64,000 bases of DNA from Octopus vulgaris (Eukaryota), in assembly GCA_951406725.2 (NCBI GenBank), contig OX597831.1, positions 28,954,001 to 29,018,000 of the forward strand, given 5' to 3'. The position numbers were made by a program, and so were the translations under genes. The notes below the pieces were generated by a model that did not search any database, was not told the DNA's origin, and was given only the letters and a program-made list of their open reading frames with translations. Below are positions 1 to 64,000 of the stretch, piece after piece. The number at the start of each line of letters is the position of its first letter. Positions within the stretch are counted from its first letter, which is position 1.

Positions 1-90
1 TACACTACCAGCAGTATATTGGATAGGTACTATTCCTTAGTTGGTTTCTCAACCTCTAAGTCACACAGAAATATATATATCTATGTGTGC

Positions 91-121
<31 letters not shown>

Positions 122-504
122 GATAGATAGATAGATAGGTAGGTAGGTAGGTAGGTAGACAAACAGACAGACATATATTTGACAGGCTTCCACATAGATT
201 CTGTCAATCATATTCACTCACAAAGCACTGGTTGGCCCACACAGGACAGTAGCAGAAGATACTTGTGCAGTGGGACTGAACCTGAAACCACCTGGTTCCA
301 AACCAAGCTTCTTAACCACACAGCCATGCCTGCACCGACACAGCTGTATTTTCTTTATGAAAACTAATTAAAATTACCCAACTTACCCCACCACTAGCAT
401 ACTACTACCACTACTACAATCACTAGTACCACTTACCCCACAACCACCCACATCCAACTGCACCCCTCCCATCTCTCTCTTCTTTTCATCTTATTATTTT
501 CATA

Positions 505-1185
505 ATTACAGTGGTGGTGGTGGTGGTGGAATTTGTGTGGGTAGTAGTGGTATGAATGATGAAAGTTGTGGTGATAGTGTTGGTAGTAGTGGTGGTGGTG
601 GTGGTTGTAGTGCTGATAGTAATACTACCAGTGCTGGTAGTACAGGTGACAGTTGTTGTAGTGGTTGTGGTAATGGTGATGGCAGTCATAATGTGAATAG
701 CCGTATTGGTGGTAGTAGCTGTGATGGTAGAAGTAGCAGTGATATGGGTAGTGGTGTTGGTAGTAGTGGTAATAGTAGTAGTGATATGCATAGTGTTGTG
801 GCGGTAGTAGTAGTAGTAATGATGTGAGGAGTGGTGGTGGTAGTAGTAGTGCTAGCAGTAATTATAGTAGTAGTGGTAGTAGTAGTGTTGGTGGTAGTCG
901 TAGTAGTAGTGGTAATAAGTGAGTTATGGTGTTGGTGGTAGTGGTGTTAGCTGTAGTAGCAGTAGTAGTGATGATGTGGGTAGAGGTGCTAGTTGTAGTG
1001 GTGTTGGTGTTGGTGTAGTGGTGGTGGCAGTGGTAGAAGCAGCAGTAGTGGTGATAAGTGAGTGGGTAGTTGTGTTGGTGGTAGTGCGGCGGTGGTGATG
1101 ATAATAATGGTTGTATTATTAAGCAGTTGTGGTGCTAGTATCTAGTAGTGTCAGTGGTGTAGGAGGTGGTGATGGTGGTGGTATA
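505..1185. repeat. Degenerate (GTG/GTA)n low-complexity tract
   Basis: Seen directly; a similar tract lies at 10810-11190. Confidence 0.9.
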
Positions 1186-4033
1186 TGCCGCAGTGCAACC
1201 ACTGTGTGTCCTGTAGAGGCAGCAGCAGCTGATTGAAGATGTCCTCTTAATATAAGGTTTTACTACAACAACAACTACTACTACTACCACCACTGCTACT
1301 ATTATTACTACTACTAATACAATACAAAGGGGGTAGGCAAGTGGGTAGGTCAATGGTAAGGGTGTGTGCGTGTGTGTGTACGAAGGTGTGTGCATGTGTG
1401 TGTGTGTGCATTGCAGTTTTATTATTATTGACAAGGACATCATAGCTCATCCTCATTGCTAGAAAACAAGAATACTTGTCTCTCATTCACACAAAAGAGA
1501 GAGAGAGAGAGAAGGAAAGAGAGAGGGGGTGGTATTCTGAGAGATCGTAATCATCATCATCAGCATCCTCATCATCATAGCAAACAGACAAGAGGCATGG
1601 AAGGCTTGCAAATATCCTCTCTGTCTTTCTCTTACTCCTTGCTCCATCGCTCACACAGATATTGTTTCTTCATAACCATTATCATAATTGTTGAGGAACA
1701 GGAATGCTACTTTCACTTTCTCTTTCAGTCTCTCTCTCTCTCTCACACACAAACGCATATGCAGAGAATGAGAGAAAGAAAGAGAAGGAAGTGACAATAC
1801 CATCAGATGTGTTTGGTACTAAAACTACCACATAGCAATTAATGAATGTTGCCTCTGCATATACAGACACAAACACACACTCCTTCTCACACACACACAC
1901 ACAGTGCTACATATTATATGTGCCACTGTGCATTGTAATGTAGTATTTATGTATGTGTGTATACAAACACACACACACACACACCACTACATATTGCTGT
2001 GTATTGTGTATGCTACTGTATCTGTTATACATCATACATATCTCTGTAGATATATGCATGTGTGTGTGTGATGAAGATGATTATATTCACACAAATGCTT
2101 ATTGTTAGTACACCTCCACATAGTGCTGTATATATATATATATATATCTGTGGGTGTGTATGTGTATATACACATACATAAACATATAGACATATAGACT
2201 ATTATAGTGTTTGTGTGTTATATATACATGCTTACACACACCACTACAAACTGATATATATATATATATATATATATATCAAATATCACTGGAGTATATT
2301 AGTTTGTGAGAGATAGCAGCCAAATCAGCCACTCATATCAAAGAAACCCTACTATCTTGAAGAGAAAGGGCCACATTGGAAAATGTAGTGCTAGGTATAC
2401 AATATTCTATAGAAAGACAGGATTATCATAGCTGGAAAACATATTTAATCATAATTCTGGTCAAAGCAAGTTCACCAACGACTAAACAAGTTGAGCACTG
2501 TATAAAAATAAACAATTATAAATCAAAAAGATGTGTTGCTATTCTAGACTCAACACAAACCACTGTTTCCTGACTTATGCCATATTTTTAGCCAGGAAAT
2601 TCTAAACATTCATCTATTTTCATCATCTCTACTGTGTCATCATCACCTCAGATTGTTCTGGTTCTAATGAATATGCAGGTTTATTGGCTGAATAAGTTGT
2701 TGTAGATGTCCTTCCTACTGCTAGCCACTCAGGCATGAAACTAGAGTGGAAAATGTCAGTGAAAGGTAATTGCTAAAAGTAAGGACTAAGGTTGATAAAC
2801 ACATCATCATCATCGTTTAACGTCTGCTTTCCATGCTAGCATGGGTTGGACGATTTGACTGAGGACTGGCAAACCAGATGGCTGCACCAGGCTCCAATCT
2901 TGATCTGGCAGAGTTTCTACAGCTGGATGCCCTTCCTAATGCCAACCACTCCGAGAGTGTAGTGGGTGCTTTTACGTGCCACAGGCACGAGGGCCAGTCA
3001 GGCGGTACTGGCAACGACCATGCTCAAATGATGTTTTTTACATGCCAAGTAAACAGTGGTCTGTAAGACTTTCTTATGGCACACCAAATGAAAAATTATC
3101 TTCATATTTTTTTGTAGTGCAGCTCATCTGATGCTGAGCCAGTTCTCATGTAGAACACTCCTCAAAAGAAAGTTGCCCGTGCACGGTATATAGCATCAAA
3201 GCAATGTGAAATTAGGTGCTTGTTATTTTGTTTTTTATTTTCTTTGTTTATGCTCAAGAACACAATGCACTGTCCAGCCTTGGAATTGAAACCTTAATCG
3301 TATTTCTTTACTGCCACAAGGGGCTACACAGAGAAGGGACATACAAGGACAAGCAAAAAGGATAAAGTCGATTATATCAACCCCAGTGCGTAACTGGTAC
3401 TTAATTTATCAACCCTGAAAGGATGAAAGGCAAAGTCGAACTCAGCAGAATTTGTAGCAGAATGTAGCGGCAAATGAAATACTGCTAAGCATTTTGCCCA
3501 GCGTGCTAACGTTTCTGCCAGCTCGCCGCCTTGAATTGAAACCTTAATCTTGCAATCGTCAGTGCAATACCCTATCCACAAGGCTACAACTGATATATAG
3601 CACACTGTGTAGCACTTGTACAAGTAATGCCAATTTAATGGAGAAAAAGAGAGAGAAAGTAGTCTAATATACAACACAAATATTTGATCACTAAACAAGC
3701 CATCTGTGTAGGATGCTTAGCAAAAAGCTGCAGAACCTTTATCTGTTATTTACAACAGGAAAGTTCCATTACATACCACCAACATCTCTAACAACATTTG
3801 CTTCGCAGGTTTTCTATCCATCATTCATTTCAATTTTGTGTTACTGCATCTATGGGGGATGGGGGGGGGGGCATCTTCACCAGAACTAATTCCACCACTG
3901 CTTCCTTTAATATCCCTCTGACCCACATATCTTCCATTATCAATGCTCAACATACATCATCCACACCCTTGTTGCAGTCATCTCTCCTACATTCATCAGC
4001 TGTGCTCATTTGTGCTCCAGCTTCCATAGCATT

Positions 4034-4286
4034 GTGGAGGCGCGTGGCTTAGTGGTTAGGGTGTTGAACTCATGATTGTAAGGTTGCGGTTTCGATTCCT
4101 GGACCAAGCGATGCGTTGTGTTCTTGAGCAAAACACCTCATTTCACGTTGCTCCAGTCCACTCAGCTGGCAAAAATGAGTAATGCTGCGATGGACCGACG
4201 TCCCGTCCAGGTGGGGAATTTCTATGCTACTGAAACCGGGAAACTGGCCCTTATGAGCCTGGCATGGCTCGAGAAGGAACATTTAT
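4034..4286 (+). mobile_element. tRNA-derived SINE with TSD
   Basis: A box tggcttagtgg, B box gtttcgattcc, TSD catagcatt on both sides. Related copies at ~31670 and ~33707. Confidence 0.8.
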
Positions 4287-4790
4287 TTCATAGCATTACT
4301 CATCACCTGCTGGTCTATGGAACACAGACCATCAATTTATACATACATACATACGTCCATCATCACCATCATTTATCATCCCTTTTCAATGCTGGCATAT
4401 GTTGGACAGTTTGACAGGAGCTGGTAAGGCTTGGGGCTGCACCAGACCCCATTGTCTGTTCTGCAATGGTTTCTACGGTTGGATGCCCTCTCTAATACCA
4501 ACCACTTTACAGAGTACACTGGGTGCATTTTATGTGGCACTATCATCAGTGCTTCTTCATCATAATCATCATCCTTATTTAGCATCCAGCTTCCATTCAG
4601 GCATAGATTGGATGTTTCAACAGGGTTTGACAAGCGTTGTGCTCCAGTAGCTACTTTGGCATGGTTTTTATATCTGGATACCTTTCCTAATGCAACCACT
4701 TTATAGAGTGTACTGGTTGTTTTTTTTTCCATTTTTTGGGGCAGCAGTAATAGTGAAGATTGCCTCATAACTTGTAGTTTTAAGGGCCTA

Positions 4791-5336
4791 AGGTGGCCCC
4801 TGTAATGGAGGGAGAAAAGAAGAGATCAGGTGTGATGATATGAGGCAGTGAGATAACAACATGAGAAGGGAACAGGATTACAGGTGGTCCCTGTAATGGA
4901 GGGAGAAAAGATTAGATCAGGTGTGATGATATGAGGCAGTGAGATAACAACATGAGAAGGGAACAGGATTACAGGTGGTCCCTGTAATGGAGGGAGAAAA
5001 GAAGAGATCAGGTGTGATGATCTGAGGCAGTGAGATAACAACATGACAAGGGAACAGGATTACAGGTGGTCCCTGTAATGGAGGGAGAAAGAAGAGATCA
5101 GGTGTGATGATATGAGGCAGTGAGATAACAACATGAGAAGGGAACAGGATTACAGGTGGTCCCTGTAATGGAGGGAGAAAAGAAGAGATCAGGTGTGATG
5201 GTATGAGGCAGTGAGATAACAACATGAGAAGGGAACAGGATTACAGGTGGTCCCTGTAATGGAGGGAGAAAAGAAGAGATCAGGTGTGATGATATCAGGC
5301 AGTGAGATTACAACATGAGAAGGGAACAGGATTACA
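4791..5336. repeat. ~91-bp minisatellite, six near-identical copies
   Basis: Unit aggtggtccctgtaatggagggagaaaagaagagatcaggtgtgatgatatgaggcagtgagataacaacatgagaagggaacaggattac. Confidence 0.97.
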
Positions 5337-6118
5337 GTTGTTAGTGGTGAGAGTAACAGACTAGTAGAGCTGACACTAGAGTGGAGTATGAAGTGTGGAG
5401 TGGAGTATGAAATATGGAGTGTAGAATGAGGAGGTAAGAGATGAAAAAAAAAAACAAAGACCAAAACGAAAATAAATATAACAATGTTAACAACAATGAT
5501 AAGTAGTAACAAGAACAACAATGATTATATCTGTAAGTGAAGGTTCAGTTTGTTTTTGTAAGGCTGAGGGACAAAGCAGAGCAAACCAAATTATGAAAGA
5601 CCAAACCAACAACAACAACAACAGAAGTCAGAAAGATGGTAATTAAAAAGATAAACAAAACAAATATAGATACAACAAATAACAGAAATGCCATAATAAG
5701 AGGTCATCAGAAATGTTTCTATTACAAGATAGGAGAAGGCGGAGGTGTCCCTTGGTGTTAGCTTCTGGTATTTCTAAATAATGAAAGGGTTGGTTACATT
5801 ATAAAGTCCTATCTTTGAGGGCACCCCCCACCACCACCATACTCTTACTGTTAAGACTATACATAACCATTGCTACCACCATCACCTTCATTAGTAATGC
5901 TCCCTGTATGGAATGGTGGTGGTGGCGGTGGCGGTGGTGGTGGTGGTGAATGGTTAAGGAAAGACAGAGATGGACCCCTTACAGAGAAATTAGAAAAGCG
6001 AAGATTCCTCAGGCAGGACGGATGTGACGGCACCATGACTATAATTACCAGTCAATTGACAAACAGACAGACAGATAGAGACCTGTGGGGTGTCTGTGAC
6101 AGTTATCCAGGCATACCG

Positions 6119-6236
6119 CTAGCAATGGCTCAACATTTCTATGTTAATTAACAGGCCGCGGAACTGATGCGTTAACAATGTGTCAAATATGTGGTTGGCT
6201 GCCGCCTGGATCTCTGATCTGATATTATTACGACTA
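6119..6236 (-). CDS. Candidate alternative terminal exon (SSRNNIRSEIQAAANHIFDTLLTHQFRGLLINIEMLSHC*)
   Basis: Acceptor ttgctccctattatag (tandem TAGTAG), open in the phase-2 frame, helical-looking peptide, CpG-retaining unique sequence. Confidence 0.45.
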
Positions 6237-6958
6237 CTATAATAGGGAGCAACTTCCCTTACACACACACAAACACATATACATAGAGACACATTTGCAT
6301 AAGCATACATGTACATACAAAATACATACATAGACACACAAATATACAAATGCATACAGATACGCATACCCTTATAAGCACACATACACAAACACGTGCA
6401 TACAGATGTACATACATACACAGAGGCACATGTGCATAGACATATATACACACAGACACACATGGGGATACAAAGACAAACACACAGCACACACACACAT
6501 ATACATACACAAACACATTTACATAAGCATACATGTACATACATACATAGACACACACACATGCATACACACACACACAAACTCAACAAAAATAAGATTC
6601 TAATGATTTCTAAATTTTGAACCAAAAAGGTCAAAGATGTAGACTGAAGTGACCCTAGGAGGATGAAATTAATATAGACCACATTGGGATTTGAACACAA
6701 AATCTACACATTAGCACAGTAATTAACAGCACCATTAATAATAGTTTCAAATTTTGGCACAAGGCCAGCAATCTTAGTGAGAAACTATAAGTTGATTACA
6801 TCACCCCCCGTCAATGCTTAACTGGTATGTTCTTTATTCACCCCCAAATGGATGAAAAGCAAAGTCACCCTCAATGGTATTTGAACTCAGAAAACATCTG
6901 TAACAGGAAGAAATACTGCTAAGCATTTCGCCTGGCACGATGCTAATGGTTCTTTTAA

Positions 6959-7105
6959 CCCTTAAGTATTTAAACCAGATATACCTGGCCAAAATCATTA
7001 GGTAATTAGAACATCAAGATCTTGAAGATATGAGATAATGATTAATTGAAATCAATGTGAATCAATAAGCATCATGTTTGATAGAATAATCAGGACACTA
7101 AAGGG
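6959..7105. mobile_element. piggyBac-like MITE (shorter copy of the 25669 family, opposite orientation)
   Basis: TTAA-cccttaagt ... actaaaggg-TTAA. Confidence 0.7.
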
Positions 7106-7238
7106 TTAAGGAAGCAAGCTGTCAGAGGCTTCTGCCTTAACAGAACTGTTAATAATCCTATCTACTATGGGTACAATGCCTGAAATGTGGGGGTTTGTGG
7201 GGAAAGAACTAGTCAATTACACTGATCCTGATGTTCTA

Positions 7239-7578
7239 GTGAAGGTGCATGGCTCAGTGGTTAGAGCGTCGAGCTTATGATCGTGAGGTTGTGAGTTCGA
7301 ATCCCGGACCGGGCAGCATGTTGTGTTCATGATCAAGACACTTTATTTCACGTTGCTCCAGTTCACTCAGCTGTAGAAATGAGATGTGACGTCACTGGTG
7401 CCAAGCTGTATCAGCCCCTTTGCCTTTCCCTTGGATAACATCAGTGGTGCGGAGAGAGGGGAGGCTGGTATGCATGGGTGACTGCTGGTCTTCCATAAAC
7501 AACCTTGGCCCGACTTGTGTCTGGGAGGGTAACTTTCTAGGTGCAATCCCATGGTCAATCATGACCGAAGGAGGTCTC
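7239..7578 (+). mobile_element. tRNA-derived SINE (family B)
   Basis: gtgaaggtgcatggctcagtggttagagc...gttcgaatcc head. Other copies near 27863-28197(-), 44275-44612(-), 46309-46648(-), 46670-46911(+), 53335-53675(-), 59778-60095(-). Confidence 0.88.
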
Positions 7579-8125
7579 AATGTGGTGTTCCACTGGTACT
7601 TATATTATTGACCCTCAAAGGATGAAAGGCAAAGTTGACCTCAGAAGAATTTGAACTTAGAATGCAAACCTCAAAGAAATTCTGCAAAGAATTTTGTCCA
7701 GTGTGTGCTAATGATTCTGCCAGCTTGCTGTTTTGCCAGTACCATTAATAACGATGACTGTATTAATTGGTGAGACAATTTAGGAGAGAGGGTACAGGTT
7801 AAACCCCAGCGCATGACTGGGACCTTACTGTTGATATTGTAGATATGTCACATCTTGCTGTATGCTACACAAGACACAAACCATTGCACAAAGATGTCAT
7901 TGGGCTACAAACATTCCTGTAGATGAAAGCATGGCTGTGAAGTTGAGAAGCTTGCTACCGAACCATGTGGTCTTAGGTTCAGTCCCAATGTGCAGCACCC
8001 AGGGCTACTAGTGTCTTTGACTACAGCCCTGGCCTAGCCAAAGCCTTGTCAGTAGATTTGGTAGTTGGCAAAGGAAATTGTGTGGATGTTCATTGTATAT
8101 GTATATATATATATATATATATATA

Positions 8126-8709
8126 CGAGCAAAACGCTCCATGTCTAATGGACGGTGCCGAGCTGTCAAACATTTAAACCAAATTCTCTCAAAACAGCTT
8201 GTCCGATCGTTCCATAGGCCTCCCCTTTGAGAAACACTGATTTAACCTAAATTTGAGACACCAGCAAAAGAAGAAATAATGATAGACGTTTTTTTTCTAT
8301 TCCAAAGAAAAACGATTTTATTCACACAAATAGGCAACCGAAGAGTTTAAAGTACCAGTAATGATAAGGCTGTTGACTGGGAGAACACAAGCATGGTTTA
8401 AACAGTAAGCTTGGCAGGAAAGAAATGTGCCTTTAAACAGTACAAAAGCAACAACTGCATGTGCATTTTTCTCGTGTGTGCGTAGTATTGATCATAACAG
8501 CTGATGTACTTGCATGTACAAATGCATGTTCCCACGGCTTTATCGATCACATTCTCACCTGGAATCGATTTTTGCAATTTTTTCAAGACTTATACATATC
8601 CTGATGCCATCAGTATCTACATATCAAATTTGAGAGCAATCAGATGGAGGATGCCCAAGATTCTAGAAGACACACACACAGACAGACAGAACAGATTTTA
8701 TATAATAGA
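8126..8709 (-). mobile_element. Non-autonomous Helitron-like element
   Basis: Minus-strand 5' TCtattatataaaatc followed by (CTGT)n, 3' CTCG after a short hairpin, A|T target. Confidence 0.55.
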
Positions 8710-9224
8710 TAATGTATATATGTATGTATGTATGTGTGTCTATTTGCATTGTATTTGTTCCCTACACTGCTTGATAACCAGTGCTGGTTTGTTTATGTCC
8801 TTATAACTTAGCAGTTTGGCAAAAGTGACCTATAGAATAAGTACCAGGCATGAAAAACAGGCACTGGGGTTGCTGACAAAACCCTTCAGGACAGGGCACC
8901 AGCATGAGAGCAGCTGTAATTTCAAACATAAAGGAATGTAAATACATTTGGAAAGGAATTTCTCTGGTATCCTGAAGTTATGTAGAATAAAGTGTTTGTT
9001 GCTAAAACCACATTGCAACACTACTTACATAACTGTGACAATGTTGCTGTCACACAAACATCATAGACCAGATTACAATACTGCTTACATATCTGGTACA
9101 GTGCTGTTGTTACATACACAAGCATCATAAACCACATTATAATACTGCTTACATATCTGGGACAAGCCCTTTGTTTCATGAGTGTATTCCTTATTATCTT
9201 TCCAAGACACCATTCACTTAACAA

Positions 9225-9615
9225 TCATCATCATCATCATTTAATGTCCGTTTTCCATGCTAGCATCGGTTGGACAGTTCAACTGGGGTCTGGGAAGCCA
9301 GAAGGCTGCGCCAGGCCCAGTCTGAACTGGCTGGATGCCCTTCCTAACGCCAACCACTCCGTGAGTGTAGTGGGTGCTTTTTACGTGCCACCTGCACAGG
9401 TGCCAGACGAGGCTGGCAAACGGCCACGATCAGATGGTGCTTTTTACGTGCCACCGGCATGGGGGCCAGATGAGGCTGGCAACGGCCACAATCGGATGGT
9501 GCTTTTTACGTGCCACCGGCACGGAGGCCAGTCGGGGCGGCGCTGGCAACAGCCACGTTCGGATGGTTCTCTTAAGTGCCACTGGCACTGGTATCACAAC
9601 TACAATTTCCATTGA
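9225..9615 (-). mobile_element. Family D retroposon with (GAT)n tail and RTE-like motif ggttggcgttaggaagggcatccagc
   Basis: Dispersed copies at 2801-3045, 12608-12800, 18967-19225, 40360-40700, 56660-56945, 57616-57800, 63116-63272; internal ~56-bp subrepeats. Confidence 0.75.
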
Positions 9616-10213
9616 TGTTGATCGATTTCGATTTTGAATTTTAGAAAATGAGTAACCCCCGGTGAGATTTTTAAGTTTCACCCTGCCATCTCTTTCATTG
9701 TATTTTTGCGAGTATTATCAACATAAACCCTAAATACTTTCTTGTTCTGTTTTTCCCATCTTAATGTCGATGTCCTTTCGTCTTAATCCTAGGTCATGCA
9801 TTTCTTTAATTTCCAACATATTCTTTCACTCATGAAAACTTATCACACGTTCACAGTCCTTGTCTCTAATTTCGTCTTTCTATAAAACCAGGAACCATCC
9901 CTCCCTCCCTCTTGCGTGTTCTCTTAAAATCAAATCCAATCATGCCGTACCCTCATGACTCTACTTTATTACTGCAACATAGCTTTGGAGCATGAGCAAT
10001 TTCTTCAAGCCTACTTTCACTTTCCAGTCAATAACATCATAAGGTAGACTTAATATTTTTTCTGATAAAAATCTAGACAGATGATAAATTCAAAGTTCTG
10101 CAGAAACCCGGCTGGTTGGTTCAAACTGGAAGCTGCCAAATTTTGGTGAAACTTGACAATCACTGTCTATTTTGTATAGACACACACACACACACTTGTA
10201 TGTAGGTATGTAG

Positions 10214-10258
<45 letters not shown>

Positions 10259-11689
10259 CTGCATGTGTATATGTATCTATACGTATCAAGGTATGTATAC
10301 ATGCATGTGTATATGTGTGTGTGCATGTATATATATATATATATATATACGCATGTATGTACACATGAACAAGTACACACAAACACACAGTCATAGTGGT
10401 TGTGGTGTAGGTGGCAGATGTGGTGTTATTGATGAAACAGAAATGGGATGGAGATGTGTTTAATGTGGTGGAATGTGTGTGAGTGTGTGTGTGTGTGTGT
10501 GTGTCGGTGAGTGCATGTGTGAGCGATGTCGGAGTAGTGAGAGAGGAGAGGGAGAAAAAGGAGTGGTGTGGAAGCATACACTGAACATGTATTGATTAGT
10601 AAATGGAAAGAGAGAGAGAGAGAGTGAGAGAGAGAGGAAGGAAGGAAGGTGGTGTTGATGGAGGCGATGCATCAGTATCATCCTCATCATCACCATCCTC
10701 ATCGTTGTCAAAGATCTGTAATGGAGAGCTAGACTACCGAGTTATTGAACCATAAAACTCATTCTCGTTCATCAACCTACACTGCCACCACACAACATTA
10801 TTACATTTCAGTGTAGTTGTAGGAGTGGAGGTGGTGGCGGTGGTGGCAATAGTGATGATAGTGGTGGTGGTGGTGATAGTGATGATGGTGGTGGTGGTGG
10901 TTGTGGTGGAGGTGGGGATGGTGGTGGTGGTGGCGAAGACAGTGGTAATGATGGTGATGACAATGATGATGATGCTGCTGACAATAGTGATGGCAGTTAT
11001 GATGACGGTCATGGTGATAATGATAGCCATGTTAAAAAAAGTGTTGGCGCTGATGACAGTTATGATGATGATGATGATGATGATGATGATATCACCAAGG
11101 ATGATGGTGATGATGTTGATAACAGTACAGATGATAGCAATGGTGATTGGAATGTTAATGGCAAAGATGATGATGATGATGATGATGAGAGAATATAACA
11201 TTCTCTCCTCCTTACTATTGCTGTCAGTTATTGCTTAACGGAAACTCTCTCTCTCTGTTTCACTCTCTCTCTCTCTCTGTGTTTCACTCTCATCCCAGTC
11301 AAATGAACCACAATCAATGGTTATGAAAGTTGAAAGCAATCAAAAAATGTATTTAATTCCACCTGTGAAAAAACGGGCACAGAACAGAAAATAAAATCAA
11401 TATATAAACACCATATATATATATATATATATATATGTATATCTCTTTACTCCTTTACTTGTTTCAGTCATTTGACTGTGGCCATGCTGGAGCACTGCCT
11501 TTAGTCAAGCAAATCGACCCCAGGACTTATTCTTTGGGAGCCTAGTACTTATTCTATCGGGTTCCTTTGCCGAACCACTAAGTTACGGAAATGTAAACGC
11601 ACCAGCATCGGTTGTCGAGCAATGCTAGGGGAACAAATACAGACACACAAACACACACACACACACACACATACATATATATACATATG

Positions 11690-11738
<49 letters not shown>

Positions 11739-11875
11739 GTATATACATATGTATATATGTATATACATATGTATATATATATATATATATATATACATAC
11801 ATATATACACACATATACATACACATATATATATATACATATACATATGTGTATCTATATATATATATATATATA

Positions 11876-12073
11876 TTAACAGCGGACCTTGAAGCAATCC
11901 AGAGAAGATTCACAAGGAAGATCGTCTCTTTGCAACAGCTTAGCTACTGGGAAAGGTTGAAACAGCTAAGACTCTACTCCCTGGAGAGAAGACGGGAGAG
12001 GTATGCAGTAATATATATCTGGAAGATCCTGGAAGGATTTGTGCCAAATTTTGGCATTGAAAGCTACACCAAT
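11876..12073 (+). mobile_element. Non-LTR retrotransposon (CR1/L2-like) ORF2 C-terminal fragment inside a (TA)n tract
   Basis: Translates to [51 protein letters not shown], the typical post-RT motif. Confidence 0.88.
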
Positions 12074-12350
12074 TATATATATATATATAATGGCAAGAAA
12101 CTCTCTAGAGAGTTGCACAGCAGACGGTCTTCAGTGAAGAAACCTCCTCCCTCGGGCTGAAACATTTGCCCGATGGGGATTTCTTCACTGAAGACCTTCT
12201 GCTGTTCACCTCTCAAGAGCTTTTTAACACTATATAGACATATACATACATGTGTGTATGTATATGTATATATATGTGTGTGTGTGTGTATATGTACATA
12301 TGTGTGTAGGTATATGTATATATGTGTAGGTATATGTATATATGTGTATG

Positions 12351-12381
<31 letters not shown>

Positions 12382-12573
12382 ATATATATATATATACATA
12401 TCTATACACACACACGCACACACACATTTTATAGATGATGATGATGATATATACATGGTTCCAGCTTTAGTCCCACTGCATAGCATCTTGGGCAAGTATC
12501 TTGTACTACCTCAGACCGACCAAAGCCTTGTGAGTGTTGTTGGTAGAAGAAAACTGAAAGAAGCCTGTCATGA

Positions 12574-12611
<38 letters not shown>

Positions 12612-13494
12612 TCATTGTTTAATGTCTGCTTTCCATGATAGCATGTGTTGGACGATTTGACTGAGTTCTGGCGAACCAGACTCCAATCTGATCTGGCAGA
12701 GTTTCTACAGCTGGATGCCCTTCCTAACACCAACCAGTCCGAGAGTGTAGTGGGTGCTTTTTATGTGCCATAGGCACAAGGGCCAGTTTGGTGGTACTGG
12801 CATAATATTACTCAACCTTCGATATTCGAGTACTATTTTTTTCCACTTTGTTTTGCATTTATGTGCTTACTCATACACACACACATGGGTGTGTGTGCTT
12901 GTGTATGTATATCGTTTGGATATAGGAGTGGCTGTGTGGTAAGTAGCTTGCTTACCAACCACATGGTTCTGGGTTCAGTCCCACTGCGTGGCATCTTGGG
13001 CAAGTGTCTTCTTCTATAGCTTCGGGCTGACCAAAGCCTTGTGAGTAGATTTGGTAGACAGAAACTGAAAGAAGCTCGTTGTATATATTTATGTGTGTGT
13101 ATGTGTGTGTGTGTGTGTGTATGTTTGTGTGTCTGTGTTTGTCCACCAACATCACTTGACAATGGATGCTGGTGTGTTTACATCCCCATCACTTAGCGGT
13201 TCGGCAAAAGTGACCGATAGAATAAGTACTAGGCTTATAATGAATAAGTCCTGGGCTCAATTTCTTTGACTAAAAGTGGTGCTCCAGCATGGCCGCAGTC
13301 AAATGACTAAAACAAGTAAAAAGAGTAAAAAAAGAGTAAAGAGAGTATATATATGCACACACATACATGTGTGCCTGTATGTTAGCATATACACGACATC
13401 AACTGCAACATTGAGAATAAGAAGATCAAGATTGCTGACAAGATATCACAGAAATGAATCTCTGAGTTAGAGACAGGAGTGGCATGCATGTGAG

Positions 13495-13684
13495 TCAGTG
13501 AGGTGGATGTGTGGTGAAGCTGTTGGAAAGCAGCCTGACATATGTGATAAGTTCAAATGATGTTGTTGGCACTACTTCAACCCACGTTTTACAACACATT
13601 GATCTCTGATACGAAGGTAGACTTGTATCAACCACTATCTCATACCTACACTGTGCTACTGGAAAAGCAGATTTTGAGATTAAT
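13495..13684 (-). CDS. Candidate alternative terminal exon (RLISKSAFPVAQCRYEIVVDTSLPSYQRSMCCKTWVEVVPTTSFELITYVRLLSNSFTTHPPH*)
   Basis: ttgaacag acceptor, 62 open codons in the phase-2 frame inside a unique island. Weak pyrimidine tract. Confidence 0.3.
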
Positions 13685-13733
13685 CTGTTCAATTTACATC
13701 AAGTTTGAGAAAAACTGAAGGTTTAATACATTC

Positions 13734-13776
<43 letters not shown>

Positions 13777-13841
13777 GGAGTAAAAACATAAATGTGAAAC
13801 AAGGTGGAAAAAAGAGTACTCAAATACCAGGGGTGGAGTAA

Positions 13842-13972
13842 TATGCTTTATTTAAAAGCAACATAAATTCAACAAAACCTGTTACTTGGAGTTTCACGTT
13901 CCCGTTCGTCGGACGGTTTTTGTGAAACTCTGAGTAACAGGTTTTGTTGAATTTCTGCTGCTTTTAAATAAA

Positions 13973-13978
<6 letters not shown>
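13842..13978. repeat. Hairpin with ~55-bp arms containing a degenerate hammerhead core on the minus strand
   Basis: ctttatttaaaagca..gagtttcac / gtgaaactc..tgcttttaaataaag. Confidence 0.85.
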
Positions 13979-14017
<39 letters not shown>

Positions 14018-14416
14018 TAGAGGTATGGCTGTGTGGCAAGAAGTTTTCTTCCAGACCACAAGGTTCCGGGTTCAATCCCAGTGCATGGCACCTTGGGCAA
14101 ATGTATTTTACTATAGGTCTTGGCTGACCAAAAATGGATTTGGTAGAAGAAAAATGAAACTGAAATAATAATGACGATGATGATGATGATATGTGTGTGT
14201 GTGTGTGTGTGTGTGTATGTTTAACATTAGGTCAGCTCTGAGTGGACACTTTAATCATACACACACACATGCATGCATGCATACAAGCAGTCATGTAGCT
14301 CCTCTTTAGCAACCTGTTCTGCTTCAGCCCTTTTCTCTTGAACTCTACTCCTCCCTACACCTTATTCCTCAAGTATAAAGCTCTTCCTCACTTGAATTTA
14401 GTGGTCTCACAAGCTA

Positions 14417-14971
14417 TTGGGTTGTCCAGGAAGTTCGTGCCGATTTTTAAAGGAAAGAAAAAGGTCAATAAATAATTGCCATTACATTTTTAATCAACCA
14501 AATATGAACCATTTTGTTGCACAATGTGTCTCCATCTTTCCTTTAACTTGAAAATACCCTCTTCCCAGAATTGAGGTGGTTTCATGGCAAAGAATTCATC
14601 AAGGTATCTTTTAACGTCATCCAAGGAATTGAAATTTTTATCATTAAGACTATTCTGCAGAGACCTGAATAAGTGGAAATCCGAAGGAGCAATATCTGGT
14701 GAATATGGAGGGTAGGGTAACACATCCCAGCCGAGCTGCAGCAATTTTTATCTGGTTCCCAAAGCATCAAGTGCCGAAAATGAACTTTCTTATCTTCCAT
14801 TTTAAAGGATTACAGAATTAACACAGGTTATAGGAACATAAACCTTCTTCCACGAAAAGATAGCTTAAAATGGAGGTGTAGTCAAATCCTATTTTATGGA
14901 CTCAACCATGTTCTAAAATAAGTCGAACGGTAAGCTACTATAAATCGGCACGAACTTTCTGGACAACCCAA
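14417..14971 (-). mobile_element. Internally deleted mariner transposon
   Basis: TA on both sides; ~30-bp TIRs (ttgggttgtccaggaagttcgtgccgattt / aaatcggcacgaactttctggacaacccaa); transposase N-terminus MEDKKVHFRHLML at 14800 joined to C-terminus with YSPDIAPSDFHLF (14490-14760). Confidence 0.95.
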
Positions 14972-17031
14972 TACATGGTAATCTCACTAGAGGTAGTAGC
15001 ATGAAGAAAAAAATAGCACCTGGTACACACTGTAAAGTGGATTGCATTAGGAAGGGCATCCAGGTGTAGAAACCATGGTAAAAAGACACTGGAGCATGAT
15101 GCAACCTTTGAGCCTACTGGATTTTGTCAAACCATCCAACCAATGCTAGCATCAGACAGAGCTGTATGATGATGATGATGATGATATTTATGTTGCTGTC
15201 AAGCTGTGGGTGAGCCATGAGCGGGTTGACCTATGAGCAAAGCTGTTCCAGCAATAACCATTCTGTATATTGACACAAAGCCAATAGTTTTTGAAGAGGG
15301 AATAAGTTGATTGCATCAACCCCCACCAGTGCTTAACTGGTACTTATTTTAGCAACCCCAACAAGATGAAAAGCAAAGTCAAACTTTGGGGGAATTTGGA
15401 TTCAGAATTTGAAGACAGGCGAAATGCTACTGGGCACTTTGTCCAGAGTGCTAACTTTTCTGGCAGCTCACTGCCTTAACCATCCTGTATATTAGGTGTT
15501 ATCTTATTCAGTGCACCTTTCACTATTTAAGACATTAAAGGTGTTATTTTGGCTGCTAATTCTATTGTCATGTGTCATGAAACTCTCTCATTGGCTCATA
15601 TCAACTTAATATTAGCAGATTAGTGTCAATACTGGTAAAATGTCAACAAATATCGAGATAAATGATGTAAATGGTATTACTGGTATTGACTGGGATTCTC
15701 TCTCTCTCTCCCATCTACACGAGGATTAGAGCTTAAAATCGTTATAATTTAAAATCTGTTTTTCATGCTGGTATGAGTTGGATGGTTTGACAAGATCCAG
15801 CAAGCTGCAGGGTTACATGAAGCTCCAATGACAGCGTTGGCATTGTTTTCTACAGGCCAGATGTCCTTCCCAATGCCAGCCACCTTACAATGTATACCAG
15901 ATTCTTTTTTCATGCCACCAACACTAGAGACGTTGCCAAGTAAGTTGTAAGGGCATTTTTCTCTTTCCTTAAGAGAAAAAAATCCCCTTGAATAAATGTG
16001 GGAGGGTGTATTAGAGAGGGCAATGTGGTTTATGTTGGGTGCTGAGAGGTTAAAGTATGATAGAGGGACAAGAATAAGTGTCTTGTTATAGTGAGAGGCA
16101 CATGGGTAGCCCACATTATAAGGGAGAGTAGTAGTAATTGGGGAGAGAAAACTGAAGATGGTAGTGATGGTATGTCAGAGCAAACTATCAAGATAGGAGG
16201 GCATAAGAGAGGATATGATAAAATATACTAGTAATAATAAAATCAAAATGAGGGTGAAAAATTGGATATTAATTTGATAACATCAATTTTAACACCAGTG
16301 GTCTAGCATATAAAAAAAAAACTGAGATTCAGTAAATAGTATTTCATACATAAATATAAGAGGGAATTTTTTAACCACTTTGTGGAAACCCTTATGCTAG
16401 ATATAGATCCACTATGGTCTCAACCACTAAGAATTGTTCTCCAGAAAATTTAGCACACCAGAAACGTAAGCGAGCAAGACAAATGAAAAATAACAAAAAT
16501 ATAGATTAATCACAAACAATTGTTTCACTATCAATAGTAATAATAATATAGTTTAATAGAGGCATAAAGAGGGAGAGAAGGGCAGTATAGTTGCTCAGAT
16601 CAACCCCAGTATCTACTTCAGTGGTTCTCAAACAGGGGCCAGATATGATTTCGTCGTTAAAATTTATGTGTAGTAAAATTGGATGTACTTCTACAATGCA
16701 CAAAATATTTCAACAAACTTCCTAATAATATTTCGTTTTGGGATTTGCTTTGCAAGATTCTTCATGTGAGTTTGTGTGTTGAAGCATATTCTGTTGTGTC
16801 TGGGGAGAGTCATTTTCTTTTAGTGCCTTATAATTTAACACACACACTGGTAAAATTTCCACTTTTTTCTTTTTTTTCTTTTTACCGGTGAGTGTGTTAA
16901 ATTACAAGGCACAAAAAGAAAATGACTCTTCCTAATAATATTTAATTATAAAAATATAATAGGATTTTATTTAAATATTGAACAGCTATTAGTGTCCAGT
17001 AACGTAAAACAGGAGTCAAAGGAATCCATAT

Positions 17032-17438
17032 AGGCGCAGGAGTGGCTGTGTGGTAAGTAGCTTGCTTACCAACCACATGGTTCCGGGTTCAGTCCAACTG
17101 CGTGGCACCTTGGGCAAGTGTCTTCTACTATAGCCTCGGACCAACCAATGCCTTGTGAGTGGATATGGTAGATGGAAACTGAAAGAAGCCTGTCGTGTAT
17201 GTATGTATATATATATATATATGTGTGTGTGTATGTGTTTGTGTGTCTGTGTTTGTCCCCCCAACATTGCTTGACAACCGATGCTGGTGTGTTTATGTCC
17301 CCGTCACTTAGCGGTTCGGCAAAAGAGACCGATAGAATAAGTACTATGCTTACAAAGAATAAGTCCTGGGGTCTGCTTGCTTGACTAAAGGTGGTACCCC
17401 AGCATGGCCACAGTCAAATGACTGAAACAAGTAAAAGA
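17032..17438 (+). mobile_element. tRNA-derived SINE (family A, internal TA/TG microsatellite)
   Basis: Head ggagtggctgtgtggtaagtagcttgcttaccaaccacatggttccgggttcagtcc. Other copies near 12924-13345(+), 20958-21357(+), 58001-58374(+), 38575-38990(-), 31186-31594(-), plus many fragments. Confidence 0.88.
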
Positions 17439-18016
17439 GAGAGAGCCAAAAAAATGTACTGTACTAACTGGTCATCATTTTATTGATTTTCCTAAATAAA
17501 ACTACAAAGTCGATCTAGCTGGGATTTGAACACAAACTGTAAAGAGACATAATTAAAACTATTTGATGTCTTAGTTGGATTGATGTCCTCATCCTTGATT
17601 GTTGCTTTCGTTGAGTTCAATCCTATGCAAGGCACTAAGGGGAATCACAAGGCACCTAAAGAAGGCTGGAGTGTACACAGCTGAAATGCTGTGGAAGCAA
17701 CAAGCATGATGAGAACATCGCTCAGACCAACAGATGCTGTAAAATTCTTCATCTTGGAAATATAGAATTGTATTATCCAATTGATATGGAGCCAACATAA
17801 GACACCAGCAGAGATTTATAAGCCTTAAAAATTCACTCTGACACTGTCAATGGGCTTAGCGTAGTGGATAAAGGCACTGAAATACAATGCAGTCACCTAG
17901 GGGTCCTAAGTTCTAACTCAGGCAAGTCACTAAGATGACAGAAGAAGGCTGGATTATACGCAGCCAAAATGTAGTGGGAAAGCAACAATCAAGATGTAGA
18001 AACCATTCCTACTAAT

Positions 18017-18353
18017 TTATTTATTTATGCACCCTTTTCAAGCTTAGCCAGGCTCATGGGCCCGGTTTTCCAGTTTCTATAGCATATGTGTTCCCCCAGC
18101 TGGACGGGACGCCAGTCCATCAAAACGTTACTCAAGAAACAGGAAGAAAGAGTGAGAGAAAGTTAAGGCGAAAGAGTGAGAGAAAATTAAGGCGAAAGAG
18201 TACAACAGGGGTCGCCACCACACCCTGCCAGAGCCTCGTGGAGCTTTAGGTGTTTTTGCTCAGTAAACACACACAACGCCTGGTCTGAGAATCGAAACCG
18301 CGATTGGAGGATCGCGAGACCGCTGCCCTAACCACTGGGCCATTGCGCCTCCA
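18017..18353 (-). mobile_element. tRNA-derived SINE (family E) with TSD
   Basis: Same head as the 45285 copy; TSD cattcc/gtactaat at 18004-18016 and 18354-18366. Confidence 0.85.
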
Positions 18354-20755
18354 CATTCGTACTAATACATAATATAAAATTCCTCATCTCAGAAATATAG
18401 AATTGAAATGAAACTATTTTACAGGACTGGGTTTTTGACAGTTTAGTACAAGTGTTAGATTGAACACTAGTAGGCTGTGGTACCTATATGTAGCTGAATA
18501 GACTGAGCTGTTGACAGTTGTATTATGGACACTTAGCGGAGGTGGTGGTATAGGACGCATTAAGGTGGCGAGCTGGCAGGATCGTTAGCACGCCAAGCGA
18601 AATGCTTAGCAGTATTTCGTCTTCTGCTACGTTCTGAGTTCAAATTCCGCTGAGGTCGACTTTGCCTTCCATCCTTCCGGGGTCAATTAAATAAGTACCG
18701 ATTACGCACTGGGGTCGATATAATCGACTAAATACCTATGTCTGTCCTTGTTTGTCCCCTCTATGTTTAGCCTCTTGTGGGTAATAAAGAAATATGTATA
18801 GGATGCATTCAACTGACCACTTTGAACACTCACTGAGACACCCTCTTCTGCATCATCGTCTTAACGTCCAAGTTTCCATGCTTGCATGGGTTGGATGGAG
18901 TTGTACTGAGGCAGATTTTCTACAGCAGGCTGCCTTCTTGCTACCAAAACCTTTTTCCAAGCAATGTGCCGGTGACACGTAAAAGCACCATCCGTTCGTG
19001 GCCGTTTGCCAGCTCTGTCTGGCACCTGTGCGGGTGGCACGTAAAAAGCACCCACTACACTCACGGAATGGTTGGCGTTAGGAAGGGCATCCAGCCGTAG
19101 AAACACTGCCAGATCTGACTGGGCCTGATGAAGCCTTCCAGCTTCACAGACCCCAGTTGAACCGTCCAACCCATGCTAGCATGGAAAACGGACGCTAAAT
19201 GATGATGATGATGATGATGATGATGTAGTATTTCCTCATGGCCAGGCATGTTTGCGCAGAATTTTGGAAATCAATCACAATCATTTGCAACAATCATGCG
19301 ACATTCAAGACACACACATACACACACACACACACGCTCGATGGGCTTCTTTCAAATCTATTCATAAAGCTTTGGACAGCCAGAGGCAGCAGTAAAAGAT
19401 ACTTGTCCAAGATGCCACACAGCGGGACTGAACCTAGAACCACACACACACAAATACAAACACAAAGGTTATTGGCGTTTATAAATTAATTCGAAGCTGA
19501 CGCTTCCGATAGTTGTTATTAAGCATCAAGTGTCCGTCTTTCACAGTCAACGCTAAAGATACTCAAGGGGAAATAACTCACAAGCCAACGATTATTGAAA
19601 AGATTGCAAGACACAACAGAAATTTTAGGAAAAGTAAATGAGTGGAAATCGAACCGGTGTGTGTGTTAGATAATAAGGCACTAATAGAGAATGACTCCCC
19701 AGGACACAGTAAAATATTATCTAATAATCAGTCGCTTTAACGGAAAGGAAAATTGTGAGAGGAATTTGTTTAGGGTATGTAATAATATACACATATGTAC
19801 GAGGAAGCTATGGTATCAACTGTATTACTAGGTATAGACTATGTAAAGGAGAATTAACTCTTTTATTTTTAATGAATTTTTACACACTTTTTTTCTATAA
19901 TCGTATTAATTCCACTATGCAGAAGACATTATCGAAAAAAATTCTGTAAAAAATTCGTAAAAATAAGAAAGTTATGAGGAGTGCTAGCACGTGCTTACAT
20001 CATAATTCCGCCAAAGTTTTAAAAGCAAAAAGATATAAAGACGAAGTTTTTTCTCATACAGGTCATTACATAGATAAGGGGTATGTGTGTGCATACTTTT
20101 GCAAATGTGTGTATATATATGTATATACATGTATGTTTACGTTTGTACATTGTGTAATCGTGTGCGTTTATGGTGTGTGTGTATATATATATATATATAT
20201 GAAACACTCCTGTCACAACCTGGGACCTTGAAGACTGCTCAAATGCAAGAAAGTATACTAGTCCCTTAATATTTGATATTCAATATTTCATCTATTCAAT
20301 AAGACAATCAATACTTCATTTCATTTTACTATATATACTATTTATACTATATATTCTATATTCTACATTAATATTATAAAGGATATAAATAAAACATAAA
20401 AAACAGTTGGAATTCCTTTGCATAATATATATCCCTCTATATACAATCATACAAACCCCTTTATATATGTGTGTGTGTGTGTGTGTGTATTACACATACA
20501 TACACACACATGTAATGGTAAAGATCCCACTTCGGTCACGAATGGCCAAGGAATTGTGGTCATATAATCTTTTATCTTTTGCTTGTTTCAGCCATTGAAT
20601 TACAACCATCCAGGGAGGGGCACCGCTTTGAAGGGGTTTTAATCAAACGAATCACCCCCACCCGACCACGAGTACTTGTTCCAAGTGACGGAGATGTAAA
20701 CAAACCAGCACTGGTTGTCAGGTGATGCCGGTGGGGGAACAAACACGATACAAGC

Positions 20756-20791
<36 letters not shown>

Positions 20792-21357
20792 AATGATGGA
20801 CTTCTTTTCAGTTTCTGGATACCAAAATTCACACACAAGTCTTTGGTCGGTCTGAGGCTATAGTAGAAGGCGATTACTCAAGGTGCCTTGCAGAGGGATT
20901 GAACCTAAAACCACATGGCAGCAAAGAAAGCTCCTTAACCACATACATACATGAACAGAGGAGTGGCTGTGAGGTAAGTAGCTTGCTTACCAACCACATG
21001 GTTCCGGGTTCAGTTCCACTGCGTGGCACCTTGGGCAAGTGTCTTCTACTATAGTCTCGGGCCGACCAAAGAATTGTGTGTGGATTTGGTAGGCGGAAAC
21101 CGAAAGAAGCCCGTCGTATATATGTGTGTGTATATGTTTGCGTGTCTGTGTTTGTCCCCCCAACATCGCTTAACAACCGATGGTGGTGTGTTTACGTCCC
21201 CGAAACTTAGCAGTTCGGCAAAAGAGACCGATAGAATAAGTACTAGGCTTACAAACAATAAGTCCTGGGGTGTCGATTTGCTCGACTAAAGGCGGTGGGT
21301 GCTCCAGCATGGCCACAGTCAAATGACTGAAACAAGTAAAAGAGTAAAGAGTAAAAG

Positions 21358-21398
<41 letters not shown>

Positions 21399-21461
21399 CT
21401 GTTGCTTGTGTATATTTTGCTGAAAAGCACGTGTGTTAAAGGGAGAGAGAGAGGTAGAGGA

Positions 21462-21505
<44 letters not shown>

Positions 21506-21523
21506 GTAGAAGAAGCTGCCTAC

Positions 21524-22308
21524 TTGATAACATCCTTTTGGTGTTCCAACTGTTGATGCAGGTCTGTCTGTTCGTACAGGTAGTCCACCATAGCGTTCTT
21601 CACTTGTTCCTTGTCCCGCACAGGGGCCGCCGCGGCCCTTCCACAAACCCCCTCGTCTCCCCGCTCCCGCCTTCCGTCCCACAGCGGGGAGGTCACCACC
21701 CCGTCACCCATCCCCGCACTTCCCCCCTCCGCTCGTTCCGCTTCGTCGACCCCACAACAATCGGCATCGTAAATGTTATTGTTATTGTGGTGGTGGTGGT
21801 GGCTCTGTTCATGGTTGTAGTTGGTGGTGGTGGTGGTGGTGGTGGTGGTGGTTGCGGTATAGTTGGCAGTGTCAGTGGTGGTATTGATACCACTGATGGT
21901 ATTGGCGGTGGTGCTAATGGTGGTGGCGGTGGTTGTGTGGTGGCGATCGTTATAGTATGGGTTGTAATTGTTGTTTGTGCCGTCTGAGACTACAGTGGTG
22001 GTAGCAGTAGTGGCAGTAGTAGTGTTACAGTCATCATCATCATCATCATCATTGTCATCATCATCATCATCATCAACGAGACCCACCCCGCTATCACCAA
22101 CACTGCAACTGTCTACATCTTGAATCTTCACTTGCTCCTGTTGTTCCTTCTGCAGTTGTTCCTGTTTTTGTTGTTGTAAACAATCAGTAATAAATACGGC
22201 AGTATTGGTAGTAGTAGTAGCAGTAGTAGAAGTAGTATCACCAACAGTAGTAGTAGTAGTGGTGTTGGTGGCGGTATTGTGTGCAAGAGACAGAGGCGGT
22301 GGTGTCAT
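21524..22308 (-). CDS. Probable alternative first coding exon (261 codons, Thr/Asp/Gln/His-rich) of a motor-less myosin V isoform
   Basis: ATG at 22308 with an in-frame stop upstream. Frame stays open across several trinucleotide-only repeats. The GC/CpG-rich 3' part ends LYEQTDLHQQLEHQKDVIK at phase-2 donor AA|gtaggc, paralleling exon H. Confidence 0.65.
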
Positions 22309-22561
22309 TGTTACACAAAACAAAACGTCATTGACACATCTATATATATATATTATTCTAGCTATCCATTACTCAAATTTGTATATTTTCGTGTAATCTA
22401 CTTCCCTCTTGTCCATCAAATCAATCACTCTGTGCACCACCAATTGGTTCGTCTTATTGATCTCTTCCCTTGACCATCATTGCTTTATATCCATCGATGT
22501 CTTCGGCTATCTCTCACTCTCCAGATGTTCACCGATTTACCCGTGTATCTCGACCTCTCAA

Positions 22562-22620
<59 letters not shown>

Positions 22621-22914
22621 CAAGATTTACATCTATTTAACTATTTACCTACCGATCCGTCTATCTGTCTACCTTACACGGCTCCCTTAGAGTCCGTCTG
22701 ACCACTTATAGTTCAACCGTCTTCGGGTTATTTCTAGCTTACTGTCGTGTTTTTGTGTTTACTTCCAGATCATGCCTCTCCACACAATTTCTTTCACTCT
22801 TGTCTTCCTCTCTGTGTATGCGTAAACATTCAAACACACACACACACACACGTGTATGTGCGCATGTGTGTCTGTATGTGTGTGTATATAACCGCCAGCA
22901 GAGGGAGGAGAGAT

Positions 22915-22958
<44 letters not shown>

Positions 22959-23300
22959 ACAACAGAGGAAGCCTTACAAATTTCAAAGGTTCTGTACGTG
23001 TGTGTGTGTGTGTATGTCAGTATGCGGTCAGGTGAAACAAAGACAACGCAGACAGTCCGATATGAAATGTAAACCACGCTAATGGGAAGCGATGTATCTA
23101 CAGGTGGCAGTAGCGGCGGCGTTGTAGAAATAGCAGCAGTAGTAGTAGTAGCAGCGGTGTAGAAGTAATAGTGGTAGCGGTGGTGGTGGTGGAGGTGGTA
23201 GCGGTGGTGGTGGTGGAGGTGGTAGCGGTGGTGTCAGCCTATAAACAGATTCTTCTTTACTAAAACGTATGCGAGTGATTGTGCACCTATGTGTGTGAGG
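22309..23300 (-). promoter_or_regulatory. Candidate internal promoter / 5' UTR for the 21524-22308 exon
   Basis: Visibly higher CpG density than the rest of the intron, no SINE insertions, directly upstream of the ATG exon. No TSS can be pinpointed. Confidence 0.35.
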
Positions 23301-24065
23301 GGAGTCCGGCTACATTCCCTGCACTCACCCTCAACAATCACCACCACCACCACCAACAACAACAACAGGCATATTTCTCATTCTATGACACTAAGTGCTC
23401 TCTCCCCTTCACAAACACACACACAAACAGAAAAATACTCAACACACACACACACATAATCACGTACCCATACACACACACACACACACAAATATCTACA
23501 AATAAATGGTTCTTTTGCGTGCTATAAACCCTGGGGCATTCCAGCTATTTGATCCCTTGAACTCCCTATTCATAAAATAATAGTGTAAAATAAGCTGAGT
23601 ACACCACAGGCATCTGTACCCATAATTAGTAATTCTTGGGTAGAATCACAGTGGCAGAGTGTAACAATGCAGGGGCCAGTCCATGCAAAGAGTTTAACTA
23701 AGGTAAAACCCTTAAGCTCTGCAGGGTAAGATTGAACTTGGGCCCTTTTCATAATGATCAATACTATCATACGTTCCACATTTCCTCCCAGCAAGAGCTG
23801 GATGGGTCATCATGTTCCATGTCAGTTCTTATTCAGGGTTACAAACCCCAAAGATAAACTCAGGGGCCCACACCTTCCTTCTACATCCCATTTTTGGCAT
23901 GCTTTCTAGGGGATGGGTGGCACAACTTATCATCAAGGACTTCACTGTGGTCATATATTTAGGGGCCTGGGGAGGATTTAGTTAATAAGACTGACCCCTA
24001 CCTTAACCACCACTAAAATGAATACAGTAAGGGACTTAATCCCACATTTTGTTAATTCTGCAACT

Positions 24066-24104
<39 letters not shown>

Positions 24105-25668
24105 ATAATAATAATAATAATAATCCTTTATACTAAAGGCACAAAGCCTGAAATTTTAGGGGATGGGACTAGTTGATCACATTGACCCCAGTGTATATCT
24201 GGTACTTAATTTATCGACTTTGAAGGGATGAAAGGCAAAGTCGACCTTGGTAGAATTTGAACTCAGAATGTAAGGACGAAATGCTACAAAGCATTTTGCC
24301 TGTTGTGCTAATGATTCTACCAGCTTACCAACCCTTTCTGTTATAAGTACAGGGTCTGAAATTTAGCGGGAGGGGACTAGTTGCTTACATCGATCCTGGT
24401 GTTTCACTGGTACTTAATTTATCGACCCCGAAAGGATGAAAGGCAAAGTCGACCTCAGCGGAATTTGAACTCAGAATGTAGTGACGGACAAAATACTGCT
24501 AAGCAACTTGCCCAGCATGTTAACGATTCTGTCATCTTCATATTATTATCTTTATCAATAAGTAATAATAATAATGGTTTCTAATTTAGGTACAGGGTTA
24601 GCAGTTTTGAGGGGAGATAGAGAAGTCGATAGCACTGACCCCAGTATTTGACTGGTACTTTGTTTTATCAGTCCTAAAGTAATGAAAAACAAATTTGACT
24701 CCAGCAGGAGTAAAGAGCTTGAACAAATGCTGTGGTGCAATTTGTCCAAAGATTAGATAATTAAATAATTATAATCATTAGTAACAGAAGCTGTATTTAT
24801 ATCAAAAAAGTAACATTGATCCCCACTTAAAAGTGATGATTAGGCACAGAGCTTCTAAATACATCACTGCTATTTTCAGCAGTCAAGTATCTACCATTGA
24901 CAAGGCCACAGGAGGTTGAAATAACATGATTTGGTAAGCTTGGTGGTGATGGAGGATCCTTTTTCTCCCGCTTGCAACGTAAGCAAGAGTGTTTATATGC
25001 ACCATAAAGCCCATAGGAGAAGTTCTCTCATGGGAACTATCACAGTATTCCATGTTCTAACAGAACATCCACTTTAAGTGGGGATGAATAATTTTTTTGG
25101 TATTAATACTGCCTCTGATATTACTAATCACTTACTAATAAGTCCACTGGTTGTTCATAACACCAGTGTCTGGTTAGATACTGAGATTCTACATATATAT
25201 CACTAACAGGAATATCACTGCTATTTCCAGTGGTCAGGCATCTACCATTGACAAAGTCAGGGAAGGCCAACGTGAACTAGAAGTCTCAGCAGAGGCGATG
25301 GTGGGTGATTTTTCTCCCACTAGCGATGTAAGCAAGAGTACTACTATGCACCAAAAAAACAAAAACAAAAAAAAAACCTACAGTATAAGAGGTTCTCTCA
25401 TGGTAACTATCGCAGTATTTTGTGTTCTAATGCAACATTTACTTTTAAATTGGGGATACTTAGGTAATTATTTCACATTAGGTAATGTAGTCTGAGATGT
25501 ACAAGTGGAAGAAACTGACCTCAGTTTACCTTGGCGGTCAACTGGTGAGTGGAGAAGAACAAAAACCGACCCACACTCATCAGGTTTCCACTATCTAATA
25601 AGTGGACACATCTTTATTTCCAGGACTAATGCTGGGTCACTCAAAAAAAGGTTGCTTTAGTACTTTAA

Positions 25669-25889
25669 CCCTTTAGTGTTTGCATTATTCTGCCAAAATT
25701 AATCCTTTTTAATCCACATCGTTTTGAACTAATCATGCATTATCTTGGAGCTATGAGATTTTGATGAGGTAGCTGTTAATTTTTAAAACGATATTGTAGG
25801 GTTGGTGTGAGAGACCAGATCTGGCCAGTTTGAACATAAAACAGGCAGAATACTTTTGGCCGGATATGGCCGGTTTAAATGCTAAAGGG
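25669..25889. mobile_element. piggyBac-like MITE
   Basis: TTAA on both sides; TIRs ccctttagtgttt / aaatgctaaaggg. Confidence 0.8.
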
Positions 25890-26709
25890 TTAAACCCTAA
25901 AACGTATCTCTCACACCTAATTTTTATGAGTTATCTTGAAATCAGGCCTTAAATAAACATGGAAGACTAGGGTGGTGGTGGGGTTATAATAGCGGTGGTG
26001 GTGGTAGTGGTGATGGTGGATGTGTGGCTGGAATTATACGATCACAACAGTATATGACTGGTACCATTTTGGCTCCACCTACCATGTCCATATATGGCAG
26101 TGAAACCTATGCAGTTACTGACTGCACATCCTGAGGGCAAGTGTGAGTGCGATAGAGAAAAATTGGAATATAACAGGGGGGAGGAGGATGAGAGTGCCAA
26201 AAAGAGAGTTGGTGGGTCGGTGGGAAGGGGGTGGGGTGGGGGTGAGTGGGAGGATTCCAGTCACCCCCCCCATCCTACTCCTTCACATCAATATTTACAT
26301 CAGATTTACTTTCTTATGTAAAAAAAAAAAAAATGCAGCAATGGAATGAAAGAAGAGAGAGAGTGGTGGGGCGAGGGTGGAAATAAGTTATTCTTGAAAA
26401 AAATAATTAAATGTAAAAAAAAAAAAAAAATAACCCAGAGCTAAACAAACTGAATTTTGTCTTCACCTCACCTGACCTATTTTTCTAAACTGCAGCGAGA
26501 TCTTACTGCTGCACAGGTGAACGGTGTGCTGTTTTCTGTTCACACACACATATTTGTAACGTCTATTAAGGAAAGAACTACAGAGAAACTATACTTCCGA
26601 GAAGACACATCCCGACACAAACGTGTACACAGCTTGACATACATACATATATACACACACACACGACATGATGTACACACAAATACACACACAGCCTGAT
26701 ACACACAAC

Positions 26710-26743
<34 letters not shown>

Positions 26744-26804
26744 TATGTGTATATATATATATATATACACATACACACACAGAGCCTGAAACATGAATAC
26801 ACAA

Positions 26805-26862
<58 letters not shown>

Positions 26863-26926
26863 GAACAAACACACGAACAAACACACATGCACACACACAG
26901 AGTTTGATACACATAAATACACACAA

Positions 26927-26972
<46 letters not shown>

Positions 26973-27343
26973 TGGCCTGCTCGCTTAGCCAGCGGGGTGG
27001 CGTCATTTGAAGGCTAAAACAATGCGAAGCGCATTGTGACCAACGATGTGTAACAACATCTGATAGTCTGGTTGGTCACGGTGATCACAGTGATATATAT
27101 ATACACACACAGCCTGATACACACAAATACACACAACCATATATATATATATACATACACACACACAAACACAAGAACAAACACACTCACACCCTGATAC
27201 ATACACACATACACTCACAGCCTGATGCACACACATACACACACACACAATAATGTATGTACAGCACAATGAGAAACACAAAGAGATATACAAGACGTAT
27301 ATTATTTAATCAATGTCCTATGAACAAGGACATTAGATGAATA

Positions 27344-27379
<36 letters not shown>

Positions 27380-28571
27380 ACTCAAAAATTTCAGTCCTCC
27401 CTCCCCTCCATGTATACACTCACACATACCACTCTTTTGTTCAGTTTTGTAGGTCTCTTTTTGTTTTTTTTCTGCCATGCTAGCATGGGTTAGTCAAAAC
27501 TGATTGAAATGGATTTCAACGGCTGGATGTTCTTCCTGAAGCCAACCCTTAACTGTTTTATAAATAAGATACTGATGGGTTTTATTCCCCTGGTTCCCCT
27601 TACACAATTACATGATGAAACTATTGAGCAATTTGCTAAGAGGAGATTGTAAACGAACAACTTTCACTCAAAGTTTTCATGAGAAAATGTGGAACACACA
27701 CACACACACACAAATTAAAAAGCTAATTAAAAAAAAATTAGCTTATATATCAGGTCAATCAAGGAAAGACATCAAGGTATTTTGCTAAAGGACTAAACAA
27801 AAACGTAAACAAAATAAATATAAGAAAAAATCTCAAATTTAAATTTGAGATATTATCTTGGCGTAAAGATCCCCTTCAGTATTAATGGCCATGGAATTGC
27901 ACCAAGAAAGTTCCCCTCTGAGGCACTAGTCCGAACAAGATTGTTTATGGAAGACCAGCAGTCACCCATGCATACCAGTCTCCTCTCTCCATGCCACCGA
28001 TGTTATCCAAGGGAAAGGCAAAGGCCGGTACAGCTTGGCACCAGTGATGTTGCAACTCATTTCTACAGCTGAGTGAACAGGAGCAACGTGAAATAAAGTG
28101 TCTTGCTCAAGATCACAACACACAGTCCGGTCTGGGGATTGAACTCACCACCTCATGATTGTGACCCCGATGCTCTAACCACTGAGCCATGTGCCTTATC
28201 TTAGAAAAAGACTTATAAACATCAATCTATGATTTCTACATAAACTTAAACAAATATGTATACTACTCCACATACACTAATATACACACTATACATGCAC
28301 ATGCTAGCCATACATGTACACACACACACATATCATCATCAGTTTAACGTCCACTTTTCCTTGCTTGCATGGGTCAGACAGAATTACCAGCCCTTCTTGT
28401 CACCAGCCATCAACTGCTTCTAAGCAATGCAATAATTTCTCCATGGCCAAACAGGTTCTCGTCATATATCGAGAATGAGGGACACTGCTTGTATGACATT
28501 GACAATCATTTTAGAACTACCGTGTGAGATCAGGACAAAGATACAATCAAACATACATGCACGTAAATATA

Positions 28572-29383
28572 TATTTCTTTATTGCCCCCAGGGAAGGGGG
28601 CTAAACATAGAGGGGACAAACAAAGGGATTAAATCGATTATATTGACCCCAGTGCATAACTGGTACTTATTTAATTGACCCCGAGAGGATCAAAGGCAAA
28701 GTCGACCTTGGTGGAATTTGAACTCAGAACGTAATAGCAGGTGAAGTGCTGCAAAGCATTTCGTCCAGCGTGCTAACGATTCTTATTTCCTTATTACCCA
28801 CAAGGGGCTAAATAAAATGGGGACAAACAAGGACATACAATGGGATTAAGTCGATTACATCGATTCCAGTGCGTAACTGGTACTTAATTTATCGACCCCA
28901 AAAGGATGAAAGGCAAAGTCGACCTCGGCGGAATTTTAACTCAGAACGTAACAGCAGACGAAATACCTATTTCTTTACTACCCACAAGGGGCTAAATAAA
29001 ATGGGGACAAACAAGGACAGACAAAGGGATTAAGTCGATTACATCGACCCCAGTGTGTAACTGGCACTTAATTTATCGACCCCAAAAAGATGAAAGGCAA
29101 AGTCAACCGTGGCGGAATTTGAACTCAGAATGTAATGGCAGACGAAATACCTATTTCATTATTACCCACAAGGGGCTAAACATAGAGGGGACAAACCAGG
29201 ACAGACAAAGGGATTAAGTCGATTGCATCGACCCCAGTGCGTAACTGGTACTTAATTTATCGACCCCAAAAGGATGAAAGGCAAAGTCGACCTTGGCGGA
29301 ATTTGAACTCAGAACGTAATAGCAGACGAAATACCGCTAAGCATTTCGCCCGGCATGCTAATGATTCTGCCAGCTCACTGCCC
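28572..29383 (-). mobile_element. Tandem array of four family C SINE units (Meta-domain-like core)
   Basis: Four ~185-210 bp units with gtcgactttgcctttcatcctttcggggtcgataaattaagtaccag. Single copies at 3301-3531(-), 18562-18794(+), 36628-37108(+), 40969-41120(+), 49478-49680(+), 54870-55080(+) and others. Confidence 0.85.
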
Positions 29384-30053
29384 TACAAGCACGTAAATAT
29401 ATATGTGTGATGGGCTGCATTGGCTTTGGTTGCCCTGAAGCTATAGTAGATGACACTTGCACAAGGTGCCATGCAGTGGGACTGAACTCAGAACCATGTG
29501 GTTGGGAAGCAAGCTTCTTACCACACATACACACACATGCACATATACAAACTACAATATATTGTAGTGTATAATTCAGTATTGGATTATCACACAGTGA
29601 CACACACAAATACATATTCCACACCATACACACAAACATTGTACATATGGACACCAGACATACACACACAGATACATGTATGTATGGGTGTTTGGGTATA
29701 TGACTGTGACTACACACATGCAAGTTGATACACACACACACACATACATACATACAAATAAAAATACCCTGTTGTTGATGTTGAAATTCCAATGAAGGAG
29801 CCTTGGATCTAAGTTAGAATCCAGCTCTTTCTCTATTGACAAGAAATCTTGAAATAAAACTGAATAATGACATACATACATAATTACGTATATGAGTGTG
29901 TGTGTGCATGTATGTGTGGGTCCCTGTGAGTGGCTATATGTGTATGTTTATAATTCCAGATCCCGGATTTCTGGCTTTGCATAACAGATGCTTTACGTAA
30001 GTATATCGTATGTTGTATGTATATATATTTGTATTTATGTGCTATCTGAGTGT

Positions 30054-30112
30054 ATTCCACTGATGAAGGCAGAGCATCTCTTATGCAAAGCCAGAAATCC
30101 GGGATCTGGAAT
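30054..30112 (+). ncRNA. Minimal type I hammerhead ribozyme motif (Penelope-like element remnant)
   Basis: attcca-CTGATGA-aggc..gcca-GAAA-tccggga-TC-tggaat: 6-bp stem I, intact core, near-palindromic stem III, AUC triplet. First stem II pair is A.A. Confidence 0.7.
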
Positions 30113-30357
30113 TATCCAGTAATTTTTTTCTTTTTGCTAGTTTATTTTGTCCTTTTGTCTTCTCTCCCAGTGCTATATGAACATTTAATGTGGTTTTAGA
30201 GTCAAGTTTTGACACTGCTATTTTCAGCATGGTGATATCTCTTAGATACCCTAAATTATAAATTTAAATAATTATTACCTTTGAAAGGTTTTTATTCCCA
30301 TGCTGTCCACCTGATAAGATCAGTATTTAAATATCGATCTTATCCTTATCTATATTA

Positions 30358-30394
<37 letters not shown>

Positions 30395-31384
30395 TATATA
30401 TATATATATAAATTTCAAAATTTGAACAGAAACGAAACAAAGGAAAAATGGAAAATTCACACACAGGACAAGATGTTGGTAATTCCTCATAAGTTATTAT
30501 CCCAAAGATCCTTACAAGTTCACACCTTTAACAGTAATATTGTTCATATATATATACACAGACAGACAGAGGGACAAATAGATATGTGTGTGTGTGTGTG
30601 TACCAAGTTAGGTTTGAACATGTGACTGCTTGGTCATAAGACACTGGTACCTGGAGCAGACATACATTAAAACAAATTCACAAAAAAAAGCATAATTTTT
30701 AAAAATCAAAATATATTAATAAAAAAATAAATAAACACCATCAGTTGCAGAGGTAAAGAACAAACTAAAAAAAAGAAGCAAAACAAATAAATTCTTAGAA
30801 AGAGATAAGGGCAGAAGAAAAGTGGGGGGAGGAGTAAGAGAGGTCAAGGTAAGACAGACAATAATCAGGGTGGGGGCATGAAAGTTGTATGTGTGTGTGG
30901 AGGGGGGAATGCTCTGTAATATAGAGACTGATAATAATGTTTACTTGGGTTCAAGAGAAAGTTCTAGATCCTAAGGAAAATAATGTGGTGGTGGTGGTGA
31001 TCATAGGGGGTATTCAATGATAAATCAAGTGTGTACAATCAAGGTTAATATTCTACAGATAGTGATATATACACATACACACACACACATGCGTGTGCAC
31101 GCAGTTTTAGGTTACCTTAACATCTGGCTAAACACCTGTACATATGTAATATATATGTATGTGTGTGTATACTTGTTTTTCTTTTATTCTTTTACTTGTT
31201 TCAGTCATTTTGACTGCGGCCATACTGGAGCACCACCTAGAAGGGTTTTAGTTGAACAAATTGATCCTATGACATATTCTCTTTTAAGCCTAGCACTTAT
31301 TCAATCGGTCTGATTTGGCAAGCCGCTAAATTGCCGGACATAAACACACAACACCAGTTGTCAAGACACAAAGTCACACATACA

Positions 31385-31436
<52 letters not shown>

Positions 31437-31593
31437 CGACGGGCTTCTTTCAGTTTCTGTCTACCAAATCCACTCACAAGGCTTTGGTTGGCCCAAGGCT
31501 ATAGTAGAAGACACTTGCCCAAGATGTAACGCAGTGAAACTGAACCTGGAACCATATGGTCGGGAAGCAAGCTTCTTACCTCACAGCCACACC

Positions 31594-31626
<33 letters not shown>

Positions 31627-32304
31627 ATATATATATACATACATATATATATACCTAGTTATGAAAACGAGTGGTCTAGTGGTTAGGGTGTTGCACTCAC
31701 ACTCACTAGATCATGAGTTCAATTCCCAGACTGGGGAACACATTGTGTTCTTGAGCAAAACACTTCATTTCACATCACTGCAGTCTACTCAGCTGCAAAT
31801 GGATAACCCTGCAACGGTCAGGGGAACGTTCGCCTGTTTACTTAGCTAGCAGGGTGGCATCATTCAAAGGCTTAAACAATGCAAAGCGCACCGTGACCAG
31901 CGATGTATGACAACATGCAAAAGTCCAGTCAATACCATGATATACTTATGCACATAAGTAAGTTATAAGTGAATATAGAAATGTGTGTGGGACAGGGACT
32001 TCAGGGCTTGCCTGAAGTCCCTGAAGAAACTCAAACTAGTAAGAAACTCACTGAATCTCTACAATGTTAACAAATACTCTCATCATCATTCAACCGGTAG
32101 AACAAGTACTAGGCTTACAAAGAATAAATCCTGGGGTCGATTTGCTCGACTAAAGGCAGTGCTCCAGCATGGCCACAGTCAAGTGGCTTAAACAAGTAAA
32201 AGAGCTAATTCCTCATCAGTAAACATCTAAAAGATTCTTACAATTTTGCACCTTTAACGTTGATATTGTACACTTTTTTGGTGGCGCCTGTGGCAAAAAA
32301 GCCA

Positions 32305-32574
32305 CTAGGAATAACTAACGAACGTCCGGGACAATGACAAAAACAAAACACAACAAAACAAAATAATTATGATAATTATATATACACAAAAAAAAACCAA
32401 AAAAAAAAAACGAAGCTGTACAGCTCCAGTAGTGTTGTTTGTAAGTATTATGTTGCATCCTATAAACATGTTGAAAGAGGACTCAATGCCGGATAAAGAG
32501 TAATTATTCGACAGTTTAGTTGTATTTCCTTTCAGCTTACAGCACTTGTTAAACTCTGAGCAACAGGGTGCTTG
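32305..32574 (-). CDS. Candidate terminal exon (phase 0: QAPCCSEFNKCCK...hydrophobic C-terminus; phase 2: SKHPVAQSLTSAVS*)
   Basis: Strong acceptor ccatttacaattccctattcacag followed by unique sequence. Reading frame ambiguous. Confidence 0.35.
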   Translation of the reverse strand, partial: QAPCCSEFNKCCKLKGNTTKLSNNYSLSGIESSFNMFIGCNIILTNNTTGAVQLRFFFLVFFCVYIIIIIILFCCVLFLSLSRTFVSYS

Positions 32575-32613
32575 CTGTGAATAGGGAATTGTAAATGGCA
32601 TACAAACATACAG

Positions 32614-32656
<43 letters not shown>

Positions 32657-33380
32657 GATATATATACATACATTGAAGACATTATACAACGGGTCACCAG
32701 ATATAAACACATTGATCATAATAATAAAAATAACAACAACAACAGCAATAACAAATAATAATAATAATAACAAATAATAATAATAATAATAATAATAATA
32801 TTAATAACAAATAATAATAATAATAATAATAATATTAATAATAATAATGATAATAATAATAATCTCTATGTAATATCAAGGTTTAAAACAAACATAATTT
32901 TCGGTTTAAAAAAAAAAAAAAAAAACCTTTTTTTTTTTAGACATTCATTAGTACAACATCCCCACCCCCCAAATATATGGCACACTAGGCATAACAACAA
33001 CATGAACTTCCAACCCTGTTGTCTCTTGAGGTCTCTGGGTGAGACTTGGAGCCAACTTGTACAAATATAAAGCAAAAGTCAAACATAGAATAATAATAAT
33101 AATAATATTAGTAATAATAATGATAATAATAATAATAATGATAATAATAATAATAATGATAATAATAATGATAAAAATAACAAATAATAATGCTTCTTAT
33201 TTCCATCTCAGCATACAGATGCAATGTCGCATGCAATATCAAATGGAATATTGTAACATGCTGTATATCTATAAACAGATATAAATATTTTATATACATG
33301 CACACACACACATATATATGTATACACATATATGCTGTAGAATACGGAAGGAGCAGAAGTGGGAAGATAGTAGTAGTAGC

Positions 33381-33413
<33 letters not shown>

Positions 33414-33674
33414 TGTAGTAATCCAGTTATTGTAGCCATGCGAAAATAGCAGCAGCAGCAAAAGCAGAATTTCACCCCCACCGTAACCTTTTGCCATGGG
33501 GTGGGGGGGGGTGCAGGGTAATCCCAACAGTCGACTTCATCGAGCCACACCCCACCCACACACCCTACCATACTCGACCTCCTTCTGACAGAGATTGGGG
33601 GCCTTGGGAACACCTTCCAGTAAACATGAGCACCTTGTTCCTCATCAAACAGTCTTTACACACACACACACACA

Positions 33675-33706
<32 letters not shown>

Positions 33707-34475
33707 GTGAAGACCCATGGCTTAGTGGTTAGGACATTCAGCGCACAATCATAAGATTGTGAGTTCAGTTCCCAGAGATGCATTGTGTTCTTGAGCAAGA
33801 CACTTTATTTCACTTCACATTGGTCCAGTCCACTCAGCTGACAAAGATGATTTGTACCTGTATTTCAAAAGGGCCAGCCTTGTCACACTGAATCTCCCTG
33901 AAAAGTATGTGAACAGTACATGTGTCTATGGAGTACTCAGCCACTTGCACATTAATTTCATGAGCAGGCTGTTCCATTGATCAAATCAATTGGAACCCTC
34001 ATCGTCAAAACCAATCGAGTGCCAATTATGCACGCACACACACACTAACCTCAACTTACAACCCAAACCCTCACAGATTCTGACTTCTCCATCATGAATC
34101 TAATGCCCACAAACGTTGACATTAAACACACCCTTTCCTTCTTCCCTTTCATTTGTTTCACTCATTGAAAGCTGGCCATGCTGGAGCACCACCTAGAAGG
34201 GTTTAGCCAAATAAATTGATTCCTGTCCTTGTTTTAAGTCTTGTAGTCTGGAACTTATTTGAGTGGTGTGTTTCAGCAAACTGCAGAATTTGCCGTCATT
34301 GGCAGTAACAGCATTAAATCGTATCTGAGTGGTTAGATATGGAGATGTAAATAAATTGACTCAGCTTGTCAAGCAATAAGAAGAAAAATACAAAAATGTA
34401 GGCAAACACATTATATACATGTGTGCACACACAAAATGTAAATGTTTTCTGCAATAAGTTGAACTTCATGTCTGA

Positions 34476-34556
34476 GGCTCTGATGAAGCAACAGGGTGAT
34501 ACTCATGCACTCAACTATGAGCCCATTGCATCTTATAGCAGAAACAGTAGTAAGCC
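34476..34556 (+). ncRNA. Type I hammerhead ribozyme motif with long stem II
   Basis: ggct-CTGATGA-agc...gca-GAAAC-agta-GTA-agcc; stem I ggct/agcc; GUA triplet. Confidence 0.62.
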
Positions 34557-34630
34557 AATGAAGTGCATAAGTTAATTGTTTATTCATTTATCATCTTAAT
34601 TTCTTTTGTGTGTGTGTGTGTATTTGTACG

Positions 34631-34682
<52 letters not shown>

Positions 34683-34750
34683 GACAGACTTCCATCTACC
34701 AAAATCACTTCCAAAATCACTTTGATTGGTCCAAAGCTATACATATATAA

Positions 34751-35125
34751 TCTCTCTATATATAAACGGCAGTTTGTCTGTGCGTGTTTCTGTGTGTCTG
34801 TTTGCTTGTACCCTCACCCTGACCACGGCTTTCAACCGATTCTGATGAAACTTGACACACACATAGCCCAATGTCATAATTCAAAACTAACGCAGCGAAA
34901 ATTTTGAAAAGTTCCCCCAGTTCTGAAAAAAATCGATAAATTCGACATGGGGTCGAGAATCAGAAACACGAACCACAAACTGTCTAGGGGACGCAACTCC
35001 ACCTTTTTTAAATCTCAAATAAAAATTTACCATCATTTTTTTGCTATTTTTTGGCTATAACTCTCTAAAAATGCTTTATAGTTATTTCCCTTACAAACCT
35101 GAGCAATGCCGGGCGATACTGCTAG
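34751..35125 (+). mobile_element. Non-autonomous Helitron-like element
   Basis: 5' TC(tctctatatataaa), 3' CTAG after a GC-rich segment (cctgagcaatgccggg), inserted between A and T, no TSD. Confidence 0.75.
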
Positions 35126-35630
35126 TTATAAATAAGGAGAATGGAGTGAGCAAGTCCTTTTATTACATTGATTTACAATTGTTTCATCTGAGTGTCTCCT
35201 AACATAACCACAAAGTGGAATTTGGTAGACAGAAACTGAAAGAAGCTAGTCATGTGTATGGATGTGTGTGTGTGTGTGTGTGTCTGTGTGTGTGTCCACT
35301 GCTGTTTGACAACCTGTGTTGGGTTTTTTTACCTCTCATTAACTTAGTGATTTGGTAAAAAAGACTGATAGTGTTAGTACCAGATTTCAAAACAAGTGCT
35401 ATATATATATATATCCGAATTTAGTAAATTTAGATTTTTATCTGCATACACAGCAACCCCAGTTGCTAACTGTCAACTATAAAAATACCATTTTTTTGGC
35501 TTATCAAACTTCAATATGGGAAAAAATTTACAGCCTTCTAAGTCAATAAATGGATATTGTTCCTGAAAGTTGTGTTTTATACCTTCGACAGGCTGCTCAA
35601 AGCTTACTAATTTTATGTATATGTGTGTAT

Positions 35631-35784
35631 TCATACGCACAAACAACCTGGACAACATCCAAAAAGAAGGCCACTTGGCAGATGGACAAAGGTTCGTTCA
35701 CCTACTGAATCTGTATCCATAGCAACTGACTCACAGCCATCATGTATCTGCTCCCTATATCTCCTACAGCTACTACAAAAGCTC
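35631..35784 (-). CDS. Candidate alternative terminal exon ending in CaaX (RSFCSSCRRYRE...LLFGCCPGCLCV*)
   Basis: atgaacag acceptor, 50 open codons in the phase-2 frame. Weak pyrimidine tract. Confidence 0.3.
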
Positions 35785-35961
35785 CTGTTCATTTCAATTA
35801 CCAAACTAAATACCATCCTCACCAAGAGCACCGACCATCTTTACCAAAATCCCCATAGAACAATTCCTCCGCCCAATCCTTCCTCACTAGCACTGCATCC
35901 CACTGAAATTCCCTGCCACCCCACACCTTATACACCTTTCTTATATACACTCCACTCTTAC

Positions 35962-35995
35962 CTGCCTGGGAAGGCCACTGGCCCCCCTACTGGTG
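35962..35995 (-). CDS. Candidate 34-nt micro-exon (STSRGASGLPRQ)
   Basis: Acceptor ctgttttatattatatag and strong donor CAG|gtaaga around a GC-rich 34-mer, phase 2 to 0. Confidence 0.4.
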
Positions 35996-37755
35996 CTATA
36001 TAATATAAAACAGGTAGTAGTAGTAGTAGTTAGTAATAGTAGTGGTTAATAGTAATAGTAGTGGTAGTAGTAATACTGTTAGTCATGACAGCATAAAAAG
36101 TAGTAGCAGTAGTACTAGTAGAAGGAAAGTAAGAATCAGGAGAGATTCTGGAAGCTTTGGGTGTGAAAATGAAGAGAAAGAAAGAAATCAGTAAGAACTG
36201 AGTCAGTTGATCTTGTTGTTGTTGTGGTGGTGGTGGTGGTCGTCGTCGTCGTCGATGGGTGGAGGAAGAATGTAGAAATTCTGGGTGGAGTGGAGTGGGG
36301 TGGGATGGAGGAACGAAACAAATTCTTAAAAACGTCTAAGCTATTCAGAGATAATTGAGAAACACACCCAACCAGATTGTCGTTATTATTATTATTATTA
36401 TTATTAAAGATTATGAATTAATTGCTAAGATTTTCACTCTAAGAGAGAAAAATTGCCAGCAGAAGAGAGCTTAATATCACGAGAGGCCACTGTTCCTGTA
36501 CAACAGACGTGTGATTAGCATCTTGCAGGAAACAATTGCAAGACAGATTCTTCAAGCCGACCCAACCGACAGGAGACCTAGGGTTAAACCAGGAATGAGA
36601 TGGTTGGATAATATCCATTGTCTCATCTAAGGCGGCAAGCTGGCAGAAATGTTAGCATGCCAGGTAAAAATATTAAGGTGGCAAGCTGGCAGAATCGTTA
36701 GCATGCCAGGCGAAATGGTTAGTGGTATTTCGTCTGCTGGTATTTCGTTCTGAGTTCAAATTCCGCTAAGGTCAACTTTGCCTTTCATCTTTTTGGGGTT
36801 GATAAATTGAGTACCAGTTATGCACTGGGGTCGATGTAATCGACTTAATCCCTTTGTCTGTCCTTGTTTGTTCCCTCTATGTTTAGCCCCTTCTGGGCAA
36901 TAAAGAAATAAACATTAGCATGCTGGGTGAAATGCTTAGTGATATTTTGTCCATCTTTATGTTCTGAGTTCAAATTCAGCTGAGGTTGACTTTGCCTTTC
37001 ATCCTTTCGGGGTCGATAAATTAAGTACCAGTTGCATACTGGGGTCAATCTAATCAACTGGCTCCCTTCCCCCAAATTTTAGGGCCTTGTGCCTAGAGTT
37101 GAAAAGAATATCCACTGCCTCATTTGATCCCGTTTGGGAATTCACTTGGGAAGTCTAATGACATTTGCTTTTGATACGACCATGTGGAGGAGGTGCCTTA
37201 GGACTCAACCCCCAAAACCCTCCCAGGAAGGGCAGGTGAACATGGGTGAAATGCTTAGTGGTATTTCATCTGTTTTCATGTTCTGAGTTCAAATTCTGCT
37301 GAGGTTGACTTTGCCTTTCATCCTTTCAGGGTTGATAAAGTAAGCACCAGTTTCATACTAGGGTCAATGTAATCAACTATATATATATATATATATATCA
37401 ACATGTAGCAGTCAGTGTCAATGATACATAGACATGTAGCCATCGGTAGGGATACTAGCACATTGAAATGTAATAGTCAGTGATATTGGTACACCAACAT
37501 GGAGTTGCTATAATGGTGTTGATATACCAACATGAAGCAGTCAGCAATAATGGCACTGTTTCACCAACATGTAACAATCAGCAGTAGTACTGATGATATA
37601 CAAACATGTAGCAATTAGTGTTAGTGTTGGCACACAAACATGTAGAAGTTAATGGCACACCAATACATAACATTAGTAATAGTAGTGGTGGTGGAGGTGT
37701 TGCACAAACATGTAGCAGTTGGCATTCATGGCAGTGTGCCAACATGTAGCACTCT

Positions 37756-37806
<51 letters not shown>

Positions 37807-38173
37807 ACAGCAGTGGCAGTAGTGAGATTAAACATGTAGCAGTCAGTGGTGGCATTGTTGATGCACCAACATGTAGCAGCTATGACATACTTGAAGAAGT
37901 TAAAGAAACAACAGCAGTCAGTAAGGGGAAAAAAAAAACAGAACAATTTGGAGAGGAAGAAAGAACAAAAAATAAAGATAAAAGTGGTTGGTGGGGGGGT
38001 GAAGGGGTAAGACAAGAGAGAGGGGGAGAGGGGGGAAAGGTAAACAGGTAGAGTATAGATTAAATCATAACAATAATCATAATCATCATCATCATCATCA
38101 GCAGCAACAAGAGGAAGAGTAGAAGGTAAAAGAGGATGAGAGGAAGTCTGACAGGGCACCGAGAAGCAGTCAC

Positions 38174-38308
38174 CTGATCTGTTGTGTGAAGTCATTGAGC
38201 TCTGCCTCACAATCATGGTTGTGATGTGTGCAGCAAACGTCGCCGTTGTTTACCTCTTGTTGTTGTTGTTGTGGGGACGGTGGCGGCGGTGCAGATGTGT
38301 TATCTGGC
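38174..38308 (-). CDS. Candidate alternative exon (RPDNTSAPPPPSPQQQQQEVNNGDVCCTHHNHDCEAELNDFTQQIR)
   Basis: Acceptor gccgttctttatag, open in the phase-2 frame for 135 nt to CAG|gtgact (frame-preserving; read-through gives TGA). Second donor GAG|gtaaac at 38254. Confidence 0.55.
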
Positions 38309-38574
38309 CTATAAAGAACGGCATGCAAGATATAGCAGCTGTGTTAATAGACAGATCCATTTTGCTAGCAGTGGCTTTTAGTAAATGTGGCAAAAAACAA
38401 CAACAACGACAAAAGCAGCAACAATAATATTGCATTTTCCGGTATACAAGATGATGTAGTACTTAGCATATAAACATGTAGCGTAAGTGTTAAAATGCCG
38501 TTGCTGTCTTTCTAAACCCTGTTGCATTTCACATGGAATTTTTGGTTCTTGGAAATTGTCTTGGTGTACATACT

Positions 38575-38990
38575 CTTTTACTCTTTTACTTGTTTCAGTC
38601 ATTTGACTGCGGCCATGCTGAAGCACCGCCTTTAATCGAGCAACTCGACCCCGGACTTATTCTTTGTAAGCCCGGTACTTATTCTATCGGTCTCTTTTGC
38701 CGAACCGCTAAGTGACGGGGACATAAACACACCAGCATCGGTTGTTAAGCGATGTTGGGGGGGACAAACACAGACATACAAACATACACACACACACACA
38801 CATATATATAAATATATACATATATACGACGGGCTTCTTTCAGTTTCCGTCTACCAAATCCACTCACGAGGCTTTGGTCGGCCCGAGGCTATAGTAGAAG
38901 ACACTTGCCCAAGGTGCCACGCAGTGGGACTGAACCCGGAACCGTGTGGTTGGTAAACAAGCTACTTACCACACAGCCACTCCTGCGCCT
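38575..38990 (-). mobile_element. tRNA-derived SINE (family A), young full-length copy
   Basis: Reverse complement of the 17032 element with CpGs preserved. Confidence 0.88.
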
Positions 38991-39605
38991 ACATGTGTAG
39001 GTTGCCCTAGCATTTTTGGTTGTAAAATCTTGAGTCTGAAAAATTCAACTTGTAGTATCCGGAATATACAATAATATTGATAATGATATTATATATTCGA
39101 CAAAAAAAAATGATTGAAATGTTTTGCTTTTCTATACACAAGTAATAGCAAAAAAAAAAGAAAAAGGAATTAGATGTTTAGTGAATCAGATGCAGAGATG
39201 TACATAAGGGATAATGCAGAAACATAAACACACACATATATACATGCATATGGAGACACAGACACCAACACAGATGAAGACACAGACACCAACACAGATG
39301 CACATATACACTCATATATAATTAGACAGAGGCACAAACATCCTTAGAAAAACGATGATTTTAGCTTATAAACCCTTTTGTTTTTGGCAGTCAAGGGGAC
39401 TGTAAGGGCATCGAACAGAATACTTGGTGGTGACTGTAGGTGACTGTTTACATTTTAATTCCCAATTCTGCCAATGTCAAGTTTAAAATAAGGACCAGTG
39501 ATGCCCAAGGGTCACAATAATCAACTATATACCCATTCCATTAAATTTAAAAGATTCCACCAAAGGGCCAATAACAAGGGTTATTTACCCAATCACAATC
39601 GTACC

Positions 39606-39835
39606 TTGTCCACCTTGTAATTAAGCTAGGGTTTAACAGAAAAGCTTACAACCACAATAGGGTCCCATCCACCCTGTAATTAGCCAGGGTAGATAGGTAA
39701 GGCTTACGACCATGATAGCATCCCATCCACCCTGTAATTAGCCAGGGTAGATAGGTAAGGCTTACGACCATGATAGCGCCCCATCCACCTAGTAATTAGC
39801 TAGGGTAGATAGATAAGGCCTACATACAATAGAAC
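39606..39835. repeat. ~58-bp minisatellite, about 4 copies
   Basis: Unit cccatccaccctgtaattagccagggtagataggtaaggcttacgaccatgatagcat. Confidence 0.88.
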
Positions 39836-41394
39836 CCCTACCCCTAAACACTATAATTACCTCAAGTGTGCAGGTAACCCTATGATCATCACAAAAGGTA
39901 GCAACATGAGGTTTCACCCTACAAGACAATGGCTGACTGGAATGGAAACCCCAGATGGTTCTGCTAGGCAAGTGACCCATGACATTTGCAATACATTTCT
40001 AATCTACCTTACTGAGTTAGGATCAGATTAAAAATGAATTTAGAATTATCATTTAAATAAATTACTGTCCTCTTGCCCTACATGTAATCCAGGTTGCTCT
40101 AATGTCAGGCTATTTGGGGACTTAGTAACTATGACAACCGGTGATATCTTGTGGAATAAAGACAGCATGCTTTTCAAACGAAGCTGTAGGTTTGGCCTAA
40201 AATGTGCAATCCGACGATCTTAAAAGGTAATAGGGATTAAGGTAACTTAAGTGATCCCTGTTTTGAAGAAATCAGAGACTTTATTGGTTGTAGTGGGTGG
40301 AGGGATTTCAGATTTACTAATGAATTAAGTAGCAGTCAAGTACTGCGGGATTGTTACCTGCATCGCCTTACTAGCACTTGTGCTGGTGACACATGAAAAA
40401 ACATTCAAGCGAGGTCGTTGCCAGTGCCACTGCACTGGCTCCTGTGTGGGTGGCACGTAAAAAACACTATTTCAGCATGGCCATTGCCAGTGCCACCTGG
40501 CTGGCCTTCGTGCCGGTGGCACGTAAAAGCACCCACTACACTCTCAGAGTGGTTGGTGTTAGGAAGGGCATCCAGCTGTAGAAACTCTGCCAGATCAGAT
40601 TGGAGCCTGGTGCAGCCATCTGGTTCGCCAGTCCTCAGTTAAATCATCCAACCCATTCAATCATGGGAAGCGGACATTAAATGATGATGATGATGACGAC
40701 TATCATCATCATCATCATTTTTCTATGTCTCCCTCAACCCGGGTAGGTTTAGACAATTTAAACCTCTACTTGTCATACACAGACATACACTAACTTCTCT
40801 GGAAGACTCCTGTATGAGTGTCAATGTGAATGTGTATGTGTGTGCGTTGGAGGGGAGGGTCGATAAATTGAGAACCAGTGAAACACCAGGGGTTGATGTA
40901 ATTGAGTAGGCCCCTCATCTCATGCTTCAGGTTTTGTGCCTTTAGCAGAAAGGATCATTATTATTAAAAGGTGGCGAGCTGGCAGAACTGTTAGCACACC
41001 ATGCGAAATGCTTAGCAGCATTTCGTCTGCCTTGACGTTCTGAGTTCAAATTCCGCCGAGGTCAAATTTGCCGTTTATCCTTTTGGGGGGGTGGGGGTCA
41101 ATGAAATAAGTACCAGTTAATGTGAAAACATGCATGCATGCGTGTGCACACGCGCGTGTGTGTGTGTGTCTGAGTGCATTTGTGTGTCTGAGTGCATGTC
41201 TGTTTCTGCTTGTGTGCAGGAGAGGCTGGTGAGGAAACAGCTTGAAAAAATGGAGACACAACCACCAGGTTGATGGTCACTGAAACATTTGGACAGCGTG
41301 AGGATGACCACATAGAAGAACAGGTACACATGAACACACATACACAACACTCTTCACCCCCCGCATTAAAAATGGAATCTGCTGTTTGTCTAAC

Positions 41395-41581
41395 CTGTTC
41401 AACTTCTGGTGGAACTCAAAGGCTGTCTTCAACTCCTCCTCTTCACTCAGTTCTTCGCCGCCACGCGGTTTGTTGTGGACTTCGTCTTTCTTCTCAATAT
41501 TGTCACCAAGCCAGATGCTTTTGATGAATAATATCTCGGACCGGCGCCGGTCAAGTTCTTCCACCATTGTGTCGTATTGGT
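41395..41581 (-). CDS. MYO5: Myosin V-like exon H (NQYDTMVEELDRRRSEILFIKS...LSEEEELKTAFEFHQKLNR)
   Basis: Acceptor ttctctccag, donor AACAG|gttaga, 187 nt, phase 1-2. Resembles EELDVRKEEVLILRS and LNEDGELWLVYEGLKQANR of myosin V. Confidence 0.9.
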
Positions 41582-41719
41582 CTGGAGAGAAGAATTATTT
41601 ATATTAAAGATGATGTTACGGTTAGTGGGGTGGGTGTATAGGGTTAAGGAAAGGGGAGAGTTATATAAGTCATTCAGTAAATGGATGGGCAGGGTGGAAA
41701 AAGAAAGGGGAAGGAAAGA

Positions 41720-42170
41720 AGGATATACAGATAGATAGACATATATAGATAGAAAGATAGATAGACAAACAGAAAGACAGATAGATAAATAGACAGATAG
41801 CTAGATAGACAAGTGGATAGAGAGGTAGATACAAGGCAAATAACAGACAGACAGAAAGACACGGACAGATAGATACATAGAAAAATGACAAAATGACAGA
41901 AATAGAGTTAAAGGAAAAACAAATAGATAAAGATAGATAGATAGATAGATAGATAGACAGATAGACAGACAGAAGATAGATAGATACATACATAGATAGA
42001 TAAATAGACAGATAGATAGAAAGACAAACAGATAAAGATAGATAGATAGACAGATAGATAGATGGATAAACAGACAGATAGATAAATAGAGATAGACAGA
42101 CAGCTAAAGATAGACAGATAGATAAATAGAGAGATAGATAGGTAGATAGATAGAGACATGCATATGTAGT

Positions 42171-42233
<63 letters not shown>

Positions 42234-42595
42234 AGAATAAATAGATAGATATATAAATAGATAGATAAATAGATAGATAAATAGGCAGATAGATAAACAG
42301 AGAGATAGATAGACAGACAGATAGATACATACATACATACATACAAAGATAGATAGATAGATACATACATACATACAAACATACATACATACATACATAC
42401 ATAGAAAGATAGATAGATAGAGAGATAGATAGATAGATACATATATACATACAAACATACATACATACATACATACATACATACATAGAAAGATAGATAG
42501 AGAGAGAGATAGATAGGTGAGTAGACGGGCAAAGAGACAAACAGATACATAGATAGAAAGATGATAGAATGACAGAAATACAGATAGACAGAAAG
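41720..42595. repeat. Compound (GATA/GACA/CATA)n microsatellite, ~0.9 kb
   Basis: Seen directly; explains the spurious YLSI-repeat ORFs. Confidence 0.97.
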
Positions 42596-43112
42596 AGCAA
42601 AAAATAAAAAAAGAGAAAAAGAAAATGAAGAAAATCACAAAGTAAAGACAGGCAAACAGTTTAGATAATGTTGTTGTTGTCGTTGTCAGGAAGTAGAGTT
42701 AAGACAATCACAGGTGTTGATTGATCCTGCTGAGCTGTGACCAAAGGCATTCAAGTCATTTATCATCAAGACGTTTTTACACTTTTTTTGATATCAGTGT
42801 CTGTACCATACTGGAAAAAGGATATGTATTTGTGAAGGGAACCTACTTTTCATCGACAACTGTGATTGTCACACACCGATGATGGGTCAAAACCAAGAAA
42901 CTCGAGTCCGTGTGTATCATAAGTTGAAGATGGGAAGGATGGCTTCCCTTTGCAAATACTGATAGGGCACAGAAAGTGTGTCTATAGCCAGCTGGAGGAG
43001 GTGTCCTCCTGGGGTTACAAACTACAGCAGCATCCACCCTTAGGGGTTAGCCATATTTAAATGGCAAATATACGTCACGTTTTTATATTTGTCACAGTAA
43101 TTTGCTCAATAT

Positions 43113-43365
43113 CATGTAGCCCATATTAGCTATGTGGGAGCTAGAAAGGCACAGGGCTAATGCCTTTGAGTAGCCCTAATTAGCTATATAGAGTGATGTA
43201 GTTACAAGTTTAATCCTGTTGTGTAGCCCTAATTTGCTATGTAGAGCTATAAAGGTACAAGGCTAATCTTATTATGTAGCTTAAAATTGCCATGTAGTGC
43301 TACAGGGGCTGACCATAGCAAAGGGCTAATTTTATTGTGTAGCCCTAATTAGCTGTGTAGGGTGT
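43113..43365. repeat. Diverged ~55-65-bp tandem repeat, 4-5 copies
   Basis: Recurrent tgtagccctaattagctatgtagag...ggctaat. Confidence 0.7.
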
Positions 43366-43882
43366 TGTGGAACTTTGATTTGGATACTGTGAGACATTTT
43401 CAATAATAATAATAATCATAATAATAATAACGATCCTTTCTATCATTTGCACAAGGCCTGAGATTTGGTGGGTTGGGGGCAGTTGATTACACCAGTCCCA
43501 GTACACAACTGCTTATCATATTGACCCCAGAAACATGAAAGGCAAAGTCAACCTCAGCGTGCAAGGACAGACATAATGCTGCTAAGAATTTTATTCGGCA
43601 AGCTTATGATTCTGCCAGCATGATGATGATGTTGCTGATGATGATGATGATTATTTCTAAATTTAGCAGAAGATTGCAATTTTATGGAGAGAGTGCAGAC
43701 AGACAGACAGACATATATTAAAATGGTTCAAGGGAAGAAAGAGAGCAAGAAAGGGAGAGTAAGCAGAGAGTGAAGTGAAAAAAGGTGGGAAAGAGGAGAG
43801 AGAGAGTGAGTAGAAGAGGGAGAAGAAAGAGAAGGAGGGAGGAGAGACAAAGAAGATCCAAGAACTTAGAGGTGATACTGAC

Positions 43883-44003
43883 TTTTAAAGGCTTTGCCAG
43901 CCTCTGTGGTTCCTTCCTCATATTTGGGAGTTTTGGACAACGCATTCATCAAGTTGCCGATTTCTCGTTTCATCCTGTCGTTGTCGTTCTCAAGTTCTTG
44001 CAT
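43883..44003 (-). CDS. MYO5: Myosin V-like exon G (MQELENDNDRMKREIGNLMNALSKTPKYEEGTTEAGKAFK)
   Basis: Acceptor gtccctttcag, donor AAA|gtcagt, 121 nt, phase 0-1. Resembles [22 protein letters not shown] of myosin Va. Confidence 0.9.
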
Positions 44004-45088
44004 CTGAAAGGGACAACATTGGAAAGTCTGGGAGACTGGAAGATAGCTGTAGGGGTGTTGTGCAGTGTGTGTGTGTGTGTGTATATATGGGAGCAGCAGG
44101 GAGCTTGTGGATAGACAATAGCGTGTATAAAATTGTGCATTGAGAGGAAGGAGCAGGTGTGGATAAGAATAACATTAATAAAGACTCGTTTTGTATTGGC
44201 CACAAGAGCAACAGTACAAAAGCATTCAAGTACATACACAAACATAAACCTTCCAAACTCTGTGTGTGTGTATAAAGAGATACCCCCTCGATCATGAATG
44301 ACCATGGGATTGCACTAAGAAAGTTACCCTCCAAGGCACAAGTCTGGGCAAGGTTGTTTATGGAAGACCAGCAGTCACCCATGGATACCAGCCTCCCCTC
44401 TCTACACCACTGATGTTATCCAAGGGAAAGGCAAAGGCCGATACAGCTTGGCACCAGTGATATCACAACACATTTCTAAAGCTGAGAGAATTGGAGCAAC
44501 AAGAAATAAAGTGTCTTGCTCAAGAACACAACATGCAGCCCAGTCCAGGAATAGAACTCATTCCCTCATGATTGTGAGCCCAACAATTCAATCACTGAGC
44601 CATGTACCTTCACACACACACACAAGGCTTTGATCAGCTCAAGGATATAGTAGAAGATATGATACTTGCTCAAGATGCCATGCAGTGGAACTGAAACCAG
44701 AACCAAGTGGTCAGGAAGCAAGTTTTTTACCACACAGCCATGCCTGTGCCTATGCGTGTGTATATATGTGTATGTGTGTGTGTGTGTGTGTGTTATTTTG
44801 TTTGGGACAGTCCCATACCATTCTGTGGGTGCACAGGAGCTTCACACAAGTTATGACTTTTATAACTTGCCAGAAGATCCTATGCAGCCATGGGTGAAAA
44901 TCAGAGTAACAAAAGATTTGACTTGACCAAAATAAAATATATTATTAGTCTCTACTATGGTGTTTAGTACTCTTTTTTACTGACAGTCAGCATTAAAGGG
45001 TTATGTGTGTGTGTGTGTGTATGGGTCAAAACTGCACAAAACTCAAAAGACACAGACAAATGAGGGAGCAACAAACAAGGTGTATTAA

Positions 45089-45886
45089 CCCATTAACTGC
45101 CAAATTTTTTTATTCAGATCTTTTGGCTTTGCCAGGTGTTTTAGGAGTTAAAATAATGTATAGTTTATAAATTTTCTTCATATATGAATTATCTTGGAAA
45201 TTATGATGAATTTTTTGAAAAGTCCCAAATGGGGATTGCTGGAAAAAAAAATGCATATTTATCCTTTTCTATTCAATTACAATATTTCTTTTTTATTTAT
45301 GCGCCCTTTCCAAGCCTAGCCAGGCTCATGGGCCTGGTTTCACTGTTTCTGTGGCGTATGTGTTCCCCCCAGCTGGACGGAACACCAATCCATTGCAGGA
45401 AGAGAAAGTTGGGGCGAGAGAGTACAACAGGAGTTGCCACCACCCCCCTACCGGAGCCTTGTGGAGCTTCAGGTGTTTTCGCTCAATAAGCAGACACAAC
45501 TACCAGTCTGGGAATCGAAACCACGATCCTCTGACCGCGAGTCCGCTGCCCTAACCACTGGGCCACTGCGCCTCCACATTCAATTACAATAATAAACATT
45601 TTAGCTTTTTCGAAACTATAGTATCAAATGTGAATGTGTAAGAAATATCAATGATAGGAAATTTCAAAACAGTCAATATTTTTGTAGTTCAAAAATTGCA
45701 ATTTATGACATAAAATGTCCTCTAGAATTGGCCAGAGCTAATAACGACAAACTTTAACAACTAATTATTGTTAAACACATCTCTGCAAATGCCATGTATA
45801 TAAGCAATTCACTTTAAATACAACAAACAATGGCAGTGAGACTGTTTTTAGCCGATCCCCAAAAGGGGCTCATGGCAGGCAATGAG
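45089..45886. mobile_element. piggyBac-like MITE with a nested SINE
   Basis: TTAA-cccattaactgcca ... tggcaggcaatgag-TTAA. Confidence 0.65.
45285..45577 (-). mobile_element. tRNA-derived SINE (family E) with 14-bp TSD
   Basis: Head gtggaggcgcagtggcccagtggttaggg...gtttcgattccc; TSD attcaattacaata at 45271-45284 and 45578-45591. Confidence 0.88.
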
Positions 45887-45991
45887 TTAATTTGATGATC
45901 AGAGAAAATGGGAAAGTCTCTGATATTTCAAGCCTATCGTCTTCTGCTGTATATTTAATACAAGTGCCCAATACAAAAATGCAAAGTTTAT

Positions 45992-46038
<47 letters not shown>

Positions 46039-46252
46039 GGTTTGAAGATGATGTACAGGTATTATATATTAGAAGAAATGAGGTACTCAGAAATCTGGAT
46101 GGTTTTATATTTACAGATATTTATTAGTATGTTCCATGTTTTTATAAAACATATATCATATATTAGCGCTTTCATCCACTCTAGTGGAGTTTTCAAATTG
46201 AACTTTTGTAGGAATTTTGACTCTTTTTATAGTATTATTGAGTGTGTAGAGG

Positions 46253-46305
<53 letters not shown>

Positions 46306-46308
46306 GGG

Positions 46309-46911
46309 TAAAGATCCCCTTCGGTCATGAATGACCATGGGATTGCACCTAGAAAGTTACCCTCCTAGACACAAGTCTGGGCAAGGTTGTTTTTATGGAA
46401 GGCCAGCAGTCGCCCATGCATACCAGCCTCCCCTCTCCACACCACCAGTGTTATACAAGGGAAAGACAAAGGTCGATACAGCTTGGCACCAGTGACGTCG
46501 CAACTCATTTCTACAGCTGAGTGAACTGGAGCAACGTGAAATAAAGTGCCTTGCACGAGAACACAACACGCAGCCCGGTCCGGGATTCGAGCTCACAACC
46601 TCACGATCGTAAGCTCGACGCTCTAACCACTGAGCCATGCGCCTTCACTAGAACATCAGGATCAGTGTAAAGGCACTTTATTTCACGTTGCTCCAGTTCA
46701 CTCAGCTGTAGAAATGAGTTGCGATGTCACAGGTGCCAAGCTGTATCGACCTTTGTCTTTCCCTTGGATAACACTGGTGGCGTGGAGAGGGGAGGCTGGT
46801 ATGCATGGGCGACTGCTAGCCTTCCATAAACAACCTTGCCCGGACTTGTGTCTAGGAGGGTAACTTTCTAGGTGCAATCCCATGGTCATTCATGACCGAA
46901 AGGGGTCTTTA
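46309..46911. repeat. Inverted SINE duplication, ~240-bp arms with ~117-nt loop
   Basis: 46309-46552 is the reverse complement of 46670-46911, sharing private variants. Confidence 0.9.
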
Positions 46912-46956
46912 TATATATAAAACAAAGTAAACCTGCAAGGTACCACATGAGTGAAA

Positions 46957-47565
46957 ATATACAGGTAAGAGGATTTGAAAATGCAGAGGTCTTTTAAAGC
47001 TGTTTGACCGGTTTCACTTTTTAAAAAAAAGATTATCAAAAGTAAAATGTAAAGCTTTGTAGTGTTAAAAATGACTATCTTAGTTGTATTAAAATACAGT
47101 TATAGAGGCTTTGATAATGATAAGAAAATATTAAAAAAATAGAATCATTGACAATGATAAGAAAATGTTAAGAGGGGCTTTTTGTTTAAACAGTTTACAT
47201 GAAAGTGTTCAAAATAGGTAGTAAAATAAATTTATAATTATTTTAAGTTCATCAAAAATCATGGTTGTACAGAAGCATATATACAGAAGGAATCATATTT
47301 AAGTATTTATACAGAATTTTAGGGGAATGACCAACCTTTCCATCCTTCATCTCCTGTCTTGTACAAGGCAGGATTCTATTTAATATTTTCTTATCATTAT
47401 CAAAGACTGTATAACTGTATATTAATACTTTTGTGATAAGCATTTTTTAACACAACAAAGCTTTACATTTTACTTTTGATAATCTTTTTTAAAAAAAAGT
47501 GAAACTGGTCAAGTCAATAAACATCTTTAAAAGACCTCTGCATTTTCAAATCCTCTTTCCTATAT
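46957..47565. repeat. Long inverted repeat (~115-bp arms), MITE-like or Penelope-derived
   Basis: 46957-47073 versus reverse complement at 47441-47565. Confidence 0.8.
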
Positions 47566-47632
47566 ATATATATATTATGGAGATGTACTTGCATAGCAAG
47601 TGACCTGATCTGAGATCATGTACTGGAACAAA

Positions 47633-47894
47633 AACAATTGCAGCGTGGAAGGTGTTTATAAGCCATTTAAGAAGCACAAAAAATTCCGTTAGATTCACTT
47701 CAACATTTAAATTTTAATTTGTCAAAATATTTTCGTCGCTTTGAGATGCAGCACGGAATTTTGTCAGTGAACAGGTCACGGTCTCAAAACAACAAAAATA
47801 TTTTGACAAATTAAATTTAAATGTTGAAGTGAATCTAACGAATTTTGTGTGTTTCTTAAATGGCTTATAAACACCTTCCACGCTGCAATTGTTT
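47633..47894. repeat. Hairpin with ~113-bp arms and ~35-nt loop
   Basis: aacaattgcagcgtggaaggtgtttataagcc...tttgaga versus tctcaaa...ggcttataaacaccttccacgctgcaattgtt. Confidence 0.9.
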
Positions 47895-48078
47895 AAATAT
47901 ATATTGTTTGTGTGAGTGTAAGGTATGAGAGAAACTATATATACAACAGTTGTACATACATATCCCTGTATAAATGTATGCACAATGATGTATATGTTTT
48001 AATACGACCTATCAGTCGCCATGATAGATGGTTAGCCACTACACACATTTTTTTTCTCTCCTTGTTTTTTCTGTGTCC

Positions 48079-48114
48079 CTTTCTGTGGAAGAGCGTAGGC
48101 TCGAAACGTAAAAG
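48079..48114 (+). ncRNA. Variant/degenerate minimal hammerhead motif
   Basis: cttt-CTGTGGA-a-gagc-gtag-gctc-GAAACGTA-aaag; stems intact, core deviates from CUGANGA. Confidence 0.4.
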
Positions 48115-48307
48115 ACTTTTTCTATTCCTGAGCGTTATACTAATATATCTGTTTGTTTTGTACACCACCTGTCTTCGTCTTTTGTTTTTTTCGTAAACTC
48201 TCCCTACATATATGTATGCGCTTACAACCTACCCCAAACCATCCACCCTTGCCACGCATAACAGAATGAATGTTTGTGTGAATGAATGTTTGTCCACTTC
48301 TCCTTAC

Positions 48308-48454
48308 CTTTAGTGTGTTGTACACTGTATTTCCTTTATCTTTGTTCTCCTCATCGAGTCGTTCTCGCTCCGTCACCAGGCGTTTGTTCTCTTTTTCCAA
48401 GTCTTTAATGTGGTTTTGTAACTTCAACAGCAAACTGATGTCTTCCTTCTCAGG
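48308..48454 (-). CDS. MYO5: Myosin V-like exon F (PEKEDISLLLKLQNHIKDLEKENKRL...VYNTLK)
   Basis: Acceptor ctgtattctcag, donor AAG|gtaagg, 147 nt, phase 0-0. Resembles the class V medial-tail motif DMSLFLKLQKRVTELEQEK...YESLK. Confidence 0.92.
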
Positions 48455-49439
48455 CTGAGAATACAGAACAGGAGAAACCTTTTTACTGCAATGAAATGTT
48501 ATAACACACACACACACACACACATCAAATAAAAGTAGATTTTAAAAAATCTGAGCTGTATCATAAGTTAGCACTCCAGTGAATACTGACTAAACAGGGG
48601 TATCCAAAGTGGGTGATACTGACTCCTGGGAGTCGATAAATGCACATCTACTTAATTACTATTATTATTTACTTATTTTCTTGTACATGCCTGGGGATCG
48701 ATGAGGAGTCAAGGATTCCATGAAGGAGTCAATGGTCTAAAGAGTTTGGGAACCCCTGGGCTAACAGAATGCGTATCAGTAGATGATTTAACTTTAGGAA
48801 ATAATCTGTTGTGTCTGGGGAGAGTCATTTTCTTTTTGTGCCTTACAATTTAATACACTCACCTGTAAAATTTCCACTTATTTCTTATTTTTATTTTCCT
48901 AAACTTTTCGTTGTCTTGCAACTTTTTCAATAGTCTTGACTATCGATACAAACTGAAATTCTAGGGCTAATGAATTAGTTGTAGAATATAATACATTGAC
49001 CCTTTATTGTTTAAACTGGCCATATTTGGCCAAAATATTACCTGCTTTATGTTCAAACAAGCTCTGGGGGTCAATGCAATTGATTTACTTCCGCCCAAAA
49101 TTGCTGGCCTTGAGCCAAAATTTGAAATCATTATTATGGCTATCTCAAGCATTCATTTTATGCCGTGTCCCTCCCAATTTGTTGGAGCCCTTGGCTGATA
49201 ATCGAAAGGTATGGAGGACTGTGTGTAATGCTAGCATAGAATACTTTGAATCCAAATGTAGGAGACTGCATTAAGAGAGAGGGAGGGGGAAATATGATCA
49301 ACCCCTTGTGGCAGTTGTTCAGGGTCACTTTCATTGCCCTCAGTCCCACAGAATTTGGTTTTGTCAGCCACATCTGCTTCCATGGAAAACAATGTGTGGG
49401 AGATGCTATCATCACGTTTGATAAGCTGTCATAAGCAAG

Positions 49440-49479
<40 letters not shown>

Positions 49480-50489
49480 GGCTGGCAGAATTGTTTTCAT
49501 GCTGGGCAAAATGTTCATTGGCATTTCATCTGCCTTGACATTCTGAGTTCAAACTTTGCTGAGGGTGACTTTGCCTTTCATCCTTTTGGGGCTAATAAAT
49601 TAAGTACCAGTGAAATACTGAGGTTGATGTAAGCAACTTACCTCCTCCCCACAAATTTCAGCCTACAGTAGAAAGCATTATTATTATTATTATTATTATT
49701 ATTATCATTATTATTATTATCATTATTATTATTATTATTATTGTTATTATTACTGAGTGAGAGAGCAGCATATGACATCTAAATGATACTGGGATACAGA
49801 TATATGAAACCCAACATAACCATCATGACAACATGTCTGATAAGGATTTACTAAGCACATGCATCACAACCATATGTGTACGACATGGTGATCTCATACC
49901 AAGATAAACAATGCATGACCTTGCAGGTGAGGTCCATCTAGAATTTTCTTTAGGTCAAGTAGCCCATCCCAATCAAAATGTCCCTGAATAAGGGTTGTTT
50001 AAGGATGATGAATAAAACACCCATGTTTCCAGAGGTGAATTATTCAAGCCCCAAAGAATTCCTCTCGACATATGGCTATGATGCTCCCACACTACTTCTG
50101 CTCATGATCAGAGATGCACATATCGTCAGCCACTAAGGGACGTGCTCAACTGGTTAAGGGCAAACAACTGACAAGCAAATCTGTGGTATTGAGCAGAATT
50201 TGCTAACCATCTTTTATCCAGACAAAACAATGACATGATAACACTTCCAATCAGTTAAGATCAAGTCGAGGCCACTGTCTGGTACAGCATCAGGACATTT
50301 ATTATTATTATTATTATTATTATTCAGTAGATTTTGCGTGCACTTCACTCGAGCAGCTCTGTGGTTTTGAGCAGAATATTTGTTGTAACCTCGTGGTTTT
50401 ATACCAAGACAAAACAATGTACATGATAACACTTCCAATTAGTTAAGATCAGAAGTCATGAGAGCCACTGTCTGGTACAGCATCAGGAC

Positions 50490-50545
<56 letters not shown>

Positions 50546-50641
50546 CCTCATTTATTACCATAAAGCTGTCAAGTGAGTGGCATAAGAAACCTTGCAAATT
50601 GTATGGGATTTTTTAAATGGAATGAGCGAATTTATACATAC

Positions 50642-50734
50642 TTCATCCAGGGTTGGCTGTCTTTGGACTGGTCGGGTTTTTCGTTCGGCTGGAACAGGTC
50701 GGTCTGAACGTCTACTGGTCCCATAACCTTGGTC
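50642..50734 (-). CDS. MYO5: Myosin V-like exon E (DQGYGTSRRSDRPVPAERKTRPVQRQPTLDE)
   Basis: Acceptor tctccacttcacag, donor GAA|gtatgt, 93 nt, phase 0-0, open frame, CpG-retaining unique sequence. Confidence 0.82.
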
Positions 50735-53700
50735 CTGTGAAGTGGAGACAATAATTCATTTACAAATAATGGTAACAGTGGCAACAATAATGTAAGGTCA
50801 TACATATATTTAGAGGTAGATGTGGTACGACTGTTGTTTATATCAATCCTTATGACTGTCTTTCAACAACTGGATGATTTTTGGCTTTCAGGAACAAAAT
50901 TGAAATGATTAACAATTATGTTAAGTGACGGACAAAAAATAGAACTCGTTTATTTTTGCTAATCTATGTTCATTTCGTTATCTTCCTTCTTATCATTATG
51001 GTCATTATTATCTTATTAACATCATTATTGCTAATCAAGTTTAAATTAGCACATCCTGAAACAAGGAAGTTACATAATGAATATACTCTGTATGTGTTAG
51101 TATGTGAGTGTGTGTATAGGCAAACAGAAACACACACACATATAAATATACATATATACATACACAAACAAGCATATGCACACACACACATGTGTATCTG
51201 ATATCCCAATGTTTACAGAAACATCTAGAAATACACAAGCCAGACAACCTGAGGGCAAGAAACCTAGTGACCATCACTCCCAATTTATGGGTCAATGAAC
51301 AAGGTTTAGTTAAGAAGCAGAAACTGGTTCAAGGAGGATCAGTCCACACAACTTCTGACCACCACATCACATCACATCATGTCATGTCATCCTCATGTAC
51401 CATTCAGGTAATACAAGTTAAAAAAAGGGACCAAGAGTAATTTTGGCACACAAGGCCAGAAATTTTAAGGATGGAAGTAAGTCAATTACACTGACCCCAG
51501 TGTTTAATTAGCACTCATTTTATTGACCCCGAAAAGACAAAAGGCAAAGCTGACACCAGCAGAATTTGAACCCACGATGTAAAGAGCCAAACGAAATGTT
51601 GCTAAGCATTTTGTCTGAGGCCACTTAGTAAAGTGATTGGCATTAGGAAGGGCATCCAGCCGTGAAAACCATGCCAAAACAGAATCTGTGGGTGTTGGGG
51701 TCACATTATAACAGCACTCAGTTAATTCTGTAAGGTGGTTGGTGTTAGTGAGGGCATCCAGCCATAAAAACTATACCAAAGTAGACAGTGAAGCCTGGTG
51801 CAATACTCTGGCTTTCCAGATCTTGTAAAACCACCCAACCCATGCCAGCACGAAAAACAGGCGTTAAATGACGAAGATGACGTCAACAATTTGTATCAGT
51901 TCATTGCCTTAATAATGCTAACAATAATAATCCTTTCTATTATAGGCACCATGCCTGAAATTTTGCACCATGGGGCTAATTGATTGCATTAACCCAAGTG
52001 GTACTTATTTTATCATCAACCAACCCCAGAAGGGATGAAAGGCAAAGTCAGCCACGGTGGAATTTGAACCCAGAATGCAAAGCGCCAGACGAAATGCTGC
52101 TAAGCCTCTTGCTGGCTCATTAACAATTCTGCCAGCTCATTGCCTGAAGACACGGAATAATGAAACCAAGACCGAATCGTCTTTGGAAGGTCAGAAACTA
52201 CTCTAGTGTGAGTATCTAATGACAGGCATGTGTGTGTGTGTGGGGGTGGATGGATGGATGCGGTGGGAGAGTAACCAACATGGAGTGGATCGACAACCAA
52301 CTGCAGAATGGTATACAGCTAGTCTGAAGGTGATTTAGCGTTCCGTCCTGACACTTGGCTAAGCCATAATAGATAAGGCAGTGAGAGTGATCTCCCTTTG
52401 CGAATGGCATTGATTTCATAGATTTCTTAACGATGAAGGTGCCACACACATTAACAAAGAAACCATTATATGATACCTTGACTTGCTAGAAGTAGCAGCC
52501 AAATCGTCCTCCAATCACATCTGACTGTTTTAAAGAAGGATACATTGCCTAATGTAGGTTCTGTTCAGGATGGTCATGGTTGGACTGAGTTTGATCAGAG
52601 ATAACTTATAGGGTAACACCACCACACATATCACTGAACCCTATAGTGTTATACCACACACACACACAAAATACTTTCTTGAATTGTAGGAAACATGGAG
52701 CCAGCTCCCACGTTTCCATGGTGCATAAGTGACCAAGATCTCAATATTGCCATGAATGGGCACACAAGTCTGTCACACAAGGTCATCTATTTAAAGCTGA
52801 GTGAATTCAAGCAATGTGAAATGAAGTCTTTTACTCAACAACACAAGACACCACCCAGTCCGGGAATTGAAACCATGACCTTGCCACTGTGAAGGCAACA
52901 ACCCTAACCACTAGACCACACACAAATACACACACTAGATTACTTGTTAAAGTTAGCACTACAGTCTTTTATTCCACAACACAAGACACCACCCAGTCTA
53001 GGAATTGAAACCATGGCCTTGCAACTGTGGGTGCAAAAACCCTAAACACTAGACCACACACACTAGATCACTTGTCAACGTTAGCCCTGCAGATCTTCTA
53101 TAGGAATCACAGGCAGCACTGATTTTGTAACACCCATTACTCATTTTTCATTTCAATCACATTATTGTTGCTTATATCAGACGTCTTGGATACAAACCAT
53201 TGTGACAAAATCAGTGTTAGCCATAATTTCTATAGAAAGTCTGTAGAGATACCCTTAACAAGTGATTTAATAGCACTGCTAACACAGTAGAGTATTGACA
53301 GGGTATTAAAAAACGTTTAATACACTTTGAAGTACAAAGACCCTTCTTTTGTCACGAATGACCATGGGATTGCACCTAGAAAGTTCCTCTCCAAAGCACA
53401 AGTCCAAGCAAGGTTGTTTTTTTTATGGATGACGAGCAGTCACCCATGCATACCAGCCTCTCCTCTCCATGCCACTGATGTTATCCAAGGGAAAGGCAAA
53501 GGCTGATACAGCTTGGCACCAATGACATCACAACTCATCTCTACAGATGAATGAACTGGAGCAATGTGAAATAAAGTGTCTCACTCAAGAACACAACGCA
53601 ACTCGGTCCAGGAATTGAACTCACAACCACATGATTGTAAGCCTGATGCTCTAACCACCGAGCCATGTGCCTTCACACTTTGTAGTAGTAATATGTTATG

Positions 53701-53763
53701 GTTGCATAACGAAATACCGTGTCCCTACCGGTCATTAACACACACTAGGATCTATTAAATTAC

Positions 53764-54062
53764 CTCCTTGTCGTCTTGTTCCGCTACCACCTCAGCTACA
53801 ATATTGGCGGCCAGTTGTTCCTCATCTTCCTCAACTTCAGCAGGAGGCACCTCCTCCTCAGCCGACTCAAAGCTGATTGTGCTGTGGTCTGAAGGTGTAC
53901 GATGGTGGCTCTGCTTCAGTACTGTCATTTCGTGCCGCAGGTTGTCGTAGAGTTGCTTTAGTTGTTCGTAATCATGCATCATTTTCTCGTGGTGGGCTTT
54001 CTCAATGTCCATGTCTTTCTGTCTGTCAACAGCTGTCAGTGATTCAATTTTCTGCTCATATT
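53764..54062 (-). CDS. MYO5: Myosin V-like exon D, end of proximal coiled coil plus PEST-like region (..YEQLKQLYDNLRHEM..HHRTPSDHSTISFES..)
   Basis: Acceptor ctttcctcag, donor GAG|gtaatt, 299 nt, phase 1-0. Resembles myosin Va motifs RLEERYDDLKEEM and HKRTDSTHSSNESE as recalled. Confidence 0.92.
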
Positions 54063-54123
54063 CTGAGGAAAGAAAACAATAGAAATGTGAAAGATTGAAA
54101 ATTATTGTTATTGTTATTATTAT

Positions 54124-54757
54124 TGAGTGAGAGAGCAGTGCATGCCATCAAAGTGACACTGGGGTAAAATATACGAAGCCCAGTATACCCATCATGACAA
54201 CCTGTCTGATAAGGATTTAACAAGCACATGCATCACAACCATATGTGCGCGACATGGTGATCTCATATCAAGATAAACAGCGCATGACCTTGCAGGTGGG
54301 ACTCAGTTAGAATTTTCTTCTGGTCAAGTAACCCATCCTGCTCAAAAGGTCCCTGAATAAGGGTTGTTTAAGGATGTTGAATGAAACACCCATGTTTCCA
54401 GAGGTGAATTATTCAAACCCCAAAGAATCCCTCTCAACACATGGCTATGATGCTCCCCCACAACTTCTGTTGATGATCAGAGATGGACATGTCGTCAGCC
54501 AAATCTTCCTCCAATCACATCTGATTGTTTTAAAGAAGGATACATTGCCTAAAGTAGGTTCTGTTCAGGATGGTCATGGCTGGACTGAGTTTGCTCAACT
54601 GGTTAAGGTCAAACAACTGACAAGCAAATCTGTGGTATTGAGCAGAATATTTGCTGTAATCCATATTTTATACCAAGACAAAACAATGTACATGACAACA
54701 CTTCCAATCAGTTAAGATGAGAAGCTATGAGAGCCACTTCTGGTACTGCATCAGGGC
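54124..54757. mobile_element. ~550-bp interspersed repeat (family F) embedded in (TTA)n tracts
   Basis: Same-orientation copies at 49753-50296 (partial duplicate 50370-50490) and 55097-55600. Confidence 0.75.
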
Positions 54758-54784
54758 ATCATCATCATCATCATCATCATCATC

Positions 54785-54870
<86 letters not shown>

Positions 54871-55637
54871 GGCAGCAAGCTGGCTGAGTCGTTCGCATAC
54901 TTGATGAAATGCTTGGCGGTATTTCACCCATTGCTATAATCTGAGTTCAAATTCTGCTGAGGTCAACTTTGCCTTTCATCCTTTTGGGGGGTTGATAAAG
55001 TAAGTACCAGTTGCATACTGGGAGCAATGTATTCAACTAGCCTCCTCTCCCAAATTTCAAGCCTTGTGCCTTTAGTAGAAATGATAATTATTATTATTGA
55101 GTGAGAGAGCAGTTCATGCCATCAAAGTGTCACTGGGGTAAAATATACGAACCCAGTATACACATCATGACTACCCGTCTGATAAGGGTACACCAGGCAC
55201 ATGCATCACAACCATATGTGCGCGACATGGTGATCTCATATCAAGATAAACAGCGCATGACTTTGCCAGTGGGGCCCATCTAGAATTTTATTCAGGTCAA
55301 GTGTCCATCTCACTCAAAAGGTCCCTGAATAAAGTTTGTTTAAGGGTAATGAACTAAACACCCATGTTTCCAGCAGTAAATTATCCAAGCCCCAAAGAAT
55401 CCCTCTCAACACATAGCTATGATGCTCCCCACCTACTTCTGCTCATAATCAGAGATACATATATTGTCAGCCACCAAGGGACACGGTGAACTGGCTGAGG
55501 TCAAGCAACTGACAAGCAAATCTGTGGTACTGAACAGAATATTTAGTCCATCTTTTATATTAAAACAAAACATACATGATAACACTTCCAATCAGTTATC
55601 ATCACCATTTAACATCTGCCTTCCATGGTGACATGGG

Positions 55638-55683
<46 letters not shown>

Positions 55684-56102
55684 TTTACAACATGATAATT
55701 TGTCATCATCATCGCAAGCCTCTTACTATATAAGATAACTGTCATCTTTTATCAGATGATTATCACAGATCTGATACACACAATCATCTTAGATCTCCTA
55801 CCACATGGTAACATGATTACAAATCTGACACCACATAATCATCAGATCTCGAATGACATAATCTTCTCATATATTTTACCATATGATACCATATGAACAT
55901 CATAAATTTTCTACATGATACCTCATGAACATCTCAGATATGGTGCTGCATTACACCACATGATCATCACATATCACCCATTATAAGATCCTCTCAGATA
56001 TCATATCACATCGTCATCTCAGACCTCTGACCATGTGATATCAACAAACAGATTTGTTTGTTGATATTAATAACAATAATACAAAAAATTTAAGAAAATA
56101 AC

Positions 56103-56196
56103 CTTCAATTTTCCCTTCATCATCTTTTATCTTCGACTGAGCACTAAGAAGCTTCTGGTTGAGGGTTGTGTTTTTCTCATTCAAGACTTTTGATTC
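56103..56196 (-). CDS. MYO5: Myosin V-like exon C (ESKVLNEKNTTLNQKLLSAQSKIKDDEGKIE)
   Basis: Acceptor ttttttttatag, donor AAG|gttatt, 94 nt, phase 0-1, matching the phase-1 start of exon D. Confidence 0.85.
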
Positions 56197-57025
56197 CTAT
56201 AAAAAAAAAACACAATAATTCATTATGTGCAACAGAAGAAGCCTTGGTTTAAAATGGCAAGCTGTGTATTATACTTAAAGTAGATACATTACAGAAAGAC
56301 AAATTAACTGCTGTGTTTGCACCCCACCCCACTGATAGTATCTCTTTTGAACATAGAGCGTTAAAAAAACACAGAGATATATCAGTAGGAGAGTAAAATT
56401 ATCCAGCAGTGGTGGTGGTATTGTTAAATGTGCATTTCTACCTCTAAGCTTTGTCAGCAGAAAGTGGCCATTGGTGAACACGGCACACCTATCAAAGACA
56501 TGCTGAGGATGAATACCACACATAATTAGGCTTTCCATGATGTATCTGCTTTAAGTAGGTTACATACAGATTGCTATTTTAATAATTTACATAATACACA
56601 CGAACATCATACATATATATATACAAATATATATACAAATATATATATATATATATGGAAACATTCGAGCGAGGTCGTTGCCAGTGCTGCTGGACTGGCT
56701 CCTATGCATGTGGCACATAAAAAAGCACCATTTGAGCGTGGCCGTTGCCAGTACTGACTGACTGACCCTGGTGTCAGTGGCTCGTAAAAGCACCCACTAC
56801 ACTCCCGGAGTGGTTGGCATTAGGAAAGGCATCCAGCTGTAGATCAAGATTGGAGCCTGGTGCAGCCATCTGGTTTGCCAGACCTTAGTCACATCGTCCA
56901 ACCCATGCTAGCATGGAAAGCGGATGTTAAACGATGAACGACGATATATATGTATGTATGTATAATATACATAATATTTGTGTTTTTATCACATATATAT
57001 AATATACATACATACACATATATAT

Positions 57026-57060
<35 letters not shown>

Positions 57061-57399
57061 AACAGATTTGAATGAATGGGACCAGAGAGATTTGTTGGGA
57101 CCTGTGCCAGAATGAGCCAAGGTAAGACCAAATTCATTTCTCTAATTAATTTGGCAAGGAAAGGAGGGCCACAGATTCACAATTCCCATACCAAAGATAT
57201 TTTCAGTTTTTTTCAACACGTATGTATCAATGTATTGCAAATCATTAAAATGACACATATATATATATGTTTGTCCAGGATAGGATTACACAGCCACAGC
57301 AGGAAATGTATTAGGAGATGAAATGTAAAAGCCAGACTAGATTATTTTATGTGCAACTCCATTGTCTCCCGAGACAAAAAGGATACCAACAACAACCAC

Positions 57400-57450
<51 letters not shown>

Positions 57451-59179
57451 ATATATATATATGTATGTTCTCTGTACAGTGGTTGGCATTAGGAAGGGAA
57501 TCCAGCAGCAAAAAAACCATGCCAAAGCAAGACAGTGGAGCTTAGCACAGTCCTTTGTCCCTTGAAACAGTCCAACCCATGCCAGCAAGGAAGACAGGCA
57601 TTAAATGATTATATATCATCATCATCATCATCATCATTTAACTTCCATTTTCATGCTGGCATGGGTTGGACGGTTTGACTGAAAACTGGTAAGCCTGGGA
57701 GCTGCACCAGGTTCCAATCTGATTTGGCATGGTTTCTACAGCTGGATGCCCTTCCTAATGCCAACCACTCTAAGAGTGTGGCAGGTGCTTTTTACATGAC
57801 ATATAGTCCAAAGTTGTGCAAAAATATGAACAAGAAACGAAAGACAGAGACAGGTGAGGGAATGACAAACAAGGTGTATTAGTGTGACACTCAGGTAAAA
57901 TGTAAGAGTCTTTGATGTTTTGAGCTTAAATGAAATGAGGAAAGGAAACAGATGGAGAGAGGGAAAAAAAAAGAGAGAAAGAAGGTGTCTGGATTAACCG
58001 GTGCAGGAGTGGCTGTGTGGTAAGTAGCTTGCTTACCAACCACATGGTTCTGGGTTCAGTCACACTGCATGGCACCTTGGGCAAGTGTCTTCTACTATAG
58101 CCTCGGGCCGACCAAAGCCTGGTGAGTGGATTTGGTAGACGGAAACTATGTATATGTGTGTGTATGTTTGTGTGTCTGTGTTTATCCCCCCAACATCGCT
58201 TGACAACCGATGCTGGTGTGTTTATGTCCCCGTAACTTAGTGGTTCGGCAAAAAAAACTGATAGAATAAGTATTAGGCTTACAACGAATAAGTCCTGTGG
58301 TCGATTTGCTCGACTAAAGGCGGTGCTCCAGCATGGCCAGTCAAAATGACTGAAACAAGTGAAAGAGTGAAAAGAGAGAGTTGCACAAAAATATACAGAT
58401 GTTGTCACCTTGATTCTGCACACACGTGTGTGTATGGGTGTACACATATGTGTGTGTGTGGTATGCGTTAAGTGCCACTGTAACTAGCATCATAGTCAAA
58501 GGTGGGGCAAGGGTAACTTGATTTGAAGAATATAAAAAGCAAATGAAAAGGAGGAGGGGGAGGGGGAAGCGTAGATGTAAGGGAGATAATTCTCGTTGAT
58601 GTAGAAAATATGACTACCAACACCATCATCATCATCATCTTTTAATGTCTGTTCTCCATACTGGCATGGGTTGGACAGGTTTGCCAAGAGTTGGCCAGCT
58701 CGAGGGCAGCCCGGGCCCCATTTGTCTGTTTTGACATGGCTTCTACAGTTGGATGCCCTCCTAATGTCAACCACCCTACAGCGTGTACTGGGTACTTTAA
58801 CGTGACACCAACATGGGAGCTTGTATGCAGCACTGGCACAGCTCCAATCATATTTACATCTGCATGTGAACAATTGGCATGTGTAGCACCAACACCACAC
58901 CCTCTCTCTTCCTCAGTGTGTGTGTATACACACTCAAACACACACATATGTGTATGTGGAATGAACAATTTTAAACTCTATATTTGGAATGAACAATTTT
59001 AAATGCTGTTGGATTCTTCTCATAAGGTATTGGTATCTTACATATACACCATTCTGCCTAAAAAATGGATCTACAAATTCAATGTCCCTACATATCTCAC
59101 ATCTATTTTCTTTCCTCCACCTCACTCTCTATTTGGTATCCCGTCTAAATTAACTATTACTTAACCATTCTCTCACACC

Positions 59180-59231
59180 GTCTCTGATGAAGAGATATAA
59201 TTAATAAATATCCTGGAAACAGCCGTAAGAC
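59180..59231 (+). ncRNA. Minimal type I hammerhead ribozyme motif
   Basis: gtct-CTGATGA-agagatat..atatcctg-GAAAC-agcc-GTA-agac; stem I gtct/agac; stem III loop one change from palindromic agct. Confidence 0.7.
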
Positions 59232-60816
59232 CTTCTATCTATAAATGTTCTAATATCTACACAGCCTTGGTTTTTTTTATCTCATTACGCAAAAAATTCT
59301 TATATATATTGATATATATATAACTGGAATATAGTTGGAGTATATATATAGTTGGAATGCATATATAATTATAAAAGAATGGTCAATTCTCCAAGTCAGC
59401 TAGAATATATACATAAAATATATATATATGATAAGCATCATCATCATCATCTTACATCTACTTTTCCATGTTTACATGGGTCGGATGGAGTTTATTGAAG
59501 CAGATTTTCTATGGCTAGATGCCTTTACTTTCGCCAACCCTCACCTGTTTCCAAGCAAGGTAAATATTTTCCCGTAGCCAGACAAGTTTCCAGAGAATAT
59601 TGGAAATGAACGACACTGCTTGTATAATGTCTTGAAGCAGGAGTGAGTTTGGAAAGTAGATGCAGGTGGAAGTAGATATAGACAGGTGAACTTAGAAGTA
59701 AAGGAAAGACGGACTTAGATGTGAAGTAAATTTGAAGTCTTCAGTTAGACTGAAAGCAGTATATATAGTTATAGAGGGTAAAGAACCGCTTTGGTCATTA
59801 ATTTACTATGGGATTGCATTTAGAAAGTTACCCTTTCAGGCACAAGTCCAGGCAAGATTGTTTATGGAAGATCAGCAGTCACCATACCAGCCTCCTCTCC
59901 ACATGCCACCAATGCTAAGGGAAAGGCAAAGGCCGATACAACTTGGCACCAGTGACATCACAACTCATTTCTACAGATGAGAGAACTGGAGCAAAGTGAA
60001 ATAAAGGGTCTTGCTCAAGAACACAATATGTAGCCTGGTTCAGGAATTGAACTCACAACCTGATAATTGTGAGCCTGATGCTCTAAGCATTGAGCATATA
60101 TATACTGACCGTATAACTATATATGAACTATGATTATATAACTGGATATAGTTATATAATCATAATATATATAGTTATATGGTTAATATATATATATATA
60201 TATGTTAGTAAGGCTTAAATAGTTGGTTGGAAGAGTTTAGCAGGGAGAAATAGTAACAGACAGGTAAACTTTGAAGTTAACGAAAGGTAGACTTTGATGT
60301 GGAGTCAATTTAGAAGTCTTTATTTTTATTGGAGTCAGCAAGAATCAAATAACTGGTGGTGGCAGTTGGAGGTGTTTAGGGAGGAATAGAGGGACACACA
60401 GACAGATTTACAAGAATGAGAGAAAATGGACTTTGAAACAGAGGAAGAAGTCTTTGTGTGTATTGGAGTCAATCAGTGAAGAGGAAGGTGAAATAGGGTT
60501 GATGTCTTTAATGAAGGACAAGAGACAAGAAACTGGTGATGGTGGTAGTGATGATGGTGATTGGTGGATTTTAGAGAGATGTACAGATAGACACACAGAC
60601 AGACAGACACTTGTAGAAGCGTGGAAGATGGACATTATCCAGGCAAGGAAGTGGTACATGTTGGTGAGGAGTGTGGATTCTACAAAAACAGTGGCAACCA
60701 CTGATTGCTGTCATGCATCCTTACAATGACAGCTCATTGACACTAAACACAAAACACCACCACCACCAACAACAACACTCCAAATACAAAAACTACATTC
60801 AACAGAATTCACCAAC

Positions 60817-61041
60817 CTCATCATAAGTCAGTTTCATCTTCTTCTTCTCCGCCATTAAGACAGTTAATTCTTCAGTCTTCTGTTTCAAATTGCTCTTCAG
60901 TTCTGAAACCAGACTCTCAGCATCTTGCAACCTCAGTCTGATCTCTCTGCAGCCGTCATGCTCTGTGGAGAGTTTTTCATACAAGTCTTGGAACTGTTTG
61001 TTGTTGGCCTCATTACTTCTCAAATGTTTCAAGTCATGCTC
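60817..61041 (-). CDS. MYO5: Myosin V-like exon B, coiled coil (EHDLKHLRSNE...KKKMKLTYDE)
   Basis: Acceptor tcgttttag, donor GAG|gttggt, 225 nt, phase 0-0, E/K/L-rich heptads, in frame with exon A. Confidence 0.88.
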
Positions 61042-61872
61042 CTAAAACGATTGGAAAGAGGAAGTGAGGTGGAAATATAAATATATAATATATACAAACG
61101 ATAATTAAATCAAGAGTCAGAGTTGGCAATTTTAAAAATAAAATTTTATTTTACAGAAACAGAAATAACTTATTACAATAACAGAAAAATTTCATTGATT
61201 AATTTATTATTAATTAAGTAAATATTGGCTATGTAAAACAGGAAACAAATAGATGTGGTTTGTCTCTCTATAGATAATGTTTCTATATAGAGATTACCTA
61301 TGAATTAATGAACTTTGAACCTTAATCAACAAAGAACACACTAACATATACACAGACACATGCATACAGTTATATCCATACAAACTTATACAATCATATG
61401 TAGAAACACATACAACTATACCCACACAAACACACACACATGTACAACCATATCTACATAAATACACATGTGCATACACCCATGTCCACATAAACACACA
61501 CACATAGCCAAATCCACACAAACATACTTGCAATCACACAAATCTACAAAGTGATCCACACAAACATATCTACACACAAATCTGGATACATCCCAATACA
61601 CACATCACTGGATACAATCATACACATGTCCAAACAACTACAACTACACAAAAACACACACATCTACACAACACACACACAAATGTGCACACATCCATAC
61701 CCAAATGCATATCTCTACACACACATACACACACATGTCATTGAAGACTATCATACACCCTCAAACAAATCCAGATACCCTGATTTACACATCTCCACAC
61801 ACATCACAATGTGCAATCATATATCCATCTACACCAATCCATACACATACGTGCATATACACAGACACCTAC

Positions 61873-61962
61873 CTTTTCTTTAATTTGGTTAGACAATTCA
61901 ATAATCTTGTTACACAGACGTCGGTTGGACAATGTGAGTTCATCTGTGTCCTTGGCCTTTCT
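61873..61962 (-). CDS. MYO5: Myosin V-like exon A (start of coiled coil after IQ region): RKAKDTDELTLSNRRLCNKIIELSNQIKEK
   Basis: Acceptor ttgtttttttgcag, donor AAG|gtaggt, 90 nt, phase 0-0. Resembles the class V segment [29 protein letters not shown] as recalled. Confidence 0.85.
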
Positions 61963-62016
61963 CTGCAAAAAAACAAACAAATATGCATAATTAGAGATAT
62001 ATGTGTCTGTGAGTGA

Positions 62017-62056
<40 letters not shown>

Positions 62057-62311
62057 CATATGAGAGGGATGACCACTATGTGGATAACCCTTATGCTAGA
62101 AGCAGATCTGCTATGGTCTTACCAATAAGAAATGTTCTCAAGAAATATTTAGCAAACACCAGAAGATAAACGAGCAAGACAAATGAAAAGCAACAAAAAT
62201 ATAGATTATTCACATACATATTTCACTATTAACAGATTACCTAATTTTACTTACGCAATTTGTCTATAGATCTTAATTAAATTAATATTCAATTTCTCAC
62301 CCTCATTTCAA

Positions 62312-62350
<39 letters not shown>

Positions 62351-63291
62351 ATTGTCTCATTGTGAACAACAAACGAGGGTTCAGTAAAATAAAGGGTTAA
62401 TTATGTTCTATGGCCGTGAATGTGTCTGTTGAGGGGCCTGCTGGTGTTTTGCAAACCTTTTGGCAAATGGAATAAGTTGAGAACTCAGTTTGCTTGTGGA
62501 TCATTTACTATGTGTTTTCTTGGGTGGACAGCAAAGCCTGCTTTGCTTCGTGCCACACAGAACCACAATGATAAATAAGGTTTCCATTTAAAGGAGCAGT
62601 GTTTTGCAAGTGTGCCTTCATGCTTGCACAAAGTCAGTCCCGATGTTGGAGTCGACTTAGCTCAAATCTTTGAACTGAGGAGAAGCAGGACTGGTGCCAG
62701 GTTTTGAGTTCTAATGCTTTGTTTTCCCATGTGAACCTTCTCCAGCACTCTCTGTATAACCTAAGAGTGCTTGTAACCTCCCCTACTTCTGTTAAGTAGA
62801 TTACTGGAACTATAGCCATCCAAGACCAGATTTGGGGTAAATAATGGAGTGGTTTCCTGTCGCCTTCTCCAGGCAGGTGGGATTTGAACTCAGAATGTAG
62901 AGAGCCGGAGGATATACCGTAAATGCATTTCTGCTAATGTGAAATGAAGCTTCTGGGAATCGAACCCAAGATCTAGTGATCATGAGTGACACATCCGAAC
63001 TCTAGGCCATGCACCTTCACACACACGTATGTGTGTGAAATAAAAATATGCTTGATACTGTGGTGGTATATGTAATATGCAGAGATACAAGACATGTCAT
63101 ATAGAAATGTAGATATCATCATCATCATCATCATTTAACGTCCGCTTTCCATGCTAGTATGGGTTGGACGGTTCAACTGGGGTCTGGGGAGCCCGAAGGC
63201 TGCACCAGGCCAGTCAGATCTGGCAGTGTTTCTACAGCTGGATGCCCTTCCTAACGCCAACCACTCCGAGAGTTTATGTTATACATAAATA

Positions 63292-63770
63292 TTGGGTTGG
63301 TGTAGAATTATTGCAGCTTGTTATGCATTCTTTGGTTCGTGATGGGATGATAGACAACTCACTGAAGGCATTGTTATTGTTACGTGTTTATTTTGCTTAA
63401 CCTGTTCACGAACTGTCAATATACAGCGGAGTGATGCACATTGTGCATATCCGCCTTCGCAGTTCATACTGTTTACTAACAAATAGTGCCAATAGTGGGG
63501 ATGCATCCATACATGCGTATACACATAGATATGGACGTGTACACAGCTTTTTTTACAACAAATTTTATTCAACAAAAACAATAACAATATTTAACAAAAA
63601 CATCTTTAAATGACAGTCTGACTGTCTGCCAAGCAAATGGGAAGCAGTAACTGAAGTAGATGGTGAATATGCTCCGGGATAATCATTTAAAGATGTTTTT
63701 GTTACATGTTGTTATTGTTTTTGTTGAATAAAATTTGTTGAAAAAAAATCCGCAGTAATTATGCACCAAC

Positions 63771-63774
<4 letters not shown>
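63292..63774. mobile_element. Mariner-type MITE with internal inverted duplication
   Basis: TA-flanked TIRs ttgggttggtgtagaattattgc / gcagtaattatgcaccaacccaa; internal inverted arms ~63549-63614 and ~63684-63748. Confidence 0.8.
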
Positions 63775-63825
<51 letters not shown>

Positions 63826-64000
63826 GAGATATGTAAGATATCTTTCCTAAAGATGTTATTACATTGTATGTAGCAACTATACTTCAAATATATATCATGC
63901 CTTAGCTCTATAACAATTTAGGGCTTATAACCCCTAGAGATAATACACCAATAGTGAGATTCTTTAGTTACTATATCCACAGTGTTGCTTAGTTGTTTTT

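What the first reader, a model, noticed from the sequence alone, without database searches (positions are those of the whole stretch)
21524..22308. Probable motor-less myosin V isoform from an internal first exon built on a duplicated exon end
Seen: an ATG-led 785-nt open frame in a CpG-rich patch 19 kb downstream of exon H, ending at a phase-2 donor (AA|gtaggc). Its last 19 residues LYEQTDLHQQLEHQKDVIK align without gaps to the last 19 of exon H, LSEEEELKTAFEFHQKLNR, which also ends at a phase-2 donor. Its microsatellites are all trinucleotide, consistent with frame constraint. Established: this segment of class V myosins leads into the distal coiled coil and cargo-binding DIL domain, and headless tails act as dominant negatives or adaptors. 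Inference: an internal promoter yields a protein with a ~240-aa disordered Thr/Asp/His/Gln N-terminus fused to the myosin V distal tail.
Basis: partly seen in the sequence, partly recalled or inferred. Interest (0 to 1): 0.8.

Follow-up and report, generated by a model that had tools for sequence, protein, structure and literature searches.

The report
Headless myosin V isoform in octopus
An unannotated exon deep inside the octopus myosin V gene is joined in frame to the gene's cargo-binding tail exons in one transcript contig, and it likely starts its own mRNA, which would encode a motor-less myosin V predicted to compete for or hold the motor's cargo.

Summary
The window is part of the Octopus vulgaris myosin V gene (minus strand). 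The 785-nt ATG-led frame 22308-21524 is real. In 1 of 4 runs laid, a contig ends the exon exactly at the predicted donor and goes on for 23 letters that read in frame K-LLENQLQ, the next myosin V exon. Two other runs have contigs running unbroken over the ATG and about 245 nt upstream, which favours a first exon over a cassette. The predicted product is 793 aa: about 230 low-complexity residues, a 30-residue helix in heptad register, then the distal coiled coil and globular tail. No single record links ATG to junction, seven short uORFs precede the ATG, and no protein relative was found, so translation is unshown. The 'duplicated exon end' is borderline (p about 0.03 after correction); the end resembles a nearby cassette exon at least as well. 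It is built like molluscan catchin/myorod and headless Myo10; ten literature searches found no natural headless animal class V myosin. The scan noted a headless muscle-myosin start earlier on other DNA (e1-9959047). New variant of a known kind.

The parts
21524..22308 (-). Coding part of the new exon: ATG at 22308 (A at -3), 261 codons plus 2 nt; Thr/Asp/Asn/Gln/His-rich, then a terminal helix
   Evidence: parts covered by contigs in 4 of 4 runs laid
21524..21612 (-). Last 30 codons: predicted helix (residues 233-260), in heptad register with the distal coiled coil; 6 of 10 a/d positions in the last 35 residues are hydrophobic, against 2 of 10 in exon H
   Evidence: single-sequence model, pLDDT about 60 here
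21518..21523 (-). Splice donor gtaggc, phase 2; read unspliced it gives AAG TAG, so the frame stops one codon later
   Evidence: used in X14 record 4
22309..22553 (-). Likely 5' UTR, continuous with the ATG; holds seven uORFs of 3-15 codons that all end before 22308
   Evidence: X2 record 11 (22086-22553) and X6 record 12 (22086-22549) run across it; uORFs; start site itself not mapped
22564..22620 (.). (TA)28 tract just upstream of where three contigs end (22541, 22549, 22553); candidate promoter region, untested
38174..38308 (-). 135-nt phase-2/2 cassette exon in the same intron, 45 aa; present in 6 O. sinensis isoforms and (variant) in P0017, absent from the 4 O. vulgaris proteins fetched
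41395..41581 (-). Exon H of full-length myosin V, ending ...FHQKLN-R; competes for the same downstream acceptor
43883..61980 (-). Seven upstream stalk exons of myosin V (about 61962, 61041, 56196, 54062, 50734, 48454, 44003), all left out of the predicted short isoform

Best explanation
The stretch 22308-21524 is an exon of the octopus myosin V gene that is spliced in frame to the tail exons in one transcript contig; it is likely the first exon of a transcript from an internal promoter near 22.55 kb and would encode a 793-residue motor-less myosin V, predicted to dimerise through its distal coiled coil and to bind cargo adaptors without moving them. Shown: open frame, donor use, in-frame join, contigs continuous upstream of the ATG. 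Inferred: promoter, one mRNA from ATG to tail, translation. Mechanism, by analogy: the product lacks motor, IQ neck and proximal coil (residues 1-1326 of P0010) and keeps residues 1327-1857; the exon's last 30 residues replace and lengthen the helix that exon H supplies; the dimeric globular tail occupies Rab/adaptor sites on vesicles and so acts, where expressed, as a brake on myosin V transport or as a static tether, the low-complexity N-terminus serving as spacer or regulated anchor.
For: Junction contig with the cut exactly at the predicted GT and seven in-frame myosin residues beyond. Contigs X2 record 11 and X6 record 12 cross 22339, 22357 and the ATG with no loose end. All 11 in-frame AG sites have 3-13 pyrimidines in 20 (at most 8 T) against 14-18 at the real acceptors. 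Longest ATG-to-donor frame in the intron. Heptad register kept, predicted helix at the end only. The only indel seen inside the frame is 3 nt (X2, X14), while an 8-nt insertion lies upstream of the ATG (X6) (both sit at repeats, so weak). Mouse Myo5a aligns across the same junction; a mouse tail starting at residue 1258 displaces endogenous myosin Va from melanosomes (PMC2175227, passages); Rab3/11/39B bind the globular tail (PMC3814135, passages). Molluscs already make a headless class II myosin this way (PMC3912159, PMC4410989, passages).
Against: The join rests on one contig of one run, with 23 letters on the far side, under the tool's 31-letter standard for bridging; the run is labelled organism B and its RNA status is a guess. 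No record links ATG and junction. The unbroken upstream contigs could be unspliced RNA or DNA; no silent stretch or DNA run was laid. Seven uATGs lie in the 245 nt before the ATG, no fewer than base composition predicts (about 4-5 expected by hand). No protein relative of the exon end: 0 of 22 candidates, 0 among 1.84 billion representatives, no exact record; none of 6 short hits to the tail is such an isoform. A headless maize O1 transcript gave no detectable protein (PMC3935558, passages).
Confidence: 0.6

Rival explanations
1. Real spliced transcript from an internal promoter, but little or no protein: a regulatory or leaky RNA.
For: Seven uORFs before the ATG; no protein relative or record; maize O1 precedent; most of the frame is repeat-derived.
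Against: 261 stop-free codons ending in frame at the used donor; all uORFs end before the ATG; terminal helix in the right heptad register; resemblance of the end to two coding exon ends.
Confidence: 0.2
2. A very large cassette exon (up to 271-277 aa from acceptor 22339 or 22357, or shorter from an inner AG) spliced into full-length myosin V between exon H and the next exon, like vertebrate exon D.
For: Both ends would be phase 2 and the frame is open back to 22368; the intron already holds a phase-2/2 cassette; the junction contig says nothing on the 5' end.
Against: Contigs of X2 and X6 pass 22339 and 22357, and those of X1 and X2 pass 21913 and 21892, without loose ends; the candidate acceptors have poor pyrimidine tracts; none of 23 full-length or near full-length cephalopod myosin V proteins fetched carries it.
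Confidence: 0.12
3. Intronic or stand-alone transcription over a repeat-rich patch; the join is a rare cryptic splice or chimera (unspliced, the frame ends ...VIK-stop at 262 aa).
For: One contig only; the same run shows an inverted chimera at 21609 (depth 3.1), so artefacts occur; trinucleotide tracts make long frames elsewhere in this intron.
Against: The junction contig (depth 14.8) is among the deeper pieces of its run, cuts exactly at a GT named beforehand and lands in frame on the first base of the right exon; no laid record runs over either end of the stretch.
Confidence: 0.08

Closest known systems
Catchin/myorod (molluscan muscle myosin II gene)
   Same: Headless product of a myosin heavy-chain gene; long unique N-terminal exon joined to the C-terminal coiled coil (PMC3912159, PMC4410989, passages).
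   Different: Class II and filament-forming, shown as protein, conserved across molluscs; here class V with a cargo-binding globular tail, no protein shown, no relative found.
Headless Myo10 (mouse)
   Same: Alternative start sites inside an intron, spliced to the downstream exons; proposed natural dominant negative or scaffold (PMC5725431, passages).
   Different: Its first exon is all 5' UTR and adds no sequence; class X; here the exon would add 262 residues and rebuild the start of the coil.
Drosophila myosin rod protein (Mrp)
   Same: Alternative start gives a tail-only myosin with a lineage-specific N-terminus (PMC3912159, passage).
   Different: Class II; made by a 5' extension of the first rod exon, not by a separate exon more than 21 kb upstream of its acceptor.
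Headless plant myosin XI: Arabidopsis HDK, maize O1 short transcript
   Same: Coiled coil plus DIL domain without motor, the same domain content (PMC3935558, passages).
   Different: HDK is a separate gene from partial duplication; the O1 transcript gave no detectable protein; neither is described there with a long unique N-terminus.
Vertebrate myosin Va exon D and engineered tail fragments
   Same: Same region of the stalk: mouse ...LKETNR-LLESQL aligns with octopus ...HQKLNR-LLENQL; that this is the C/E boundary where exon D inserts is recalled, not from a call. Tail from residue 1258 is dominant negative.
   Different: Exon D is a 27-residue cassette in the full motor and binds Rab8/Rab10; tail fragments are artificial.

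Membership tests
Class V myosin gene product | Host gene has myosin head, IQ motifs and DIL domain | tested here: met
   Window exons match P0007/9/10/16 exactly; P0007 has Myosin_head, IQ, DIL
Class V myosin gene product | New exon joined in frame to the tail exons | tested here: met
   One contig, 23 letters beyond the donor, 1 of 4 runs
Headless myosin isoform from an internal promoter (catchin, Hdl-Myo10 type) | Transcript starts inside the gene and lacks motor exons | tested here: inconclusive
   Two contigs continuous for about 245 nt upstream of the ATG, no upstream joint; no cap mapping, no long read
Headless myosin isoform from an internal promoter (catchin, Hdl-Myo10 type) | Protein is made | not testable with these tools
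   No proteomics; no record in the collections; seven uORFs
Headless myosin isoform from an internal promoter (catchin, Hdl-Myo10 type) | Kept in related species | tested here: inconclusive
   Contigs under two organism labels cover the frame; no cephalopod genome could be searched; protein searches blank
Catchin/myorod proper | Derived from the class II muscle myosin gene, rod tail | tested here: not met
   Host gene is class V
Exon-D-type cassette | Used acceptor upstream, included in full-length motor | tested here: inconclusive
   No loose end at 22339/22357 in X2, X6; not in any fetched protein; the junction run X14 was informative only up to 22019
Exon arisen by tandem duplication of exon H | Homology beyond coiled-coil composition, same phase | tested here: inconclusive
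   Same phase; protein p 0.03-0.04; DNA 28 of 56, best of 2786 GT-ending 56-mers in the intron, codon-shuffle p 0.004, but p 0.12 once the amino acids are fixed

The most novel reading that the evidence does not exclude
Octopus makes a natural, tissue-restricted headless myosin V, a class V counterpart of catchin: its own first exon supplies a Thr/Asp/His low-complexity anchor and extra heptads that stabilise a tail dimer, which switches vesicles from transport to tethering or inhibits full-length motors in trans; the exon, the cassette at 38308-38174 and exon H are an old series of duplicated exon ends at the site where vertebrates gained exon D.
Probability: 0.25. Interest if true: 0.72.

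Novelty: new variant of a known kind. Interest (0 to 1): 0.5.

Why it matters
Myosin V tails have served for decades as artificial dominant negatives. A natural version from an internal promoter would be a built-in way to tune actin-based vesicle transport by cell type, and would extend the catchin/Mrp/headless-Myo10 strategy to animal class V. It also corrects the annotation: none of the O. vulgaris, O. sinensis or O. bimaculoides proteins fetched has the exon. The kind of system is known and the function is inferred, which caps the interest.

Tried and rejected
No whole genome is held, so the acceptor exon's position and other species' introns could not be read. Run search: 24 runs listed, 20 hold part of the stretch, but no RNA holder is listed on record; I laid 4 of 24 and take nothing from the other 20. 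In X1, X2 and X6 no contig covers 21524-21670, and in X14 none covers above about 22020; the tool filters records, so these holes say nothing either way. Three contigs end at 22541, 22549 and 22553 without loose ends, but no DNA run was laid, so this does not map a start. Species divergence from X14 was not used: its differences lie at contig ends. Protein searches with the exon end were blank; Pfam gave nothing meaningful; Atlas gave no usable hit for P0001. The tail search among shorter proteins gave 6 hits, all apparently gene-call fragments with intron-like N-termini. The Atlas tail search shows motor-less DIL clusters in chordates (471 aa, named 'Fragment') and plants: a lead only. Rfam: 0 matches in 18000-27000. 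The sigma-70 scan does not apply to an animal gene. The trinucleotide-only argument was rejected. DNA comparisons with the cassette exon were one base off register and are replaced. Literature: searches found no natural headless animal class V myosin; the library lacks most subscription papers, and I recall, unchecked, that protein databases list short tail-only human MYO5B isoforms. PMC11041842 and PMC6345916 passages held nothing relevant; PMC9258296 concerns octopus myosin VIIa, not V. No complex prediction was run.

Full report
Setting. Exon translations from the window find cephalopod myosin V. Of 8 exon translations tested, 7 match the O. vulgaris proteins P0007/9/10/16 letter for letter, 3 of them only these; the eighth, a cassette, matches only O. 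sinensis isoforms. tblastn places stalk exons from about 61980 down to exon H (41581-41395) and the cassette (38308-38174) on the minus strand; the next exon, beginning LLENQLQ, is not in the window, so the intron after exon H exceeds 41 kb.

The observation. The frame from ATG 22308 to the donor at 21524 is open for 261 codons plus 2 nt and is the longest ATG-to-phase-2-donor frame in the intron. Its 262 residues hold 53 Thr, 32 Asp, 20 Asn, 16 Gln and 11 His. A single-sequence model is low in confidence (mean pLDDT 45.9), with a helix at 233-260. The CpG count is the window's highest at the exon's 3' end, and raised (16-17 per 500 nt against a median of 6) upstream. The trinucleotide-only pattern is common in this intron (17 of 35 overlapping windows).

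Transcript evidence. I laid 4 of 24 listed runs, from four studies and two organism labels; all are contigs and their RNA status is a guess. In X14 a 109-nt contig (depth 14.8) matches 21524-21609 without difference and carries 23 loose letters that start at the predicted donor. Read by hand on the minus strand they complete the Lys codon and give LLENQLQ and the first base of E, the sequence after exon H in the octopus proteins. The overhang is under the tool's 31-letter standard; a short overhang is what an assembly graph would give at an acceptor with several donors (inference). Short of a processed copy, DNA cannot give this join, as the target exon is more than 21 kb away. In X2 and X6 single contigs run from 22086 over the ATG to 22553 and 22549, and X1 covers 22352-22541, without loose ends at the in-frame AGs 22339 and 22357; these and nine inner AGs have weak pyrimidine tracts. 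This favours a first exon, but unspliced RNA or DNA would look the same, and no record links ATG and junction.

Product and mechanism. The join predicts 262 + 531 = 793 residues: no motor, neck or proximal coil; the distal coil and DIL tail are kept. In the register fixed by the shared exon, 6 of 10 a/d positions of the new exon's last 35 residues are hydrophobic (exon H 2, cassette 4), so the exon would start the distal coil about two heptads earlier. Mouse Myo5a aligns across the junction. In mouse the distal coil CC3 includes exon E and tail sequence (PMC9284544, passages); the tail dimer both binds cargo adaptors and closes the motor (PMC9733927, passages); Rab6/14 bind upstream of the alternative exons, Rab8/10 exon D, Rab3/11/39B the globular tail (PMC3814135, passages); a tail from residue 1258 displaces the motor from melanosomes (PMC2175227, passages); Myo5A/B promote Rab11a membrane tethering in vitro (10.1101/129072, abstract). 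The likely role is thus competition for tail-binding adaptors, or motor-free tethering. All of this is transfer from vertebrates; none was tested on the octopus protein.

Against translation. Seven uORFs of 3-15 codons lie in the 245 nt before the ATG; all end before it. No relative of the exon end exists in the collections searched, and no headless protein was among 6 short tail hits. A maize headless myosin XI transcript yielded no protein.

Origin. Against exon H the last 19 residues score 15 with 4 identities; other stalk segments match the new end better (the homologous site ranks 6-11 of about 542); with length chosen freely p is 0.026-0.039. At DNA level 28 of 56 bases agree, the best of 2786 GT-ending 56-mers in the intron and beyond codon shuffles (p 0.004), but not beyond synonymous redrawing (p 0.12), and 1 of 271 stalk 56-mers does as well. 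Noticed afterwards: the last 35 residues score 26 against the cassette exon (shuffle p about 0.001; 0 of 1549 stalk positions), 19 against its variant in P0017 (p about 0.004); DNA 41 of 102, again explained by the amino acids. Old duplication and convergence on one helix register both fit; I put duplication from exon H at about one in three.

Comparison and verdict. It is built like catchin/myorod and Mrp and headless Myo10, and has the domain content of plant headless myosin XI, but belongs to none of them. Ten searches of the open-access library found no natural headless animal class V myosin; subscription papers and supplements were not seen and may hold one. New variant of a known kind: exon and splice about 90% likely real, first-exon transcript about 80%, whole reading with protein and role 0.6; interest 0.5.

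Noticed in passing
window 38308-38174 (-): Phase-2/2 cassette exon intact in this genome, annotated in O. sinensis isoforms but in none of the four O. vulgaris proteins fetched; Cys/His-rich middle; lies where vertebrate exon D would (boundary recalled); its end resembles the new exon's end.
   Followed up: partly
window 22494-22311 (-): Seven short uORFs in the likely 5' UTR; the last stops 2 nt before the main ATG. Possible translational control.
   Followed up: partly
window 21609 and about 21806-21774: X14 record 6 (59 nt, depth 3.1) joins 21580-21609 to letters that look by eye like the opposite strand near 21774-21806; probably a fold-back library artefact.
   Followed up: no
window 22314, 22340, 22371, 21995: Variants in contigs: C>T, 8-nt TA insertion and A>G upstream of the ATG, 3-nt deletion in the frame.
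   Followed up: no
window 14490-14809 (-): Frames that resemble a mariner-type transposase end (from recall); Pfam gave no match at E 0.01.
   Followed up: partly
window about 11870-12160 (+): Frame that resembles the tail of a LINE reverse-transcriptase ORF (from recall); Pfam gave no match at E 0.01.
   Followed up: partly
proteins P0002-P0026: Two further optional segments in the cephalopod tail (LNSIAT after ...VISQ, and a 19-residue piece after ...LKAGE/LKDGE) vary among isoforms of octopus, argonaut and squid; these exons lie outside the window.
   Followed up: no
window 23079-23360: A second trinucleotide-rich patch with a 24-nt tandem, 0.5-0.8 kb upstream of the contig ends; not covered by the read test.
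   Followed up: no
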